From an uncultured Chloroflexia bacterium (GTDB taxonomy: Bacteria; Chloroflexota; Limnocylindria; Limnocylindrales; CSP1-4): a stretch of DNA of 64,000 nucleotides. The notes under the pieces were generated by a model. It had not been told where the DNA came from and ran no database searches. It worked only from the letters and a program-made list of their open reading frames with translations. Below, piece by piece: positions 1 to 64,000 of the stretch. The stretch lies in NCBI GenBank assembly GCA_963768655.1, contig CAVYIM010000008.1, positions 33,584 to 97,583 of the forward strand, written 5' to 3'. Both the position numbers and the translations under genes were made by a program. The stretch's first letter is position 1, and each line of letters begins with the position of its first letter.

Positions 1-717
1 CTCGGCTTCGTGACCGACGACCACAAGGCGGCCTCCCTCACATTCAACACCGTCCAGCTGTCCACGTCGGACGTCGCCGCCCTGATCCAGTCGATGCAGG
101 CCGAAGCTGATCCCCCGAGCGGCGTCACAGCAGTCCCGGCAGGATCTACTTACATGGCCGCCTCGATCCTGACCTCACTGACGAAGGGCCGCCTGGAGAT
201 TGCCCTGGCCGGCTTCGCGGCGGTCTTCCTGGGCCTGGTGGTGATCTACCGGAGCTGGCGACGGGCGGTGGCGCCGGTGGTGCCGATCATCATGGTGACC
301 TGCTGGTCGTCGGGCGCGATGTGGCTCTTGGGCATCGAATTGAACCCGCTGACCGCCGTCATGAGCGCCCTGATCGTGGGCATCGGAACCGAGTTCGCAG
401 TCCTGCTCCTGGGGCGCTACTGGGAGGAGCTGGGTCGTGGCGCCGACCCGCGCCAGGCCATGAACCAGGCTGTGTCCCGGATTGGGCGGGCCATCGCCGC
501 GTCCGGCCTGACCGTCGCGGCCGGGTTCGGGGCACTGCTCGCCTCGTCATTCCCTGCCATACGCGACTTCGGCGCGGTAACTGTGATCGACGTCCTGCTG
601 GCGCTGCTGGCGACGGTCGTGGTCGTTCCCCCGCTGGCCAGCTTCCTGATCCGGCGCAGCGCACCGCAGTCGGGCGTGGTCGGTGAGGGCCAGGTTCTCG
701 GCAGCCTGCTCGACTAG
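1..717 (+). CDS. MMPL/RND family transporter, C-terminal part (5' truncated by window)
   Basis: Frame open from base 1; several TM helices, [10 protein letters not shown] and [18 protein letters not shown] typical of MMPL C-terminal repeat. Confidence 0.85.
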
Positions 718-2117
718 AAGTCGGCGCTGCCGGGGGTGCGCGGGAACGGGATGACGTCTCTGATGTTCGCCATGCCCGTGGCGTAGGCCACCGACCGATC
801 GAACCCCAGCCCGAACCCGGCGTGCGGCACGGTCCCGTACCTCCGCAGATCGCGATACCACCAGTAAACCGCCGGATCGAGCCCCGTCTCGCGAATTCGC
901 GCATCGAGGACGTCGAGACGCTCCTCGCGCTGGCTGCCGCCGACGATCTCGCCGATGCCGGGGGCGAGCACGTCCATCGCCGCAACGGTGCGTTCGTCGT
1001 CGTTGAGGCGCATGTAGAAAGCCTTGATCTCCTTGGGGTAGTTGACGACCACGACCGGCCGCTTCGCGTACTCCTCGCACAGGTATCGCTCGTGCTCGGC
1101 CTGCAGGGCGACGCCCCACTCCACGGGGAATTCGAACGACCGCCCCGACCGCTTCAGGACGTCGATGGCCTCCGTGTACTCCATTCGCGCGAAGCTCGAC
1201 TCGACGAAGTCTTCGAGCCGGCGGACCGCCTCCTTGTCGATCCGTTCGGCGAAGAACGCCATGTCGTCGGCGCGCTCGTCCAGGACTGTGCGGAAGCTGA
1301 ACCGAAGCAGATCCTCGGCCAGATCGGCGTCAGCCGTGATGTCGGCGAACGCGATCTCAGGTTCGACCATCCAGAACTCGGAAAGATGCCGGCTGGTGTT
1401 CGAGTTCTCCGCCCGAAAGGTTGGCCCGAAGGTGTAGACGCGCGAGAGCGCCAGGCAGTACGTCTCGACGTTGAGCTGGCCCGAGACCGTGAGGTAGGCC
1501 GGCTTGCCGAAGAAGTCCTGGGAGAAGTCGACGGCGCCCTGGGGCGTGCGCGGCAGGTTGGCTAGGTCGAGGGTCGAAACGCGGAACAGCTCTCCGGCAC
1601 CCTCGGCATCGCTGGCGGTCAGGATCGGCGTGTGGACCCAGTAGAACCCGTGCTCATCGAAGTAGCGATGCATGGCCATGGCGAGACAGTGCCGAACCCT
1701 GGCGACCGCGCCGAAGGTGTTCGTCCGCGCCCGCAGGTGGGCGACCTCGCGCAGGTATTCGAACGTGTGGCGCTTGGGCGAAATGGGGTAGCTCTCCGGA
1801 TCGTCAACCCACCCGACGACGATGACGGAGTCGGCCAGGAGCTCGACGGCCTGACCCTGGGCCGGCGAGGGAGTGATCGTGCCGCTCACAGTGACGGCGC
1901 AGCCGGCGGTCAAATGCAGGATCTCATCCTGGTAGTTGGGGAGCGTGGCCGGCGCCACGATCTGGAGGCCGTCGAAGCAGGACCCGTCATGCACGTGCAG
2001 AAAGGACAGCCCGGCCTTCGAATCGCGCCGCGACCGGATCCAGCCCTGGACCGTCGCGCGGGCGCCAGCCGCCGCCCGGCCGGCGAGGATGTCGACGACT
2101 CGTTCTGCCTGCGGCAT
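714..2117 (-). CDS. asnS: Asparagine--tRNA ligase
   Basis: [56 protein letters not shown] motifs; AG-rich RBS. Confidence 0.97.
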
Positions 2118-2758
2118 CAGTTCTCTCCTTCCGGCTTCGAGGAACGCGCGGCCTCGGGCGGCGATGGTGGCGGCGAGTGTTCGGCGTGACCTGTTCCGGT
2201 AACCATAGCGAGCGTGCGGTGCGGCGGCTCCCAGGCCCCGGGGCCAATGCCCCGACTATAGGGCGTCGCGGCCCACGTGGCCCGAGAATCGCCCCCGGCC
2301 GCCCCCGCCCGCGCGACGCAGAAGACGGGCGAACCGTACGGTCCGCCCGTCTTCCAAACTTGGCTACCGTTTGCCGGCCCGCGCAGCAACCGCGCCACTT
2401 TGGCGGGCCGGCGCCCAGACCTGATGGCTGACCCCGCGCTGCCGCAGCGCGATTCCCGCCTACTTCGCCAGGACGGGCACGTCGAAGCGGTCTCCGAGCA
2501 ATCGCTCGCCGGCGCCTGCCGGAGGCCGCGGCCATCGGCTACATCTGCTCAACTTCAAACCCCTAAGATGGATGCGCTCGTCCGCCATGGGCAGGAGGCC
2601 ATCCCGACGAGCAGGAACCGACCGGGCGGTACCGTCCGATCCGGCTCACTGGTGGGGTGTACCAACGTCGATCGCGCGTCGCCATAGTCGGTCGATGCGA
2701 TCCGTTGCAGATCCGGGCAGGAGCTCGGATCTGGCGGTACCGAGAGGAGCGGGGTTCG

Positions 2759-5700
2759 GTGAAGTCATTCACGGCAGCTGGGATTCCCTTTCGCGGTACC
2801 ATTCCCGGTTCGCGCCGGCCGCTGGTCCGGCTCCTGAGCCTTGGCCCGGCGGCGCTCCTGCTCTCTGGCCTCTTGGCGGTCTGGGCCGGGCCGCTGGCCG
2901 CGCTTGTGGCGGCGGCAAGCCCGGCGTCGACGTCGGGCTCGGCGTCGGGCACGGTCACAGCCTGGGGTGAAGACAGCAATGGCCAGACGAACGTGCCAGC
3001 CGGCCTCCTGGGCGTCAAGGCCGTTGCTGCCGGGTACAGATTCAGCCTCGCCCTGAAGTCGAACGGCACGGTCGTTGCCTGGGGTGCCACTGCCGAAGGC
3101 CAGACGAACGTGCCAGCCGGCCTGACGGGCGTGATCGCGATTGCCGCCGGCGACAATCACAGCCTCGCCCTGAAGTCGAACGGCACGGTCGTCGCGTGGG
3201 GCTGGAATTACTACGGCCAGGCCACCGTCCCGCCCGGCCTGACCGGCGTCGTCGCGATCGCCGCCGGGTACTCGCACAGCGTCGCCCTCAAAGCCAACGG
3301 AACTGTCGTCGCGTGGGGCGACGACTACTTTCACCAGACCGAAGTCCCGGCCGGCTTGACGGGCGTCATCGCGATTGCCGCCGGCGACAATCACAACCTT
3401 GCCCTGAAGTCGAACGGCATGGTCGTCGCCTGGGGCAGCGACGGCGAGGGCGAGAGCAACGTGCCCGCGGCTGCCCTATCTGGCGTCACGGCGATCGCCG
3501 CCGGGGGGTACCACAGCCTGGCACTCAAGTCGAACGGCAGCGTGATCGCCTGGGGCAGCAACGCATACGGCCAGACTACCGTTCCCTCGGCCGCTCTTTC
3601 GGGCGTCGTCGCTCTCTCTGCCGGGGCCTTCGACTCTCTCGCCCTCAAGGCTGATGGAACGGCCGTCGCCTGGGGCGCGGACCTCAGCGGTACGCAGGTT
3701 ACGGTCCCGGCCGGTCTCTCGGGCGTCACGGCGATCGCCGCCGGAGGAAGCCACAGCCTCGCGCTGGTGTCCTCGGCCGGCCATGGCCCCGTCGCCGCGT
3801 GGGGTTTAGATGACTACCATCAGGCCGATGGTCCGACAAGCCTGTCGGGCATCAAGGCGATCGGCGCGGGCGAGTATCACAGCATCGCTCTCAAGACCAA
3901 CGGCACGGTCGCGGCCTGGGGCTTCGACAACGTCCACGAAACCGACGTCCCGGCGGGCCTGACGGGAGTCGCCGCGATCGCCCCCGGAGGCGACCACAAC
4001 CTCGCCCTCAAGGCCAACGGCACGGTCGTCGGCTGGGGCTACGATTTCCTTGGCCAGACCGACATACCGGCCGGTCTCTCAGGCGTCAGGGCTATCGCTG
4101 CAGGGTACGACTTCAGTCTCGCGCTCAAGTCGGACGGCACGGTCGTCGGCTGGGGCGATGACGGCGACGGCCAGACCAACGTCCCGGCCGGCCTGTCGGG
4201 CGTCGTCGCGATCTCAGCCGGGTACGACGACGGTCTCGCCCTCAAGTCGAACGGCACGGTCGTCGGCTGGGGCGAGAACTACAACCACACAATGGACGTC
4301 CCGGCCGGCCTGTCGGGCGTCAAGGCGATCGCCGCCGGGGAGGAATTCGACCTCGCCCTGAAGTCGGACGGCACGGTCGTCGGCTGGGGCTGGGATACCT
4401 ATGGCCAGACCGACACTCCGGCAGGCCTGTCGGGCGTCATCGCGATCGCCGCCGGCGGCGACCTCAGCCTCGCCCTGAAGTCGGACGGCACTGTCGTCGC
4501 CTGGGGCTACAACGACCACGGCCAGGCCACCGTCCCGGCAGGCCTGTCGGGCGTCACTGCGATCGCCGCGGGAGGCGCTCACAGCCTCGCCCTCGTGGCC
4601 CCGGCCACGCATCTCTCCGTCTCGGGGATCGGTTCGCCGCGGACCGCGGGGGTGGCGGGCTCGGTGTCCGTCCGCGCCCGGGATGCATCCGGCAATACCG
4701 CCATCGGCTATCGCGGCACCGTCCACTTCTCCAGCACCGATCCGGCCGCGGTATTGCCCGCGAACTACACGTTCACCGCCGCCGACAAGGGCGCCCACTC
4801 CTTCAACGTCACCCTCAACTCCGCCGGCACCTGGTCAGTGACGGCCACCGACACGACCGCAGCCTCGATAACGGGCTCGCAGAGCGGCATCGTGGTGATC
4901 TTGCCCGCTTCGAGCTATACCGCCATCAGCCCGCGGCGGGTCCTCGACTCCCGCCCGACCGGGAGCGGCCACACCAACATCGGCCTGTCGAACCCGTTCG
5001 TCGCCGGCACCGTCCGCAAGTTCAGCATCGCCGGGGCAGAGTACGTGGGGGGTGGCAGCGCCCCAGCGGTCCCGGCCAACGCGGTGGCGGTGACCGGCAA
5101 TCTCACGGTCGTGGGTGAGACCGCGGCCGGCGTCATCGATCTGGGTCCGGCCGTCTCCGCCGGCGGTACCAAGTCGAGCCTGAACTTCGTGAAGGGCGAC
5201 GTCCGTGCCAACAACGTGACCCTCGCCCTGGCGGCCGACGGTTCACTCTCGGCTGTCTATCGCTCCTCAACGTCGGGTGCCACCACCAATCTCATCTTCG
5301 ATGTGACCGGCTACTTTCTACCCGGCACGTCTGGAGCTACCTACCACACCGTCGCACCGGGCCGGGTCCTCGATACCAGACCGACCGGCGGCGGGGTGAC
5401 CCATATGGGCCCCCTGACAAAGCTCCCCAACCGGACCGTCAAGACCTTCCCCGTAGCCGGTGTAACGCCGCTGGGTGGGTCTAGCGCTCTGGTGCCGCCT
5501 AGCGCGGTCGCGGTCACAGGCAACCTGACCGTGACCGGCGCCACAAGCGCTGGCTATGTCTCTGTGGGGCCGACCATGACCGCCTCGCCCTCGACCTCGA
5601 GCGTCAACGTGGCTGCCGGCTCGACCGTGGCCAACGGGGTCAGCGTGGGCCTCTCTGGCGGCAAGCTATCGGTCGTGTGGTGCGGCACCGCCGGCTCGAG

Positions 5701-6121
5701 CGCCAATGTCATCTTCGATGTCACCGGCTACTTCACCGCAGGTGCCGGAGGTCTGTCCTTCTATGCCATCGCGCCGGTCCGGGTCCTCGATTCCTCCGTG
5801 TCCCTGGGCCTGTCGGGCACCTTCGCCAGCCGGACCGCGCGGCTCTTCACCATCGTCGGTACCGGCGGTGTCCCAACTGGCGCCGCCGGCATCAGCGGCA
5901 ACCTGACCGTCCTATCTCCCTCATCGGCAGGCTGGGCTCTCGTATCACCCGAGACCGTCGCCACTCCGACCACCTCTACCCTCAACGTCGCCTCCGGCCA
6001 CAGTGAGGCCAACGGCTTCGATGTCGCTCTGGGCACATCGGGTCACGTCGCACTCGAGTGGGCCGGCACCACCGGCTCCAGCGCCAACATCGCTCTCGAC
6101 ATCACCGGCTACTGGAAGTAG
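2759..6121 (+). CDS. Secreted protein: signal peptide, 14 BLIP-II/RCC1-like repeats (7+7), one Ig-like module, three C-terminal PxRVLDxR beta domains
   Basis: GTG after GAGGAG; repeats TVVAWGxxxxGQTxVPAGLSGVxAIAAGxxHSLALKSxG counted by eye; ends DITGYWK. Confidence 0.9.
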   Translation: MKSFTAAGIPFRGTIPGSRRPLVRLLSLGPAALLLSGLLAVWAGPLAALVAAASPASTSGSASGTVTAWGEDSNGQTNVPAGLLGVKAVAAGYRFSLALKSNGTVVAWGATAEGQTNVPAGLTGVIAIAAGDNHSLALKSNGTVVAWGWNYYGQATVPPGLTGVVAIAAGYSHSVALKANGTVVAWGDDYFHQTEVPAGLTGVIAIAAGDNHNLALKSNGMVVAWGSDGEGESNVPAAALSGVTAIAAGGYHSLALKSNGSVIAWGSNAYGQTTVPSAALSGVVALSAGAFDSLALKADGTAVAWGADLSGTQVTVPAGLSGVTAIAAGGSHSLALVSSAGHGPVAAWGLDDYHQADGPTSLSGIKAIGAGEYHSIALKTNGTVAAWGFDNVHETDVPAGLTGVAAIAPGGDHNLALKANGTVVGWGYDFLGQTDIPAGLSGVRAIAAGYDFSLALKSDGTVVGWGDDGDGQTNVPAGLSGVVAISAGYDDGLALKSNGTVVGWGENYNHTMDVPAGLSGVKAIAAGEEFDLALKSDGTVVGWGWDTYGQTDTPAGLSGVIAIAAGGDLSLALKSDGTVVAWGYNDHGQATVPAGLSGVTAIAAGGAHSLALVAPATHLSVSGIGSPRTAGVAGSVSVRARDASGNTAIGYRGTVHFSSTDPAAVLPANYTFTAADKGAHSFNVTLNSAGTWSVTATDTTAASITGSQSGIVVILPASSYTAISPRRVLDSRPTGSGHTNIGLSNPFVAGTVRKFSIAGAEYVGGGSAPAVPANAVAVTGNLTVVGETAAGVIDLGPAVSAGGTKSSLNFVKGDVRANNVTLALAADGSLSAVYRSSTSGATTNLIFDVTGYFLPGTSGATYHTVAPGRVLDTRPTGGGVTHMGPLTKLPNRTVKTFPVAGVTPLGGSSALVPPSAVAVTGNLTVTGATSAGYVSVGPTMTASPSTSSVNVAAGSTVANGVSVGLSGGKLSVVWCGTAGSSANVIFDVTGYFTAGAGGLSFYAIAPVRVLDSSVSLGLSGTFASRTARLFTIVGTGGVPTGAAGISGNLTVLSPSSAGWALVSPETVATPTTSTLNVASGHSEANGFDVALGTSGHVALEWAGTTGSSANIALDITGYWK
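5843..6033 (+). repeat. 191-bp repeat, identical inverted copy at 21808-21998
   Basis: Block-by-block comparison with the reverse complement found no mismatch. Confidence 0.9.
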
Positions 6122-6280
6122 GGGGAGACGCGGTCCCAATCCAGCCTTGCAGACCGATGGTGGACCTCAGGATTCCAAGACGTAGCACGCGTACGTGACT
6201 TGACGCCGGAGGTTTGGCGGCGCGAGACGACTCTGATCGGGATGGCCGACGGCCCGTCCGCGACGCGCGCCGCTCGCGAC

Positions 6281-7309
6281 TCAGGTCCCCGGCGCGAACA
6301 CCTTCATCGCGTTCGCCAGGCCCTGCTCGTAGGCGGCGATCAGGCGATCCCACCGCGCGTCCATCTCGGTGTCGATCTCCTGTCGGGATGGGTCCGCGTC
6401 GAACCAGGCGACCGTCCGCCGGATCCCCTCGGCGTATGGCGTCGCAGTGCGGAAGTCGGGCACGAAACGCTTGATCTTGGTGGTGTCGAAGACGGCGCTT
6501 CCCGACTTGTCGCCGAGGAGCGTGCCACTCCATTCCGGCAGGCAGGCCGCGATGAAGTCGGACGCGATGTGGACGAGGCGCGGCTCAACGCCTGCGGCGG
6601 CGGCGGTCTGGCGGTAGATCTCGTCCCAGGTCAATACCTCGTCCGACATGATGTTGAAGGCATGGCCGATCGCCGCGCGCCGACCCAGCAGGCCGACGAG
6701 TGCGACGGCGAAGTCGCTGTTGTGGGTGATCGTCCAAAGTGCCGTGCCGTCGCCGGGCACGATGATCGGCTTGCCCTGGCGCATCCGCGCGATCGCCGTG
6801 AAGGGTCGCTCCCAGCTATTCACCGAAAGCGGCACCTGCGTGTCGCCGTAGGTAAGTGACGGTCGGACGATCGTGACCGGGAAGCCGTCCTGGCGGTACG
6901 CGCGCATCAGGCGCTCCTCGCAGGCGATCTTGTTCTGCGAGTAGTCCCAGAACGGATTGGCGAGGGGCGTGTCCTCGCGAATGATCCAGTCGCCGGGCGG
7001 CTTGCGGTAGGCGCTTGCGGAGCTGATGAAGATGAACTGGTCGGCCCGGCCGCGAAAGAGCCGCAGGTCGCGCTCGATGTCCTCGACGGTGAAGGCCAGC
7101 CAGTCCACGACCACGTCGAACCGATGGCCGGCGAGGGCTCGCTCGGTTGCCGCCTCGTCGTGCAGGTCGGCGACGAGCGGCGTTGCGCCACGCGCCCGGT
7201 CCGGATTGCTGCCGCGATTCAGCAGGAAAAGGTCCACGCCACGGTCCACGGCCAGGCGTGTGCAGGCGCTGCTGATCAGGCCGGTGCCACCGATGAACAA
7301 GACCTTCAT
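6281..7309 (-). CDS. NAD-dependent epimerase/dehydratase (extended SDR)
   Basis: GGTGLIS, FISSASAY, YSQNK motifs; GGAG RBS. Confidence 0.9.
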   Translation of the reverse strand: MKVLFIGGTGLISSACTRLAVDRGVDLFLLNRGSNPDRARGATPLVADLHDEAATERALAGHRFDVVVDWLAFTVEDIERDLRLFRGRADQFIFISSASAYRKPPGDWIIREDTPLANPFWDYSQNKIACEERLMRAYRQDGFPVTIVRPSLTYGDTQVPLSVNSWERPFTAIARMRQGKPIIVPGDGTALWTITHNSDFAVALVGLLGRRAAIGHAFNIMSDEVLTWDEIYRQTAAAAGVEPRLVHIASDFIAACLPEWSGTLLGDKSGSAVFDTTKIKRFVPDFRTATPYAEGIRRTVAWFDADPSRQEIDTEMDARWDRLIAAYEQGLANAMKVFAPGT

Positions 7310-7345
7310 GTGCGGTCTCCTATGTGGCAGATCGAGGCAGCGCGG

Positions 7346-9484
7346 CTACGCGGCCCGACGGCGCCCGAGGCCCGGCGTCGGGTCCGGGATCGTGGCCGGC
7401 GCCGCTGGGGTCAGCGCGGCCGGGGTCGATGCCGGCGTGCCGGGCGTTGGAGTCGGCTTGGGAGTCTTCGCGCGACCGATCTCCAGAAGCCCGTCCACCT
7501 TCCCGTAGTGAGAAACCCAGACGTCGTGATGGATCACCTTGCCGGTCGAGTCGGTGACGGTGCGGGTCCGCGAGGTGTCGAAACCGGCAGTCGGGTACTC
7601 GGCGCGGTTCTCCTGGCCCGGCTTGAGCGTGGTCACGTACTCCGTGTGGTCGCTGGCCTTCACGATGTTCGCCTTGAACGCTGGGCTGAAAGTGACCGTC
7701 CGATCGAGCGGCAGGCTCCACAGCTGGAACGTGATCGTGCTCTTGGAACCGTAGGTCGTATAGCCCCGGATCACGATCGGGTTCGGCGTGTCGTTGGTCC
7801 ACTTCAGATCCCAGGTGTCGCCGCCGCTGGAGAAAACCGTGGCGTCGAGTCCGATAGGGTAGCGGTCGATGTAGTAGAAGTGCGGGTGCCGCTCGTCGAT
7901 CTCGAGGCCGGCCCGCGCCGCCGCGTTGAACATGGTCGTCGACGCCGAACAGATGCCGCCGCCCATGGCGCCGGTGTGGTTGCTTCTGCCGTTCTCGATG
8001 ACGCCGCCCAGCGTATAGCCGTGGGCCCGGTCAACCGGGCTCACCGCCGCCAGGAAGCTGAACCGCTGGCCGGGGGCCACGATCGTGCCGTTGAGGAGAT
8101 TGGCCGGGACCCGGATGTTGGCGCCGAAGCCGTTGGTGATGCCCGGGTAGAAGACGGTCGTCCAGCTGCCTATCACGACATAGTTCGCGAGGCTCTGGGG
8201 CGTGATGGTGGGAGAAATGGGCTCGGTGACGATGGCCACGCTTGAACCCGGGTTCCCGCCGGAGCCAAGGCTGCCCAGATACGCGACGATGGCCTGCGTC
8301 GTCGCGGCGACATCGATTCCGGCGCCGTCCTTGCCGTTCTTGACGCCGGTCGGCTTACCCGACTTGTCGAAGACGACAGACGGCTCCACCGGCGTGGTGG
8401 CGACGTGCGGCGCGAGCTCGGACAGAAATGCCTGGATCGGTGCCGGATCTATGGTTGGGCCGTAGCTGCCATCGGGCAGGGTGCCGAAGGAGATCGAGCT
8501 GCGGATCGTGGCCTCATCGATGGCGTAGGTCGTGGCCGAAGTCGTGGTCTGGCTCGGGCTCGGGCTCTGGCTCTGCGGGTCGGCGTCCCAGGTCAGGTAG
8601 ACGGCGACGCCCATCCGATCGGCCGCGGCGGCTGCGGCCTGGGCGGCGGCGTCGCTGATCCGCGGTTCGAGCGTCACGAGAGCGCCGCCCACCTGGAAAG
8701 CGCCAGGCGCGTCCGGCTGTATCAGGCCGTCGACGATCGCGCTGCAGACGGCATCCTGGTCGATGATGTGTCCCGGCGTCGCCGCCTCGATGCCGAAGCT
8801 GCCGTTGTCGACTGCTGCCTGCGCGTCCTGCGGAGACACCCGGGTCGCGCCGACCAGTTGGCGGACCTGCGTTGCTATGGCCATTGGGTCGACGCGGGCC
8901 ACGAGCGGGACGGACTCGCCGTTGATCGCGGATCGGAGCATGAAGACGGCGTCGTCGATCGGATTGCCGGTGTGCCCGATCCGCATAGCCGCGTCGGCCA
9001 TGAAATCGACGTCGGGCCCGCGGCCGGCCTGCTGGTACGTAATCGTCGAGACGCCGACCGGTGTCGTGACCGTGATCTCGCCCTGGCCAAGGTAGGCGTA
9101 GTCGGTCTGCAGCCTGGCGACCACCTCGTCTCGGCTGAGGCCCGACACGTCGATTGAACCGACCCGGACGCCCGGGACGACCCGGTTCGAGTACGCATTC
9201 TGGGCAGCCAGGGCCGCCCCCGCGACCAGGATGAGGGTCACGATCAGGGCGATGGCGAACACCAGGACAAGCCTGGCCAGCCCGAGCAGTCGAGCACGGG
9301 CCGATGCCCGCCGTGTGAGGGGGCCGCGCAGGTCGGCTCCGACCCTGGGCCCGACGGCGACCGTGGACCCCGCCGTCGGGGTCGGCTCCCAGCTGATGGG
9401 CTCGCGCGAAGCCGGCTGTTCGGCATGATCACCCGGCGCGGGGCCGAATATCTCGTCGACCAGGTCCAGCTCGTCCGTTGCCAT
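7346..9484 (-). CDS. VanW family protein with TM anchor, putative peptidoglycan-binding repeats and G5-like tail
   Basis: GGGICSASTTMFNAA, ERHPHFYYIDRYPIGLDATV, DLKWTNDT. Confidence 0.88.
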   Translation of the reverse strand: MATDELDLVDEIFGPAPGDHAEQPASREPISWEPTPTAGSTVAVGPRVGADLRGPLTRRASARARLLGLARLVLVFAIALIVTLILVAGAALAAQNAYSNRVVPGVRVGSIDVSGLSRDEVVARLQTDYAYLGQGEITVTTPVGVSTITYQQAGRGPDVDFMADAAMRIGHTGNPIDDAVFMLRSAINGESVPLVARVDPMAIATQVRQLVGATRVSPQDAQAAVDNGSFGIEAATPGHIIDQDAVCSAIVDGLIQPDAPGAFQVGGALVTLEPRISDAAAQAAAAAADRMGVAVYLTWDADPQSQSPSPSQTTTSATTYAIDEATIRSSISFGTLPDGSYGPTIDPAPIQAFLSELAPHVATTPVEPSVVFDKSGKPTGVKNGKDGAGIDVAATTQAIVAYLGSLGSGGNPGSSVAIVTEPISPTITPQSLANYVVIGSWTTVFYPGITNGFGANIRVPANLLNGTIVAPGQRFSFLAAVSPVDRAHGYTLGGVIENGRSNHTGAMGGGICSASTTMFNAAARAGLEIDERHPHFYYIDRYPIGLDATVFSSGGDTWDLKWTNDTPNPIVIRGYTTYGSKSTITFQLWSLPLDRTVTFSPAFKANIVKASDHTEYVTTLKPGQENRAEYPTAGFDTSRTRTVTDSTGKVIHHDVWVSHYGKVDGLLEIGRAKTPKPTPTPGTPASTPAALTPAAPATIPDPTPGLGRRRAA

Positions 9485-9703
9485 GATCGTTCCCCTCTAT
9501 CGGTGTCGATCGACCTGCATCATGAAAGCACAAGACGCGTGAGCAATGTGCACCGGATCCTCATTCCTCGCGGCACGACAGACGCGCCGCCCGAATGACA
9601 CGTTACGACGCCGGCTCGTTCATGGCCAGACCGACTTGCTGTTGCGAGCGTCCAACCCGCCTGTGCGCCGGTCCCGTCGCTGCTATTGCCCGGCGGCGCG
9701 ACC

Positions 9704-10465
9704 TCAGCTCTGCGGCCCCGCGGCCGTACCGTCCCCACGACCCAGGTCCGCCTCCATGCCATCGAGCATCCGCTGGAGTCCGTACTCGAACTGGGCGTCG
9801 TCGTCCATCGCCTTGGGAGTTGTTTCGGGGACCAGACGGACGAGGTTCGGGTACGCGTCGGCCGGCAGGGAGATCATCATCCCGGCGTACATCGCCTGGA
9901 GCTCCTGGACGCTCTTGCCCGCCGTACCCGGGCCGGTCAACTCGCGAGTGTCCATGACGGCGCTGCCGAGCGCATAGGTCAGGATCGAGGCGAAGGCCAG
10001 CGTCAAGCGGTCTCCATCGAAGCCACCGGCGCGGAGAACCGACAGCAGGTGCTCCATGCCCCGCAGCGTGCTGGGGCCCAGGCTGATCCGCGCTCCGACC
10101 AGGGGCGCCAGATGCCGGTGCCGCTTGATCACCGTTCGGAACTCGCGAGCCAGGAGCGCGGCCCGCTCTCGCCACGGCTGCTCGGGATCGTCGTCGAGCC
10201 GGACTTCCTCGACAAGCTCGTCCAGCACCAGGTCGATCAGCTGATCCTTGTCCTTGACGTGCCAGTAGAGGGAGGTCGCGCCGGCGCCCATCTCCTGGCC
10301 CAGCCGGCGCATCGAAAAGCTATCCAGACCTTCGGCATCGATGAGCTTGATGGCGGCGGCGACTATCTGGGCCCGGCTCAGCGGCTGCCTGTCCCCGCTC
10401 CGATCGCGCACCTCCGGCCACCAGGCCAGCCCCGCGGGTTTGCCGTCCGATCCCTCGCCAGTCAT
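9704..10465 (-). CDS. TetR/AcrR family regulator (TetR_C type)
   Basis: LSRAQIVAAAIKLIDAEGLDSFSMRRLGQEMGAGATSLYWHV HTH; divergent from MFS. Confidence 0.93.
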   Translation of the reverse strand: MTGEGSDGKPAGLAWWPEVRDRSGDRQPLSRAQIVAAAIKLIDAEGLDSFSMRRLGQEMGAGATSLYWHVKDKDQLIDLVLDELVEEVRLDDDPEQPWRERAALLAREFRTVIKRHRHLAPLVGARISLGPSTLRGMEHLLSVLRAGGFDGDRLTLAFASILTYALGSAVMDTRELTGPGTAGKSVQELQAMYAGMMISLPADAYPNLVRLVPETTPKAMDDDAQFEYGLQRMLDGMEADLGRGDGTAAGPQS

Positions 10466-10519
10466 CCGACCGCTCCTCCGTTACCCACGCAGGCGTGTGG
10501 TCGAGATTCTACTGCGGCT

Positions 10520-10598
10520 CGAACCATGTTCGCCGGCTCGCACAGTGTACTTGACACTCGCACGCCGTGCTAGTAGTGTGGCGCCCGAACACTGTGCG
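10520..10598 (+). promoter_or_regulatory. Sigma70 promoter of the MFS gene overlapped by four TetR operator-like palindromes
   Basis: TTGACA 10551-10556, 17 bp, TAGTGT 10574-10579; CG(A/C)ACnnnGT(T/G)CG-like sites at 10520, 10539, 10559, 10586. Confidence 0.8.
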
Positions 10599-10670
10599 AG
10601 TCATGGAGCGGCGTGCGACAGCGGCTCTTCGACCGGCAGATCGGCAGCCAAGGCAGAAAGGAGCCCGGCG

Positions 10671-12266
10671 ATGACCCCGCCGCACCATGGTCACCCGCGT
10701 CGATGGGCGATCCTCGCCGTCCTCGTACTGGCCCTGTTCGGCATCGGCATGGACAACACGGTCCTGATGGTTGCCCTGCCCATTCTGTCGAACGATCTGC
10801 ATGCGGACACCAGCCAGCTGCAGTGGATGGTCGACGCCTACACGCTCGTCTTCGCGAGCCTGCTGCTCATGTCGGGTGCACTCTCCGATCGGTTCGGCCG
10901 GCGGCGGATGCTCGTCCTGGGGATGAGCCTGTTCGGGTTGGGCTCGGCCCTCACGCCGCTGGTGGGCAGTGCGGACCAGCTCATCGCCCTGCGCTCCTTC
11001 ATGGGTCTGGGCGCCTCGCTGGCGATGCCGCCGACGCTCTCGATCATCGCCGACGTCTTCGACGTGAACGAACGACCGAAGGCGATCGCCGTATGGAGCG
11101 GGACCGCCGCACTCGCGATCGTGGCCGGTCCAATCCTGGCCGGCTTCCTGCTCGAGCACTTCGCCTGGCCGTCCGTCTTCGTGGTCAACGTACCGGTGGT
11201 CGTGGTCGGGCTCATCGCCACTCTCGCCATCATCCCGGAGTCCAAGGCCCCCGGGCACATCCCGATGGACCCGGTCGGCGCCCTGCTCTCGGTCATCGCC
11301 CTTGTCGCTCTCACGTACGGAATCATCGAGGCGCCTGGCTACGGATGGTCGGACGCGCGCATCGTGGGTGCGCTGCTCGTCGCCGTCCTCTTTGGCGTCC
11401 TCTTCGTCGCCTGGGAGCGCCGCCTGGCCCACCCCATGGTCGAGGTCGGGCTCTTCCGCAACGCCCGCTTCAGCGCCGCCTGCGTCTCGGTCACGCTCTC
11501 GTTCTTCGCCCTCAACGGGGCCCTGTTCATGCTCACTCTGTACCTGCAGCAGGTCAGAGGCCTTTCGCCGCTGGACACGGGCTTTCGCTTCATCGCGATT
11601 GCCGCAGGCGTCGTCGTGGCCTCGCCGATCGCCGCCCGGCTGACCGTTCTCTCCGGTGCCAGGCTCACCACTTCCCTCGGGCTCGCCATCATCGCCGTGG
11701 GCCTGGGCCTGGCCGCGACGATCGGCGTCTCGACGGGCGATGCGCAGATCCTGGCGATCCTCTTCGTGGCGGCTGCCGGGATCGGCCTGTCGATGACGCC
11801 CGCCACGGACGCCATCATGGGCGCCGTGCCGCCCGACAAGTTCGGCGTGGGATCGGCCGTCAACGACACCACTCGGGAGCTCGGCGGCGCCCTCGGCGTC
11901 GCCATCCTGGGCAGCCTGTGGCAGGGCTCATACGCGGATCGCGTTGCCGGTGCCGCGGCCGTGCTGCCGCACGACGCGGCCGAGGCGGTTCGCGGCTCGT
12001 TCGCCGGGGCGGCCGCCGTGGCCGCACAGCTCGGCGGGCAACCGGGTGCGGCCCTCCTGGGCGCGGCGAGGACCGCGTTCGTCGCGGCGATGGATTGGAC
12101 GTGCCTCGTCGGAGTGGCGTTCGCCGTCGCCGGCCTGGTCGTGGCCGTCCTGTACCTGCCGGCACGTGCGGCAACGGCACCGGCGGCAGGAGCGGCACTC
12201 CCGCAGCAAACGGAGATCGTGCGATTGGGCAGCTCGAGTGCCGGCGAGGGACGGTTGCTCAGCTAG
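10671..12266 (+). CDS. DHA2 family MFS efflux permease
   Basis: QLQWMVDAYTLVFASLLLMSGALSDRFGRRR, GSAVNDTTRELGGALGVA; AAAGGAG RBS. Confidence 0.93.
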   Translation: MTPPHHGHPRRWAILAVLVLALFGIGMDNTVLMVALPILSNDLHADTSQLQWMVDAYTLVFASLLLMSGALSDRFGRRRMLVLGMSLFGLGSALTPLVGSADQLIALRSFMGLGASLAMPPTLSIIADVFDVNERPKAIAVWSGTAALAIVAGPILAGFLLEHFAWPSVFVVNVPVVVVGLIATLAIIPESKAPGHIPMDPVGALLSVIALVALTYGIIEAPGYGWSDARIVGALLVAVLFGVLFVAWERRLAHPMVEVGLFRNARFSAACVSVTLSFFALNGALFMLTLYLQQVRGLSPLDTGFRFIAIAAGVVVASPIAARLTVLSGARLTTSLGLAIIAVGLGLAATIGVSTGDAQILAILFVAAAGIGLSMTPATDAIMGAVPPDKFGVGSAVNDTTRELGGALGVAILGSLWQGSYADRVAGAAAVLPHDAAEAVRGSFAGAAAVAAQLGGQPGAALLGAARTAFVAAMDWTCLVGVAFAVAGLVVAVLYLPARAATAPAAGAALPQQTEIVRLGSSSAGEGRLLS

Positions 12267-12909
12267 CCTCGGCACGCTCGGCACGGCGGCCGTTCGGCTC
12301 GATCGGTGCCGCCGGCACGTTGAACGCCAGCAGGGCAGGTCGCCGGCCGGTCATCCGGATCTCGGTCAGCGCGCAGTTCCCGATGAGCGGGAACAGCCGC
12401 CGGTAGTCGCCCAGCGGCGACCCGAGCAAGTGGCACAGGGCCAGCCGGATCACCGTCGCGTGCGCCACCACGAGGACGCGGCCATCCGGCTGGGCTCCGG
12501 CGATGTCGTCCAGGCACGAGGCGAACCGTGCGACGGCCGCGACGGGATCCTCGCCTCCGGGCAGGTGGTTGGCGACGGAGTCGAGGCCGAAGGCGGCGAA
12601 CGCCGCCGGAAACCGCTCCTCCATCTCGTGCGAAGTCAATCCCTCGCCGTCGCCGAAGTCCAGCTCCCGGAGCCGGGTATCGACCTGCAGGCGCACGCCC
12701 GCCGCGTCGGCGCACGTTGTCGCGGTCGCGAGCGCCCGACCCAGCGGCGACGACCAGACCGCGGCCAGCCTGGCCGAGGAAGCCCACGCCGCGAGCTGCG
12801 CGGCCTGCTCGAGCCCGCGCGCCGACAACTCAACCTCGGACACCCCCGCGTACCTGTTCTCGGCGTGCCAGAGCGTCTCGCCGTGCCGCACCAGGAAGAG
12901 GTGGGTCAT
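12259..12909 (-). CDS. Histidine phosphatase (PGAM family)
   Basis: LVRHGET, LRELDFG, VLVVAH; start overlaps kinase stop. Confidence 0.92.
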   Translation of the reverse strand: MTHLFLVRHGETLWHAENRYAGVSEVELSARGLEQAAQLAAWASSARLAAVWSSPLGRALATATTCADAAGVRLQVDTRLRELDFGDGEGLTSHEMEERFPAAFAAFGLDSVANHLPGGEDPVAAVARFASCLDDIAGAQPDGRVLVVAHATVIRLALCHLLGSPLGDYRRLFPLIGNCALTEIRMTGRRPALLAFNVPAAPIEPNGRRAERAEAS

Positions 12910-14405
12910 AGCTCGGCTCGCTCCCGCGCGTGTGCCGCCAGAGCGGTGCCGAGCCAGCCACGACGCTCCAGCTCGTCGGCCAGGCGCACGTACGCCGCCG
13001 CGAAACGCTCCCCCGAACCCGGGCGCGGGTCGATCGTCACCCGGATCCTCACCATCTCGGCGGCGACGTCGGCAGCATCCCGGCCTACGCTGGCCGCGAG
13101 AACCGCCATCCCCAGCGCGGGCTCCGAGTTCTCCGGAAGGGCGACCGGACGCCCGAGGATGTCGGCCCGGAGCTGGCACCAGTACTCGCTGCGCGTGGCG
13201 CCGCCGGTGAGGACGAGATCCCCGTCGATCGGGGCGCCCAGGAGGTCCAGATAGTCGTAGCAGAGGCGCTCGACGTAGCCGACGCCCTGCAAGATGGCCG
13301 CGAACCGCCCTGCCTCCGAGCCGTCGCCCCCGAGCTCGAAACCCTGCGCCGCCGGCGCGACGAACGGGAAGCGCTCGCCCGCCGAGACGAGCGGGTAGGC
13401 GAGCATCGCGGCCGGTTCGTGGGCGGACGCGGCGCGACCGAGCTCGTCCAGATCGCGACCGGCGAAGTCCCGGGCGATGAGCCCCGCGCCGGTGCTGGAC
13501 GCGCCACCGGGGAGCCAGTCCCCGTTTGGCGCGCGGTGTGAGTAGACCGCACCGAGCGGGTCGTGGATCAGTTCGTGGGCGACGCCCTTGACGACGAGCG
13601 TCGTGCCGAGGACCGAATTCCAGCAGCCGGGGCGCAGCGCTCCGGCGCCGAGTTGTGCCGCGCAGCCGTCGGTCATGCCCGCGACCACGGGCGTGCCCGG
13701 CGGGATGCCGGTCGCGGCCGCGGCGGCGCGGCTCACCTCTCCGATGACCGTCCCCGAACGAACGAGCTCCGGCAGCAGATCCGCCGGCACGCCGAGGGCT
13801 GCCATGACTTCGGCCGGCCATCGTTCCTCGACGAGATGCGCACCGGTCTTGAGCGCGTTGCTCAGATCGGACGGCACCTCACGACCGGCGAGCCGGCGGT
13901 TGACGAAGTCGGACTGATGGGCGAGCCTCGCGCCCCGGGGCAGCTGCGGGTACTCCTCGAGCAGCCAGAGGAGTTTCGGCAGGGCCCACGATGGCTGCAT
14001 CCGGCCATAGCCCAGTTCGGCCCAGACTCGCTCGCCCGCCCCGTTGACGCGATCGACGAGCCCCGCGGCACGGGTGTCGTCGTACATGAGGCCCTGCGTC
14101 AGCGGTGACCCCTTGCGGTCGACCAGCAAGAGCGTCCCCGAGGTCGCGTCGACCGCGACGCCGTGGACCGCCGCAGCCGACACCGTTTGCATCGCCTCGG
14201 ACGATGCCGCGGCGATCGCCCGCCACCACGCCTCCGGGTCCTGCTCGTGCCGAACGCCGGACCTGTGGCTGGTGAGCGGCTGCGTGCCCGCCCCGACGAC
14301 CTCGCCGCTGGCGGTGACGGCCAGGGCGCGCGCGCTCTGCGTGCCGACGTCGAGGCCGAGCCAGACGCCGGATTCGCGCTCGCCGATGGTGCGGTGGGTA
14401 CTCAC
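12906..14405 (-). CDS. FGGY family carbohydrate kinase
   Basis: LGLDVGTQSAR, MYDDTRA, AGMTDGCAAQLGAG, LTGGATRS. Confidence 0.92.
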   Translation of the reverse strand: MSTHRTIGERESGVWLGLDVGTQSARALAVTASGEVVGAGTQPLTSHRSGVRHEQDPEAWWRAIAAASSEAMQTVSAAAVHGVAVDATSGTLLLVDRKGSPLTQGLMYDDTRAAGLVDRVNGAGERVWAELGYGRMQPSWALPKLLWLLEEYPQLPRGARLAHQSDFVNRRLAGREVPSDLSNALKTGAHLVEERWPAEVMAALGVPADLLPELVRSGTVIGEVSRAAAAATGIPPGTPVVAGMTDGCAAQLGAGALRPGCWNSVLGTTLVVKGVAHELIHDPLGAVYSHRAPNGDWLPGGASSTGAGLIARDFAGRDLDELGRAASAHEPAAMLAYPLVSAGERFPFVAPAAQGFELGGDGSEAGRFAAILQGVGYVERLCYDYLDLLGAPIDGDLVLTGGATRSEYWCQLRADILGRPVALPENSEPALGMAVLAASVGRDAADVAAEMVRIRVTIDPRPGSGERFAAAYVRLADELERRGWLGTALAAHARERAEL

Positions 14406-14452
14406 GCTCCGAGTCTAGCCTGTCGCCCGCGCCACAATGGCGCGGAGCAGGC

Positions 14453-15823
14453 TCAGCTGACGACGATCCCGGACTGGCTGCCCTCGATGGACGCGGCCGC
14501 CTTGTCGGTCGCCGTAACGGCCCACGTGCCGGCCGTTCTCAACGTGACGTGGAACACGTGAACCCCGTTGTCGGCTTCCGTGAACGTGTAGTCGGCTGGA
14601 AGGACCGCCCTGGCATCTGAACTGGTGAAGTGCACCGTGCCTCGATAGCCGGTTGCGGTGTTGCCGTATGCATCCCTGGCTGTGACCGTGAGCAAGCCCG
14701 CGGTTCCGGCCGATTCGGGGCTACGGAGGCCGGACAGGGCGAGTGTCGAGGCGGCGGCGGGCCGCACGACGATGCCGGTAAGAGACCCGCCTATCCATGG
14801 GATCGCCGTATCGGTCGCGGTGATCGACTGCGTGCCGGCCGACTTCAGCGTCACGTGGAAGATGTGGACTCCCGCGTCAGTCGCCGTGAACGTGTAGTCC
14901 GGGGGCAGGACCGCGACTCGATCTGTGCTCGTGAAGTGAACAGTGCCGTGGTACCCGGTCACCGTCTCGCCGGACGCATCCGTCACCGTGACCGTGAGGG
15001 AGCTCGAACTGCCCGGGTCTCTGGGCGAGGCCAGGCCGGACATGGTGAGCACCTGGGTGTTGTCCCAGAGCCATTGGCGAGTCGTGAGGCCACTGCTGTG
15101 AATGGCGCTGGCCTCGGCCCGGCCGACGTAGCGATAGTGCCAGGGTTCGTATTTGTAACAGGTCACTGATGGGCTCTTACCCTTGGGGTAGCTCATGATG
15201 AAGCCATATTCCCAGGCGTTCTGGGCCATCCAGGCACCGGCCTTGGTCTTGGCCCAATCGGAGTAGAGCCAGGGAGCGGATCCACCGCGAGAAGTGAAAT
15301 CGATGGCGGTTCCGAGCTGGTGCTCTGAATGTCCGGGCCTCGCGGACGCGAGCAGGGCCGTCTTGAGTCCAGCCACTCTGACCCAGTACCTGAACGTGGA
15401 GGCCTGGGTCGAGTAGCTCCGAAATGCGGACGCGATCTGAAGGGGGGCGCCGGCCGCGCTCGCCGCCCGGGCCATGGCAAGCAGATCCGGCTTGACCAGG
15501 CTGCGAACTCGGCCGCCGCCCGGAAGGCCGGTTGAGACGAGGTCGGGCGGGGAGTAGGTCGACGGAAGTCTTCGAGTGGTATCGAGCAGCGTGACGGCCC
15601 AGTCGCTGTACGAGCTATACACGGTCGGAATGTCCGCATAGGTACAAGCGGGCGGGGCTGCGCTGCTGGCGTCGACCTGGGCCGGGGCGACGATCATGAA
15701 TGCGAGCGCGCCGCTCGATGCGATGACCGTCAGCTCAACCGTGGCAAGCACGCGCCGCAAGAGATGCATGTCGACCCGCCTCTGGAACCTCAACCGCCTT
15801 GGCATCGGTCTACCCTCTGGCAT
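14453..15823 (-). CDS. VanY/M15B D,D-carboxypeptidase with two C-terminal Ig-like modules (start uncertain)
   Basis: SAFRS, ARPGHSEHQLGTAID, YEPWHYRYVG; two GYxGTVHFTSxD modules. Confidence 0.9.
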   Translation of the reverse strand: MPEGRPMPRRLRFQRRVDMHLLRRVLATVELTVIASSGALAFMIVAPAQVDASSAAPPACTYADIPTVYSSYSDWAVTLLDTTRRLPSTYSPPDLVSTGLPGGGRVRSLVKPDLLAMARAASAAGAPLQIASAFRSYSTQASTFRYWVRVAGLKTALLASARPGHSEHQLGTAIDFTSRGGSAPWLYSDWAKTKAGAWMAQNAWEYGFIMSYPKGKSPSVTCYKYEPWHYRYVGRAEASAIHSSGLTTRQWLWDNTQVLTMSGLASPRDPGSSSSLTVTVTDASGETVTGYHGTVHFTSTDRVAVLPPDYTFTATDAGVHIFHVTLKSAGTQSITATDTAIPWIGGSLTGIVVRPAAASTLALSGLRSPESAGTAGLLTVTARDAYGNTATGYRGTVHFTSSDARAVLPADYTFTEADNGVHVFHVTLRTAGTWAVTATDKAAASIEGSQSGIVVS

Positions 15824-16208
15824 CGGTCGCCGGCGACGGTTCTGTAGGATCTCGATCGGGCTTGCACCCTACCCAGGGGCGCAGCGGCGAGCATGGCCTA
15901 GACGAGCGGAACGCCGACCCGTCGGAAGGCCGCCGGCATGCCCGGGCAGGATTTGGCGAGAGGCTCTCCGGCGACGGGTTTCCCGATCGTGAATCGCACC
16001 ATGAGGGCGTGCTCACCTGGCTGGCCGGACGGATCTACTCCAACTCGGTCTTGCGCCTTGGGGCGCGAGTTCGCGTCGTCGACGCTCTATTCGGGAAGCA
16101 GGGGCGAGGCCCTGCTCGCCGCCGCCACGTAGTCCGAGGCCCCGGCGCCAGCCGGGGCCTCCGAGCGTCTGCGAGGGTCGAAAGAGCCGAGTAGCGAGCC
16201 TCCGCCCG

Positions 16209-19200
16209 CTACTTCCAATACCCGGTGATATCGAGAGCGATGTTGGCGCTGGAGCCGGTGGTGCCGGCCCACTCGAGAGCGACGTGACCCGAGGCTCCCA
16301 GAGCGACATCGAAGCCGTTGGCCTCGGAATGTCCGGAGGCCACGTTGAGGGTAGAGGTGGTCGGAGTGGCGACGATCTCAGGTGATACGAGAGCCCAGCC
16401 AGCCGATGAGGGAGATAGCACCGTCAGGTTGCCGCTGATACCGGCGGCGCCAGAGGGGACACCGGCCGTACCGCCGATGGTGAAGAGTCTCGCGCTCCGG
16501 CTCGCGAAGGTACCCGACAGTCCGAGACTGACCGAGGAGTCGAGAACCCGGACCGGTGCGATCGGGTAGTAGGACAGACCACCGGTCCCTGCGGTGAAGT
16601 AGCCGGTGACATCGAAGATGACATCGGCCGATGATCCGGCGGTGCCATCCCAGACGGCCTCTAGCTTGCCGCTCTTGAGGGCCACGGTGACACCGTTGGC
16701 GACGGTGGCTCCGGCGGCGACATTGAGAGTCGAGGTCGAGGGTACGGCGGCGATCGTGGGACCGACCGAGACATAGCCGATAGAGCTGGCATCGGTCACG
16801 GTCAGGTTGCCGGTGACAGCGGTGGCGGCCGACGGTACCAGGGCGGATGACCAGCCCAGGGCCTTGACGCCGGCGATCGCGAAGGTCCGGACACTCTTGT
16901 CCGCGAACTTACCCGCAAGACCGATGTTGGTGTGACCCGAGCCGGTCGGTCTGGTATCGAGGATCCGGCCCGGTGTCAGGACGTGATAGGTGGCGCCGCT
17001 CGTATCGGGGGTGAAGAAGCCTGTGACATCGAAGATGAGATCGATCGTGGCTCCGCCGGTAGCCGAGCGATAGACCGCCGAGAGCTTACCTCCGGCTCCT
17101 AGCCCCATAGTCACGTTGTTGGCCCGGATGTCGCCCTTGACGAAGTTGATCGTGGTAGTGGCACCGCTGGCGGTCATGGTCGGTCCCAGGGCGACCACTC
17201 CGGGGGCGGTCTCGTTCACGATGGTCAGGTTGCCCGTGACCGCGGTGGCATTGGTCGGTACGGCGACGCTGCTCGCCCCTACGCCGATGACACCGGCCAC
17301 CGCGAAGGTCCGGACCGTACCTGCGGTGAACTTACCGGATAGTCCGATGTTGGTGTGACCCGAGCCTGTGGGGCGGGAGTCCAGCACCCGCGCCGGGCTA
17401 GTGGCGTGGTACGTGGAGGCGGGCGGAGCGACCACGACGCTCTGGGAGCCGGTGATGGAGGCCGTCGTCGTGTCCGTCGCGGTCACCGACTGGGTGCCGG
17501 GTGTGCGAAGGGTGACGGCAAAGGTGCCGACCCCCGATGTGAGCTTGGCGTTGGCCGCCAGGGTCGCGGCGCCATCGCTGCTCGAGATGTGGACCGTGCC
17601 GGTGTAGCCGGTGGCGGTGTTGCCGTAGGCATCGAGAGCCTTGACGGTCACGCTGTGCGCGACACCGACAGTCGTCGGGCTCGGGTAGCCCGAGACGGAC
17701 AGGTGGGTCGCCGCGCCCGGATTGACCACGATCCCGCTCTGGGACCCCGTGATCGAGCTAGTGGCCGTGTCGGTTGCGATTACCGACTGGGTGCCCGCGG
17801 TCTTGAGGGCGACGGAGAACGCATGGACGCCTGCGTCGGACGCGGTGAAGGTGTAGGCCGCCGGCAATGTCGCGGAACCGTCGCTGCTGCTGAACTGGAC
17901 GGTGCCTCGATACAGGGTGTCAGTGCCGCCGCCCGCCCACTTTGCGGTGATCTTGATCGTGCCTGTGGTTCCCGCGGTCCGCGGCGAGGTCAACCCCGAA
18001 ACCGTGAGCCCCGTGGCCGGAGCCAGGGCCAGGGCATGGAAGCCACCGGCGGAGAGCGCGGTGACGCCCGAGAGGCCGGCCGGGATGTCGGTCTGGCCGT
18101 CGCTGTCATCGCCCCAGGAGGCGACTGTGCCGTCGGAGGCCAGGGCGAGGCTGAACTGGTCGCCGGCGGTGACCGCCTTGATGCCTACCAGACCCGGAAC
18201 GTCAGTCTGGTTGTGTGTGTCCTGGCCCCAGGCGAAGACGGTGCCGTTCGAGCGCAGGGCGAGGCCGAAGGCCCAACCGGCGGCGATGGACTTGACGTCC
18301 GTGAAGGTAGATGTGGCGCGCTGACCCTGGCTGTTGTCGCCCCAGGCGACGACCGTGCCGTCCGCCTTCAAGGCCATGCTGAAATAGGCCCCGGCGGCGA
18401 TCGCGACAACGCCCGATGTGGCGGCAGCAGGCACGGTGGCCTGGCCGTTGCCGTTGCGCCCCCAGGCGACCACTGTGCCGTCCGACTCGAGCGCGAGGGC
18501 GTGTTCGTAACCCGCGGCGATTGCCTTGACCCCGGTCAGGGAGGGGAGGTTCGTCTGGCCGTAGCTGTTGTCGCCCCAGGGGATGATGGAGCCGTCCGAC
18601 TTCAGGGCCATGCTGAAGTTGCCACCCGCGGCGATGGCGGCGACGCCAGTTTGAGCGGCGGTCGGAACGGCCTCGATGCCGGGGACGTTCTGGCCCCAGG
18701 CCACCACCGTGCCGTTCGATTTGAGTGCAAGGCTGTGGTACATACCCGCGGAAATGGCCTTGACGCTGGTCAGGCTGGCCGGGACGTTCGTCTGGCCGGA
18801 AGTGTCAAGGCCCCAGGTGGCCACAGGATCGGGTGAAGCCGGAGCCATCAAAGCGAGGCTGAAATGGTACCCGCCAGTAACGGCTATGACACCGGAGAGG
18901 CCGGCCGGGACGGTGCTCTCGCCCAACTCGTTGTCGCCCCAGGCGACGACGGTGCCGTCCGACTTCACGGCGAGAGCGTGGCCGCCACCGGCGGCGATCG
19001 CAACCACGCCCGATTGAGCAGCAGTCGGGACCTCGGTCTCTCCGGAGTAATCCCAACCCCAGGCGGTCAGGGAGCCGTCAGACTTGAGGGCGAAACAGCC
19101 GGCACCATCGGTGGCGATCGCCTTGACGTCCGAGAGGCCAGCTGGGACGTCAGACTGGCCATAGTCATTCCGCCCCCATACGACGACCGTGCCGTCCGAC

Positions 19201-19877
19201 TTGAGGGCCATGCTGAAGAACGGCCCGGCGGCGATCGCGATGACTCCTGATTGAGCGGCAACCGGGACGGTCGTTTCGCCGTAGTAGGCCTTACCCCAGG
19301 CGACGACCTGGCCGTTCGACTTGAGGGCGAGGCTGTGCTCTACGCCGGCAGCGATCGCGATGACCCCCGAGAGCCCGGCCGGAACGTCGGTCTGGCCGCC
19401 GGTATCGTCGCCCCAGGCTGCGACCGTGCCGTCCGACTTCAGGGCGAGACTGAAGTCGCCGCCGGCAGCGATCGCGGTAACGCCCGAGAGGCCCGTCGGA
19501 ACTATGTCGTCGCTGCTAGTGTCGCCCCAAGCCACTACAGTGCCATCAGACTTCAGAGCCAGGGTGTGGTAGTTGGTGCCGGCGGCGATCGCCGCGACTC
19601 CCGACAACCCGGCAGGGATGTCGAGTTGGTGGAAGCCGTCGCTGCCCCAGCCCACAACGGTGCCGGTCGGCGCCGCAATCGCAGGCACGGGGGCCGCAAC
19701 CGCCGGCCCGGGCGCGGCGGCTGCCGCAACCGGCGTGACGGCCGGCACGCCCCATACGGTCAGCAGTCCGGAGAGCAGGACCGCCGCCGGGGCAATCCCC
19801 AGGAACCGGCCAATCGGCCGGTGTGAAGCAGGCGAGGCACACCCAGACCGAACAAGCGCCGACGTCAGTGACTTCAC
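16209..19877 (-). CDS. Paralog of 2759-6121: 14 BLIP-II/RCC1-like repeats, two Ig-like modules, three C-terminal beta domains
   Basis: Same architecture; 22-bp start region GGAGCGGGGTTCGGTGAAGTCA identical to the paralog. Confidence 0.9.
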   Translation of the reverse strand: MKSLTSALVRSGCASPASHRPIGRFLGIAPAAVLLSGLLTVWGVPAVTPVAAAAAPGPAVAAPVPAIAAPTGTVVGWGSDGFHQLDIPAGLSGVAAIAAGTNYHTLALKSDGTVVAWGDTSSDDIVPTGLSGVTAIAAGGDFSLALKSDGTVAAWGDDTGGQTDVPAGLSGVIAIAAGVEHSLALKSNGQVVAWGKAYYGETTVPVAAQSGVIAIAAGPFFSMALKSDGTVVVWGRNDYGQSDVPAGLSDVKAIATDGAGCFALKSDGSLTAWGWDYSGETEVPTAAQSGVVAIAAGGGHALAVKSDGTVVAWGDNELGESTVPAGLSGVIAVTGGYHFSLALMAPASPDPVATWGLDTSGQTNVPASLTSVKAISAGMYHSLALKSNGTVVAWGQNVPGIEAVPTAAQTGVAAIAAGGNFSMALKSDGSIIPWGDNSYGQTNLPSLTGVKAIAAGYEHALALESDGTVVAWGRNGNGQATVPAAATSGVVAIAAGAYFSMALKADGTVVAWGDNSQGQRATSTFTDVKSIAAGWAFGLALRSNGTVFAWGQDTHNQTDVPGLVGIKAVTAGDQFSLALASDGTVASWGDDSDGQTDIPAGLSGVTALSAGGFHALALAPATGLTVSGLTSPRTAGTTGTIKITAKWAGGGTDTLYRGTVQFSSSDGSATLPAAYTFTASDAGVHAFSVALKTAGTQSVIATDTATSSITGSQSGIVVNPGAATHLSVSGYPSPTTVGVAHSVTVKALDAYGNTATGYTGTVHISSSDGAATLAANAKLTSGVGTFAVTLRTPGTQSVTATDTTTASITGSQSVVVAPPASTYHATSPARVLDSRPTGSGHTNIGLSGKFTAGTVRTFAVAGVIGVGASSVAVPTNATAVTGNLTIVNETAPGVVALGPTMTASGATTTINFVKGDIRANNVTMGLGAGGKLSAVYRSATGGATIDLIFDVTGFFTPDTSGATYHVLTPGRILDTRPTGSGHTNIGLAGKFADKSVRTFAIAGVKALGWSSALVPSAATAVTGNLTVTDASSIGYVSVGPTIAAVPSTSTLNVAAGATVANGVTVALKSGKLEAVWDGTAGSSADVIFDVTGYFTAGTGGLSYYPIAPVRVLDSSVSLGLSGTFASRSARLFTIGGTAGVPSGAAGISGNLTVLSPSSAGWALVSPEIVATPTTSTLNVASGHSEANGFDVALGASGHVALEWAGTTGSSANIALDITGYWK
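16475..16597 (-). repeat. 123-bp repeat, direct copy at 21986-22108 (1 mismatch)
   Basis: Direct sequence comparison. Confidence 0.88.
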
Positions 19878-20233
19878 CGAACCCCGCTCCTTCCGGTATC
19901 CGTAGACCCCTGCCTTACGCCGCAGGCCGCTCTTCCTTGACCCGTATAGCCCAGGCCCGTTTCGAGAGAGAGATCTCACCACCCCAAGCGCCGAGGTCGG
20001 CGCGCCAGCACTCGCGAGGTGCCGGCTCGGGCGTCCATCGCACCGGGCAAGCGCGCTCCGGGCCTCGAGGGCGTGCCCATCGATACTACCCGATCGAGCC
20101 GTCCCTGCGTAGCCGGAAGCCCGGCGCCAGTCAGCTTTGCTGGGTAGCACGATCGGGGCGTTGACTGTCCCCCAGGCTGACCGACACTCATTTGCGTTCT
20201 GCCGAAACGTGGGACCAAAGGAGTCGCTCTGGC

Positions 20234-21652
20234 GTGGCGATCCGCAAGTGCGTGCCGCTGCTGGCCCCCCTGCTCGCACTGGTCTATTTGCTGATGCCTG
20301 GCGGCGCGGAGCCGGTTCTGGCGGACGCGCGCCCTTCCATCGTCAGCATCACGCTCGATGCCAACAACCATGCCGTCGTGACGTGGAGCAAGGAGCCGTG
20401 GCAGGGGTCCATCGACGTCAAGTGGAGCACCGGCGATGGGACGGTCGCCGCGCCGTATGCGAACTGGGACACGCACTACGGTCTCCCGCTGGTGGACTGC
20501 TATGGCCAGCCACTCGCCGGTAACCCGTTCGGTGGTGACTCGACGAAGGGCCAGTGGATCTACGGCCAGCACTGCAAGGGTCAGGACGTCTCCGACGCGG
20601 CGACCACGGCCACGACGTGGGACGCGCTGCTCCCCGGTGTCTACTACTTCCAGGTCGCAGTTAACGGCGAGAACCACGAGACCGGCCAGCCCTGCAGCTA
20701 CAAGGACAAGGGCCTGCCCACCGAGTGCCTGTCACCGCACTACTCCGACGTAGGCCGGCTCACCGTCCTGGCGGAAGCGAGCAACTCACCGCCCGCGTCG
20801 CCCGGGACGAGCGCACAACCCGCGCCGAGCGTTCAGCCCGGATCGAGCGGCGGGTCGGGCCCCACCACTCCGCAGGCCATGAACGGCCCCGGTCGCTTCG
20901 TGGTGGCCGGGGGCGGGCGCGTCGATGTCGGGGCCGGCGGCCAGGTCATCTCCAACCCGCCTTTCAACCTCGATGTCCGCCACGGAATGATGCACCTGCA
21001 GGAGGACCCGGTCAGCTTCCACTGCCCGCCCTGGACGCGGCCCTACTCGCCCGAGACGACCCTTGCGGACTGGATCGGCGTGCGGTGTCGCACCGTGACC
21101 ACGCCCCAGGCCGGCGTCCTCGTGATGGGCACGGAGTTCAGCGTCACGGTCTCTGACTCGGAGACCATCTTCTGGGTCTTTGAGGGCCAGATCGAGATCT
21201 CCGACCTGTTCCACAGGGACGCGGTCCTGGTCGGGCCGGGCCAAACCACCACGGTGCTCTCGGACAAGACTCCCACCACGCCAGTCGCGTTCGATACAAG
21301 CGACGACTCGTTGCGCTGGTGGGATGCTGGTCCCTCCGACGCCGAGATCGCGGCGATCATCTTCGTCTCGGTGAGCCTGTTCTTCCTCGCGTACTTCCTG
21401 CCCGCCATCGCGGTCCTGGTCCGCCGTCCCATGCACTGGCAGCTCGTCGGGCTGCTCGACCTCCTCGCCGCCTGGACGGTCATCGGCTGGATAGTGGCCC
21501 TGGTGCTCGCCTTCGCCCTGCCCATGGCCGGTTCGGCCGCCACGGGGCCGCCGGTACTTTCTCCGGATGAAAGGTGGTGGTGGGACGGGCACGCCTGGCG
21601 CCCCGTTCCCACAGAGCCGCAGGCTGCATGGACGCGAAGCGGCCGTGCCTAG
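20234..21652 (+). CDS. Membrane protein: signal peptide, Cys-containing domain, FecR-like domain, superinfection-immunity-like TM domain, SPDxxWWWDG tail
   Basis: VTTPQAGVLVMGTEFSV..VFEGQIEI (FecR-like); YFLPAIA..LLAAWTVIGWIVAL (Imm-like). Confidence 0.75.
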   Translation: MAIRKCVPLLAPLLALVYLLMPGGAEPVLADARPSIVSITLDANNHAVVTWSKEPWQGSIDVKWSTGDGTVAAPYANWDTHYGLPLVDCYGQPLAGNPFGGDSTKGQWIYGQHCKGQDVSDAATTATTWDALLPGVYYFQVAVNGENHETGQPCSYKDKGLPTECLSPHYSDVGRLTVLAEASNSPPASPGTSAQPAPSVQPGSSGGSGPTTPQAMNGPGRFVVAGGGRVDVGAGGQVISNPPFNLDVRHGMMHLQEDPVSFHCPPWTRPYSPETTLADWIGVRCRTVTTPQAGVLVMGTEFSVTVSDSETIFWVFEGQIEISDLFHRDAVLVGPGQTTTVLSDKTPTTPVAFDTSDDSLRWWDAGPSDAEIAAIIFVSVSLFFLAYFLPAIAVLVRRPMHWQLVGLLDLLAAWTVIGWIVALVLAFALPMAGSAATGPPVLSPDERWWWDGHAWRPVPTEPQAAWTRSGRA

Positions 21653-21761
21653 GAGTGGTACTGGCCTCAGAGCAATCCCGCTACCAGAGGAAACCGCGAT
21701 CCACGATGTTGTCCCACCACGATGGCCTGTTCGCGGGCGCCCCACGGCTCTCCGCCGCTCC

Positions 21762-22349
21762 CTACTTCCAGTAGCCCGTGATATCGAGTGCGACGTGACC
21801 CGAGGCTCCCAGAGCGACATCGAAGCCGTTGGCCTCACTGTGGCCGGAGGCGACGTTGAGGGTAGAGGTGGTCGGAGTGGCGACGGTCTCGGGTGATACG
21901 AGAGCCCAGCCTGCCGATGAGGGAGATAGGACGGTCAGGTTGCCGCTGATGCCGGCGGCGCCAGTTGGGACACCGCCGGTACCGACGATGGTGAAGAGTC
22001 TCGCGCTCCGGCTCGCGAAGGTACCCGACAGTCCGAGACTGACCGAGGAGTCGAGAACCCGAACCGGTGCGATCGGGTAGTAGGACAGACCACCGGTCCC
22101 TGCGGTGATCGAGTCTTCGCCATGGGCATCAGATGCTTCCACGAAGAAGCTGCATGGCGTGCCGGCCGTCACGCTAGGGTCGAGGTTGTCATAGGAATCG
22201 AAGTGCGTCGCCCCACCTGTCTCCCCTCGGACGGTCGCCGACGTCGCTGTGAACAGCCCGGCCACCAGGACGGCAGCCGCGAGAATCGCCCTGACTGGCG
22301 CCGCCCCGGCTCGCGGTCGACGACCCCAGCGTGACATCGATGCACCCAC
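21762..22349 (-). pseudogene. Internally deleted third member of the DITGYWK secreted protein family
   Basis: Signal peptide and partial Ig module fused to last domain; extra 42-bp deletion (GHVALDITGYWK); related GGAGCGGGGT RBS region. Confidence 0.7.
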
Positions 22350-22748
22350 GGTACCCCGCTCCTTCCCCGCGGTCGCGTCGCAACGGACTGGGCCGGCGGG
22401 GATCAGGGGCAAGCGGGATGCCATCATGGCGATGCGATCAACAGGGTCGCGATCTGGCTCGCCTCCGGATCTCTCCTCCCGCACTCGGCGCCATACGTCG
22501 CGCGTACCTCGCGATGTGGCCCAATGCCTAGCATCGGCATAGCCGGTGCCCAGCCCGACGCGGGGTCTTTGGCAGCGAGGCGCGCGTTCCACGGTCAGAC
22601 TGGAACAACCCGCGGCCGCCAACCCCGCGGCAGGCCGACTCGAACGGCTGGCCCGTGTTTAGATTCGCCCATCCTCGTGACCGCCTCAACGTCGCGACTC
22701 GCGATCGCCGCGCGAACTCGTCATCGGTTCTGCCGGAAGGAGAGAGCT

Positions 22749-23309
22749 GTGGGCCAGGAAAAGGACCGGATGATTCGAGGCGAGCTGTACTACGCGTCCG
22801 ATCCCGAGCTGATCGCCGACCGCCTGCGCGCCTCGTTGCTGTGCGAGCGGTTCAATGCCACGAGCGCCACCCAGGACGCCGAACGGCGCGCGATTCTCCA
22901 GGAATTGCTCGGGCACGTCGGCGAGGACGTCATCATCCTGCCGCCCTTCAGGTGCGACTACGGTTACCTGCTGAGCATCGGCAAGAGGGCATTCATCAAC
23001 TACAACGCCATCATCCTCGACAGTGTCCCGGTGTCGATCGGCGAACGCACCTGGATTGGGCCCGGCCTGCAGCTCTATACCGCGACCCACCCACTCGACG
23101 CGGCGACTCGCACCGCACCGCGCCCCCTGGAGTCGGCTGAGCCGATCACGATCGGGGACGACGTCTGGCTGGGCGGCGGCGTCATCATCCTGCCGGGCGT
23201 CACCATCGGCGCGGAGACTGTGATCGGCGCGGGCAGCGTCGTCACCCATGACATCCCGCCGCGGGTCGTCGCCGTGGGCAATCCCTGCCGCGTGATCCGA
23301 CAGCTCTGA
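22749..23309 (+). CDS. Maltose/galactoside O-acetyltransferase family
   Basis: PPFRCDYG, TATHP, ITIGDDVWLGGGVIILPGVTIG, AVGNPCRVIR. Confidence 0.93.
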   Translation: MGQEKDRMIRGELYYASDPELIADRLRASLLCERFNATSATQDAERRAILQELLGHVGEDVIILPPFRCDYGYLLSIGKRAFINYNAIILDSVPVSIGERTWIGPGLQLYTATHPLDAATRTAPRPLESAEPITIGDDVWLGGGVIILPGVTIGAETVIGAGSVVTHDIPPRVVAVGNPCRVIRQL

Positions 23310-23363
23310 GTTGCGGGCGGTGGCCAAGTGCGGGGTCGGGCGCCCGGCGCGCCGGGATCGGAG

Positions 23364-23654
23364 CTAGGTAGACGCCGGCCGCGAACCTTTGGAGACGTAG
23401 TCGAAGAAGCGCTCGGTGACCCCGCCGGCAGTCCACGCCGCCCGCAGGCGGGTGCGACGCTCGACGCGGCGGAGGGCGGAGAGCAGGGACCGATTGAGTT
23501 CCTTGGCGGATTCGCCGGAGTGTGTGGCCACCACGTGGAAACCGTCCGGGGTCGGCGTGATCTCTCCGTCGACCAGACGGCGGAGCATGGGTTCGATCGC
23601 CGCCGGGTCGGCCGAGCTCACGTCCGCCACGAGATCGAAGCTACGAGTGCTCAT
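23364..23654 (-). CDS. Small hypothetical protein
   Basis: 96-aa ORF with normal codon bias, co-oriented with neighbours. Confidence 0.7.
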   Translation of the reverse strand: MSTRSFDLVADVSSADPAAIEPMLRRLVDGEITPTPDGFHVVATHSGESAKELNRSLLSALRRVERRTRLRAAWTAGGVTERFFDYVSKGSRPAST

Positions 23655-23724
23655 CGCCGCATTGTCGCGCGGCGAGATCGGGGACGCCGCCAGGCCGTTG
23701 CGCGCCGAGGTGGCTGCGAGCCGG

Positions 23725-24666
23725 TCAGCGTTTGGCAGGTGGATCTTGCCACCAGCCGGCCTCGTTCTCGAATGCGGCGGCCACCATTCCCTCGCGCAGA
23801 CCTTCCGGTACCACGGTCAGCTCGTCCAGGCCGTAGTGGGCCAGGATGGCCGCGATGATCAGCAGACCGGGCGGCAGGATGGCCACGCGGGCCGGATCTT
23901 CCGCCCTGCGGCGGGCGACCTTTCGAGCCGGATCCGCCAGGAGGCGGGCGGCCAGCGTGGACAGCTCGGCCATGGCCAGACGTTGATCACCGGAGCGACC
24001 CTTTGTCCGCTCGAGGCCGGCCAGGTTATGGGCCGAGCCGCCGGTCGCCCAGGCACGGACCGGCTTGCCGGCCGGAGCCAGCGCGAGAGCGGACCCGATG
24101 CACACGCCAACCAGGGCCCAGCTCAGGGCCTCGGGCGGGTCGCCGCGAAGATCCGCACCCAGGAGAGCCGCGCCGACCGGCAGCGACGCGGCCGCGACCG
24201 CACGGCGGCCTTCGGTCAGGGTCACCTCGGTCGACGCTCCGCCCGAGTCGATGAGCAGTTGCGAGCCTGTGGGATCGAGTCGGCGGGACGCGCCGGCGAG
24301 GCCGAGCGCCGCTTCTCGTGCTCCCGTGAGGACGCGCACCGGCTCACCGAGCTCAGTCGACAGTCGTGCGACGAGGGCCGGCCCGTCGGTCGCCCGCCGC
24401 AATGCCTCGGTGGCCCCGATGACGACTCGGTCGCTGCCCCGTCGGGCGCGCTTCAGGTAGCTGGTCACATAGCCTTCGAGCCGCGTGGCCGCCCGCTTGC
24501 CAACCGCCCCCGTCGTGGCGACGAGCCGGCCGAGCTCGATGAGCTCGCCTCGTTGCTCGACGTCGCTCACGAGCGGGCCTTCGGACGAGCCCGAAACGTC
24601 GGCGATCAGGAGGTGGACTGTGTCGCTGCCGATGTCGATGGCCGCGATACGGATGCGCTCGCCCAA
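23725..24666 (-). CDS. Ppx/GppA phosphatase family protein (short form)
   Basis: AAIDIGSDTVH, ATEALR, DSGGASTE, GLREG; TTG start after AGGAGG. Confidence 0.88.
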   Translation of the reverse strand: MGERIRIAAIDIGSDTVHLLIADVSGSSEGPLVSDVEQRGELIELGRLVATTGAVGKRAATRLEGYVTSYLKRARRGSDRVVIGATEALRRATDGPALVARLSTELGEPVRVLTGAREAALGLAGASRRLDPTGSQLLIDSGGASTEVTLTEGRRAVAAASLPVGAALLGADLRGDPPEALSWALVGVCIGSALALAPAGKPVRAWATGGSAHNLAGLERTKGRSGDQRLAMAELSTLAARLLADPARKVARRRAEDPARVAILPPGLLIIAAILAHYGLDELTVVPEGLREGMVAAAFENEAGWWQDPPAKR

Positions 24667-24871
24667 GGCGTGACCTCCTGTCGTTGTCCGGCCGCTGCGG
24701 GTCCGAGCCCCGTCTCGCGAGGACAAGGCTCCATGAGGTCCCCAGCATGCGGGTGCCCTTCGACGCGATGATCGTCAGCCGGACACCGTCTCACGTCAAG
24801 CGATACACGACGATCGCGGCGATCCCTGCGGACCCACGCGAGACCCGCTGTTCGAGATGCTCGGCGCGCAA

Positions 24872-24982
24872 CGACCACTCGGCCCCCGCCTCCGGTCCGG
24901 TTGCCGAGTGGTCGGTTGCCGAGTGGTCGGTTGCGGTCGCTTTGCTGTCGGCCTGGCCGCTTCGCTGTCGGCCTGGCCGCTT
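24872..24982. repeat. Short tandem and inverted repeat cluster
   Basis: CGGTTGCCGAGTGGT x2.5 (24898-24934), inverted partner 24872-24883, GCTGTCGGCCTGGCCGCTT x2 (24944, 24964). Confidence 0.8.
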
Positions 24983-26207
24983 ACCCTGGTTCCTCCTCGC
25001 CCCAGCCGTCCCAGAAGTGCTTGATCTCCTGCCAGGCCTCTTCGGTGGTGGCCTCGCCCTGGTAGAAGGCGCCCTGGAATTCGATCGCCGGAGGTGTGAA
25101 GGCACCGCGCTTCACGAGCCGCTTGATGTTCCCACGGTAGATCTCGTCCACGGACTCGTGCGTAAGCGGGTCTTGATTCATCCACAGATTCTTGGGATGG
25201 ATCGGCTCTTCGTACATGCGCCGGAAGACTTCGGTGCGCAGGTCCTTCATCCAGTTGCTGTTCAGGTTCATCGCCCGGAACTGACGGAGGGCCTCGATGT
25301 CGAGGACTGCGGCCACCATCGTGTTGGCGCCCGAAGCCGAGTAAGACATGATGTTGCCGTAGTAGTCGACGATGTGTGAGTTGCCGCCCGCGATGTCGAC
25401 CGGATGGCGCATCTTGGGATGCAGATACACCGGGCCGACGTTCGGGCAAACCATGTACAGGCTGTTGAATTGGGCGTGGCCGCGGTTCTGGATCATCCAG
25501 CCGCCCCCACCCGGGTACGAGTTGCCGGTCATCGGCATCGCCTCGCTGGGGCGATACACCACCTCGGCGCCGTTGAACGCGAGAGCCCGCACGGCCTCCG
25601 GGTATTCGCCGTCGCTGCAGCAGATCGTGCCGACGTTGCCGATGTCGTCCGTCCGGAGGACCGGGTAGAACGCATCGATGCCGTCGCCGAATAGCTCCAC
25701 CCATCGGTCGTAGACGTCATGTGGGACGCAGGAGCGCTCGCGGCACCAGATGTGGTTCTTCGCCGCTCGATGCACCACTTCGCCAGCCGGCGAGATGATG
25801 AAGAGAGTGTTGAAGAACCGGTTGTCCATGACTTCCGGCCAGCGCGCCTTGCACTGCACGATGATGTACGTCTGATACATCTTCGCCAGCCCGGCGAGAC
25901 GATCTGTCTCGGGCCCAGGAATGTCGATGAACAGCTCGCGTGCGGCCAGGGTGTGTGGCAGGTCGAAGGCTTCATCCGTGAAGCCGGTGAGGGCTCCTTC
26001 CGCGAGGGCAATCAGCTTGACCGGCATGTTGATGTTCACCATCGACATGGCGGCGTGCATGTTGTCCTCGATGATGTCGAGGTTGACCTTGATGTGCTTG
26101 CGCTCGGCCACACCGTAGACGATCGTCGAGAGGCCGACGGCCATATACGGCGCAACCGGCTTGCGGGCGGACCCTGGGGTCCGCCCGCCCGCGTCGGTGC
26201 CGGACAT
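24981..26207 (-). CDS. Nitrilase-superfamily carbon-nitrogen hydrolase
   Basis: E-K-C triad contexts LAEGA, RAAKNH, TICCSDG. Confidence 0.88.
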   Translation of the reverse strand: MSGTDAGGRTPGSARKPVAPYMAVGLSTIVYGVAERKHIKVNLDIIEDNMHAAMSMVNINMPVKLIALAEGALTGFTDEAFDLPHTLAARELFIDIPGPETDRLAGLAKMYQTYIIVQCKARWPEVMDNRFFNTLFIISPAGEVVHRAAKNHIWCRERSCVPHDVYDRWVELFGDGIDAFYPVLRTDDIGNVGTICCSDGEYPEAVRALAFNGAEVVYRPSEAMPMTGNSYPGGGGWMIQNRGHAQFNSLYMVCPNVGPVYLHPKMRHPVDIAGGNSHIVDYYGNIMSYSASGANTMVAAVLDIEALRQFRAMNLNSNWMKDLRTEVFRRMYEEPIHPKNLWMNQDPLTHESVDEIYRGNIKRLVKRGAFTPPAIEFQGAFYQGEATTEEAWQEIKHFWDGWGEEEPG

Positions 26208-26208
26208 G

Positions 26209-27633
26209 TTAGAGGTGAGTCTCCTTGAGCTCGGGGAGCGGCAGGCGGAAGAACCGGCTCGTCCACACGACATACGCGATGCCGATGAGCAGCCAGGCGA
26301 TAGGAATCAGCTCAGCCGGGTCGCTGGGCCACTGCAGCACGAACAGCCAGTTGATGCTCGAAAGCTGGGTCCACAGCCACAGGATGACGAAGGCGCCGAT
26401 GCCGGGTGCGACCAGGTAGCGCAGCAGATCCTTCGGCGAGCGCCGGCCGCCCCGGATGACGAAGTGGCCGATGACCGCCAGGTTCACCAGCGTGAACGCG
26501 AACAGAGCCCCGAAGTTGATCATGGCCAGAATCGTGTTGAGGTCGCGCGTACAAGCGAACACGGCCAGGACCGCAATGATCCCGACGTTGATCACCGGCG
26601 CCGCGGTCTTGGGGTGCAAATAGCCGAAGATCCGTTTCGGGATCACGCCGTCCCGGCCCATGCCAAAGAGCAGGCGCGAGGCGCCGCCGGTGGCGTCTAT
26701 CGCGTTGGCCAGCGCGGCCGCGATGACCGCATACGACAGGACCGTCGAGAGGAGGTTCCCGCCGGCGACGGCGAAGATGACCGAGAAGGCCGAGCCGTCC
26801 TGCGGAAGGCCGGCCCAGTTCGGGTAGACGAGCTGGGCGAAGTAGGCCTGGACGATGAACAGGAAGGTGACGATGACCAGGGAGATGACCATCGCCAGGG
26901 AGACGCTGCGCCCGGGATTGTGAGTCTCCTCGGCCAGCGTGCTGATCGCGTCGAAGCCGAGGTAGGAGAAGCATGCAATGGCCGTGCCGGCCAGCAGGGC
27001 GTTGAACGTGAGGCCGTCGCCGAAGAACGGCTTGGTGGAGATGATCGTGCCCTCGCCGGTTCCGCCGTTCAGCGTGCCGATCGAGGCAACCACGAACCAG
27101 GCGATCACGATCAGGCAGATGATGACCAGGAAGGCCGAAACGCGGGCCAGCCACTTGACTTCCACCAGGTTGAAGATCGTCACGACGGCGATCGCGGCGA
27201 TGACCCAGAACCAGTAGTCCCAACCCTGGAACAACCCCACAGTCCCAGCCAGCTGCTGGGCGAAGGCGGCGATGATGATGAAGTTGAGCGTGGGGAAGAG
27301 CAGGTAGTCGAGCATGATCGCCCAGCCGGCGAGCAGCCCGAGGTACTGGTTGAGCCCGTTTCGGGTGAATGTGTACGTCGAGCCGGCCTTGGGGAACGCG
27401 CCGGCCATTGCCCCGTAACTCAGGGCGGTGAAGAGCATGGCGACCATGGCCACGAGATAGGCCGCCGCCATATGGCCCGCGGTCGACCCGCTCACCGCGG
27501 CGTAGACCGCGATGGGCGCCAGCGGGAACATCATCATGACGCCGAAGACAACTAGATCCCGGGTCGTGAGAACCCGTTTCAGGCCGACTCCCTCGGCCGG
27601 TGCGCCCCCTTGATCCCCAGCGGCGACGGACAT
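26209..27633 (-). CDS. APC family amino acid/polyamine permease
   Basis: AFPKAGSTYTF, SYLGFDAISTLAEE, SRLLFGMGRDG; GAGGAG RBS. Confidence 0.93.
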   Translation of the reverse strand: MSVAAGDQGGAPAEGVGLKRVLTTRDLVVFGVMMMFPLAPIAVYAAVSGSTAGHMAAAYLVAMVAMLFTALSYGAMAGAFPKAGSTYTFTRNGLNQYLGLLAGWAIMLDYLLFPTLNFIIIAAFAQQLAGTVGLFQGWDYWFWVIAAIAVVTIFNLVEVKWLARVSAFLVIICLIVIAWFVVASIGTLNGGTGEGTIISTKPFFGDGLTFNALLAGTAIACFSYLGFDAISTLAEETHNPGRSVSLAMVISLVIVTFLFIVQAYFAQLVYPNWAGLPQDGSAFSVIFAVAGGNLLSTVLSYAVIAAALANAIDATGGASRLLFGMGRDGVIPKRIFGYLHPKTAAPVINVGIIAVLAVFACTRDLNTILAMINFGALFAFTLVNLAVIGHFVIRGGRRSPKDLLRYLVAPGIGAFVILWLWTQLSSINWLFVLQWPSDPAELIPIAWLLIGIAYVVWTSRFFRLPLPELKETHL

Positions 27634-28043
27634 GCGCTCACTCCTCTTCCGAAGGGCCTCCAAGAGCTATTCCCCCCGAAACCGCCGTCAGATCGAGGAC
27701 CGGACGCTCCATGTGGTCGGCCGGTCGAGCAACGCCGGCCCGGGCAGGCCGGCTGGCGACCGGGGAAGAGAGACGCGCGACCGCGAACGGCCGCCAGCCC
27801 GACGGGACGAGGAGAGGGAGTCGGCGCAGCTGCAGGCGGCCGTCGAACCTGACCTCAAGGGCGGGCGGACGAGCACGGGACCCCGAATGGCGACGTTGGG
27901 CGTGCCCACACGCGCTTATTACATTGCCTTCTGGAGCCTGTCACGGGCTCTTTGAACACACATTGGGGCCGTAGGTCACTGGCGGCCGCGGCGGTGACGA
28001 TCGAGCTGGGTCGGCAAGGGCCGACTCGCCTGCCCACGGTCGA

Positions 28044-29672
28044 TCACGCGCTGATCGCCGACGACTGCGCCAGCACCGCGCCGGAGGCGTCCAGGGCTCT
28101 GACGGCGACCAGGCGCGGCCGGCCTGGAACGACGACGGCGGTTTCGAAGCCCGAACGGGGCCGCGAACCGAGCGGCACGAGCGACTCCGCGGAATCGCCG
28201 CCGAGGGCGACCCACGCCGCCACGTCCGTCGCTCCGTTCCAGCTGGCATAGATCGTGGTGTTGAAGGGATCGCCTTGCTCCACGGCAACTGCCGGCTGAT
28301 CCGGCGGCTGGCCCTGCCAGATGAATCGGAGGGCGCGATAGGAGGTCGAACCGTCGGGCAGGCGCGCATCCAGTGCGGTGCTACCATCGGCCGCGAACTC
28401 CGTGAAGAACGGCTGATCGCCCCACCCAACCAGGACGTTTCCATTCGGCAAGGGCTGCATGCTGCCCTGGCTGTTCGCCAGGATGCCGCCGAGATGGGTG
28501 TAGGCCTGGCGTAATGTCGCGGTGTGGGCCGACTCGTCCACATCGAGGACCAGGCCGCGCGACTGACTCTCCGTCGGCGGTTTCGATCCGTCGCTGCCGT
28601 CATCGAAGAGTGTTATCGAGCCGTCCGGCTGGCGCCGGGCATCGTGCTGCCAGGCGAACTGCGTGCCTGCGCCCATCGCGAAGTCGCTCAGCTTCCCGCC
28701 GAGCCGCCAGATCACGGCGCCGCTCCGCCTGTCGATCTTGTACACGGTCCACGTGTGGCGGGCCGAGATGATGAAGTTGCCGTCCGTATCGACGTCGATC
28801 GAGTTGATGTGGAAGTAGTCGAATGGCTGGCCGGCTGAAGGTCCGACGTACGACTCGCTCGGATCGACATGGTCCGCGCTGCGCCATTCGAAGAGAAGCT
28901 GTCCGGTGGCGATGTCGACCTCCTGCACGATGGACTCGAGCAGTTGCGCGCCTCCCGGTGTCGCCCCCGGTGACGTCCCCGAAGTCGGTGCCTGCGTCGC
29001 CCCTGGCGTGGCCCCTGGAGATGCCACCGGGATCGGGCGCGGCGCATATGCGGTGAACAGCGCGGTCCCCTCGGGCGTTGTTATGAACTCGTGGAGATCG
29101 CCCATCAGCCCGTTGGCGGCGCGGACGTGGGCGACCTCGGAATATGATCCGTCGGCCAACACGTACTCGCCCTGCCCGGTCCCCAGGACGAGGGCGCCTT
29201 CCCACCACGTGAGAACCGGAGCCCCCCGGTACGTCCCGACCCGCAGGTTGAACGCCCGCTTCCCCGGAGTGGGATGGATCCAGATGGGCGAGCCGGTGTT
29301 GTCGACGATCACGGGTCCCGGCGCGGAGGCCGGTGTCAGGAATACCTGCCCGGCCGCAGCCTGAAGTCCGGGCGCGGTGACTGAGATGAGCGGACTCCAG
29401 AGATCCGGTCGTGAGCGGTAGCTTTGAGAGCCTGGCGGGAGTGAGGGCATGGGCGTTGGAGGCATCGCGGAAGGTAGCGGCGCTTCCGACTCGGCGCGCC
29501 AGTACCCAAGCGAGGACAGGCCGACAACGACGCCGCCCGCAACTGCGGCGCGCAGGAAGGCACGGCGGGTGAGGCGCGGCCCGCCGCCCATGGGTGTCCG
29601 CGTGGCATGACCTGCCCGCAGCTCCCCGCTGCTCGGTTCGCTGGGTCCTCCGCTGCCGGCGTCGTCGCTCAT
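28044..29672 (-). CDS. Tat-exported arylsulfotransferase (ASST) family protein
   Basis: TRRAFL Tat motif; DLHEF, DYFHINS, ISARHT, WQHDAR. Confidence 0.88.
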   Translation of the reverse strand: MSDDAGSGGPSEPSSGELRAGHATRTPMGGGPRLTRRAFLRAAVAGGVVVGLSSLGYWRAESEAPLPSAMPPTPMPSLPPGSQSYRSRPDLWSPLISVTAPGLQAAAGQVFLTPASAPGPVIVDNTGSPIWIHPTPGKRAFNLRVGTYRGAPVLTWWEGALVLGTGQGEYVLADGSYSEVAHVRAANGLMGDLHEFITTPEGTALFTAYAPRPIPVASPGATPGATQAPTSGTSPGATPGGAQLLESIVQEVDIATGQLLFEWRSADHVDPSESYVGPSAGQPFDYFHINSIDVDTDGNFIISARHTWTVYKIDRRSGAVIWRLGGKLSDFAMGAGTQFAWQHDARRQPDGSITLFDDGSDGSKPPTESQSRGLVLDVDESAHTATLRQAYTHLGGILANSQGSMQPLPNGNVLVGWGDQPFFTEFAADGSTALDARLPDGSTSYRALRFIWQGQPPDQPAVAVEQGDPFNTTIYASWNGATDVAAWVALGGDSAESLVPLGSRPRSGFETAVVVPGRPRLVAVRALDASGAVLAQSSAISA

Positions 29673-29845
29673 CTGTCGGCTCCTGTGGTGGGGGAGTCAT
29701 TCGACGCGGCGAACCCTGAAGTCATGCTGAAGTTGCCAGCTCATCCCAGGGCGCGCAACGATCCGCGGGGGCTTTGCGCTCCCGATCGCTTCTGCCCTTG
29801 GCCGCCGTCAGCACGGCGTCCGTCGCAAGCGCCGAGTAGTCGAAG

Positions 29846-31153
29846 CTATGGCTGGTACAGCTCGGCTGAGGCAAGGACCTTGCCGCTGGCGTCGTCGCCT
29901 CCGACGATGAGAACGCGGCCGTCGGAAAGCAGGGTCGCGGTGTCGTCCAGGCGCGCCACGGTCATCGAGCCGGCCTTGCTGAACTTGCCGCTCGCCGGGT
30001 CGTACAGCTCTGCCGAGGCGAGAGCGGCGTACCCACCGCTGGCGTTCGAGGCGCCGTTAGTGCCTCCGGCGACGAGCACGCTCCCGTCGCTCAGCAGCGT
30101 GGCGGTGTGCTCGGATCGATCGGTGGCCATCGAGCCCGTCATGCTGAACTTGCCGCTCTTCGGGTCGTACAGCTCGGCCGAGGGGAGTTGAAGGGTTTGC
30201 TCCACTCCTCCGACGATCAGGACGCGGCCGTCAGGGAGGAGGGTGGCGGTGTGCCAGTAACGAGCCTTGGCCATCGAACCCGTCGGGCTGAACGTGCCGC
30301 TCGTCGGGTCGTACAGCTCGGCGAAGGCGTCATACGTCGACGTCCCGAACGTGATGGTCGTCCCGCCGGCGACCAGGACCCGACCGTCGGGGAGCAGTGT
30401 CGCGGTGTGGGCCTCGCGAGGGTGGGCCATCGAGCCGGTCGGGCTGAAAGTACCGCCGGCCGGGTCGTACAGCTCCGCCGACTCGAGAGCCGGCCCACCG
30501 AAGGCGACCGCCGCCCCCCCGACGATCAGGACGCGGCCGTCGGACAGCAGCGTGGCCGTGTGAAGCTGGCGAGCGGCACCCATCGAGCCGGTCGGGCTGA
30601 ACGTGCCGGTCTTGGGGTCGTACAGCTCCGCCGTGTTGAGACCTTTCCCTGAGCTGCCCTGCCCACCGGCTATCAGGACGCGGCCGTCGGACAGCAGCGT
30701 TGCGGTGTGGTAGGCGCGAGGCTCCGTCATCGAGCCGGTCGGGCTGAACTCGCCAGTCCTGGGGTCGTACAGCTCGGCCGTGGCGAGTGCCCCCAATTCG
30801 CCGGAGCCTCCGGCGACCAGGACGCGGTCGTCGGACAGCAGCGTTGCGGTGCTGCCGTCGCGGGCGGTCGCCATCGACCCGGTGGCGCTGAACCCGGTCG
30901 GCCCGTGGGCCAGAGTCGCCGCGGGCGTGGCCGTCTCGCTGAGTGGCCTGGTGGCCGTGGGCTCGGCCGAGTGAGTGTTCGCCGTGGGTTCTGCGACGGG
31001 CGATGAGGAGCCTCCGCTGCACCCGGCGAAGGCTGCGACGGCGAGCAGGCCAGCCAGCGAAAGGCAGATCAACCGGCGAGGCCCTCGGCGTAGCCGTGCA
31101 TTACCGATGGCGCGCCAGGTGACCGCTCGAGGTGTTCCAGGACGTGTCGCCAT
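29846..31153 (-). CDS. Kelch/galactose-oxidase-repeat lipoprotein
   Basis: FAGC lipobox; repeated HTATLLxDGRVLxxGG..AELYDP. Confidence 0.9.
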   Translation of the reverse strand: MATRPGTPRAVTWRAIGNARLRRGPRRLICLSLAGLLAVAAFAGCSGGSSSPVAEPTANTHSAEPTATRPLSETATPAATLAHGPTGFSATGSMATARDGSTATLLSDDRVLVAGGSGELGALATAELYDPRTGEFSPTGSMTEPRAYHTATLLSDGRVLIAGGQGSSGKGLNTAELYDPKTGTFSPTGSMGAARQLHTATLLSDGRVLIVGGAAVAFGGPALESAELYDPAGGTFSPTGSMAHPREAHTATLLPDGRVLVAGGTTITFGTSTYDAFAELYDPTSGTFSPTGSMAKARYWHTATLLPDGRVLIVGGVEQTLQLPSAELYDPKSGKFSMTGSMATDRSEHTATLLSDGSVLVAGGTNGASNASGGYAALASAELYDPASGKFSKAGSMTVARLDDTATLLSDGRVLIVGGDDASGKVLASAELYQP

Positions 31154-31415
31154 CTCTCGGCCTCTCTGCCGGCAGCGGGTGAGCGCGGACGACTCTGTAC
31201 CCAATGCTCTGACCTGGCCCGGAGTCCGTCAAGCCGAGATTCGCTGCCTGTGATTCGCCGCCGCTCATCGCTTCGCGACTCCGGTGCCACAGGATCGGGC
31301 GGTCGCGAGGATGGCACTCGCCTCTGGATGAGGACACCTACGGCTGGCTGGGCGCCGGGGCACGGGGTGGCTCCCTCCCGACGCGACACTATCGTGGTTC
31401 ACCTAGACTTGGCTG

Positions 31416-32342
31416 ATGGACGTGAAGGCGAGCCGAGCGGTCGTTGGACATGACGGCCCGGCCATCCACATCGAGGACCTCACCAAGGACTACGGCACGG
31501 TACACGCGGTTCGGGGGATCAGTCTCGACGTGCATCGCGGTGAGGTCTTCGGTTTCCTCGGACCAAACGGCGCCGGCAAGACCACCACGATCCGTTGCCT
31601 GCTCGACCTGCTCCGGCCTACAGCGGGTCGCCTCGAGGTCCTGGGCCTCGACCCACGACGGGACAGCCTTCTGCTGCGCAGCCAGGTGGCTTACATGCCC
31701 GGGGAGCTTCGCCTGCCGGAGCGAATGACGGGCGCGGGATTGGTCGCGGCCGTCGGTCGCCTGCGCGGCGGGATCGACACGCGGCGGAGAGATTCGCTGG
31801 CGGCGCGTCTGGATCTCGATCTCTCCCGGCGCTTACGGGATCTCTCGAGCGGCAACCGGCGCAAGGTCGCCCTGCTGCTGGCCTTCCTCGCCGACGCGGA
31901 GCTGCTCGTTCTCGACGAGCCGACAAACGGGCTCGACCCATTGATGCAGCGTGAGTTTCTTGCGCTCGTGCGGGAGGCCAAAGAGCACGGCAGGACCATC
32001 TTCCTCTCGTCGCATGTGCTGAGTGAGGTGCAACGTGCCGCGGACCGTGTCGCTGTGCTGCGCCAGGGCACCCTGGTCGCAGTGGGCGGCGTCGACGAGC
32101 TGCGGCGGCGAGCGCGTCAGCGTGTGGAAGTGTGGTTCGACGGCCCGGCCCCAACCGAGGAACTCGCGGCGTTGCCGGAGCTCGTGAACCAGCACATCGA
32201 GGACCACCGGTTCACCGCGTTGCTGGCCGGATCGATCGAGCCGCTCCTCGCCGTCCTGGTCCGGCAACATGTGGTGAGCCTGCTGGTAGAAGAACCCGAT
32301 CTGGAGGAGGCCTTTCTGGACCTCTACGAGGCGGCGTCATGA
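31416..32342 (+). CDS. ABC transporter ATP-binding protein
   Basis: GPNGAGKT, LSSGN, LDEPT, SSH. Confidence 0.93.
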   Translation: MDVKASRAVVGHDGPAIHIEDLTKDYGTVHAVRGISLDVHRGEVFGFLGPNGAGKTTTIRCLLDLLRPTAGRLEVLGLDPRRDSLLLRSQVAYMPGELRLPERMTGAGLVAAVGRLRGGIDTRRRDSLAARLDLDLSRRLRDLSSGNRRKVALLLAFLADAELLVLDEPTNGLDPLMQREFLALVREAKEHGRTIFLSSHVLSEVQRAADRVAVLRQGTLVAVGGVDELRRRARQRVEVWFDGPAPTEELAALPELVNQHIEDHRFTALLAGSIEPLLAVLVRQHVVSLLVEEPDLEEAFLDLYEAAS

Positions 32343-33145
32343 GCGGCCGGTGGGCCGAGCTCATCGGCGGTCCATTCCGTGCCTCCTGGCGCGCCGGTCT
32401 GGGCTGGAGCATCGCCCTGGTGGTACTGATCGTCAGCACAGTGGCCTTCTGGCCCGCCTTCCGGGGCGCCTCGGGCATCACGCAGGCGATCGATCAGCTG
32501 CCCGCGCCGCTGCTGGGAGCCTTCGGGCTGGAGGGCTTCGGGACGCCAGCCGGCTATCTGCGGGGCGGCCTCTACGAGCTGGTGATACCGCTCGTGTTCG
32601 CCGCGGCCGGGGTCCTGTTCGCCAACAGCGCGACCGCAGGCGAGGAGGACGCCGGGCGCCTCGAGCTGTTTGTCTCCCAGCCGATCTCGCGCGCCTCCTT
32701 CTTCGCCGGGCGATGCGTCGCCGTCTTCGCCTGGCTCGCCGTGCTGACGCTCGTCGCGCTGGCGGCGCAGCTGGCCTCGGATCAGATCTTCGGCGTGACG
32801 ATCGGCGCCGGACCAATCGCCGCCACAGTCGTGCTGTGCGGGTTGTTGGGCGCGTTCGTGGCCGGCCTGTGTCTGGCAGTGGCGGGGTTCGTGGCCCGAC
32901 CGCAGCTCGTCCAGTCAGTCGGTTTCAGCGTGGCCTACATCAGCTACCTGATCCTCGCGCTCTTCCCGCTCAGCTCGCTGCTCGCCCCCTGGCGCGAGAT
33001 CGCACCGTGGGGCTGGGCGCTCGGCGGCGACCCGCTCGTCAACGGCGCCGAGATCTGGCGGTACCTGCTCCTCGGTGGGCCAGCCGTGCTGCTCGCGGTC
33101 CTCGGCGCGCTTGCCTTCGACCGGCGCGACATCCGGTCGGCGTAG
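32339..33145 (+). CDS. ABC-2 type permease
   Basis: ATGA overlap; AGEEDAGRLEL..PISR; ends FDRRDI. Confidence 0.9.
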   Translation: MSGRWAELIGGPFRASWRAGLGWSIALVVLIVSTVAFWPAFRGASGITQAIDQLPAPLLGAFGLEGFGTPAGYLRGGLYELVIPLVFAAAGVLFANSATAGEEDAGRLELFVSQPISRASFFAGRCVAVFAWLAVLTLVALAAQLASDQIFGVTIGAGPIAATVVLCGLLGAFVAGLCLAVAGFVARPQLVQSVGFSVAYISYLILALFPLSSLLAPWREIAPWGWALGGDPLVNGAEIWRYLLLGGPAVLLAVLGALAFDRRDIRSA

Positions 33146-33253
33146 GGCACCTGTGCACGACCCGCAAATTCGGGATCGTGGCCCCTAAGGATCATCCAGG
33201 GCGAGGGCGTGCGGCCCCGCGTGACGGTCGTGGCGAGCGCCGTTCCCGAGGCG

Positions 33254-34030
33254 TCAGGTCGCGCTCAGGACACCCGGCACATCCGAGAGGTTGCGGCAGA
33301 CGTCGAAGCCGAACGAGGCATCCGGGTGCAGGCCTAGACGCAGCGCGGGTCCCCCTACGATGATGCGCTGGGGCGGACTGGGCAGCTCTCTGAGGCGCCC
33401 CTTGACTTCGCGCACCTGTCTCATCTGAGTGGGCAGGGCCACAGAGAACCCGACGGCCTTTGGGCGGACGGAATCCAGGAGGTCCAAGACCTCGCCGGTC
33501 GGAAGGCCAGGCAGAACGGTCAGGGTCGGGATACCGCAGGCGGCGAAGTAGACCTCGGCCATCTGAAGGCCGAGAGTATGGTAGTTGCCCTCAGCGTTGA
33601 CCAGAACCAGTGCCGGAGCAACAGGCTGATCGTTCGCGCTCAGAGTTTCGCTGCGGATGCCCGAGATCAACGCTTCGACCACAGCGCTGATGCGGTGCTC
33701 GCTGTAGACCGTAACCTTGCCCGCAGCCCACGCGTCCCCGACCTGTGCGAGCAACGGCGCCAGCATCGCGAACATCAGATCGAGGGGTCGGATGCCGAGC
33801 CGGCCACTCTCCGCCAGGATCGACGTCACGTTGGCGGGAGCCTCAGCTAGGACTCTTTCCTTCAATCCGCCATAGAAGTCGATGATCGCTTGGAGCTTGG
33901 TCCTATCCGACTGATCGAAGTCGAATGACCGAGACGTGCACGCCGCGCACACGCCGTGGGAGATCCGGTAGTCATCGAACGGCTCGACCTCGTCGATGAA
34001 TCCCTGGCAGTAGGCGCACCATCTAATCAT
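33254..34030 (-). CDS. Cobalamin-binding protein with N-terminal Cys4 metal-binding module
   Basis: CAYC..ISHGVCAAC; Wx9EH (WAAGKVTVYSEH); NYHTLG; GFS and VGG Rossmann motifs. Confidence 0.85.
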   Translation of the reverse strand: MIRWCAYCQGFIDEVEPFDDYRISHGVCAACTSRSFDFDQSDRTKLQAIIDFYGGLKERVLAEAPANVTSILAESGRLGIRPLDLMFAMLAPLLAQVGDAWAAGKVTVYSEHRISAVVEALISGIRSETLSANDQPVAPALVLVNAEGNYHTLGLQMAEVYFAACGIPTLTVLPGLPTGEVLDLLDSVRPKAVGFSVALPTQMRQVREVKGRLRELPSPPQRIIVGGPALRLGLHPDASFGFDVCRNLSDVPGVLSAT

Positions 34031-34434
34031 CGCGAGACCTTCGCTCGGCTCGATGCCAAAGCGTCACGGCCAGAACGGATGTATTCGGATGCCAGCTCCC
34101 GAGCCGGGGGGCTGAGTTCGGCGGACAGTGTTTCGACCATGCAGTCGAGATGCCCGTCGAGCACCAAGCGCTCGAGTCCGACGCCAGTGAGGACGCCGTC
34201 CAGCCACACGAGATATGCCCCGAAACTGTCGGCATCACCAGAGGCGACGGCTTCGCTCAGGAACTGCAGGTTGGACTCCGCGTCCCGGATGGATTTCGCC
34301 CAGCCGGCAGCACCGAGAGACTCCCTCAGCCCGGGGGTTCGACGGAACTGCAACTGGGTCACCAGCGAGGCGAGCGCGATCCTACGCTCAAGGATCTCCT
34401 CGCCGGCCGCGCGGTTGCGCTCTTGGTCAAACAT
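34027..34434 (-). CDS. Small helical protein, globin/phycobiliprotein-like sensor domain
   Basis: KSIRDAESNLQFLSEAV..FGAYLVWLDGVL pattern; ATGA-coupled to the B12 protein. Confidence 0.65.
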   Translation of the reverse strand: MFDQERNRAAGEEILERRIALASLVTQLQFRRTPGLRESLGAAGWAKSIRDAESNLQFLSEAVASGDADSFGAYLVWLDGVLTGVGLERLVLDGHLDCMVETLSAELSPPARELASEYIRSGRDALASSRAKVSR

Positions 34435-34657
34435 CACTCGGGGTGCCGGCTCCGTGCGTAATTGGGCAACGAGGTGGCCCGAACACATCGCGTCTGAGAG
34501 GCGATCGAAGAGACAATACGGCGAACTGATGGGCTTTGCCTCGCCCCGGTTTCTCGCCGACCAATCAGGAATGCCGGCACGATGCCCATCCATCGAGTTG
34601 GCATCTCCCGCGTCGGCTTGCCGACGGCTCGGTCGATCACGCTCGGCTGCCCAAGGC

Positions 34658-35750
34658 CTATCCCAGCTCGGCCAGCAGATCCGCGGCAGTCGTACCCGCC
34701 GTGACCCGCAGACGTGGGACCTGGAAGCGGTCGGACCACGTCTCGTAAGCCTCGATCTCCTCGCTCGTGCGAGGCGCGGGGCTCGCACTGGGCCTTGGTG
34801 CCGCGGCGGGGATCTCGATCGCCAGAGGACCCTCCAGCACCGCGATCCGAAGTTCCCCGCAAGCCTCGACTGCTGCGGTGGCCCGGGCGTTCACACTGCC
34901 GTATGGATAGGCCAGTGAGTCGGGCCAGACACCCGTGACCTGGGCGATCCGTGCGGCTGCGGCATCGATCTCGTAGGTCAGGCTCGCACCCTTTCGAGCG
35001 GAGAGCCGGTAATGGTCCATGGTGTGGTCGCCGATGTCGTCACCGGCGGCCACCAGGGCCTGCAGCTGCGCGGAACTCAGGAAGTCAGGCCGATCGATCC
35101 GGCCGGCGATGACGTAGTAAGTCGCGACGAAGCCATGGCTCTGGAGGATTGGCAGCGCATACGTGTAGCCGTCGTCCCAGCCGTCGTCGATCGTGATCAC
35201 GAACGTCCGAGCCGGCGGCTTGATGTGTGCCAGCAGGTCGTTCGCGAGGGTCGCCATCGTGATGGTGTGCCAGCCCGCCTGCTGCAGGCCAGTGAGTTGA
35301 GTGGAGAAGTCGCTCGGGGGCACGACCAGCCCTCGAATTCGAGTTGCCCGCGTCGGCAACCGGCACGATCCGGTGGTACATCAGTATCGGCACGTGAAGA
35401 GTGAAGGAGCTTGTCCTGCCGCCAGCCGGAGCGGTCACGGGCGTGGCGCTCGGGACTGAGGCCGGGTCGCAGCTGTCCACCACAGGAAGGCTGCCGGCCA
35501 GAGGCAGTGGCGTGGCGGGCGGTGCCGTGGCGGGCGGTGCCGTGACCTCGGGACTCGGGGACGGGCTGCCGGTCGGGCCCGCGGTCGGGCTCGGGCTGGC
35601 GACCATCGGCAACGGCACGCTCACGGTGGCTGGCGGCGGCGAGGCTGTGTGGCCCCCCGGGTTTGCGCTGCCACAGGCAGCGGCGGCCAGCAGCACGACC
35701 AATGCACAACCGCCAACGCTGACCCGGCAACGCCGGCGCACGCGCGCCAT
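34658..35750 (-). pseudogene. Polysaccharide deacetylase lipoprotein with one frameshift near 35337
   Basis: Lipobox and VPILMYHRI in one frame; ITIDDGW, HTMDH, LAYPYG in another; removing one base joins them. Confidence 0.8.
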
Positions 35751-35826
35751 TCTCAGGTCCTTCTCGCCGCGGCCAATGCACGGCGCCGAGACTCGATCAC
35801 CGGCGCCTGGTAGACCGCCCATCAGG

Positions 35827-36081
35827 TCATGGCTTCGAGTAGACGACCACGACCGACATCTTGGTCTCGTAGCCGCTGCCCTCGCGACCCATGAACGCCT
35901 GGGCATGGCGCGTCGTAACCGCCGTCGTTGAAACGATGCGCCAGCCGCTGGCGGACTTATCGGCGGCGTCGGCAGCGACTGCCCCGTAGGCGGCGGCGAC
36001 ATCAACCTCTGCGCCTGTGTCGGTCGGTGAGTAAACGACGATGATCTGGTTGGGACCAGCCTCCACAACCACGCTTGGCAT
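35827..36081 (-). CDS. Small hypothetical protein
   Basis: 84 aa, GAGGAGG RBS. Confidence 0.7.
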   Translation of the reverse strand: MPSVVVEAGPNQIIVVYSPTDTGAEVDVAAAYGAVAADAADKSASGWRIVSTTAVTTRHAQAFMGREGSGYETKMSVVVVYSKP

Positions 36082-36191
36082 CTTGCAATCCTCCTCATTG
36101 GGCGGTCGTAAGCGAACGCAGGGATCGTACTCGCCGACTCACGCGATAGCGTTGCTTTCTCCGCCGGCCTGGGGCCAGCTCAGCGGTGGTC

Positions 36192-37529
36192 TCAGGCAGC
36201 CGTCGGGAAACCCACCCACACGGCGAGGCCATCCAGGCTGAGGAGCACGACTCCGGTTGGACCGAGGGCCGCGAGCCACATCGTCGATTGGGACGAAGCC
36301 GAGTAGATCGGGACGTCGCCCGTCTGGCTCAGGACCCTGACCGCCAGGTCGTCTCCGACCGTGGCGAGCGTTACGGATCCGTCCTCGCTTTCTCCCACAA
36401 CCAGGCCACGCCGCCCGTCAGTGAGGATGACACCGCCGGGGTAGAGCGCTGATGCAAGCAGGCTCGACGGCGCGGCGACGAGCTTCCAGGTGCGGCCGTC
36501 GTTGGTAAGCCAGACTTGCTGGCTGACAAAGCCGTTCTCGCAACCGACCGCCACCAGGGCGTGATCGCTGATCTTGATCAGAGAGGTAGACGCGAGACTT
36601 GACGTCGCGGCGCTGGGCAACGGGCTCTGCGTCCAGATGGTGGCGTCCGCGGACCACCAAACGGAAGGCGTGGCCGGCTTCTCGCTGCACTGGAGGCCCG
36701 TTACTCCGGAGATGATGTATCCGTTCGCGAAGCGGGAGGCTGCGTTCACGGTTGACTTGCCAGCGACGTTGCTCGCCAGAGGGGCCTGAGTCCAGGTCAG
36801 GCCGTCCTTTGAAAGCCACACGGCCTGGGTCTTGCCGTCCTTCAGCGTGCCCGAGGCGATGAAGCCGGTCGAGCCGCCGCCGACCCAGTAGACATTCGCA
36901 GGCGCGAAATCGGCTGAGGGCTGGACGAGACTCCACGTCAACCCATCGGTTGAGGTCCACAGAACGTGGATCGTTGCCGGCTCCCGTGCGCATACCTGAG
37001 TGCGAACCTGGCGGCCCAGGGCCAGCAATCCAGACGGACCCTCGACGACCTGGTCGACATCCACCTCGGGCTCCAAACCGCCCAGGTTCATCGGCCGGCC
37101 TGCTGTCCAGTGCAGACCGTCGGCCGACGACGTGGAGACCACCGTGTCGCCCCCCGGTGCGACGTGGTCGATGGCCGCGCGGAAGCCAACATAGCCGCGG
37201 CTCCAGCCGTAGAGGCTGACGGTGACGCTTACGTCCGTCCCGGCGGCAGGTGTCTGCGGGAACGCCGGGCCGGCGGCAGTCCAGCGGATGCCGGTCCACT
37301 CGCCGGTGGGGGCCGCGCCGATGCTGGGCATAGACGAAGGCGTTCCGCTTGGAACGGTCGACGCGGCCGTCGATGCGCCACCGGACGGGGACGGCACTAC
37401 GCTCGATGGGGATTGCGAGGCCGCTGCGCCGCTGCAGCCTGCGAGGAGGCCAGTGGCCGCGAGGCCGACCAGCACGCGCTTGAAACACCCCACGAGCTGT
37501 TCCCACTGGCTGGATGCGATGGAACTCAT
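36192..37529 (-). CDS. Lipoprotein with BNR/Asp-box-like repeats
   Basis: LAGC lipobox, Ser/Pro linker, repeated WxSxDGxTW. Confidence 0.82.
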   Translation of the reverse strand: MSSIASSQWEQLVGCFKRVLVGLAATGLLAGCSGAAASQSPSSVVPSPSGGASTAASTVPSGTPSSMPSIGAAPTGEWTGIRWTAAGPAFPQTPAAGTDVSVTVSLYGWSRGYVGFRAAIDHVAPGGDTVVSTSSADGLHWTAGRPMNLGGLEPEVDVDQVVEGPSGLLALGRQVRTQVCAREPATIHVLWTSTDGLTWSLVQPSADFAPANVYWVGGGSTGFIASGTLKDGKTQAVWLSKDGLTWTQAPLASNVAGKSTVNAASRFANGYIISGVTGLQCSEKPATPSVWWSADATIWTQSPLPSAATSSLASTSLIKISDHALVAVGCENGFVSQQVWLTNDGRTWKLVAAPSSLLASALYPGGVILTDGRRGLVVGESEDGSVTLATVGDDLAVRVLSQTGDVPIYSASSQSTMWLAALGPTGVVLLSLDGLAVWVGFPTAA

Positions 37530-37956
37530 AGCGTGTCCCCCTTGGTCCAGCGGCACTTGGTTGATCGCGCCCGAAGGGCGCGCCGTGGACGCACGGGCAG
37601 GGCGTCCTGTGATTGCGAACGCGCGTCGACCCGCCGGGCCATGCATCAACGCGTCCGCGATCCGACACGGGGCGAGAGGAAAGGCGGCTGCACTTCCCGT
37701 TCCGCGGACTATCGTCCCGCCAGCGAACGCGCTGGCGCTCAGAAAGGCGGGCTGAAGCGGGCCACCCGAGGCCGCCGACCCGTGGCAGGCCTCGCGCGCC
37801 AACGATCGTCGCAAGAGATGACGTGGTCACCCTGCCACGCGACTGGACCCCAACGCACCTTCAGCGAGGACGCGCCCGATCTTCGCGAACTCCTCGAGCG
37901 GTCGGTCGGGCCCGACGGAACGTGGGTCTCGATCGCGGGTCGCGTCCGCTCCGAGA

Positions 37957-38421
37957 TCAGTACTCCCCCTTGATAACGAAGAACGAACCCCGGATCGTGC
38001 CGGCCAGCTTGGACTTCTGCCTGGCGAACTTGAACCGCGAAGCAAGCTCGGCCGGGACCTCCATCCCATCGGAAAGCTTGAACCCCACCGCCCGCTTGGC
38101 GGCGTCGTCGAGGGTGTACAGCACGTTGATCGACAGGCCGCTCTCGTAGAAGACGTAGGCCCACTTGATGTTCTCGACCCCGAAGCCCGTCGCCTCGAGC
38201 GGGCGGGAGGAGATTGCGAGATCGCGCTCTTCCCGCAGGATGCGGTGCACCCAGTCGATGGTCTCCCTGGCCTCGTTCGCCGGCTCGACCGTGAAATCGT
38301 GGTCGTACTTGTTCTTGAAGTAGCGGGCCTCGTTCGCCCGGAGGCCGGCGAGCGCGGGAGCCACGGGAGATGACTCCAGGCCGATGGTCGAGACGTTGGT
38401 GAAATCCACGACGTAGGACAT
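37957..38421 (-). CDS. Conserved hypothetical protein
   Basis: AAGGAG RBS, strong codon bias, 154 aa. Confidence 0.85.
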   Translation of the reverse strand: MSYVVDFTNVSTIGLESSPVAPALAGLRANEARYFKNKYDHDFTVEPANEARETIDWVHRILREERDLAISSRPLEATGFGVENIKWAYVFYESGLSINVLYTLDDAAKRAVGFKLSDGMEVPAELASRFKFARQKSKLAGTIRGSFFVIKGEY

Positions 38422-38832
38422 GACTCGCTCCTTGTGCCTCTGGGAGGCGTCCGACGTGGGGCACCCCTCGCGAACTCTCCGCGGTAATCGCATGGACCGT
38501 TCTTCTCGGCCGCGAAGAGGGACTGCCGCGCAGCGTCGAATGTACCCGGTGGCGGTGACGGGCGCTTCTCGGGCCACGACCGGAGGTGGAGGCCGCAACG
38601 CCGCGGCCACCGCGACGTCGACGACCAACGACTCGAGCGCGGACGTGAACGTCCGAGTCACGGTTCTTGCCCGCATGCATACCAGGCGCCTCACTGCCTA
38701 CGCGAGCCTCGGCTTCGATGTGGGCGGGAGGCGGTCGGCCCGGTCGTGACGGACCCCGGGCAGACTTGGGACTCAGCCAGTTGCGGTGGGGCGGCGTGAA
38801 CGGCGGCGGCCCAGCGCAAAAGCTCGCGGCAT

Positions 38833-39018
38833 CTACGCGAGCGGCGACTTGTCCCAGTCGATGGCCACTTCGTTCATCTTGTCGGCCATGTTCACCGCAA
38901 CGGCCAGCTTCACTCCAGGGCCAAGCACGCCCACCTTCTCGGGAGGAACGCGGTGGCCCATCGGCGTCGCGTCAGGAGTCAAGCCGATCGTATCGACCTG
39001 AAGGTCCCGTTGGCGCTC
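38833..39018 (-). pseudogene. 3' remnant of an unknown gene
   Basis: Coding-like frame ..GPGVKLAVAVNMADKMNEVAIDWDKSPLA* with an in-frame stop upstream and no convincing start. Confidence 0.35.
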
Positions 39019-39093
39019 TCATGTGAGCTCATCGGTGGAGGCCGCTGGTTTGATGCGGCTGCCGGATGAGACGGGTGCCCGATGCGAGCGTGG

Positions 39094-40071
39094 TCAGCCT
39101 TGTATGGGATCGGGTGACTCGGATAGCTCCAGAACGGCGTCCCACAGCCGACGCCGGTCCGCGGCCTTGAGCCTGGTGCTCGGAAGGCGGTCGAAAGGTC
39201 GCGGCCGCCGGTCGAGGTGGAGCTTGCCGCCTCCTGCACCAGGGCGCGTCGCGAGCCAGACGATCGTATCTGCCCCTTCGGCCGGGGTCCGCAGAATTGG
39301 CCGCATGCGTCGGTAGAATCCCGGCAGGGCCTCCGCCAGGCCCGGAGTGTCCGCCCAGCCCGGATGCATGGCGTTCACGGCGACGTCGATTCCGGCCCCG
39401 GCAAGCCGCCGGTCCCACTCCCGCATCAGTGCCACCTGGATCCGCTTGGCCCGTGCATAGGCTCGCGCCCCGGACCACGGCTCTCGTTCGTACTGCAGGT
39501 CGTCGAGGCGAACGGGCTGGGTGTACATACCGCCTGAGGTCACCGACACGATGCGCGACCCGGGTGTGCGGGCCATCAGCGGCAGCAGCGCAGCCTCGAG
39601 CGCGAACGGGCCCACAACGAGCGTCGCCAGAGTTGACTCGATGCCGTCCGGCCCGACGGTGCGTTCCGAGAACATGGCTCCGGCGTTGTCGATGAGCACG
39701 TCGAGCCGCGGTTCGGTGGCGAGAACCCGGCCCGCGGCCGCCCTCACCGAGTTCAGTGAGCCCATGTCCGCCGTCACTGAGGGGAAGCGATCCTCGCCGT
39801 GTTCTCGAACCAGCGAATCTCGAAGCGCGGCCAGCCGCTCCGGGTTTCGGCCGACGAGGACCACGCGAGCTCCGACCGCTGCCAGAGCTTCGGTGGCGGC
39901 TCGCCCTAACCCGGAGGTCGGGCCTGTGACGAGGACGGTCCGTCCCGCCATGGAGTTCGCCGCGGGCAAATCCCATCCGAACAGCCGTCGACGGAGAACT
40001 AGTCCTGGGCGACCGAAGCTGCCGACGACCGTCAGCTCGAGCGTCCAGTCGAGAAGGTTCCTCGGATCCAA
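39094..40071 (-). CDS. SDR oxidoreductase (DHRS12-like)
   Basis: TGPTSGLG, VTSGGMY, YARAK, MHPGWADTPG. Confidence 0.9.
   Translation of the reverse strand: MDPRNLLDWTLELTVVGSFGRPGLVLRRRLFGWDLPAANSMAGRTVLVTGPTSGLGRAATEALAAVGARVVLVGRNPERLAALRDSLVREHGEDRFPSVTADMGSLNSVRAAAGRVLATEPRLDVLIDNAGAMFSERTVGPDGIESTLATLVVGPFALEAALLPLMARTPGSRIVSVTSGGMYTQPVRLDDLQYEREPWSGARAYARAKRIQVALMREWDRRLAGAGIDVAVNAMHPGWADTPGLAEALPGFYRRMRPILRTPAEGADTIVWLATRPGAGGGKLHLDRRPRPFDRLPSTRLKAADRRRLWDAVLELSESPDPIQG
39973..39999 (+). promoter_or_regulatory. SigK-type ECF promoter candidate upstream of SRPBCC gene
   Basis: CCATCCG-N16-GAAC, embedded antisense in the SDR gene. Confidence 0.5.
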
Positions 40072-40122
40072 TTTGAACCTCGTTATGCCCGGTCCCGGAA
40101 GGGACCCTACAGGAGATCATCG

Positions 40123-40617
40123 ATGACCAGGCTTCATGAAGAGATCGAAACTGCGCTGCCGTTGGATGTCGCGTTTCCGTTTGTTGCGGATTTCGCAAAC
40201 TCCAGTCGGTGGGACCCGGGCGTCAAGTCGTCCGAGCGCCTGGACCCGGGGCCGCTGGCGGTCGGCGCGCGTTACGCGCTCGTCGTTCGGATGGGCGGCC
40301 GGTTCGCCCCGATGGAATACCGGGTTTCAACGCTGGAGCCCCTGAACCGCGTAGTGCTCACGGGTTCGGGCTCGGGAGTCTCGGCCGTCGATGAGATCCG
40401 GTTCGAGCGATCGGGGACGGGCACCCACATCGACTACACGGCCGACATCCGGCTGGGCGGACTGCTGAGGTTGGTCCAGCCCTTTCTCGGCGGCTCGTTC
40501 CGGAAGATCGCGAAGGACGCGCTCGCGGGGATGGAGAAGACGCTGAGCGAGATGGCGGCACGAGAGACCGTGGGCTCGCAGGCGATAGCGACGGCGGCCC
40601 GGATCGCGGGCTCGTGA
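40123..40617 (+). CDS. SRPBCC/START-like family protein
   Basis: FVADFANSSRWDPGV; AGGAG RBS. Confidence 0.88.
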   Translation: MTRLHEEIETALPLDVAFPFVADFANSSRWDPGVKSSERLDPGPLAVGARYALVVRMGGRFAPMEYRVSTLEPLNRVVLTGSGSGVSAVDEIRFERSGTGTHIDYTADIRLGGLLRLVQPFLGGSFRKIAKDALAGMEKTLSEMAARETVGSQAIATAARIAGS

Positions 40618-40636
40618 TCTTCCCGCCGCTCCTGCC

Positions 40637-40663
40637 CCATCCGTTTTCGAGTTCGCTTCGAAC
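40637..40663 (+). promoter_or_regulatory. SigK-type ECF promoter
   Basis: CCATCCG-N15-CGAAC ending 8 bp before the ATG. Confidence 0.8.
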
Positions 40664-40671
40664 AGTGGCCG

Positions 40672-41952
40672 ATGGACAGAATGAAGGTTGCCGTAGTCGG
40701 TTCCGGGATCAGCGGCCTGACCGCTGCGTACGTGCTGAACGGCGAGCACGACGTCCGGTTGTTCGAGCGAGAGCCCGCCGCCGGCGGGCATACCGCCACC
40801 GTCTCGATTCAGACTGATCGCGGACGCGTGGCGGTGGACACCGGTTTCATCGTCTACAACGAAAAGACGTATCCGCTGTTCACGCGGCTCCTGGCCGAGC
40901 TGGGCGTCGAGACGCAGCCCAGCGACATGTCCTTCAGCTGCACCTGCGGCGCCTGCGGCATCGAATTCAGCAGCCGCGGAGCCGGCGGTTGGTTCCCCCG
41001 GCCAGGAACGGTCCTTCGGGCCTCGCATTGGAACATGATCCGCGAGGTCCTGCGCTTCTACGCCGACGCCCGCCAGCGCCTCGACTCAGGCGCCAACACG
41101 CGCGACACCCTGGGTGACTTCCTGGATCGCGGCCACTACGGCTCGGCCTTTCGGAACCACTTCATCGTTCCGGTAACGTCCGCGGTCTGGTCCACGGCCG
41201 CCGATCGCATTCTCGACTTCCCGGCCGACTACCTGCTCCACTTCCTCGACAACCACGGCCTCATCGGCTATCCGAGCAAGGTCAAGTGGCGAGTCGTGAA
41301 GGGCGGCTCCAACGAATACGTGAAGAAGATCCTCGCCACGCTGCCCGAAGGCGCCGTCCGCCTCGATAGCGGCGTCGTGTCGGTCACGCGGGACGGCGAC
41401 GGTGCCACGGTGACCACGACCGACGGCACCGCGGAGCGGTTCGACGCGGTGGTGATGGCCACTCACGCAGACGATGCCCTTGCGCTGCTACGCGACGCGG
41501 ACCTCGCGGAACGGAACGCGCTCTCGGGCTTCGACTACTCGCGCAACCAGGTCGTGCTCCACACCGACGAGCGGATCATGCCGAAGGCGCGGCGGGCGTG
41601 GGCGTCCTGGAATGTGGACGTGGCCGACTGCCGCCGCCCGGGCGGCGAGGTGACCATGACCTACCACATGAACCGGTTGCAGTCGCTGCCCGGCCCCGAA
41701 CAGTACTTCGTGTCGCTGAACCCGGGGAGGGAGATCGCAGCCGACCGCGTGATCGTCGCCCGCGAGTTCAGCCACCCGATGTACACGTTCCGGACGCTCG
41801 AGGCGCAGGGAGACCTGCGCGCCATCCAGGGACGGAATCGGACCTGGTACGCGGGTGCGCACCTCGGCTACGGCTTTCACGAGGACGGCTGCCGCTCCGG
41901 CTACGAAGCCGCGGCGATGGTGTCGACCTCGATCGAGGAGCTGGCGGCATGA
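40672..41952 (+). CDS. FAD-dependent oxidoreductase, UfaD/Rv0449c-like
   Basis: [38 protein letters not shown]. Confidence 0.92.
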
Positions 41953-42740
41953 GGTCGCACCTGCTGGCGGGCAAGGTCTACCATCGCCGTTCGAGCCCGT
42001 TCGTCTACGAGCTCGAGCACGATGTCTGGTACTTCGCGCTGGACCTGGACGAGATCGACGAGGTCGCCTCGAAGATCAGGTTGGTGAGCCGTAACCGGCG
42101 CAACGTCCTGACCTTCCGCGACGACGACCACATGCTGCCTCCGGCTGCGTCGCTCGCCGAATCCGTGCGGGAGCACCTCGCGAGCCACGGCGTAGACCCG
42201 GCGGACTGGCGTATCACCCTCGTCACGAACCTGCGGATCCTGGGACACGTCTTCAACCCCGCCAGCTTCTACCTGTGCCGCGATGGTGGCGGCGATCTTC
42301 GCACCGTGATCGTGGAGGTCAACAACACCCACGGCGAGCGGCGGCTGTATACGCTATGGCCGGAGCGGCGAGGTGACGAGCACAGGGCCTCGATGGCGAA
42401 GGACTTCTACGTGTCACCCTTCATCGACATGGACGCCGGCTACACGGTCCGGACGTGGGATCGCCCGAAAGAGCTGCGGATCGCGATCAACGAGACTGAG
42501 CACGGCTCGCCCGTGCTGACGGCCAGCCTTGTCCTGCGGCGCCTCCCGGCGACCAATCGCGCCGTGGGACGCCTTCTCGTCCGTTACCCATTCGTGACTC
42601 TCAAGACCATCGGCGCGATCTACTGGCACGCCCTGCGCCTGTGGCTGAAGGGGGCGGCCTTCCACCGCCACGGGACGGCGAGGAGCCACGCAACGAGTGT
42701 CGCCGGTTCCCTGCCACCCGGTCCGGAGACGGCTCGATGA
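41949..42740 (+). CDS. DUF1365 protein, UfaO/Rv0448c-like
   Basis: [44 protein letters not shown]. Confidence 0.92.
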
Positions 42741-43996
42741 GCGCTCGAATCGCTGCGCCCGCCCGAGTCTCCGAACGGCGGGGCCTGGCTCGGTTGCCGG
42801 GTCTCGAAGCCGCTGCCTGGCGAGCGGCTCTGACGATGGCCTCGCGCATCCGGATCGGCTGCCTGACAGTTGTTGAACCTGACGGCCGCCGCCACGTGTA
42901 CGGCGACAATTCCTCCGATCGCCGGGCCGAGATACGTGTCCATGACAGGGCCGCGGCTCTGCGCGTGGTCATGAACGGCGACACCGGTGCCGGAGAGGCT
43001 TACATGGACGGGCAGTGGTCGAGCCCCGACCTGGCCGCTCTTCTCTCGCTGGCCGCGCTCAATCGCGAAGCCCTGGACCTGTCGGGCGGGCTGTGGCACG
43101 CCATCACGCAGCTGCCGCGGACTCTCCTGCATCGATCGCGGCGCAATACCGTCTCGGGCAGCCGACGCAACATCGCCGCCCACTACGACCTCGGCAACGA
43201 CTTCTACCGCCTCTTCCTCGACGAGACCATGACCTACTCGTGCGCCGTGTTCGAGTCGCCGGATCAATCGCTCGCCGAGGCCCAGCGGAACAAGTACCGC
43301 CGCATCGCCGAAGGCGCCGGCCTGCGACCCGGGATGCACGTCCTGGAGATCGGCTCGGGCTGGGGTGGCTTCGCGATCTACGCCGCGGGCGAGCTCGGCT
43401 GCCGCGTGACGTCGGTCACGATCTCGAAGGCCCAGCGGGACCTGGCGGTCGAGCGGGTCAGGGCCGCCGGACTGCAGGATCTCGTGGACATCCAGCTGCG
43501 AGACTACCGCGAGATCGAGGGCACCTTCGACGCCATCGTGTCTATCGAGATGCTCGAGGCCGTGGGCGCCGAGTACTACGAGGCCTTCTTCGAGGCCTGC
43601 GATCGAGCGCTGAAGCCGGGCGGCCGACTGAGCCTGCAGACGATCGCGTTTCCGGATGTTGCCTACGAACGGCAGCGGCGAGGGGCCAACTGGATCCAGC
43701 TCTACATATTCCCGGGCGGCCTTCTGCCGTCCCTTTCGGTCATCGAGAGGTCGCTTCATCGGACCCGGCTCGTGGTCTCCGGCGTGACCGACATCGCGTC
43801 GAGCTACGTGCGCACCCTGCAGGAGTGGCGTAGCCGCTTCATGGGGAACCTCGATGCGGTCAAGGCACAGGGCTTCGACGAGCGTTTCATCAGGATGTGG
43901 GAGTACTACCTGGCGATCAGCGAAGCCGGCTTCGCCACCGGCCTGACGCAGGACTTCGAGCTCGTCTTGGAGAAGAAGCGCGGCCTCGAGGGCTGA
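42737..43996 (+). CDS. Cyclopropane-fatty-acid synthase family methyltransferase, UfaM/UfaA1-like
   Basis: NIAAHYDLGNDFY, LEIGSGWGG, SIEMLEAVG, YIFPGG, RMWEYYL. Confidence 0.94.
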   Translation: MSARIAAPARVSERRGLARLPGLEAAAWRAALTMASRIRIGCLTVVEPDGRRHVYGDNSSDRRAEIRVHDRAAALRVVMNGDTGAGEAYMDGQWSSPDLAALLSLAALNREALDLSGGLWHAITQLPRTLLHRSRRNTVSGSRRNIAAHYDLGNDFYRLFLDETMTYSCAVFESPDQSLAEAQRNKYRRIAEGAGLRPGMHVLEIGSGWGGFAIYAAGELGCRVTSVTISKAQRDLAVERVRAAGLQDLVDIQLRDYREIEGTFDAIVSIEMLEAVGAEYYEAFFEACDRALKPGGRLSLQTIAFPDVAYERQRRGANWIQLYIFPGGLLPSLSVIERSLHRTRLVVSGVTDIASSYVRTLQEWRSRFMGNLDAVKAQGFDERFIRMWEYYLAISEAGFATGLTQDFELVLEKKRGLEG

Positions 43997-44020
43997 CCGC
44001 CGAACGGCTTCTGGCGCCGA

Positions 44021-44734
44021 TCAGCGGCGATCGACATCCTCCGGGCCCGGGCTCAGCGAGCGGGCGAACCGCTGCGCGTCGGCCAGTGAGTGGCAGACCA
44101 GGCTGGCCCCCGCGAGCTCCGCGATGGCGGCGATCCCGTTCCCGCCGACCATGAGCGGCAACTCGGCCACGCTCCCGCCTGCGGCTCGGAGCGCATCGAC
44201 CGTCCGGCGGAGCGCTTCCAGCCGATCGGCCGTTCCGATGGACAGGGCCACCAGGGCCACTTCCCGTGCGGATATGAAGGTCACGAGGTCGTCGGCGGGG
44301 ACGTTCGCCCCGAGGTTCTCGACATGCCAGCCGTCGTCCTCGAGGACCTGGGCGAGGCAGGCGAGTCCGGCGACATGCTGTTCCATCTCCGGCGCCGCGA
44401 GCACGGCCGTGGGTCCTATGCGCGACTCGGGAGTCTCGGGTGGCCTCACGCGCGACAGCGCCTGGTTGAGCGCGACGCTGGCCAGGTGCTCGACCGATAC
44501 CGACCACTGGCCCTCCTGCCAGCGAGTTCCAACCAGCTCCATCGCCGGTCGCACTACCTCGTCGTAGACCTCGGCCCTGGAGCGTTCGGCCAGGGCCTGG
44601 CTCATGACCCAGGCTGCCATGTCGTCGTCGCCATCGGCCAGGAGGGAAGCCAGGAACTCGGGCGCCGCGATGTCTCCGTCCGGCGCAATCTGGGCCGCAA
44701 CCTTGGGGAGTTCCGGCATCGGCGAGTCATTCAC
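44021..44734 (-). CDS. Stand-alone cobalamin-binding protein with CarH-type signature, no DNA-binding domain (alternative start 44719)
   Basis: Wx9EH (WQEGQWSVSVEH), ExHxxG (EQHVAG), LGANVP, ALS, VGG. Confidence 0.88.
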   Translation of the reverse strand: MNDSPMPELPKVAAQIAPDGDIAAPEFLASLLADGDDDMAAWVMSQALAERSRAEVYDEVVRPAMELVGTRWQEGQWSVSVEHLASVALNQALSRVRPPETPESRIGPTAVLAAPEMEQHVAGLACLAQVLEDDGWHVENLGANVPADDLVTFISAREVALVALSIGTADRLEALRRTVDALRAAGGSVAELPLMVGGNGIAAIAELAGASLVCHSLADAQRFARSLSPGPEDVDRR

Positions 44735-45495
44735 TATCGGGATCCTCCTGCCGCTGCCGCGGGCTCGGCATCGAAGGGTGCCGTCACGAACTGGGCTATC
44801 TTCAATGCCTGTTCGATGATCGAACCAAACCGGATGGCGCATCGAACCAAACCGGATTGCGTTCGACCGCCCGGGCCCTCCGCTGCTCGCCTGCGATCTC
44901 CCGTGCCGGGGACGCCGCGCGACTTGCCGCCGTCGCCTGGCGACTCGCCTTCAGACAGATCCGTCTCCAGAGACGCTCGGAGTCGAAGCAAGGCCGTCCG
45001 GATGCGTGTCTTCGCTGTCCCGAGCGGGATCCCCTCGCGCTCGGCGACCTCCACGTGGGTCAGCCCCTGGATGAAGGCAAGGCTGAGCGCCCGCCGCTGA
45101 TCCTCGGGCAGGCGGCTTATCGCGTCGTTCAGTCGCCGGCGGCGAAGCCCCCGCCAGACCTCGTCGTGGACGTCGTCCGGAGCCTCATACAGCTCGAGGT
45201 CCACCTCGGCCGTCTGGCGCTTGGCGGCCGCCTCGCGGCGCACGGCGTCGATTGCCTTGTAGCGGGCCAGCGTGAACATCCACGGTCCAAGGGAGCCACG
45301 GGCGGGGTCGAACCTGAGCGGGTCCTGCCACACGGCCATGAAGGCGTCCTGGACCGCTTCCTGGGAAAGCCGCTCGGATTGGGTCACGCGCATGGCCACG
45401 GAGTACATGCCCGGCGCGAAACGCTCGTGGAGGATCTCGATGGCGTGCTGGTCGCCGGCAGATATCCGTGCCAGCAGTTCCGTGTCCTCCACCAT
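44734..45495 (-). CDS. ECF sigma factor, SigK-like, with long C-terminal extension
   Basis: VQDAFMAVW, FDPARGS, ARYKAIDAVR, IPLGTAKTRIR. Confidence 0.92.
   Translation of the reverse strand: MVEDTELLARISAGDQHAIEILHERFAPGMYSVAMRVTQSERLSQEAVQDAFMAVWQDPLRFDPARGSLGPWMFTLARYKAIDAVRREAAAKRQTAEVDLELYEAPDDVHDEVWRGLRRRRLNDAISRLPEDQRRALSLAFIQGLTHVEVAEREGIPLGTAKTRIRTALLRLRASLETDLSEGESPGDGGKSRGVPGTGDRRRAAEGPGGRTQSGLVRCAIRFGSIIEQALKIAQFVTAPFDAEPAAAAGGSR
44811..44837 (-). promoter_or_regulatory. SigK-type ECF promoter upstream of the B12 protein, inside the sigma 3' end
   Basis: Minus strand CCATCCG-N15-CGAAC. Confidence 0.75.
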
Positions 45496-45622
45496 CGCCT
45501 CGCAGCGGGCGGCAGTGATAGGCCGCCGTATCGCAACCGAGTATATCGGGCGGTCCGGGTCCCGGTCGGTGCCCCTCTCGGGACGCAGCAAGCGACCCGG
45601 ACGGCGCATTTCCGCTCGGACG

Positions 45623-45649
45623 CCATCCGAATGGACACATCTCTCGAAC
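45623..45649 (+). promoter_or_regulatory. SigK-type ECF promoter upstream of ABC exporter
   Basis: CCATCCG-N15-CGAAC, 30 bp before the ATG. Confidence 0.8.
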
Positions 45650-45679
45650 TGGGAGTAACCAACCCAGTGAGGAACACGC

Positions 45680-46645
45680 ATGGACCCACATTACTCGCCC
45701 GGCATAGTCGTAGACGATCTGATCAAGAGATACGCCCCCGACGCTCCGCCGGCTGTAGACGGCCTTTCATTCGAGGTTCGACCGGGAGAGATCTACGGCC
45801 TTCTGGGGCCAAACGGTTCCGGCAAGTCGACCACGATTGGTGTCCTGGCCACGCTGCTCCTGCCTACGTCAGGGACGGTGCGCGTCGCGGGCTTTGAGGT
45901 CGTCGGGCAGGCCGTCGAGGTTCGGCGGCGAATCGGCGTTGCCCTCCAGGAGACCGGTGTCGACTCCGCCGCCACCGGACGCGACCTGATCGCCAGGCAT
46001 GCCCGGCTCCTCGGGACCTCCCGATCGGAGGCCGGACGGCGTGCCGATCGGCTGCTCCGCGAGTTCGATCTCACCGACGCCGCCGAGAAACGGCTCAAGG
46101 CCTATTCGGGGGGCATGCGAAGGCGCCTCGACCTGGCGCTCGCCCTGGTGGGTCGACCCAGCGTGGTCTTCCTCGACGAGCCGACCACAGGTCTCGATCC
46201 AATCTCCCGCCAGGCGCTGTGGGAGCGCATGGCACGCCTCCGCGCCGATGGCGTGACCGTGCTGCTGACCACGCAGTACCTCGAGGAGGCGGACGCGCTC
46301 GCAGACCGGATAGGAATCGTCGCCGCCGGACGCTTGCGCGTCGAGGGTACCGCCGACGAGCTCAAGCGGAGCATAGGCGGTGACGTGCTGACGATCGACG
46401 TCCGGCCGGACCTCGAGGAACGTGCGGCGACGCTGCTGGGCGGCCGGGGCGAAGGGCGTGGCCGAGTTGCCCTGGAAGTTCGCGACGGCGGTGCCGCAGT
46501 GCCGCGCACCCTGGCGACCCTCACCGCGGCCGGGATCGAACCCGTGAGCGTGGCTCTTGCTCGGCCCACGCTGGACGACGTCTTCCGCCGCGTGGTCGGC
46601 GGCCATCTCATCGAGAAGTCAGAGCCCCAGGAGGTGGCCGCATGA
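45680..46645 (+). CDS. DrrA-like ABC ATP-binding protein
   Basis: GPNGSGKS, YSGGMRRRLDLA, LDEPTTGLDP, TTQYLEEAD. Confidence 0.93.
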   Translation: MDPHYSPGIVVDDLIKRYAPDAPPAVDGLSFEVRPGEIYGLLGPNGSGKSTTIGVLATLLLPTSGTVRVAGFEVVGQAVEVRRRIGVALQETGVDSAATGRDLIARHARLLGTSRSEAGRRADRLLREFDLTDAAEKRLKAYSGGMRRRLDLALALVGRPSVVFLDEPTTGLDPISRQALWERMARLRADGVTVLLTTQYLEEADALADRIGIVAAGRLRVEGTADELKRSIGGDVLTIDVRPDLEERAATLLGGRGEGRGRVALEVRDGGAAVPRTLATLTAAGIEPVSVALARPTLDDVFRRVVGGHLIEKSEPQEVAA

Positions 46646-47457
46646 ACGCGACCGTCAGCCGGTTACCGGAAACGGCGCTGCTGCCCGCATCGCCCTCCTT
46701 CGTCACACAGGTCGGCATCCTGCTCGCGCGCCTGCTGCGCCAGCTGGTCGTATCCCCGACGACCTACATCAATCTCGCCATCAGTCTGTTCTTCCTCGCC
46801 GTGTATACGGGTGCGTTCGGCGCCTCGCCCGGGTTCGAGAAGCTCATCGGGGCGAACTTCCTCACGTTCATCCTGCCGGTGTCGATCGTGAACGCATCCC
46901 TTGCCGGCTCGGTCGCCGGGCAACTCCTGGTCACGGATCTCGAGACCGGGTACCTACGGCGTCTTCAGACAATGCCCATAAGCCGAGTGGCAATTGTTCT
47001 TGCGCCGATGATCGTGGGCGCCATTCTGGTTCTCGCCCAGGCCGCTCTGGTCGTGGGTGTGGGCATGCTCCTGGGGGCGACTTCCGCTACGGGCGCGGCT
47101 GGGCTGTTGGTCGTGCTCGCGCTGTCGCTGTTATGGGGCATGGCGTTTGCCGGCTATGCCGTGGCCACCGGTCTGCTGGCCGGTAACGCCGCGGCGGCTC
47201 AGGCGGCCACGTTCGTATTCTTTCCGCTCGTCTTCCTGGCGCCGACCTTCATGCCGCGCGCGCAGCTTCAGGGCTGGCTTCAGGTGGCCGCCGCCTTCAA
47301 CCCGACGACGTACGTTCTGGAGTCGATGCGTGGCGTCCTGATCAGCGGCTGGAGCCCGGGGCAACTGACATCCGGCTTCGCCGTCATCGGCGGGCTGTGT
47401 GTCGCGGCCACTCTCTGGGCGACGCGCGTGGCACGGCGAACGACAAGCCGACGCTGA
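46642..47457 (+). CDS. ABC-2 (DrrB-like) permease
   Basis: ATGA overlap; DLETGYLRRL..PISR, NPTTY. Confidence 0.92.
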   Translation: MNATVSRLPETALLPASPSFVTQVGILLARLLRQLVVSPTTYINLAISLFFLAVYTGAFGASPGFEKLIGANFLTFILPVSIVNASLAGSVAGQLLVTDLETGYLRRLQTMPISRVAIVLAPMIVGAILVLAQAALVVGVGMLLGATSATGAAGLLVVLALSLLWGMAFAGYAVATGLLAGNAAAAQAATFVFFPLVFLAPTFMPRAQLQGWLQVAAAFNPTTYVLESMRGVLISGWSPGQLTSGFAVIGGLCVAATLWATRVARRTTSRR

Positions 47458-48210
47458 ACGGTCTGTTGGCCGGAACGCGGAAAGGACCGCGCGACGGATC
47501 GTGGGGGTCGAGAACCCCGACTCGCCACGCAACACCCTCGTTTGTAGATTTGGCCTGCGGCCTGTTGATCTAGCCCATGCGGGCCGTCACAACCTCGTTC
47601 GTGACAACTGGACGGTGGCGGTCACAGGCTGGGTGCGATGTGCCGAATCGGGATATTCAGGTCGGGCGGTTCGGGATCGACCTTGGGCGGTATCTGCGCA
47701 TGCGTCACCCCGAGCCAGGCGGAAACAGGGGGCAGCGAGCGTAGCTCGGAGGTGTCCTTCCAACTGGGCCCCCAACACGCTGAGGTGTAATCGCGATCGC
47801 CCCGTCGCCTACCTTACGACCGAATAGTGGCATCCCACACGGCGGTCCTGATGCAGTAGAGAAACTCGTCACCGCTCGGCGAGGCCGCCAGGCGAGGCCG
47901 CCAGACCCGGAGGGGATGACTGTCGTTGGCCCCCAAACTCATGGTTGTTGCGACGCTCGCCAGAATCCGCCTTATCGCGATTTAGGGTTTCTGACCCCCA
48001 CGGGCCTGAAGGGTGCCGGCCTCGTTGATGTCGAGTCCCAACGAGCCCTTGAGACCCTGGGCCGGTTTGCGTCAGACATCGGGCCGCTGTGACGCTCGCC
48101 TATGGCGCTGAAGCGCTCGTTTCGGCCGACGGTCCGTTTGCCGCCGGCGGTCGACGGCCTCTTGTAATGCCCCCACCACGAGGTTCGCGCGCCGGCTTGC
48201 GCCGCGCTCG

Positions 48211-48885
48211 TTACTTGGCGAGCAGCTTCGCCTTCTGCGTGGCGAACTCGGCGTCGGTCAGGATCCCCCTGTCCCTCAGAGTGGCGAGCTTTGTCAGTTC
48301 GTCGGCCACGTCCGGTTCCGCCGTTGTGGCCTGCGTATCCCTCAATCGGGCCGTCATCGCCTGTATGTTTTCCAGAGTCGCGTCGACATCGTCGCTCGAT
48401 CCCGCCGACCTGGCGTTTGGCGCCTGGCGCACTCGCTTGTTGTACTGCTGGGCGTAGGCGACGGGATCGATCGTCACGCGCTTGTGGTTGAACTTGGCGA
48501 CTCGCACCGGAATCGTCTCCCCCTGGGAGAGACTGGCGCATATGTACAGCATCGTCTTGTAGGGCTGCCAGCCGGGAACGGTCACTTCCAGGCCATACTT
48601 CCACACGTACGGCGCGTTCCAGGCGAACTCGCCTTCCTGCACGACCGTATTCGTCTGGTCGGCCGACAGGACGAGCGCCGTACCGGGCACACCATTCCTG
48701 GCGAGGCGCCTGTCGCCGCCACGGATCACCGCCATCGACAGGTACATCGCGTACACGAACGCGGCCCAGGTCACGACCTGTTCGATGACGAGCCCCAGCA
48801 CACCGAAGAGCAGCGCCGGCAGCATCAGGACACAGCCGGCGACGAAGATCACCCAGCACCAGACTTGCATCCGCCACGCGTTCAT
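48211..48885 (-). CDS. Membrane protein with C-terminal SHOCT domain
   Basis: Two TM helices; ELTKLATLRDRGILTDAEFATQKAKLL; AAGGAG RBS. Confidence 0.88.
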   Translation of the reverse strand: MNAWRMQVWCWVIFVAGCVLMLPALLFGVLGLVIEQVVTWAAFVYAMYLSMAVIRGGDRRLARNGVPGTALVLSADQTNTVVQEGEFAWNAPYVWKYGLEVTVPGWQPYKTMLYICASLSQGETIPVRVAKFNHKRVTIDPVAYAQQYNKRVRQAPNARSAGSSDDVDATLENIQAMTARLRDTQATTAEPDVADELTKLATLRDRGILTDAEFATQKAKLLAK

Positions 48886-49052
48886 CTCAGAACTCCTTCC
48901 GGCGTCGACACCGCAAAGATACGGTTTGGGCGAAGCGGACCCCGCACGCAGCTCGCTCGGACGATCGTAGCAAACGGACAGGCACGTCAGGCGGTCATTG
49001 GTCAGAGTCGTTCGACGCCCGACGGACGTCCTTTCCCGGCCGCGGTCATGGC

Positions 49053-49158
49053 TCACCCAGCAGGCTCGCCGGTCTTACGCATCGGTTCGGCTGGAACGCC
49101 CACGACCTTGACGTCGGCGGCCACATCCTTGACGGCTACCGCGCCCATCCCAATCTGA
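49053..49158 (-). pseudogene. 3' remnant of hexapeptide-repeat acetyltransferase
   Basis: IGMGAVAVKDVAADVKVVGVPA* without the rest of the gene. Confidence 0.55.
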
Positions 49159-49459
49159 TTCTGCTCGAGCTGCAGGCCCGTCCAAGCGGCCATGCGAGGC
49201 AACTCGCCGCCGAGGCCACCGCGCGGACGGGCTCGGTGGCGGCGGCCGGGCGACAGCCCTGTGATGAGCGCTTCCGGACGCCGGTCAACTCGATCGCCCG
49301 CTGCGGCCGGCCGGTTGGCCACAGCGGGCCCCACGGCGAGGGGGAGGGCGAGTGACTCCGGGGCGCTCGAAGGCCCGGGACGACCGACACCATGGAACGA
49401 TCGTGTGATGAGGGATGCGTTTGCCGGGCAGCGACGGCCCGCCGGACGGTCCTCTAACG

Positions 49460-49490
49460 AAAAGGCGGCGAGCCGTCAGGCCCGCCGCCT
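49460..49490 (-). terminator. Intrinsic terminator-like hairpin
   Basis: Minus strand AGGCGGCGGGCC-TGAC-GGCTCGCCGCCT followed by TTT. Confidence 0.6.
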
Positions 49491-49536
49491 CTCGGGTACG
49501 CGAAGGAATGTCGGGCGACAAGTCCTCGCATCCTGG

Positions 49537-49635
49537 TTATCGATTGAAGCTACCGAAGATCAGGGCCACGAGCGGCGTACCCATCACGCCCGCGAACCGG
49601 GTCGCGAGCCCGAGGACCACTTGTCCAGTAGCCAT
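49537..49635 (-). CDS. Candidate 32-aa hydrophobic small protein
   Basis: MATGQVVLGLATRFAGVMGTPLVALIFGSFNR*, followed by a terminator; no clear RBS. Confidence 0.3.
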   Translation of the reverse strand: MATGQVVLGLATRFAGVMGTPLVALIFGSFNR

Positions 49636-50239
49636 GGGTAAGGGTTGACCACTGAACGACTACTGGCCGAGGAGCGTTTCGATCGATTTGGCGGACATTC
49701 GAGTCCGGCGCGAAACGTACCTGGCAACGCGGGTTGGGTCACATCCACAACGAGTAAGGGAGCGTCGATCCAGTCGCGGCCAGAGAGCCATCGCCCGCAC
49801 ATGCGCGGGACAGGGGTGCTGCGCTCGAGGGTTCGGTCGCGACGACTGGACGCCGACCTGCGATGAGATCGCCATCCGTCGCCTTCCTGCGCGGGATCTC
49901 CGAGAATCGCCCGACGTCTTGGCCGAGCCGCTCGGGGGCTGCAATCCTAAGCTCACCGGTAGGGTATTACAACACTTGCCTGACGGGGTACATCGGAGAT
50001 GCCGGGCGGAGCGGGACCGATCGGTCTGTGGGACGACGATAGCTTGAATGTTACCGATCGAACACGGCAGCGGCGCCGACGCGGTCCGAGAGGGCAGCCC
50101 TTGCGAGGCCTCCTGCCAGCGCGGACCGGCCGCTGTCCCGCGGCTCGGGTACGACGTCCCAGGACATGCGACAACCTTTGCCCCGCGGTGTCATCGACCC
50201 GACGATGGCCGTGCAAAGCACCACATTCTGAAGGACCCG

Positions 50240-50782
50240 ATGAAGCTTTCGTTATTGCGTCTGATCGCCTTGATGACTGCGCTGGCTATCGTGCTGGCGG
50301 CGTGTAGCGCCTCGGGCGCGACTGCCTCGCCGGCCGCGACACCCTATATGGCCGCGACCGTGGCTCCGGTCGCACCCACCACAACTCCTTTGCCCACCCC
50401 CGCACCATCTCCGACGAACACCCCCGCACCATCTCCGACGAACACCCCCGCACCATCTGAGGCCTCGGCGCCCGGCCTTACGGGGCTGTGGAACGGGAAA
50501 TGGAAGGACACCTCGCCAGACACGTCCGGCGGCACGTTCGCCGTAACGTTTACTCAGACGGGCAGCAACCTGTCGGGCACGATCGCCGTGAAGGGCACGC
50601 CCTGCCTGACCAGTGGAACCGTGACCGGCACGATCACCGGCAGCACGATCAGCTTTGGGGCTGTCTCGGGCCAGGTGAAGATCACCTATAGCGGCAGCAT
50701 CTCCGGCAGCGGTATGAAGGGTACCTATGACGCCCCGGCGTGCGGCAACGCGAAAGGCAATTGGACGGCGGTGAAGGGTTAG
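50240..50782 (+). CDS. Lipoprotein with Pro/Thr linker and beta-rich domain
   Basis: LAAC lipobox; 24-bp tandem repeat (PAPSPTNT) near 50397-50458. Confidence 0.85.
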   Translation: MKLSLLRLIALMTALAIVLAACSASGATASPAATPYMAATVAPVAPTTTPLPTPAPSPTNTPAPSPTNTPAPSEASAPGLTGLWNGKWKDTSPDTSGGTFAVTFTQTGSNLSGTIAVKGTPCLTSGTVTGTITGSTISFGAVSGQVKITYSGSISGSGMKGTYDAPACGNAKGNWTAVKG

Positions 50783-50940
50783 CAGGCAGCGCGTGCCGAT
50801 GGCCGCGCGCGTGCTAACCACCAACGCCCTGCCGGTGACGGTCGATTTCCGGTGACGGTCGATTTCGTCTCTTCGCCAGTGGCGAGTCGACACACGATGC
50901 CTGCATTCGCGCAGGTCGGTTTTGCCTGTCTATCGCCACT

Positions 50941-52449
50941 TCAGGAGATAGTCCGGAGGCTCGGCCACATCGTGGTCCAAGGCGCCCGTAGGCCGGTGCA
51001 CACTGAGACGGGCTCTCCTTGCTCGCCGTTCTCGATGCCGAGCCCATTGTCGATCGTTGCGACGACGTGACAGCCGACGAAGAACTGGCCCGGATTGGCC
51101 GGTCTCCAGTCACCCACGTGCACCACGACGGTGAGGTCGGCCGGCGGGGGTCCCCACGACCAGAACGAGTTGTGGCCCGAGTAGACCGGCGGGAGTCCCG
51201 TGCCGAGTAGTTCGAGCGGGCTCGCTTCGCTGTAGTCGTTGGTCAGGATCACCGCGTGGGCTCGTTCGTCTGCGGGCAGTGCGTCCACCACGTGCTCCAC
51301 CGTTGCGACGAACTGCGGCCAGCCGACGGTGTTCGCAACATCGGGGACCGTGGCGGGCAGCGTCGTCTTGGCATACGTAGCCAGCGGCAGGATCGGCAGG
51401 GTCAGGTAGGCGATGAGGGCACCGGAGAGCACCGCGGCAGTCGCGAAGCTCCCGGCCTTGAGGCGGAAGTGGCCACGGGCCAGCCAGCGGTCGAGGAGGA
51501 TCGCGCCGGCCGCCATGAACACGGGCGCGGAGCCGATCGCGTAGTAGGCCTTGCCGCCGCTGATCACGACGAGGGCGAGTCCAACAAGGGCGGCGATCCC
51601 GATTGCGCGCCACGGCTCCCCTGCCTTCGACCGCAGGACCCACAGCAGACCCGCCGCGCTCACCGGGAAGAGGAACGGGCCCGTGAAGAGCCAGAGCAGC
51701 GGCACGATCTGGCCGCGGTTGTCGGCGGCGTATTGGGAGATGGCCTGCGCCATCGTGAGTTGCGGCCAGCCGTTCGTCGCTTCCCAGACAAGGTTCGGAG
51801 CCCAGATCAGGAGCGCGATCCCGATGGCCGCCCACGCCCAGCGTGAGCGCACGATATCCCAGCGTCGGGCGAGAACCAGTCCGACTGCCAGACCCGCTCC
51901 CAGGAACAGGATCGTGTCCTTGTTCTCGAGGCCGATCCCGGTCACCAGGCCGACGGCCAGCCAGAGGCGCCCGTCACCGCCCGCGAGCAGCTTCACGAGC
52001 AGCCACAGGACGATCGCCCAGACGAGCAGGTCGGGCTCGGTCGTAGTGTCGAGATGCCCTGCGCCGAGATAGCCAGACAGGGCGGCCGTGATCGCCGCGA
52101 GGCTCTGCGCCCGCCGCGAGCCGCCGAGGTCCCGCGCGATGAGCGCGACGAGGATCATCACGAGTGCCATCTCGAGCGCGGGCAGCAGCCGGATGGCCGT
52201 GGGCGAAACCCCGAACAAGGCCACCGACGCGGCCGAGAGTAGCGGCGTGAGGGGCGGCTGGTCGACGTAGCCAAGAGCAGAATGTTGGCCCGCGACGATG
52301 TAGTACATCTCGTCGCCGTGGAAGCCGTAGGCGCCCGACACGACCATCAGCCCGACGAACATTACGCCCGCAATTGCGAGCACGGGCCGGGGAACGGCGA
52401 ACGTCGAGAAGCGACGGTTGGATGGGTGCACGGCAACCGAGGTTGTCAT
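50941..52449 (-). CDS. GT-C (family 39/ArnT-like) glycosyltransferase
   Basis: YGFHGDEMYY, GYVDQPPL, many TM helices, YSGHNSFWSWG. Confidence 0.88.
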   Translation of the reverse strand: MTTSVAVHPSNRRFSTFAVPRPVLAIAGVMFVGLMVVSGAYGFHGDEMYYIVAGQHSALGYVDQPPLTPLLSAASVALFGVSPTAIRLLPALEMALVMILVALIARDLGGSRRAQSLAAITAALSGYLGAGHLDTTTEPDLLVWAIVLWLLVKLLAGGDGRLWLAVGLVTGIGLENKDTILFLGAGLAVGLVLARRWDIVRSRWAWAAIGIALLIWAPNLVWEATNGWPQLTMAQAISQYAADNRGQIVPLLWLFTGPFLFPVSAAGLLWVLRSKAGEPWRAIGIAALVGLALVVISGGKAYYAIGSAPVFMAAGAILLDRWLARGHFRLKAGSFATAAVLSGALIAYLTLPILPLATYAKTTLPATVPDVANTVGWPQFVATVEHVVDALPADERAHAVILTNDYSEASPLELLGTGLPPVYSGHNSFWSWGPPPADLTVVVHVGDWRPANPGQFFVGCHVVATIDNGLGIENGEQGEPVSVCTGLRAPWTTMWPSLRTIS

Positions 52450-52708
52450 TGTCGGTCCCTAACATTCCTCCACAGCCAAGGATAGGCACCGGAGCATGAG
52501 TTGGCCGCGTTCGCGGCGCCGCCATTCCGCCGACCGAAACCTCCGACCCAAGCGTGCCGGATCGTTGGACGGCGCGCGGTCTGGCAGCCACGCACGACGG
52601 CCTAATAGCGACACCGGCCAGCGGCCCAGACTCAAGCCTCATCGCCCGCTGCGCACGTCTGGAATCGCGAGGTGGGGCCGACAGCGGGTTCAGTTGCCGG
52701 CTGCGATG

Positions 52709-53659
52709 TCAGAGAAGTAGGTGGCGAGGCACCTGGTTGTCGAGCTTCTCGCCAGCCGCGAAACGACGGATCTGATCGCCGGCGAGGGCGTAGGCGCGGG
52801 CGAGCGACCGCCGCGAGTCGCCGGCCATGTGTGGGCTGATGAGGACGCCCGGCAACCGCCAGAGCGGGTGATCTGTAGGCAGCGGCTCTGGATCGGTCAC
52901 GTCCAGCGCCGCGCGCAAGCGGCCGTCCCGCAGGGCATCCACGAGTGCCGGCGTATCGACCGTCGCGCCCCGCCCGGCGTTCACCAGGAGGGCGCCGGGC
53001 CGTAGCAGCCCGAGGCGGCGAGCGTCCAGCAGCCCGGTCGTCTCCGCAGCGAGCGGCAGCAGGTCGATCAGGATGTCGGCGGTGGGCAGCGCCAAGTCCA
53101 GGTCATCGAGCCCGAGGGCTCCCTCCCGCCGCGTCCTGGCCACTCCGACGACCTCGACGCCGAAGGGCTGCAGGCGCTCTGCCACCGCGGAGCCGATCGA
53201 CCCGTAACCGAGGATCACGGCGCGCAAGCCTGCCAGCTCGTCGGCCACGAACGGGCGCCAGTCTGCCGCCAGCTGGGCGTCACGGGTTGTCATCAGGCCT
53301 CGCTGCATAGCCAGGATCGCCCCCATTACCCACTCCGCCACCGGGCCGTCGTAGACACCCCGAGCGTTGCAGACGACGATGCCCTCGGGTACCCGCCCGC
53401 GGAGCCAATCCACGCCCGCGCTGAGCGTCTGGACCACCCGCAGGCGAGCCATCGCGCCCAACTGGGCCAGTACGACTTGCCTGGACCAATCGGCTGGGAC
53501 GAGGAACTCCACCCGGCTCAGGTCTGGAGGCGGGCCGGACTCGCGGGGCAGAAGGATAACTTCCACGTTCGCCGGGAGCTCGCCCATTTGGTGCCGCTCG
53601 GGCAGGTCTGGAAGGCACACGACGACCGCTTCGAGTCTGTCCCGGCGTCGCTCACTCAC
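52709..53659 (-). CDS. D-2-hydroxyacid dehydrogenase
   Basis: ILGYGSIG, VNAGRG, LDVTDPEPLP, SPHMAG. Confidence 0.93.
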   Translation of the reverse strand: MSERRRDRLEAVVVCLPDLPERHQMGELPANVEVILLPRESGPPPDLSRVEFLVPADWSRQVVLAQLGAMARLRVVQTLSAGVDWLRGRVPEGIVVCNARGVYDGPVAEWVMGAILAMQRGLMTTRDAQLAADWRPFVADELAGLRAVILGYGSIGSAVAERLQPFGVEVVGVARTRREGALGLDDLDLALPTADILIDLLPLAAETTGLLDARRLGLLRPGALLVNAGRGATVDTPALVDALRDGRLRAALDVTDPEPLPTDHPLWRLPGVLISPHMAGDSRRSLARAYALAGDQIRRFAAGEKLDNQVPRHLLL

Positions 53660-53842
53660 GCTCCGCCTCCGCGTGCCTATTACTGGTAGCAGTCACTCAG
53701 GCTGGCGAGTCTCGCAGAGCCTCCAGGCCTCGTCAATCTCGGTTGCGGCACCATTTCCGGTAGGCGGCTCCGGCTCGGCTGAGGTCCTGCGCACTACGGC
53801 TGCGTCGTGACGGTGGGGACGAAGCGACGTCGCTCCGTCGAC

Positions 53843-53873
53843 GCTGGTCAGCCTCCGAGGATGGCTGACCAGC
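53843..53873. terminator. 11-bp stem hairpin
   Basis: GCTGGTCAGCC / GGCTGACCAGC, just downstream of dockerin-like remnant; no U-tract. Confidence 0.45.
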
Positions 53874-53901
53874 TGGGAGGGCCGCTCGCGAGAGCCCCGG
53901 T

Positions 53902-54090
53902 TCAGTCAAAGCCCCACCACATTCCTAGCCACAGGTTGTAGTCGTATTGGTCGACCACTCCGTCGTCGGTGACATCGGCCGCGGCTCGCATGTCCGGCGT
54001 GCACGCAGGATCGTTCTCGTAGCACATGAGGAATACGTTGTAATCCAGGATGTCTACGGAGCGTCTGCGGATCTGAAACCCCGGGCCATC
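53902..54090 (-). pseudogene. Dockerin-like (paired Ca-binding loop) gene remnant
   Basis: VDILDYNVFL..ADVTDDGVVDQYDYNLWL*; in-frame TAA upstream. Confidence 0.55.
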
Positions 54091-54243
54091 TTACAGCGGC
54101 CCCACCTGGGCAATCCGCCCGAGCTCGCGCGGAACTTGGTGGCGATCGAGGCGAGACTGTCGACGCTACGACCTGCTCGTGCGAATGGGCGACTCCGCTC
54201 GCCGGCGTGTTGACAAGGCACGTCTGCTGTGGGAGCGGCTGGA

Positions 54244-54882
54244 TCAGCAGTCGGGATACCCAATCTCGAGCACGTCCTTCTCGAGCGAACCCAGCGTGAC
54301 ACCACGGCTCAGGGACCGGATTAGGCTGTCCGACAGGCTCTGGTGCGCGTAGATGGCCTCGACTGCGGCGAGATCCACCTTGCGCTCGTAGTAGGTTTCC
54401 GCCCAAGTCTGGTATGTGCGTGGGTCCGCATCGAGAATAGCCAACAGAGCCTCAGACCCGTCCGGGTCATCAGCCGACGGGTACTTGATTGCGCCGACCT
54501 GCCACGCGGCGTCCGCAGGCGTGCGCCAGATGCAGAACGTCGCGTTCTTCGAGTCGAACGCGGGTTCGGCAACCAGGCCAGCGAACGCTGGAGGCACCGA
54601 GTCGAGCACGCCTGGCCATGTATCGTCTGCATGGTGCATGGAGGACTCGTGCGCTAGGCCGATGAGACCGATTCCGCGCGCCGACAGCAAAGCGAACCAC
54701 TGGTCTCCGCTGCCGTCGCGCATTGACGCCATCATCTCGCCCTCGGCCCACTTCGAGTTGAACGAGTAGTACCGGTACTCCCAGTCCGGTGACAGGATGG
54801 CATCGAGCATCGCCACCGAACGTGCGAGCCGCCTGAAGCCCACGAGGTCCGGCATCTCACTGAGGTTCCGTGTCGAGATCAT
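54244..54882 (-). CDS. Conserved hypothetical protein
   Basis: 212 aa, GGAG RBS, LDAILSPDWEYRYYSF..MRDGSGD. Confidence 0.82.
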   Translation of the reverse strand: MISTRNLSEMPDLVGFRRLARSVAMLDAILSPDWEYRYYSFNSKWAEGEMMASMRDGSGDQWFALLSARGIGLIGLAHESSMHHADDTWPGVLDSVPPAFAGLVAEPAFDSKNATFCIWRTPADAAWQVGAIKYPSADDPDGSEALLAILDADPRTYQTWAETYYERKVDLAAVEAIYAHQSLSDSLIRSLSRGVTLGSLEKDVLEIGYPDC

Positions 54883-55077
54883 CGCTCCACTCTAAGCGGT
54901 CCACCATTGATTGGTTGATCCAGACAGCGGTGCTGATGGCGCCGATCGCACCACAATCGACGGCTCCATCGCTCGCAACCTCACGCTCCGCAGCCCTGCC
55001 GCTCCACTGCATTCGGCCGAGGTAGAGCCGGGGGCGCACGATCGCTGGATCGTGTCCGAGGAAGAGTCGCGCATCGA

Positions 55078-56595
55078 CTACTTCAGGTCGGAGACCCGGA
55101 CCACGTCCAGCTGCGTTGGGGCCACCAGGTATCCCGTGGGCTGGCCCGGCTGCGAGCCCAGGATGAGCCAGCCTCCCGTAAGAGCCACCCCGTCGGGAAC
55201 TCCGCGGGGCTGCGAATCCCCGGGCGCCAGGATCGCGAGCGACGCGTTTCGAAAGGCGTCGCTCCAGCCGAGCCAACCGCCCGAGACGAACGCGGGGCAG
55301 CCCTCGTACCCGGTGTCCGCGGGCTGCCAGCCGGGGGCCGACGCGGTCCACATCTCGCAGCCCCCTGTGTCCCAGGCAATCTCACCCGTGTCGGCGTCAA
55401 GAAAGTAGGCGTCGTCAGCGATCTGGTGGGCCTCGGAGGAACCTTGGGGCAGCCACATGAGATGAGACCCCAGGTAATACGGGTTGCCGTAGCCAGCGGC
55501 CGGTCCCGTCCCGGCGGCATGGAGATCGTCATCCTCGACCCAGGCCAGGTTCTGGCCCGCCCAGCTCATCTCCTCGATCGGGCCACCCAATTGCAGCGTT
55601 CGAGTCGCGCCCGACGAGAGCGTCAGTATGTTCAGGACGATGCCATGGCTGAGATCTCCGGTCGTGTAGGCGAGTTGGCCGTCCCCAAGGGCCACGTTTG
55701 GCACAACCGGAACCGGCGCGTCCTGGCTGATGACCTCGTTGACTATGTCCGGATTGCTCCCCTGGGCAACGACTGTGGTCGACCCAGTGTCGAGATCGGT
55801 GAGGACGACCCGCCAGCTGCTGCACCGAACCTGCGGCATCTGATGGGCCTGTTCGGTCGGCTTTGGTGATGGCCACGATGACTCGCAGGTCGAGTCCGCC
55901 CAGGCCGCCTGGGAGCCGGCGACCGATATCGCAGTCGGGACCGAATCAAAGGTCGCCGAATTGCGAATCTTGCGCAGCGCACCCGTGTGGAGGTTGGCGG
56001 CATACAGCGCCTCGGAGGTCGGCGCGTCCGGGAAGCTGACGCCCATGACCAGCCAGTCGCTGTCCGCTACCAGCGTCGCCGTTTCGACCTCGGCACCGGC
56101 TGGCAGCGGGACGTTCGTCCGCATCGCGCCGGGCACCACGAGCAGTGTCGTGGCGGACGGGAGCCCCGACCAGGGTGTGGCTGTCACAAACGGTGTCGTC
56201 GTAGGAAGCGGGGAGCTAAGCGCGCTCGGAACTGAGGTCGCGAGGCTACTCGGAGACGTGCTGACGCCGATCGTCTGCGGCCCCGCCTGGCGCCAGTAGA
56301 GCAGGGCGGCCGCCAGGGTCAGCGCGATTGCGGCTGCCGCGGCCAGTTCGGCCCACCGTCCTACCTTGTCCCGGCGCCAGAACGGGACGGACACTCGAGG
56401 GACGTCCATGCGCTGCCAGGGTGCGCTCAGGAGATGGAGGGTGCGCCGGTGCCCCTCGAACAGGAGGCTGCACCGGTCGCATGCAGCTACGTGCCGCTGC
56501 TCGGCGTCCGTCAGCATCACCCCGGTACCGCCCTCCGCCGCCTCGGCGAGCCTGTGCTCGTCCACGTGGTGGGCCAGGAGTCCAATCGCCTTCAT
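55078..56595 (-). CDS. Putative ZAS anti-sigma factor with TM helix and large extracytoplasmic domain
   Basis: HVAACDRC (HxxxCxxC), single TM, ATGA overlap with sigma. Confidence 0.8.
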   Translation of the reverse strand: MKAIGLLAHHVDEHRLAEAAEGGTGVMLTDAEQRHVAACDRCSLLFEGHRRTLHLLSAPWQRMDVPRVSVPFWRRDKVGRWAELAAAAAIALTLAAALLYWRQAGPQTIGVSTSPSSLATSVPSALSSPLPTTTPFVTATPWSGLPSATTLLVVPGAMRTNVPLPAGAEVETATLVADSDWLVMGVSFPDAPTSEALYAANLHTGALRKIRNSATFDSVPTAISVAGSQAAWADSTCESSWPSPKPTEQAHQMPQVRCSSWRVVLTDLDTGSTTVVAQGSNPDIVNEVISQDAPVPVVPNVALGDGQLAYTTGDLSHGIVLNILTLSSGATRTLQLGGPIEEMSWAGQNLAWVEDDDLHAAGTGPAAGYGNPYYLGSHLMWLPQGSSEAHQIADDAYFLDADTGEIAWDTGGCEMWTASAPGWQPADTGYEGCPAFVSGGWLGWSDAFRNASLAILAPGDSQPRGVPDGVALTGGWLILGSQPGQPTGYLVAPTQLDVVRVSDLK

Positions 56596-57095
56596 CGTTC
56601 CAGCTCCTTCCCGGTCGCGGGGGCGAGCTCGCGCGCGAGTTTCTGCCGGGCCTTCCAAAGACTCGCGGCCACGGTGCCCCGCGCAACCCCGAGCACCTGA
56701 GCCGCTTCCTCCTGCCCATAGCCGAGCCCATAGACCAACGCCATCGCGAGCCTTTGGCGTTCTGGCAATCTGGCGACCGCCTCGGAGCAGTCGAGCCTCA
56801 TCTCCGGGTCCAGTGGGAGGTAGCTCGGTTCCGTTCCGTCCAGGCTGGGGAGCCGGCGCCGTCGCGCAGCCGCTGCGCCTCGGGCCGCGATGCGTCGCAG
56901 CCAGGGCCGCAGGTTCCGCTCGTCACGCAGATCGCGAAGATGCGCACGGCCGTACAACAACGCCTCCTGGGCGATGTCTTCGGCCTCGTCGGGGGCGCCA
57001 AGCGCACGACACAGCAGACAAAGCTCGTCGAAGAGCTTCGGGTAGGCCGCATCGAAGTAGTTGAGCGCTTCTGGTGTGGCAGAGATGGCGTCCAC
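56592..57095 (-). CDS. ECF sigma factor
   Basis: AEDIAQEA, WLRRIA, LPERQR, LGVARGTVAASLWKAR; AAAGGAG RBS. Confidence 0.9.
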   Translation of the reverse strand: MDAISATPEALNYFDAAYPKLFDELCLLCRALGAPDEAEDIAQEALLYGRAHLRDLRDERNLRPWLRRIAARGAAAARRRRLPSLDGTEPSYLPLDPEMRLDCSEAVARLPERQRLAMALVYGLGYGQEEAAQVLGVARGTVAASLWKARQKLARELAPATGKELER

Positions 57096-57171
57096 ACTCC
57101 TTTAGTAGAGGGCGGAGCCTGAATTGCTTACCGGCGTTGAGAATATCTGCTCATAGGGAGCGCCGCGGTCG

Positions 57172-57459
57172 TTGTCCGACGGGCAATCCTCTAGTGGACC
57201 CTCGATTCAAGTGGCCTTGCCCCGGCCTCTGCGTTTGCGGTATCTCGAGCATCTTCCGGAGTGGTGGGCGGCAGTGGGGCCCGAGGATCGCAAGGCCCTC
57301 GCGGAGACGCTCTTCGCCAAGATCAGGGTCCTGGGCACGCGAAGGGCCATAATAGAACCGACGTTCGAAGCCGCCGCACGGGGCCTGCCCGAAGCATTTG
57401 GAATAGATGAGGTCGAAATGGTCGGGTCGAGAGGAGACAAGCCGACACCGACGACCTGA
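57172..57459 (+). pseudogene. Probable C-terminal remnant of a large serine recombinase
   Basis: WAAVGPEDRKALAETLFAKIRV pattern; reads through a tRNA-derived att-like core (MVGSRG). Confidence 0.5.
57417..57436 (-). repeat. att-like repeat 1 (tRNA-Pro 3'-end fragment)
   Basis: AATGGTCGGGTCGAGAGGAG; 19/20 identical to 62524-62543. Confidence 0.75.
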
Positions 57460-57540
57460 ATGTCCCACTCCTGCTCGAGTGCCGACTTGTCGGCCGGAGC
57501 CGATGGACCGAGCTCGCAGGGTAGCGAGTCGGGCAGTGGA

Positions 57541-58395
57541 CTACTTGGCAGTAATCCCGTCGCCGAGTCGCTTCAGCGCTGCCTCCGAATCTGACCCGGG
57601 CTCCGCGGTGAACACGAGGATGGTCAGCCCGGGATCTCGCGGCAGATCGAGGTCTTCGAAGGACAGGGTGAGCTCGCCCGCGACCGGGTGACGGTAGCGC
57701 CCGACCCCAGCGCGATGGAACAGCACGTCGTGATCCTCCCAGCGCACCCGGAAGACCTCGCTCTTCGCCGATAGCTCCTCGATGAGTGCCGACAACCCCG
57801 AGTCGTAGGGGTTACGACCGGTTTCGGCACGGAGCAAGCCAACCATGTCTCTGGTGCCGCGCTCCCAGTCGACGAAGAACTCGCGGGCAGCCGGATCCAG
57901 GAAGAGGAAGCGGGCTGGGTTCGGCGGCTCGCCCGGATGATCGAGGTCTTCGGGATAGAAGTCGTAGTAGAAGGCCTTGCCGATCGGGTTCGAGTAGACG
58001 ATGTCGAGGCGGCGATTGCGCACCAGGGCGGGAACCGAAAGAGCGTCCACGATGAGCCGAACGGTTAGAGGCACCTCCCGCTGGCCGGCCTGATGAGTTG
58101 GCGCTGGAGCGCTGTTCAGGGCCCGCATGAGGTCGGCGAGATGCAAGCGTTCGGCGTCGTTGAGCCTCAGGGCGCGGATGACCGCGTCGAGGACCTCCTC
58201 GGAGACACCGCGAATGTCGCCGCGCTCGAGCTGGGTGTAGTACTCGGCGCTGATGCCCGCCAGCATCGCGACTTCCTCCCGCCGAAGACCCGCCACCCGA
58301 CGGCGCCCGCCGAAGGTGGTCAGCCCGGCCTGTTCGGGCGTGATGCGTGCCCGTCGCGAGGCGAGGAAGTTTCGTATGTCTGTTTCTGCGCTCAC
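57541..58395 (-). CDS. XRE-HTH regulator with MmyB-like ligand-binding domain
   Basis: FLASRRARITP..RRVAGLRREEVAMLAGISAEYYTQLERG; FTAEPGS. Confidence 0.93.
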   Translation of the reverse strand: MSAETDIRNFLASRRARITPEQAGLTTFGGRRRVAGLRREEVAMLAGISAEYYTQLERGDIRGVSEEVLDAVIRALRLNDAERLHLADLMRALNSAPAPTHQAGQREVPLTVRLIVDALSVPALVRNRRLDIVYSNPIGKAFYYDFYPEDLDHPGEPPNPARFLFLDPAAREFFVDWERGTRDMVGLLRAETGRNPYDSGLSALIEELSAKSEVFRVRWEDHDVLFHRAGVGRYRHPVAGELTLSFEDLDLPRDPGLTILVFTAEPGSDSEAALKRLGDGITAK

Positions 58396-58422
58396 AGGTG
58401 CAATGGTAGAGGCTGCCACTAG

Positions 58423-58446
58423 CCAGGTACCGCCAGTACCACCCCT
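58423..58446. promoter_or_regulatory. Putative operator between XRE/MmyB regulator and operon
   Basis: CCAGGTACCGCCAGTACCACCCCT, tandem GTACC repeats. Confidence 0.45.
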
Positions 58447-58518
58447 AGGCAGCGTCTCTCTTGTCGTGATGGTGGCGTGGTTGGATGGCTCCAATCAAAC
58501 GAATCCAGGAAGGACTTC

Positions 58519-59555
58519 ATGCAAGCAGCCACCTTCAACGGGCCCGGCGACATTGGCATCGCGACCGTGCCCGATCCACAGATCGTCGAACCAACGGACG
58601 CCATCGTCCGAGTCGTGCTCGCGTGCGTCTGCGGCTCCGATCTCTGGTACTACCGCGGTCAATCGCCGCATGAGGTCGGCGACCTCATCGGCCACGAGTT
58701 CATCGGCGTCATCGAGCAGACGGGCGCGGACGTTCGAACGGTTGCCGAAGGTGACTTCGTCGTCGCCCCGTTCGCCTACAGCTGCGGCGTCTGCCCGAAC
58801 TGCGACGCCGGCTTCCAGACGGCGTGCCTGGTCGGCGGCTTCTTCGGCGGCAACGGCCTCGGCGGCCAAGCGGAGAAGGTCCGCGTCCCGCTCGCCGATG
58901 GCACGCTCGTCAAGGTGCCCGGAACCGGACACTCCGACGAGACCCTTCGATCGCTGCTCACGCTGTCGGACGTGATGGGAACGGGCCACCACGCGATCGT
59001 TTGCGCCGGCATGAAGCCGGGAGACACTGTGGCCGTGGTGGGGGACGGCGCGGTGGGGCTGTGCGCCGTTCTCGCCGCTCGGCGTCTCGGCGCCGGCCGG
59101 ATCATCGCCCTCAGCCGTAACCCGGCTCGCCAGGCGCTTGCCCGCGACTTCGGCGCAACCGACATCGTGGCCGAGCGCGGCGATCGGGCTGTGCAGGCGG
59201 TCCTGGACATGACGAACGGCATCGGCACGGACGCCACCGCCGAATGTGTCGGGACGAGCGAGTCGTTGACGACCGCCCTCGACATCACGCGTGCCGGATC
59301 GATGGTCGGCGCGGTCGGCGTCCCGCACAACGACGTCCCGATCAGTCACATCTTTCGAAAGAACTGGGGTGTCAAGGGCGGCGGGGCACCGGTCCGCGCG
59401 TACATGCCCGCGCTGATGGACGACATCCTGGCTGGCTACATCAATCCTGGGCGCGTCTTCGATTTCGAGACGGACCTCGCGGGCGTGCGTGAGGCGTACG
59501 CCGCGATGGACGAGCGGCGGGCGATCAAGAGCCTGCTGCGGATTGGAGCGACGGC

Positions 59556-59559
<4 letters not shown>
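58519..59559 (+). CDS. Zinc-dependent alcohol dehydrogenase (MDR)
   Basis: CGSD, GHE, CGVCPNC..C, GDGAVG. Confidence 0.93.
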
Positions 59560-61458
<1,899 letters not shown>

Positions 61459-61472
61459 GTCGAGGAGATCAG

Positions 61473-61892
61473 ATGCAACGACTTCATCCGCAGCCGACCA
61501 CGAAGGCACCCTCGAACACGTTTACCGGCGACGCCTGGTTCGACGTCATCGTTCGGGGCGAGGAGCCTTCCCGCGTTCGCGTGAGCATGGTTCGCTTCGC
61601 GCCGGGCGCCCGCAACGCCTGGCACTCACACGCCGTCGGCCAGACCGTTCATGTGACCGAAGGCATTGGCCTCATCCAATCCCGCGGCCAGGCCGCGCTT
61701 GAGATGCATCCCGGCGACACGATCTTCACGCCGGCAGGGGAGTGGCACTGGCACGGTGCGACGCCCGAGCATTTCATGACCCACCTCGCCATCTGGGAAG
61801 CCGCCGACGACGGAGCGGAGGCCGACTGGGGCGAGCTGGTCAGCGATGCCGACTACGTGGCTGCTTCGGCTTCGGCGAAGGCTTCGCGATGA
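61473..61892 (+). CDS. Cupin domain protein
   Basis: FAPGARNAWHSHAVGQ, EWHWHGA; GAGGAG RBS. Confidence 0.9.
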   Translation: MQRLHPQPTTKAPSNTFTGDAWFDVIVRGEEPSRVRVSMVRFAPGARNAWHSHAVGQTVHVTEGIGLIQSRGQAALEMHPGDTIFTPAGEWHWHGATPEHFMTHLAIWEAADDGAEADWGELVSDADYVAASASAKASR

Positions 61893-62263
61893 GCGCTTGG
61901 ACAGAGGACGAGCTCGGCCGCATCGGCCGCGCTACCGAAATCGAGATCTCCTCGCGCCGTCCCGACGGCAGCCTCCGCCCGTTCGTGACCATCTGGGCAG
62001 TTCCAAGCGGAGATGCCATCTACGTCCGCTCGGCCTATGGCTGGAACAACGGTTGGTTCCAGCGAGCCCTCAAAGCGGGGCGAGGCCGAATCCGAGGCGG
62101 GGGACTGGAACGCGATGCTTTGTTCATTCAACCGGCGGCTGACGAGGCAGACGCCGTGACTTCCGCCTACCACGAGAAGTACGACCACTACGGCGCCAGG
62201 ATGGTCGGCACGGTCGTCAATGCGGAGGCCGTCCGCGCGACGCTCAAGGTCATTCCCGAGTAG
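61889..62263 (+). CDS. DUF2255 family protein
   Basis: WTEDEL..RRPDGSLR..TIWAV..YVRSA..YHEKY. Confidence 0.85.
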   Translation: MSAWTEDELGRIGRATEIEISSRRPDGSLRPFVTIWAVPSGDAIYVRSAYGWNNGWFQRALKAGRGRIRGGGLERDALFIQPAADEADAVTSAYHEKYDHYGARMVGTVVNAEAVRATLKVIPE

Positions 62264-62523
62264 CGAATCTCTGCCGGTCTAGCACCGCCGAGGCGTCGCC
62301 CGGCGATCAATGTCGACGACTGCCCACGGTCTCGTCCGGGCCTGCCGGCTTTGTGACAGTTGTGACAAGGCCAGTCACAAACCAGGTTCCGGGTCGAAAT
62401 CGGGACATCCAGGTCGGTCAAGTCAAGATGCCGCTCGAAAGGGCAGGTCACGCGAGCGGCCAATCGACCGAAACGCGGCGGATTCAAGCGTGGAATCGAG
62501 GAGCCGAAGTGGCTACCTACTCG

Positions 62524-62543
62524 AATGGTCGGGGCGAGAGGAG
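62524..62543 (-). repeat. att-like repeat 2 (tRNA-Pro 3'-end fragment)
   Basis: Minus strand TCCTCTCGCCCCGACCA = T-stem 3' side, Pro acceptor stem, A73, CCA; rest of tRNA absent. Confidence 0.75.
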
Positions 62544-62669
62544 TCGGGCCGCGGCTAACCCGCTCGTCGGGGATCTGGATCCCACGTCTCTACCGGGGCC
62601 GCGTACTCGTGACGATTGGCGGCATCAGGCCACCGCTGCGATCGGTGCGTTCTGCATGAGGCGCTCGCT

Positions 62670-63026
62670 CTACGGAATTAGCGGCTGACCAAGCTGGGCG
62701 AGAAGCTGGTTCACGGCGTTGCGGCACTTGCTCCGTGGGAGAGCGCCCACGAAATGCCCCGACTCAACCGACAGTTCGCCCGGGATAAGGAATGGGATTC
62801 GGTTGAACCATGCGGTGTACATCCATGCCTCGATGCGGGCGTTCGGCCCTAGCTGACGGACAACACAGAACCATGCACCGCCCATCGCCCGCTGGCATCG
62901 ATAACGCCGACTTCCATCCGGCTCGACGAACACGGGTTGGAAGCCATTCGCAGACGCCCATGCGTCGGCTGCGGGCGCGACAGGGAATGGAACTTGAAAG
63001 TCCCGAATGGTCCGACTATTTCCCAC
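62670..63026 (-). CDS. Hypothetical protein
   Basis: GTG after AGGGG, overlaps upstream gene end. Confidence 0.65.
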   Translation of the reverse strand: MGNSRTIRDFQVPFPVAPAADAWASANGFQPVFVEPDGSRRYRCQRAMGGAWFCVVRQLGPNARIEAWMYTAWFNRIPFLIPGELSVESGHFVGALPRSKCRNAVNQLLAQLGQPLIP

Positions 63027-64000
63027 GACTTGCCCCTGATGCATCCACAACGTCAAGGAGCATCTCTGCGGCATGCTCTCCGGCGAGCTTTGCGGCATCC
63101 GCAAGGAGGTCTTGCGAGCTGCCTCCGCCCAAGCCAAACCGTCGCGTCCCATTGCCCCTGATATGCGCCAAGAGCACTCCCCTGTCCGTTATCTGGGCTT
63201 CAACCTCGAAGACCGCGCTTCCGGCAACGAACGGTAAGAGCCAACGCAGGAACTTGCTTCCCGGATCGGCACGAATGATCCGAGAGCGGATGACTAGGTC
63301 GTAGTCCGGAGAACCTGAGTCAGGGAACTTGGGGTTCAGCTTCTCGGCCAGGGCCAGTACCAATGCGCCCTGGAAAGAGTCTGCGGCGAATTGAACGTCG
63401 AACTTCGTCGGGAGAATTGTCGCTCCCTGCGACTGGATCGGGTAAACGGAGCAGGGCGTTCCCGGACCGTCAGTTGCCGGTCCTCGTCCAGCCAAGGCGG
63501 TAGATCCCGTCGGGGATGGCTCCGCCCCAACCACTGAGGGCGGCCATGCGGGGGCCACCGGGATGCCGACTTGGGGTAGAGGCGGCCTGTAGCCGGTCAT
63601 TTCTGCACATGCTGGTCCGTACGGCGACGGCCACGAGCCGGGATATACGACGGACCAACTTGGTGGAGTCTTTCTTCGAACGCCCCAACGCACATATAAG
63701 GCGATGATTAGCCCAGCGCTCGCGAGCAGGCCGAGACCCACAGCGGCAGAGCCGCTGCTAGGCGGCCCCTCGTGCGTCATATAGACGTCGTCCATCACCC
63801 CTGCTGATGGGTACGTTGTGCGGGCCCAGTCGTTCCAGTTGCTCCCGTTCGCCCACACATGCCATCCACGCCATAGGAACCCAGTGACGGTGATCTGGCT
63901 ACCGGGCTGCCCGAGGGGTTGATCGGACACCACAACCAGACCCCTGCCGGACGCAGTGACGACGTAGGCGCGGCCATAGTCGAGTCCCTTCCATACCCAG
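63016..64000 (-). CDS. Membrane protein, 5' truncated by window, DUF4410-like C-terminal domain
   Basis: Frame open to window end; TM helix, Pro-rich linker, DPGSKFLRWLLPFVAGSA. Confidence 0.7.
   Translation of the reverse strand, partial: WVWKGLDYGRAYVVTASGRGLVVVSDQPLGQPGSQITVTGFLWRGWHVWANGSNWNDWARTTYPSAGVMDDVYMTHEGPPSSGSAAVGLGLLASAGLIIALYVRWGVRRKTPPSWSVVYPGSWPSPYGPACAEMTGYRPPLPQVGIPVAPAWPPSVVGAEPSPTGSTALAGRGPATDGPGTPCSVYPIQSQGATILPTKFDVQFAADSFQGALVLALAEKLNPKFPDSGSPDYDLVIRSRIIRADPGSKFLRWLLPFVAGSAVFEVEAQITDRGVLLAHIRGNGTRRFGLGGGSSQDLLADAAKLAGEHAAEMLLDVVDASGASRGK

Follow-up and report, generated by a model that had tools for sequence, protein, structure and literature searches.

A SigK-like ECF sigma factor gene coupled to a stand-alone B12-binding protein gene in a candidate photo-oxidative-stress block of Limnocylindria

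Closest described systems and content of the block

In Mycobacterium tuberculosis the ECF sigma factor SigK (Rv0445c) is partnered by RskA (Rv0444c), and the genes near sigK, Rv0449c to Rv0447c, presumably encode an oxidoreductase, a DUF1365 protein and a CFA-type protein. The available text of PMC7509140 describes autoregulation of M. tuberculosis sigK through the Rv0449c promoter and natural truncation or loss of RskA in Nocardia, and states that the SigK-RskA signal is unknown; M. kansasii orthologs of mpt70/83, which bear putative SigK sites, are light-induced according to the available part of PMC9861118. The RpoE-ChrR singlet-oxygen regulon and the furan fatty acid genes ufaD/ufaO/ufaM are represented by RSP1091-1087 and RSP2144 of Rhodobacter sphaeroides and by RPA2571-2569 of Rhodopseudomonas palustris. 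Cobalamin-based light sensing is represented by the adenosylcobalamin-dependent photoreceptors and repressors CarH/LitR (Thermus thermophilus, Myxococcus xanthus, Streptomyces), which act on operators and have photoprotective genes under their control, and by the CrtJ/PpsR antirepressors AerR/PpaA and the stand-alone photocobilins (SasPcob, PDB 8J2W/8J2X), which lack a DNA-binding domain and are associated with protein-protein contact.

Here, a SigK-like ECF sigma factor gene is found directly coupled to the gene of a stand-alone cobalamin-binding protein (the B12 protein) in a nine-gene block at 39094-47457 of the window, the whole 64-kb stretch of DNA that was analysed. No description of a sigma-B12 pairing was found in literature searches, and the pairing of a sigma factor with a protein of the B12 light-sensor type points to undescribed light-driven gene switching.

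The gene content set out in the original prediction, from SDR to ABC exporter, was recovered in full by Pfam. The SDR-family oxidoreductase (39094..40071, minus strand, 325 aa, TTG start; adh_short, E 2.1e-26) has a conserved ~40-aa N-terminal extension and was matched full-length in relatives by tblastn. Its gene is divergent from that of a small lipid/ligand-binding SRPBCC protein (40123..40617, plus strand; Polyketide_cyc2, E 6.2e-18), which is syntenic in relatives. Next on the plus strand are a UfaD-like FAD-dependent oxidoreductase of the amine-oxidase/phytoene-desaturase type (FADox, 40672..41952, starting at ATG 40672 or 40681; Amino_oxidase, E 1.9e-24, and NAD_binding_8), a UfaO-like DUF1365 protein (41949..42740, true start 41949; E 9.8e-71) and a CMAS/CFA-type SAM methyltransferase, UfaM-like by position (42737..43996, true start 42737; CMAS, E 5.5e-86). 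ATGA overlaps at both junctions couple the trio. The methyltransferase is the sole gene in the host genome over the CMAS cut-off, and NCBIfam CFA synthase models match it below cut-off. The sigma factor (44734..45495, 253 aa; Sigma70_r2/r4/ECF) and the B12 protein (44021..44734, 237 aa; B12-binding_2 and B12-binding) are encoded on the minus strand, where the TAG that ends the sigma gene shares one base with the GTG that opens the B12 gene. The block ends on the plus strand with a DrrA-like ABC transporter ATPase (45680..46645; ABC_tran, E 8.4e-30, and DrrA1-3_C; NCBIfam drrA 298.7 bits against a cut-off of 312) and a DrrB-like ABC-2 type permease (46642..47457; ABC2_membrane, E 7.1e-19).

The trio had also been equated with UfaD/UfaO/UfaM, and its families and gene order do match ufaD-ufaO-ufaM of R. 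palustris as given in the available text of PMC7380195, where UfaO is a DUF1365 protein and the description of UfaD fits FADox; the block and proteobacterial enzymes were compared at the level of Pfam families. The resemblance extends to the RpoE-ChrR regulon as a whole, in which an ECF sigma factor likewise stands over an FAD desaturase-like protein, a DUF1365 protein, a CFA-type methylase, an SDR and a small protein. Unlike that system, the block has a sigma factor of SigK rather than RpoE type, lacks ChrR, a zinc anti-sigma factor with a cupin domain, and has as its proposed input a B12 chromophore, not singlet oxygen itself. The trio would be expected to yield membrane lipids with methylated or furan fatty acids, a product inferred from family membership. 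The CFA-like gene within the R. sphaeroides operon (RSP1089) is dispensable for FuFA, so the methylase of the block is no more than a candidate for FuFA synthesis.

The sigma factor and the B12 protein

The best NCBIfam model for the sigma factor is SigK, as had been proposed, although its 148 bits lie under the 226-bit cut-off. As with SigK-RskA, the regulon appears small and local, and orthologous sigma genes of the same bacterial class are followed by genes for RskA_C-domain proteins. Here, in contrast, the operon lacks RskA and a cobalamin-binding protein takes its place; Pfam detected no gene of the RskA or ChrR type anywhere in the block, in line with the earlier statement that neither is adjacent. 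The sigma core (residues 1 to ~180) also lacks cysteine, unlike M. tuberculosis SigK, whose redox pair is described, and it runs into a non-conserved C-terminal read-through tail of ~70 aa that has no counterpart outside the genus and is disrupted in locus L028. The sigma and ABC genes are separated by a divergent control region (45496..45679). Aligned over five loci, it shows conservation of the block CCGATATACTCG ~40 nt upstream of the sigma start, in which TATACT resembles a -10 element. In the same alignment the weak site CCATTC-N16-GAAA (45609-45634, minus strand) is not conserved, nor does the alignment contain a conserved ECF-type promoter for the sigma gene, and a simple sigma-70 scan of the region returned no full sigma-70 promoter.

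The B12 protein joins a four-helix B12-binding_2 domain to a Rossmann B12-binding domain, a CarH-type module without the DNA-binding domain. It shares with CarH/LitR the two-domain light-sensing module, W-x9-EH and the lower-ligand histidine; unlike them it lacks the MerR domain, the NCBIfam CarH profile of 274 positions being matched only over 86-238, and it would target a sigma factor where they target an operator. Its best PDB matches are the cobalamin-binding domain (CBD) of a photocobilin (8j2x, 5.3e-18), CarH (5c8a, 3.2e-8) and AerR (7te2, 1.3e-7). The first of these, its closest solved relative, is light-active according to the available text of PMC10979010. The photocobilin match spans chain residues 10-178 of 341, and the B12 protein differs in having no globin-like bilin-binding domain. 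An ECF sigma factor as the proposed partner also sets it apart from AerR and the photocobilins, none being mentioned in the available text of PMC10979010 or PMC11796333. Besides the domains, the protein carries three of the four light-responsive signature elements listed in the available part of PMC11796333. Its residues here are G69xxW72, E82-H83 and G142xxxP146, together with H120; GxxW, EH, GxxxP and the cobalt-ligand histidine are invariant in 14/14 aligned relatives, and in GxxH the window's protein has M where the clade consensus is G. Adenosylcobalamin could be supplied by the PduO-type adenosyltransferase that the host genome encodes.

A predicted complex of the sigma factor and the B12 protein scored 0.49, against 0.00 for the best of three controls, with at least 90% of contacts agreeing between runs and a partner pLDDT of 85. 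Of 80 solved complexes 58 passed the score mark, as did 2 of 110 mismatched pairs; both of these mismatches, but just 7 of the 80 solved complexes, passed with scores of 0.60 or less. By the tool's calibration, passes in the band that holds 0.49 are more often wrong than right unless there is a strong prior, and the prediction lends weak support to a sigma-B12 association.

RskA in relatives and in the host genome

A search of 185,579 species, with one genome apiece, found 112 relatives, and the best 80 genome loci were analysed. Of these, 27 form a B12 clade of Limnocylindria genomes with at least 56% identity, and in all 26 that have upstream flank an ECF gene precedes the B12 gene on the same strand, which places the pairing well beyond the host genome. 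A full RskA gene lies between sigma and B12 in 4/26 loci (L038, L039, L041 and L047) and a truncated one in 2/26 (L040 and L042, recalling the truncation in Nocardia); none was detected in 20/26. In the sister clade the B12 gene stands apart from the sigma gene, by ~55 kb on one chromosome in G049 and, judged by matching contig numbers, by 40-70 kb in four further genomes. The ECF orthologs of genomes with a non-adjacent B12 gene (51-61% identity) are followed by an RskA homolog in 41/49 loci (5/5, 18/22 and 18/22), no RskA being detected beside the ECF gene in the other 8. Adjacent B12 and adjacent RskA thus have a complementary distribution, in counts that stem from few evolutionary events among related genomes. 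Since RskA coexists with adjacent B12 in four to six loci and went undetected beside the ECF gene in 8/49 distant ones, its loss is not strictly tied to B12 adjacency. The ECF tree places the window in a 13-row clade without RskA (98/97), beside a 7-row clade with both RskA and B12 (99/99). Among 41 genomes of the genus the ECF ortholog occurs in 9 and DUF1365 in 10; both occur in 8, with neighbouring coordinates.

The host is represented by a metagenome-assembled genome alone (88.6% complete), whose sole RskA_C match lies on another contig, C3, directly behind its own ECF gene, a paralog 36% identical to the window's sigma. Between the C3 RskA and the RskA type that accompanies the orthologous sigmas, identity is only 24-27%. 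An RskA_C protein is encoded elsewhere in the genome in 5/5 B12-adjacent genomes tested, and RskA may act in trans on the window's sigma.

Promoter-like sites

CCATCC-N16-CGAAC, which we take to resemble the mycobacterial SigK site, occurs three times in the window. It stands before the FADox/DUF1365/CFA operon (40637..40663, plus strand, 9-18 nt before the FADox start), the B12 gene (44811..44837, minus strand, 77 nt before the start, within the 3' tail of the sigma ORF) and the ABC exporter (45623..45649, plus strand, 30 nt before the ATPase start). With N15-17 and CGAA, the three window matches compare with a shuffle mean of 0.58 (3 of 100 shuffles reached three). All lie inside the block, each upstream of a gene on its strand, which bears out the common motif originally predicted. 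Within the genus the FADox site is conserved, as it is in L032 (CCATCC) and L043 (ACATCC); the ABC site is conserved in L026, L027, L029 and L030 (CCATCC or CAATCC), with a similar site before the ABC genes of L034, L035 and L036. The B12 site and a 16-nt direct repeat (44819-44834 and 44841-44856) overlap; the site reads CAATCC-N16-CGAAC in eight congeners and is kept as DNA even in L028, where the sigma tail frame has stops. A weaker candidate promoter, CCATCC-N16-AGAAC (39973..39999, plus strand, 124 nt upstream of the SRPBCC gene), is kept in 8/10 aligned loci, although it lies inside the SDR coding region and its conservation may reflect coding constraint; L034 and L043 have CATCC-N16/17-CGAAC in intergenic space instead. 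No motif-type promoter was found for the SDR gene in the genus.

The looser [CA]ATCC-N16-CGAAC has four matches in the window, against 0.15 in mononucleotide shuffles. Genome-wide it has 20, roughly double the number expected from shuffling (4-16 in ten shuffles). By itself the motif is therefore nonspecific, and what carries the weight is where the three sites lie. As 14 of the 20 fall inside called frames with no gene start after them, the regulon defined by the motif is essentially confined to the block, much as the claim of a self-contained module had it. [CA]ATCC-N16-CGAA precedes the B12 gene in 16/26 adjacent-type and 13/53 distant-type loci, against 43/2004 control windows for the former, among which are further true sites from those loci, and 9/4236 for the latter.

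Possible roles of the B12 protein

We propose that the block is a compact photo-oxidative-stress regulon, mobile as a unit, in which the SigK-like sigma would read (C/A)(C/A)ATCC-N16-CGAAC promoters of the ufaD-like/DUF1365/CFA-type operon, the DrrAB-like exporter and the B12 gene. The B12 protein, whose gene stands where RskA follows orthologous sigma genes, would, with adenosylcobalamin bound, keep the sigma inactive in the dark; photolysis of the cofactor would free the sigma, and the B12 gene, through its sigma-dependent promoter, would then provide negative feedback and reset the switch. Promoter specificity, sigma-B12 binding and dependence on cofactor and light are all inferred here. 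That the B12 protein is a light-released antagonist in RskA's place we regard as an even call. In favour are the cofactor signature, adenosylcobalamin supply, synteny, RskA distribution, ECF tree, B12-gene promoter, light-related neighbours, co-occurrence in the genus, complex prediction and SigK literature. Against it count RskA coexistence, the C3 RskA, the weak band of the complex score, a motif at only about twice the shuffled level genome-wide, the G-to-M change in GxxH, the sigma gene's want of a conserved ECF-type promoter in the five-locus alignment and the fact that Pfam recognises no anti-sigma domain in the B12 protein. The original prediction is partly supported, and its idea of a different sensor needs qualifying: no RskA is adjacent at this locus, but in relatives RskA and the B12 gene coexist in one operon or the B12 gene lies tens of kb from sigK-rskA.

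The B12 protein could instead sense light or B12 and act indirectly, in the manner of AerR-CrtJ, as an anti-anti-sigma factor on an RskA-type protein (here that of C3) or through another partner. The four three-gene ECF-RskA-B12 arrangements invite this reading, as do the RskA_C proteins elsewhere in the host and the tested B12-adjacent genomes, the genomes, most of those in the class, that keep sigK-rskA and an unlinked B12 gene with a sigma-type promoter, and the protein-protein contacts proposed for stand-alone photocobilins in the available text of PMC10979010. We think it unlikely, given that the C3 RskA sits behind its own divergent ECF and is remote from the expected RskA type, that 20/26 adjacent-type loci have no RskA yet keep invariant cofactor residues and tight coupling to sigma, and that the predicted complex, if weakly, favours direct contact.

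There is a similarly small chance that the B12 protein belongs to the output of the regulon and does not regulate it, sequestering or protecting cobalamin under photo-oxidative stress, with the sigma controlled by transcription, proteolysis or an unrecognised anti-sigma factor. Its own sigma-type promoter in both clades, the unlinked B12 gene of the distant-type clade, the missing anti-sigma domain and the weak complex score would all suit such a role. Anti-sigma genes of ECF systems are, however, typically controlled by their own sigma, so the promoter fits a regulator equally well, and a mere output need not overlap the sigma stop with its start, stand in the anti-sigma position in 26/26 assessable loci of its clade or be distributed in complement to RskA.

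Sensing of cobalamin availability or form, not light, by a holo-protein that would bind or free the sigma as B12 supply dictates, with lipid remodelling or export coupled to cofactor status, seems improbable: cobalamin-binding domains can also be ligand sensors in the dark (HaAI-2E binds only hydroxocobalamin, according to the available text of PMC11796333) and GxxH is altered here, but GxxW, EH and GxxxP of the light signature do not vary and the ufaD/ufaO-like genes, heliorhodopsin and photolyase are light- or singlet-oxygen-related. Heliorhodopsin is encoded in the blocks of relatives and photolyase after the B12 gene in L032, and the heliorhodopsin genes of L039-L042 and L047 are preceded by the same motif as the block.

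Gene content of the block and its lipid genes

Reading frames in the window, which has a G+C content of about 67%, were chosen by third-position G+C and then confirmed with Pfam, and the gene set of the original prediction stands, as all nine genes of the block could be assigned to families in this way. An SDR gene (39094-40071, minus strand) is divergent from the gene for an SRPBCC protein (40123-40617, plus), which is followed on the same strand by genes for an amine-oxidase/phytoene-desaturase-like FAD oxidoreductase (FADox, 40672-41952), a DUF1365 protein (41949-42740) and a CMAS/CFA-type methyltransferase (42737-43996), the last three coupled by ATGA overlaps. Convergent on these lipid genes is a minus-strand pair, the ECF sigma gene (44734-45495) and, downstream of it, the gene for a protein with B12-binding_2 and B12-binding domains (44021-44734); one base is common to the sigma stop codon TAG and the B12 start codon GTG, which has GGAGGA 8 nt ahead of it. 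Genes for a DrrAB-like ABC ATPase (45680-46645, plus) and an ABC-2 permease (46642-47457, plus) diverge from the sigma gene. Outside the block, genes for a SHOCT-domain protein (48211-49056, minus), a weak BNR-repeat match (36192-37814, minus) and a PMT_2 glycosyltransferase (50941-52449, minus) show no sign of being part of it.

Of 41 genomes in the genus, the window's own among them, nine have the sigma ortholog and ten have DUF1365, with both present at neighbouring coordinates in eight; the block is therefore gained or lost as a whole. The sigma ortholog alone was seen in one genome and DUF1365 alone in two, all of them short contigs or incomplete genomes. In one related genome (G008, loci L023/L050) the B12 gene is split into three pieces and FADox into four or five, which represent either decaying copies or long-read assembly errors.

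Compared at family level, the lipid trio is of the UfaD/UfaO/UfaM type, as first proposed, on both Pfam families and gene order. [quoted passage not shown] In Rhodobacter sphaeroides, the singlet-oxygen RpoE-ChrR regulon includes UfaD, which is FAD/NAD-binding and phytoene-desaturase-like, and UfaO (DUF1365), and FuFA formation does not require the CFA-like gene within the operon (PMC7380195, excerpted text); because of this dispensability, the role of the methylase is drawn from the R. palustris arrangement only. In the window's genome (3.37 Mb in 9 contigs, 88.6% complete), no CMAS gene other than that of the block scores over the cut-off.

The sigma factor, its probable promoter motif and the extent of the regulon

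The sigma factor of the block consists of sigma-70 regions 2 and 4 only (PF04542, PF08281, PF04545, PF07638). Its earlier description as SigK-like is upheld by NF007228 (SigK) as the best NCBIfam model, though the match of 148.2 bits is below the cut-off of 226. The shared promoter motif was likewise recovered: a pattern search for CCATCC-N15-17-CGAA gave three matches in the window (100 shuffles had a mean of 0.58, and three shuffles reached three matches), and all three fall in the block with each facing a gene, namely before FADox (40637-40663, plus), before the B12 gene (44811-44837, minus) and before the ABC ATPase gene (45623-45649, plus). The FADox site is conserved in the whole genus and in the related locus L032, and reads ACATCC in L043; the ABC site is kept in relatives as CCATCC or CAATCC, and the B12 site is CAATCC-N16-CGAAC in eight congeners. 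These three sites are very probably promoters read by the block's sigma factor.

Genome-wide, [CA]ATCC-N16-CGAAC has 20 matches against 4-16 in ten shuffles, and the motif alone is therefore weak evidence. Fourteen of the 20 fall inside called frames and have no gene start after them; only the three of the block are placed in non-coding or tail sequence and precede gene starts. Two others, on contig C5 (C5:35042 and C5:372425), have ORFs of 226 and 108 aa behind them, and one at 62774-62799 (minus) in the window has no called gene behind it. Within the block, the SDR coding sequence contains a weaker CCATCC-N16-AGAAC upstream of the SRPBCC gene; no motif-type site was found for the SDR gene itself.

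The sigma gene is preceded by a conserved CCGATATACTCG block; no conserved ECF-type site was found in its upstream region, and a simple scan around the sigma and B12 genes detected neither a full sigma-70 promoter nor an intrinsic terminator. Autoregulation of the sigma gene from a weak CCATTC-N16-GAAA (45609-45634) was considered and is not supported, as the site lies in an indel-rich stretch that is missing from L026 and L029.

The B12 promoter site itself falls within the last 100 nt of the sigma ORF, which encodes a C-terminal tail of about 70 residues that is missing outside the genus. In L028 the tail frame contains three stops, yet the DNA of the last-100-nt stretch stays conserved. An auto-inhibitory extension was rejected on these two grounds, and for the same reasons the tail is interpreted as read-through across the B12 promoter. 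A 16-nt sequence, TCCGGTTTGGTTCGAT, occurs as an exact direct repeat (44819-44834 and 44841-44856, minus, 22-nt period) that overlaps the -35 element and spacer of this promoter; both copies are recognisable in most congeners, the upstream copy being missing in L028 and L029, and the repeat could be a site for a further regulator.

Light-related genes adjoin the block in related loci. A heliorhodopsin gene lies behind the B12 gene in L038-L042 and L047 (at about 8770-9617 of those loci). The copies in L039-L042 and L047 have CCATCC-N16-CGAA in front of them, an arrangement suggesting that this sigma's regulon includes heliorhodopsin there. L025, L029, L043 and L050 have heliorhodopsin genes beside the block as well, giving ten related loci in all. 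The heliorhodopsin gene of the window's own genome (C3:213312-214058) has no motif upstream. A photolyase gene is found behind the B12 gene in L032, and no photolyase FAD domain was found in the window's 88.6%-complete genome.

The cobalamin-binding protein and the distribution of RskA

The B12 protein (237 aa) comprises a four-helix B12-binding_2 domain (PF02607, 7.1e-13) followed by a Rossmann B12-binding domain (PF02310, 2.5e-14), both over their cut-offs. Light-responsive cobalamin-binding domains (CBDs) have the signature GxxW, EH, GxxH and GxxxP, according to the excerpted text of PMC11796333, and three of these four elements (GxxW, EH and GxxxP) are present in the window's protein. At the fourth, GxxH, the cobalt-ligand histidine H120 is invariant, and the clade consensus PEGEQH is PEMEQH in the window, with M in place of G. 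G69xxW72, E82-H83, H120 and G142xxxP146 are invariant in 14/14 aligned relatives, down to 54% identity. Unlike the CarH/LitR repressors, which have an N-terminal MerR domain, the protein has no MerR-type DNA-binding domain detectable by Pfam, and the NCBIfam CarH model matches it from profile position 86 only (46 bits, cut-off 400). Its best solved relatives are a photocobilin CBD (8j2x, 5.3e-18), then CarH (3.2e-8) and AerR (1.3e-7). Photocobilins have a globin-like bilin-binding domain fused to the CBD, whereas the window's protein has the CBD only: the match covers residues 10-178 of the 341-residue 8j2x chain, that is the CBD alone, so the B12 protein contains no bilin or globin domain, and no further domain was found in it. 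Neither an anti-sigma (zf-HC2-like) nor an RskA_C domain was detected, the two B12 families being the only Pfam matches at E <=0.01. The window's genome encodes a PduO-type adenosyltransferase and other B12-domain proteins, so adenosylcobalamin would plausibly be available in the organism.

A search of 5.8 billion proteins returned 198 relatives of the B12 protein, of which the best 120 are 215-273 aa long, have the same two domains and carry automatic labels only. In one genome each of 185,579 species there were 112 relatives, and the best 80 of these 112 were taken on; nearly all are labelled Chloroflexi, Chloroflexota or Limnocylindr*, with one labelled Saccharimonadales and one 'uncultured bacterium'. 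Two types of locus were distinguished among these best 80. Twenty-seven are of an adjacent type, at least 56% identical to the window's B12 protein, and an ECF gene is found upstream on the same strand in 26/26 of those with an upstream flank (L048 lacks one and is outside the 26); the sigma-B12 pairing is thus not unique to the window's genome, as the original prediction required. The FADox/DUF1365/CFA trio lies inside the fetched flanks of 16/27 adjacent-type loci. The other 53 loci, at 45-53% identity, are of a distant type with no ECF gene near the B12 gene; neighbours vary, and a common partner was sought and dismissed, ArsR-type regulators, thioredoxin, DinB, methylmalonyl-CoA mutase and DUF2891 all being seen. 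On the single chromosome of one distant-type genome (G049) about 55 kb separate the sigma gene from the B12 gene, and in four other genomes the distance is 40-70 kb, as judged by matching contig numbers.

[CA]ATCC-N16-CGAA occurs at most 260 nt upstream of the B12 start in 16/26 adjacent-type loci against 43/2004 control windows, and in 13/53 distant-type loci against 9/4236, the controls being drawn from the same loci and those of the adjacent type containing other true sites. The 13 distant-type cases indicate that an unlinked B12 gene often has a sigma-type promoter too, as it would if the B12 protein were a mere output of the regulon. That reading is improbable, and against it stand the invariable position of the adjacent-type B12 genes behind an ECF gene and the distribution of RskA, the usual anti-sigma factor of SigK.

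No RskA adjoins the window's sigma factor, a point on which Pfam analysis of the operon agrees with the original prediction. Among the adjacent-type loci, a 271-aa protein with RskA_C and a weak zf-HC2 match is encoded between the sigma and B12 genes in L038, L039, L041 and L047, and truncated RskA homologs covering the first ~137-151 residues only are found at this position in L040 (7405-7857) and L042 (7413-7822), recalling the natural 81-residue RskA of Nocardia described in the excerpted text of PMC7509140. In the other 20 of the 26 assessable adjacent-type loci no RskA was detected. When 52 distant-type genomes were searched with the sigma alignment, a clear ortholog was found in 48 of them (257-294 bits) and an RskA homolog lies directly behind the sigma gene in 41/49 distant-type ortholog loci (5/5, 18/22 and 18/22). 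None was detected by tblastn (1e-3) behind the sigma genes of L144, L146, L147, L150, L152, L156, L160 and L163, and ORF inspection of four of these eight gave no clear candidate.

The one RskA_C protein of the window's genome is encoded on contig C3 directly behind another ECF gene, whose product is 36% identical to the window's sigma factor, and is itself 24-27% identical to the RskA type found with the orthologous sigmas. Some RskA_C protein is present in 5/5 B12-adjacent genomes tested, so an RskA acting in trans does not discriminate between the readings. An indirect action of the B12 protein through an RskA-type or other partner is unlikely; the loci with RskA between the two genes speak for it, and the 20 adjacent-type loci lacking RskA speak against it. 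A tree of ECF factors (30 rows, with adjacent-type L025, L028, L029, L035, L036, L042, L048 and L050 left out and the first five orthologs only as distant-type rows) separates 25 orthologs from paralogs (92/95) and places the window in an RskA-less clade of 13 rows (98/97) that neighbours a clade of seven rows with the RskA+B12 operons (99/99). The order of events is not proven, as the tree leaves the base of the ortholog group unresolved.

Candidate light-gated control of the sigma factor

The gene position and the distribution of RskA supply the prior for a complex between the sigma factor and the B12 protein. A single prediction, from separate alignments of sigma residues 1-182 and of the full-length B12 protein, scored 0.49 where the best of three controls scored 0.00; runs agree in at least 90% of contacts and partner pLDDT is 85. 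The mark is reached by 58/80 solved complexes and 2/110 mismatched pairs, scores of up to 0.60 include 7 of the 80 solved complexes and both passing mismatches, and by the tool's own statement such a pass is wrong more often than right unless the guess was likely beforehand. The predicted complex gives weak support to binding.

The most economical account of the block would be an ECF regulon that protects the membrane against photo-oxidative damage; a CarH-type cobalamin module, in place of RskA, would antagonise the sigma factor and be released from it by light. The four-helix bundle that caps the cofactor could double as the sigma-binding surface, and the sigma-dependent promoter of the B12 gene would provide feedback. 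That the B12 protein regulates the sigma factor at all is probable, with some reserve; that it does so by direct, light-sensitive binding is close to an even call. Taken whole, the proposal of a CarH-type adenosylcobalamin protein without DNA binding that serves, by direct binding, as a light-gated anti-sigma on a SigK-type ECF factor, the membrane anti-sigma RskA having been displaced in several Limnocylindria lineages, is put forward tentatively, at slightly less than an even chance. Sensing of B12 supply in place of light is quite doubtful for a protein that retains three light-responsive signature elements.

Known B12 photoreceptors are DNA-binding repressors (CarH/LitR), antirepressors (AerR) or enzyme fusions (photocobilins), and ECF sigma factors are restrained by anti-sigma domains, partner switching, phosphorylation or their own extensions. 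A full-text literature search turned up no account of an ECF sigma factor with a cobalamin-binding protein as its partner; the excerpted texts of PMC11796333 and PMC10979010 contain no such pairing, and their supplements, with neighbourhood networks, may list ECF neighbours. If light-gated antagonism is correct, a cobalamin photoreceptor acting as sigma antagonist would join the B12-photoreceptor and ECF-sigma fields in a minimal, green-light-responsive transcription switch of two proteins. The signal of SigK-RskA is stated to be unknown in mycobacteria (PMC7509140, excerpted text), light induces Mycobacterium kansasii genes with putative SigK sites (PMC9861118, excerpted text) and the photo-oxidative RpoE-ChrR pair of Rhodobacter capsulatus is SigK-RskA-like (PMC7074977). 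Under light-gated antagonism, SigK-type systems would have light as a physiological input by way of B12 photochemistry, and the family would gain a testable candidate signal. The association of ufaD/ufaO-type lipid genes with photo-oxidative stress would also reach non-phototrophic Chloroflexota.

The window encodes a second stand-alone cobalamin-binding protein (33254-34030, minus, 258 aa), the gene start of which shares 4 nt with the end of an upstream ORF (34027-34788, minus) that has no Pfam or PDB match. This protein has an N-terminal CxxC...CxxC stretch, a W-x9-EH motif and the ligand histidine, and its best solved relatives are CarH CBDs (3.4e-9).
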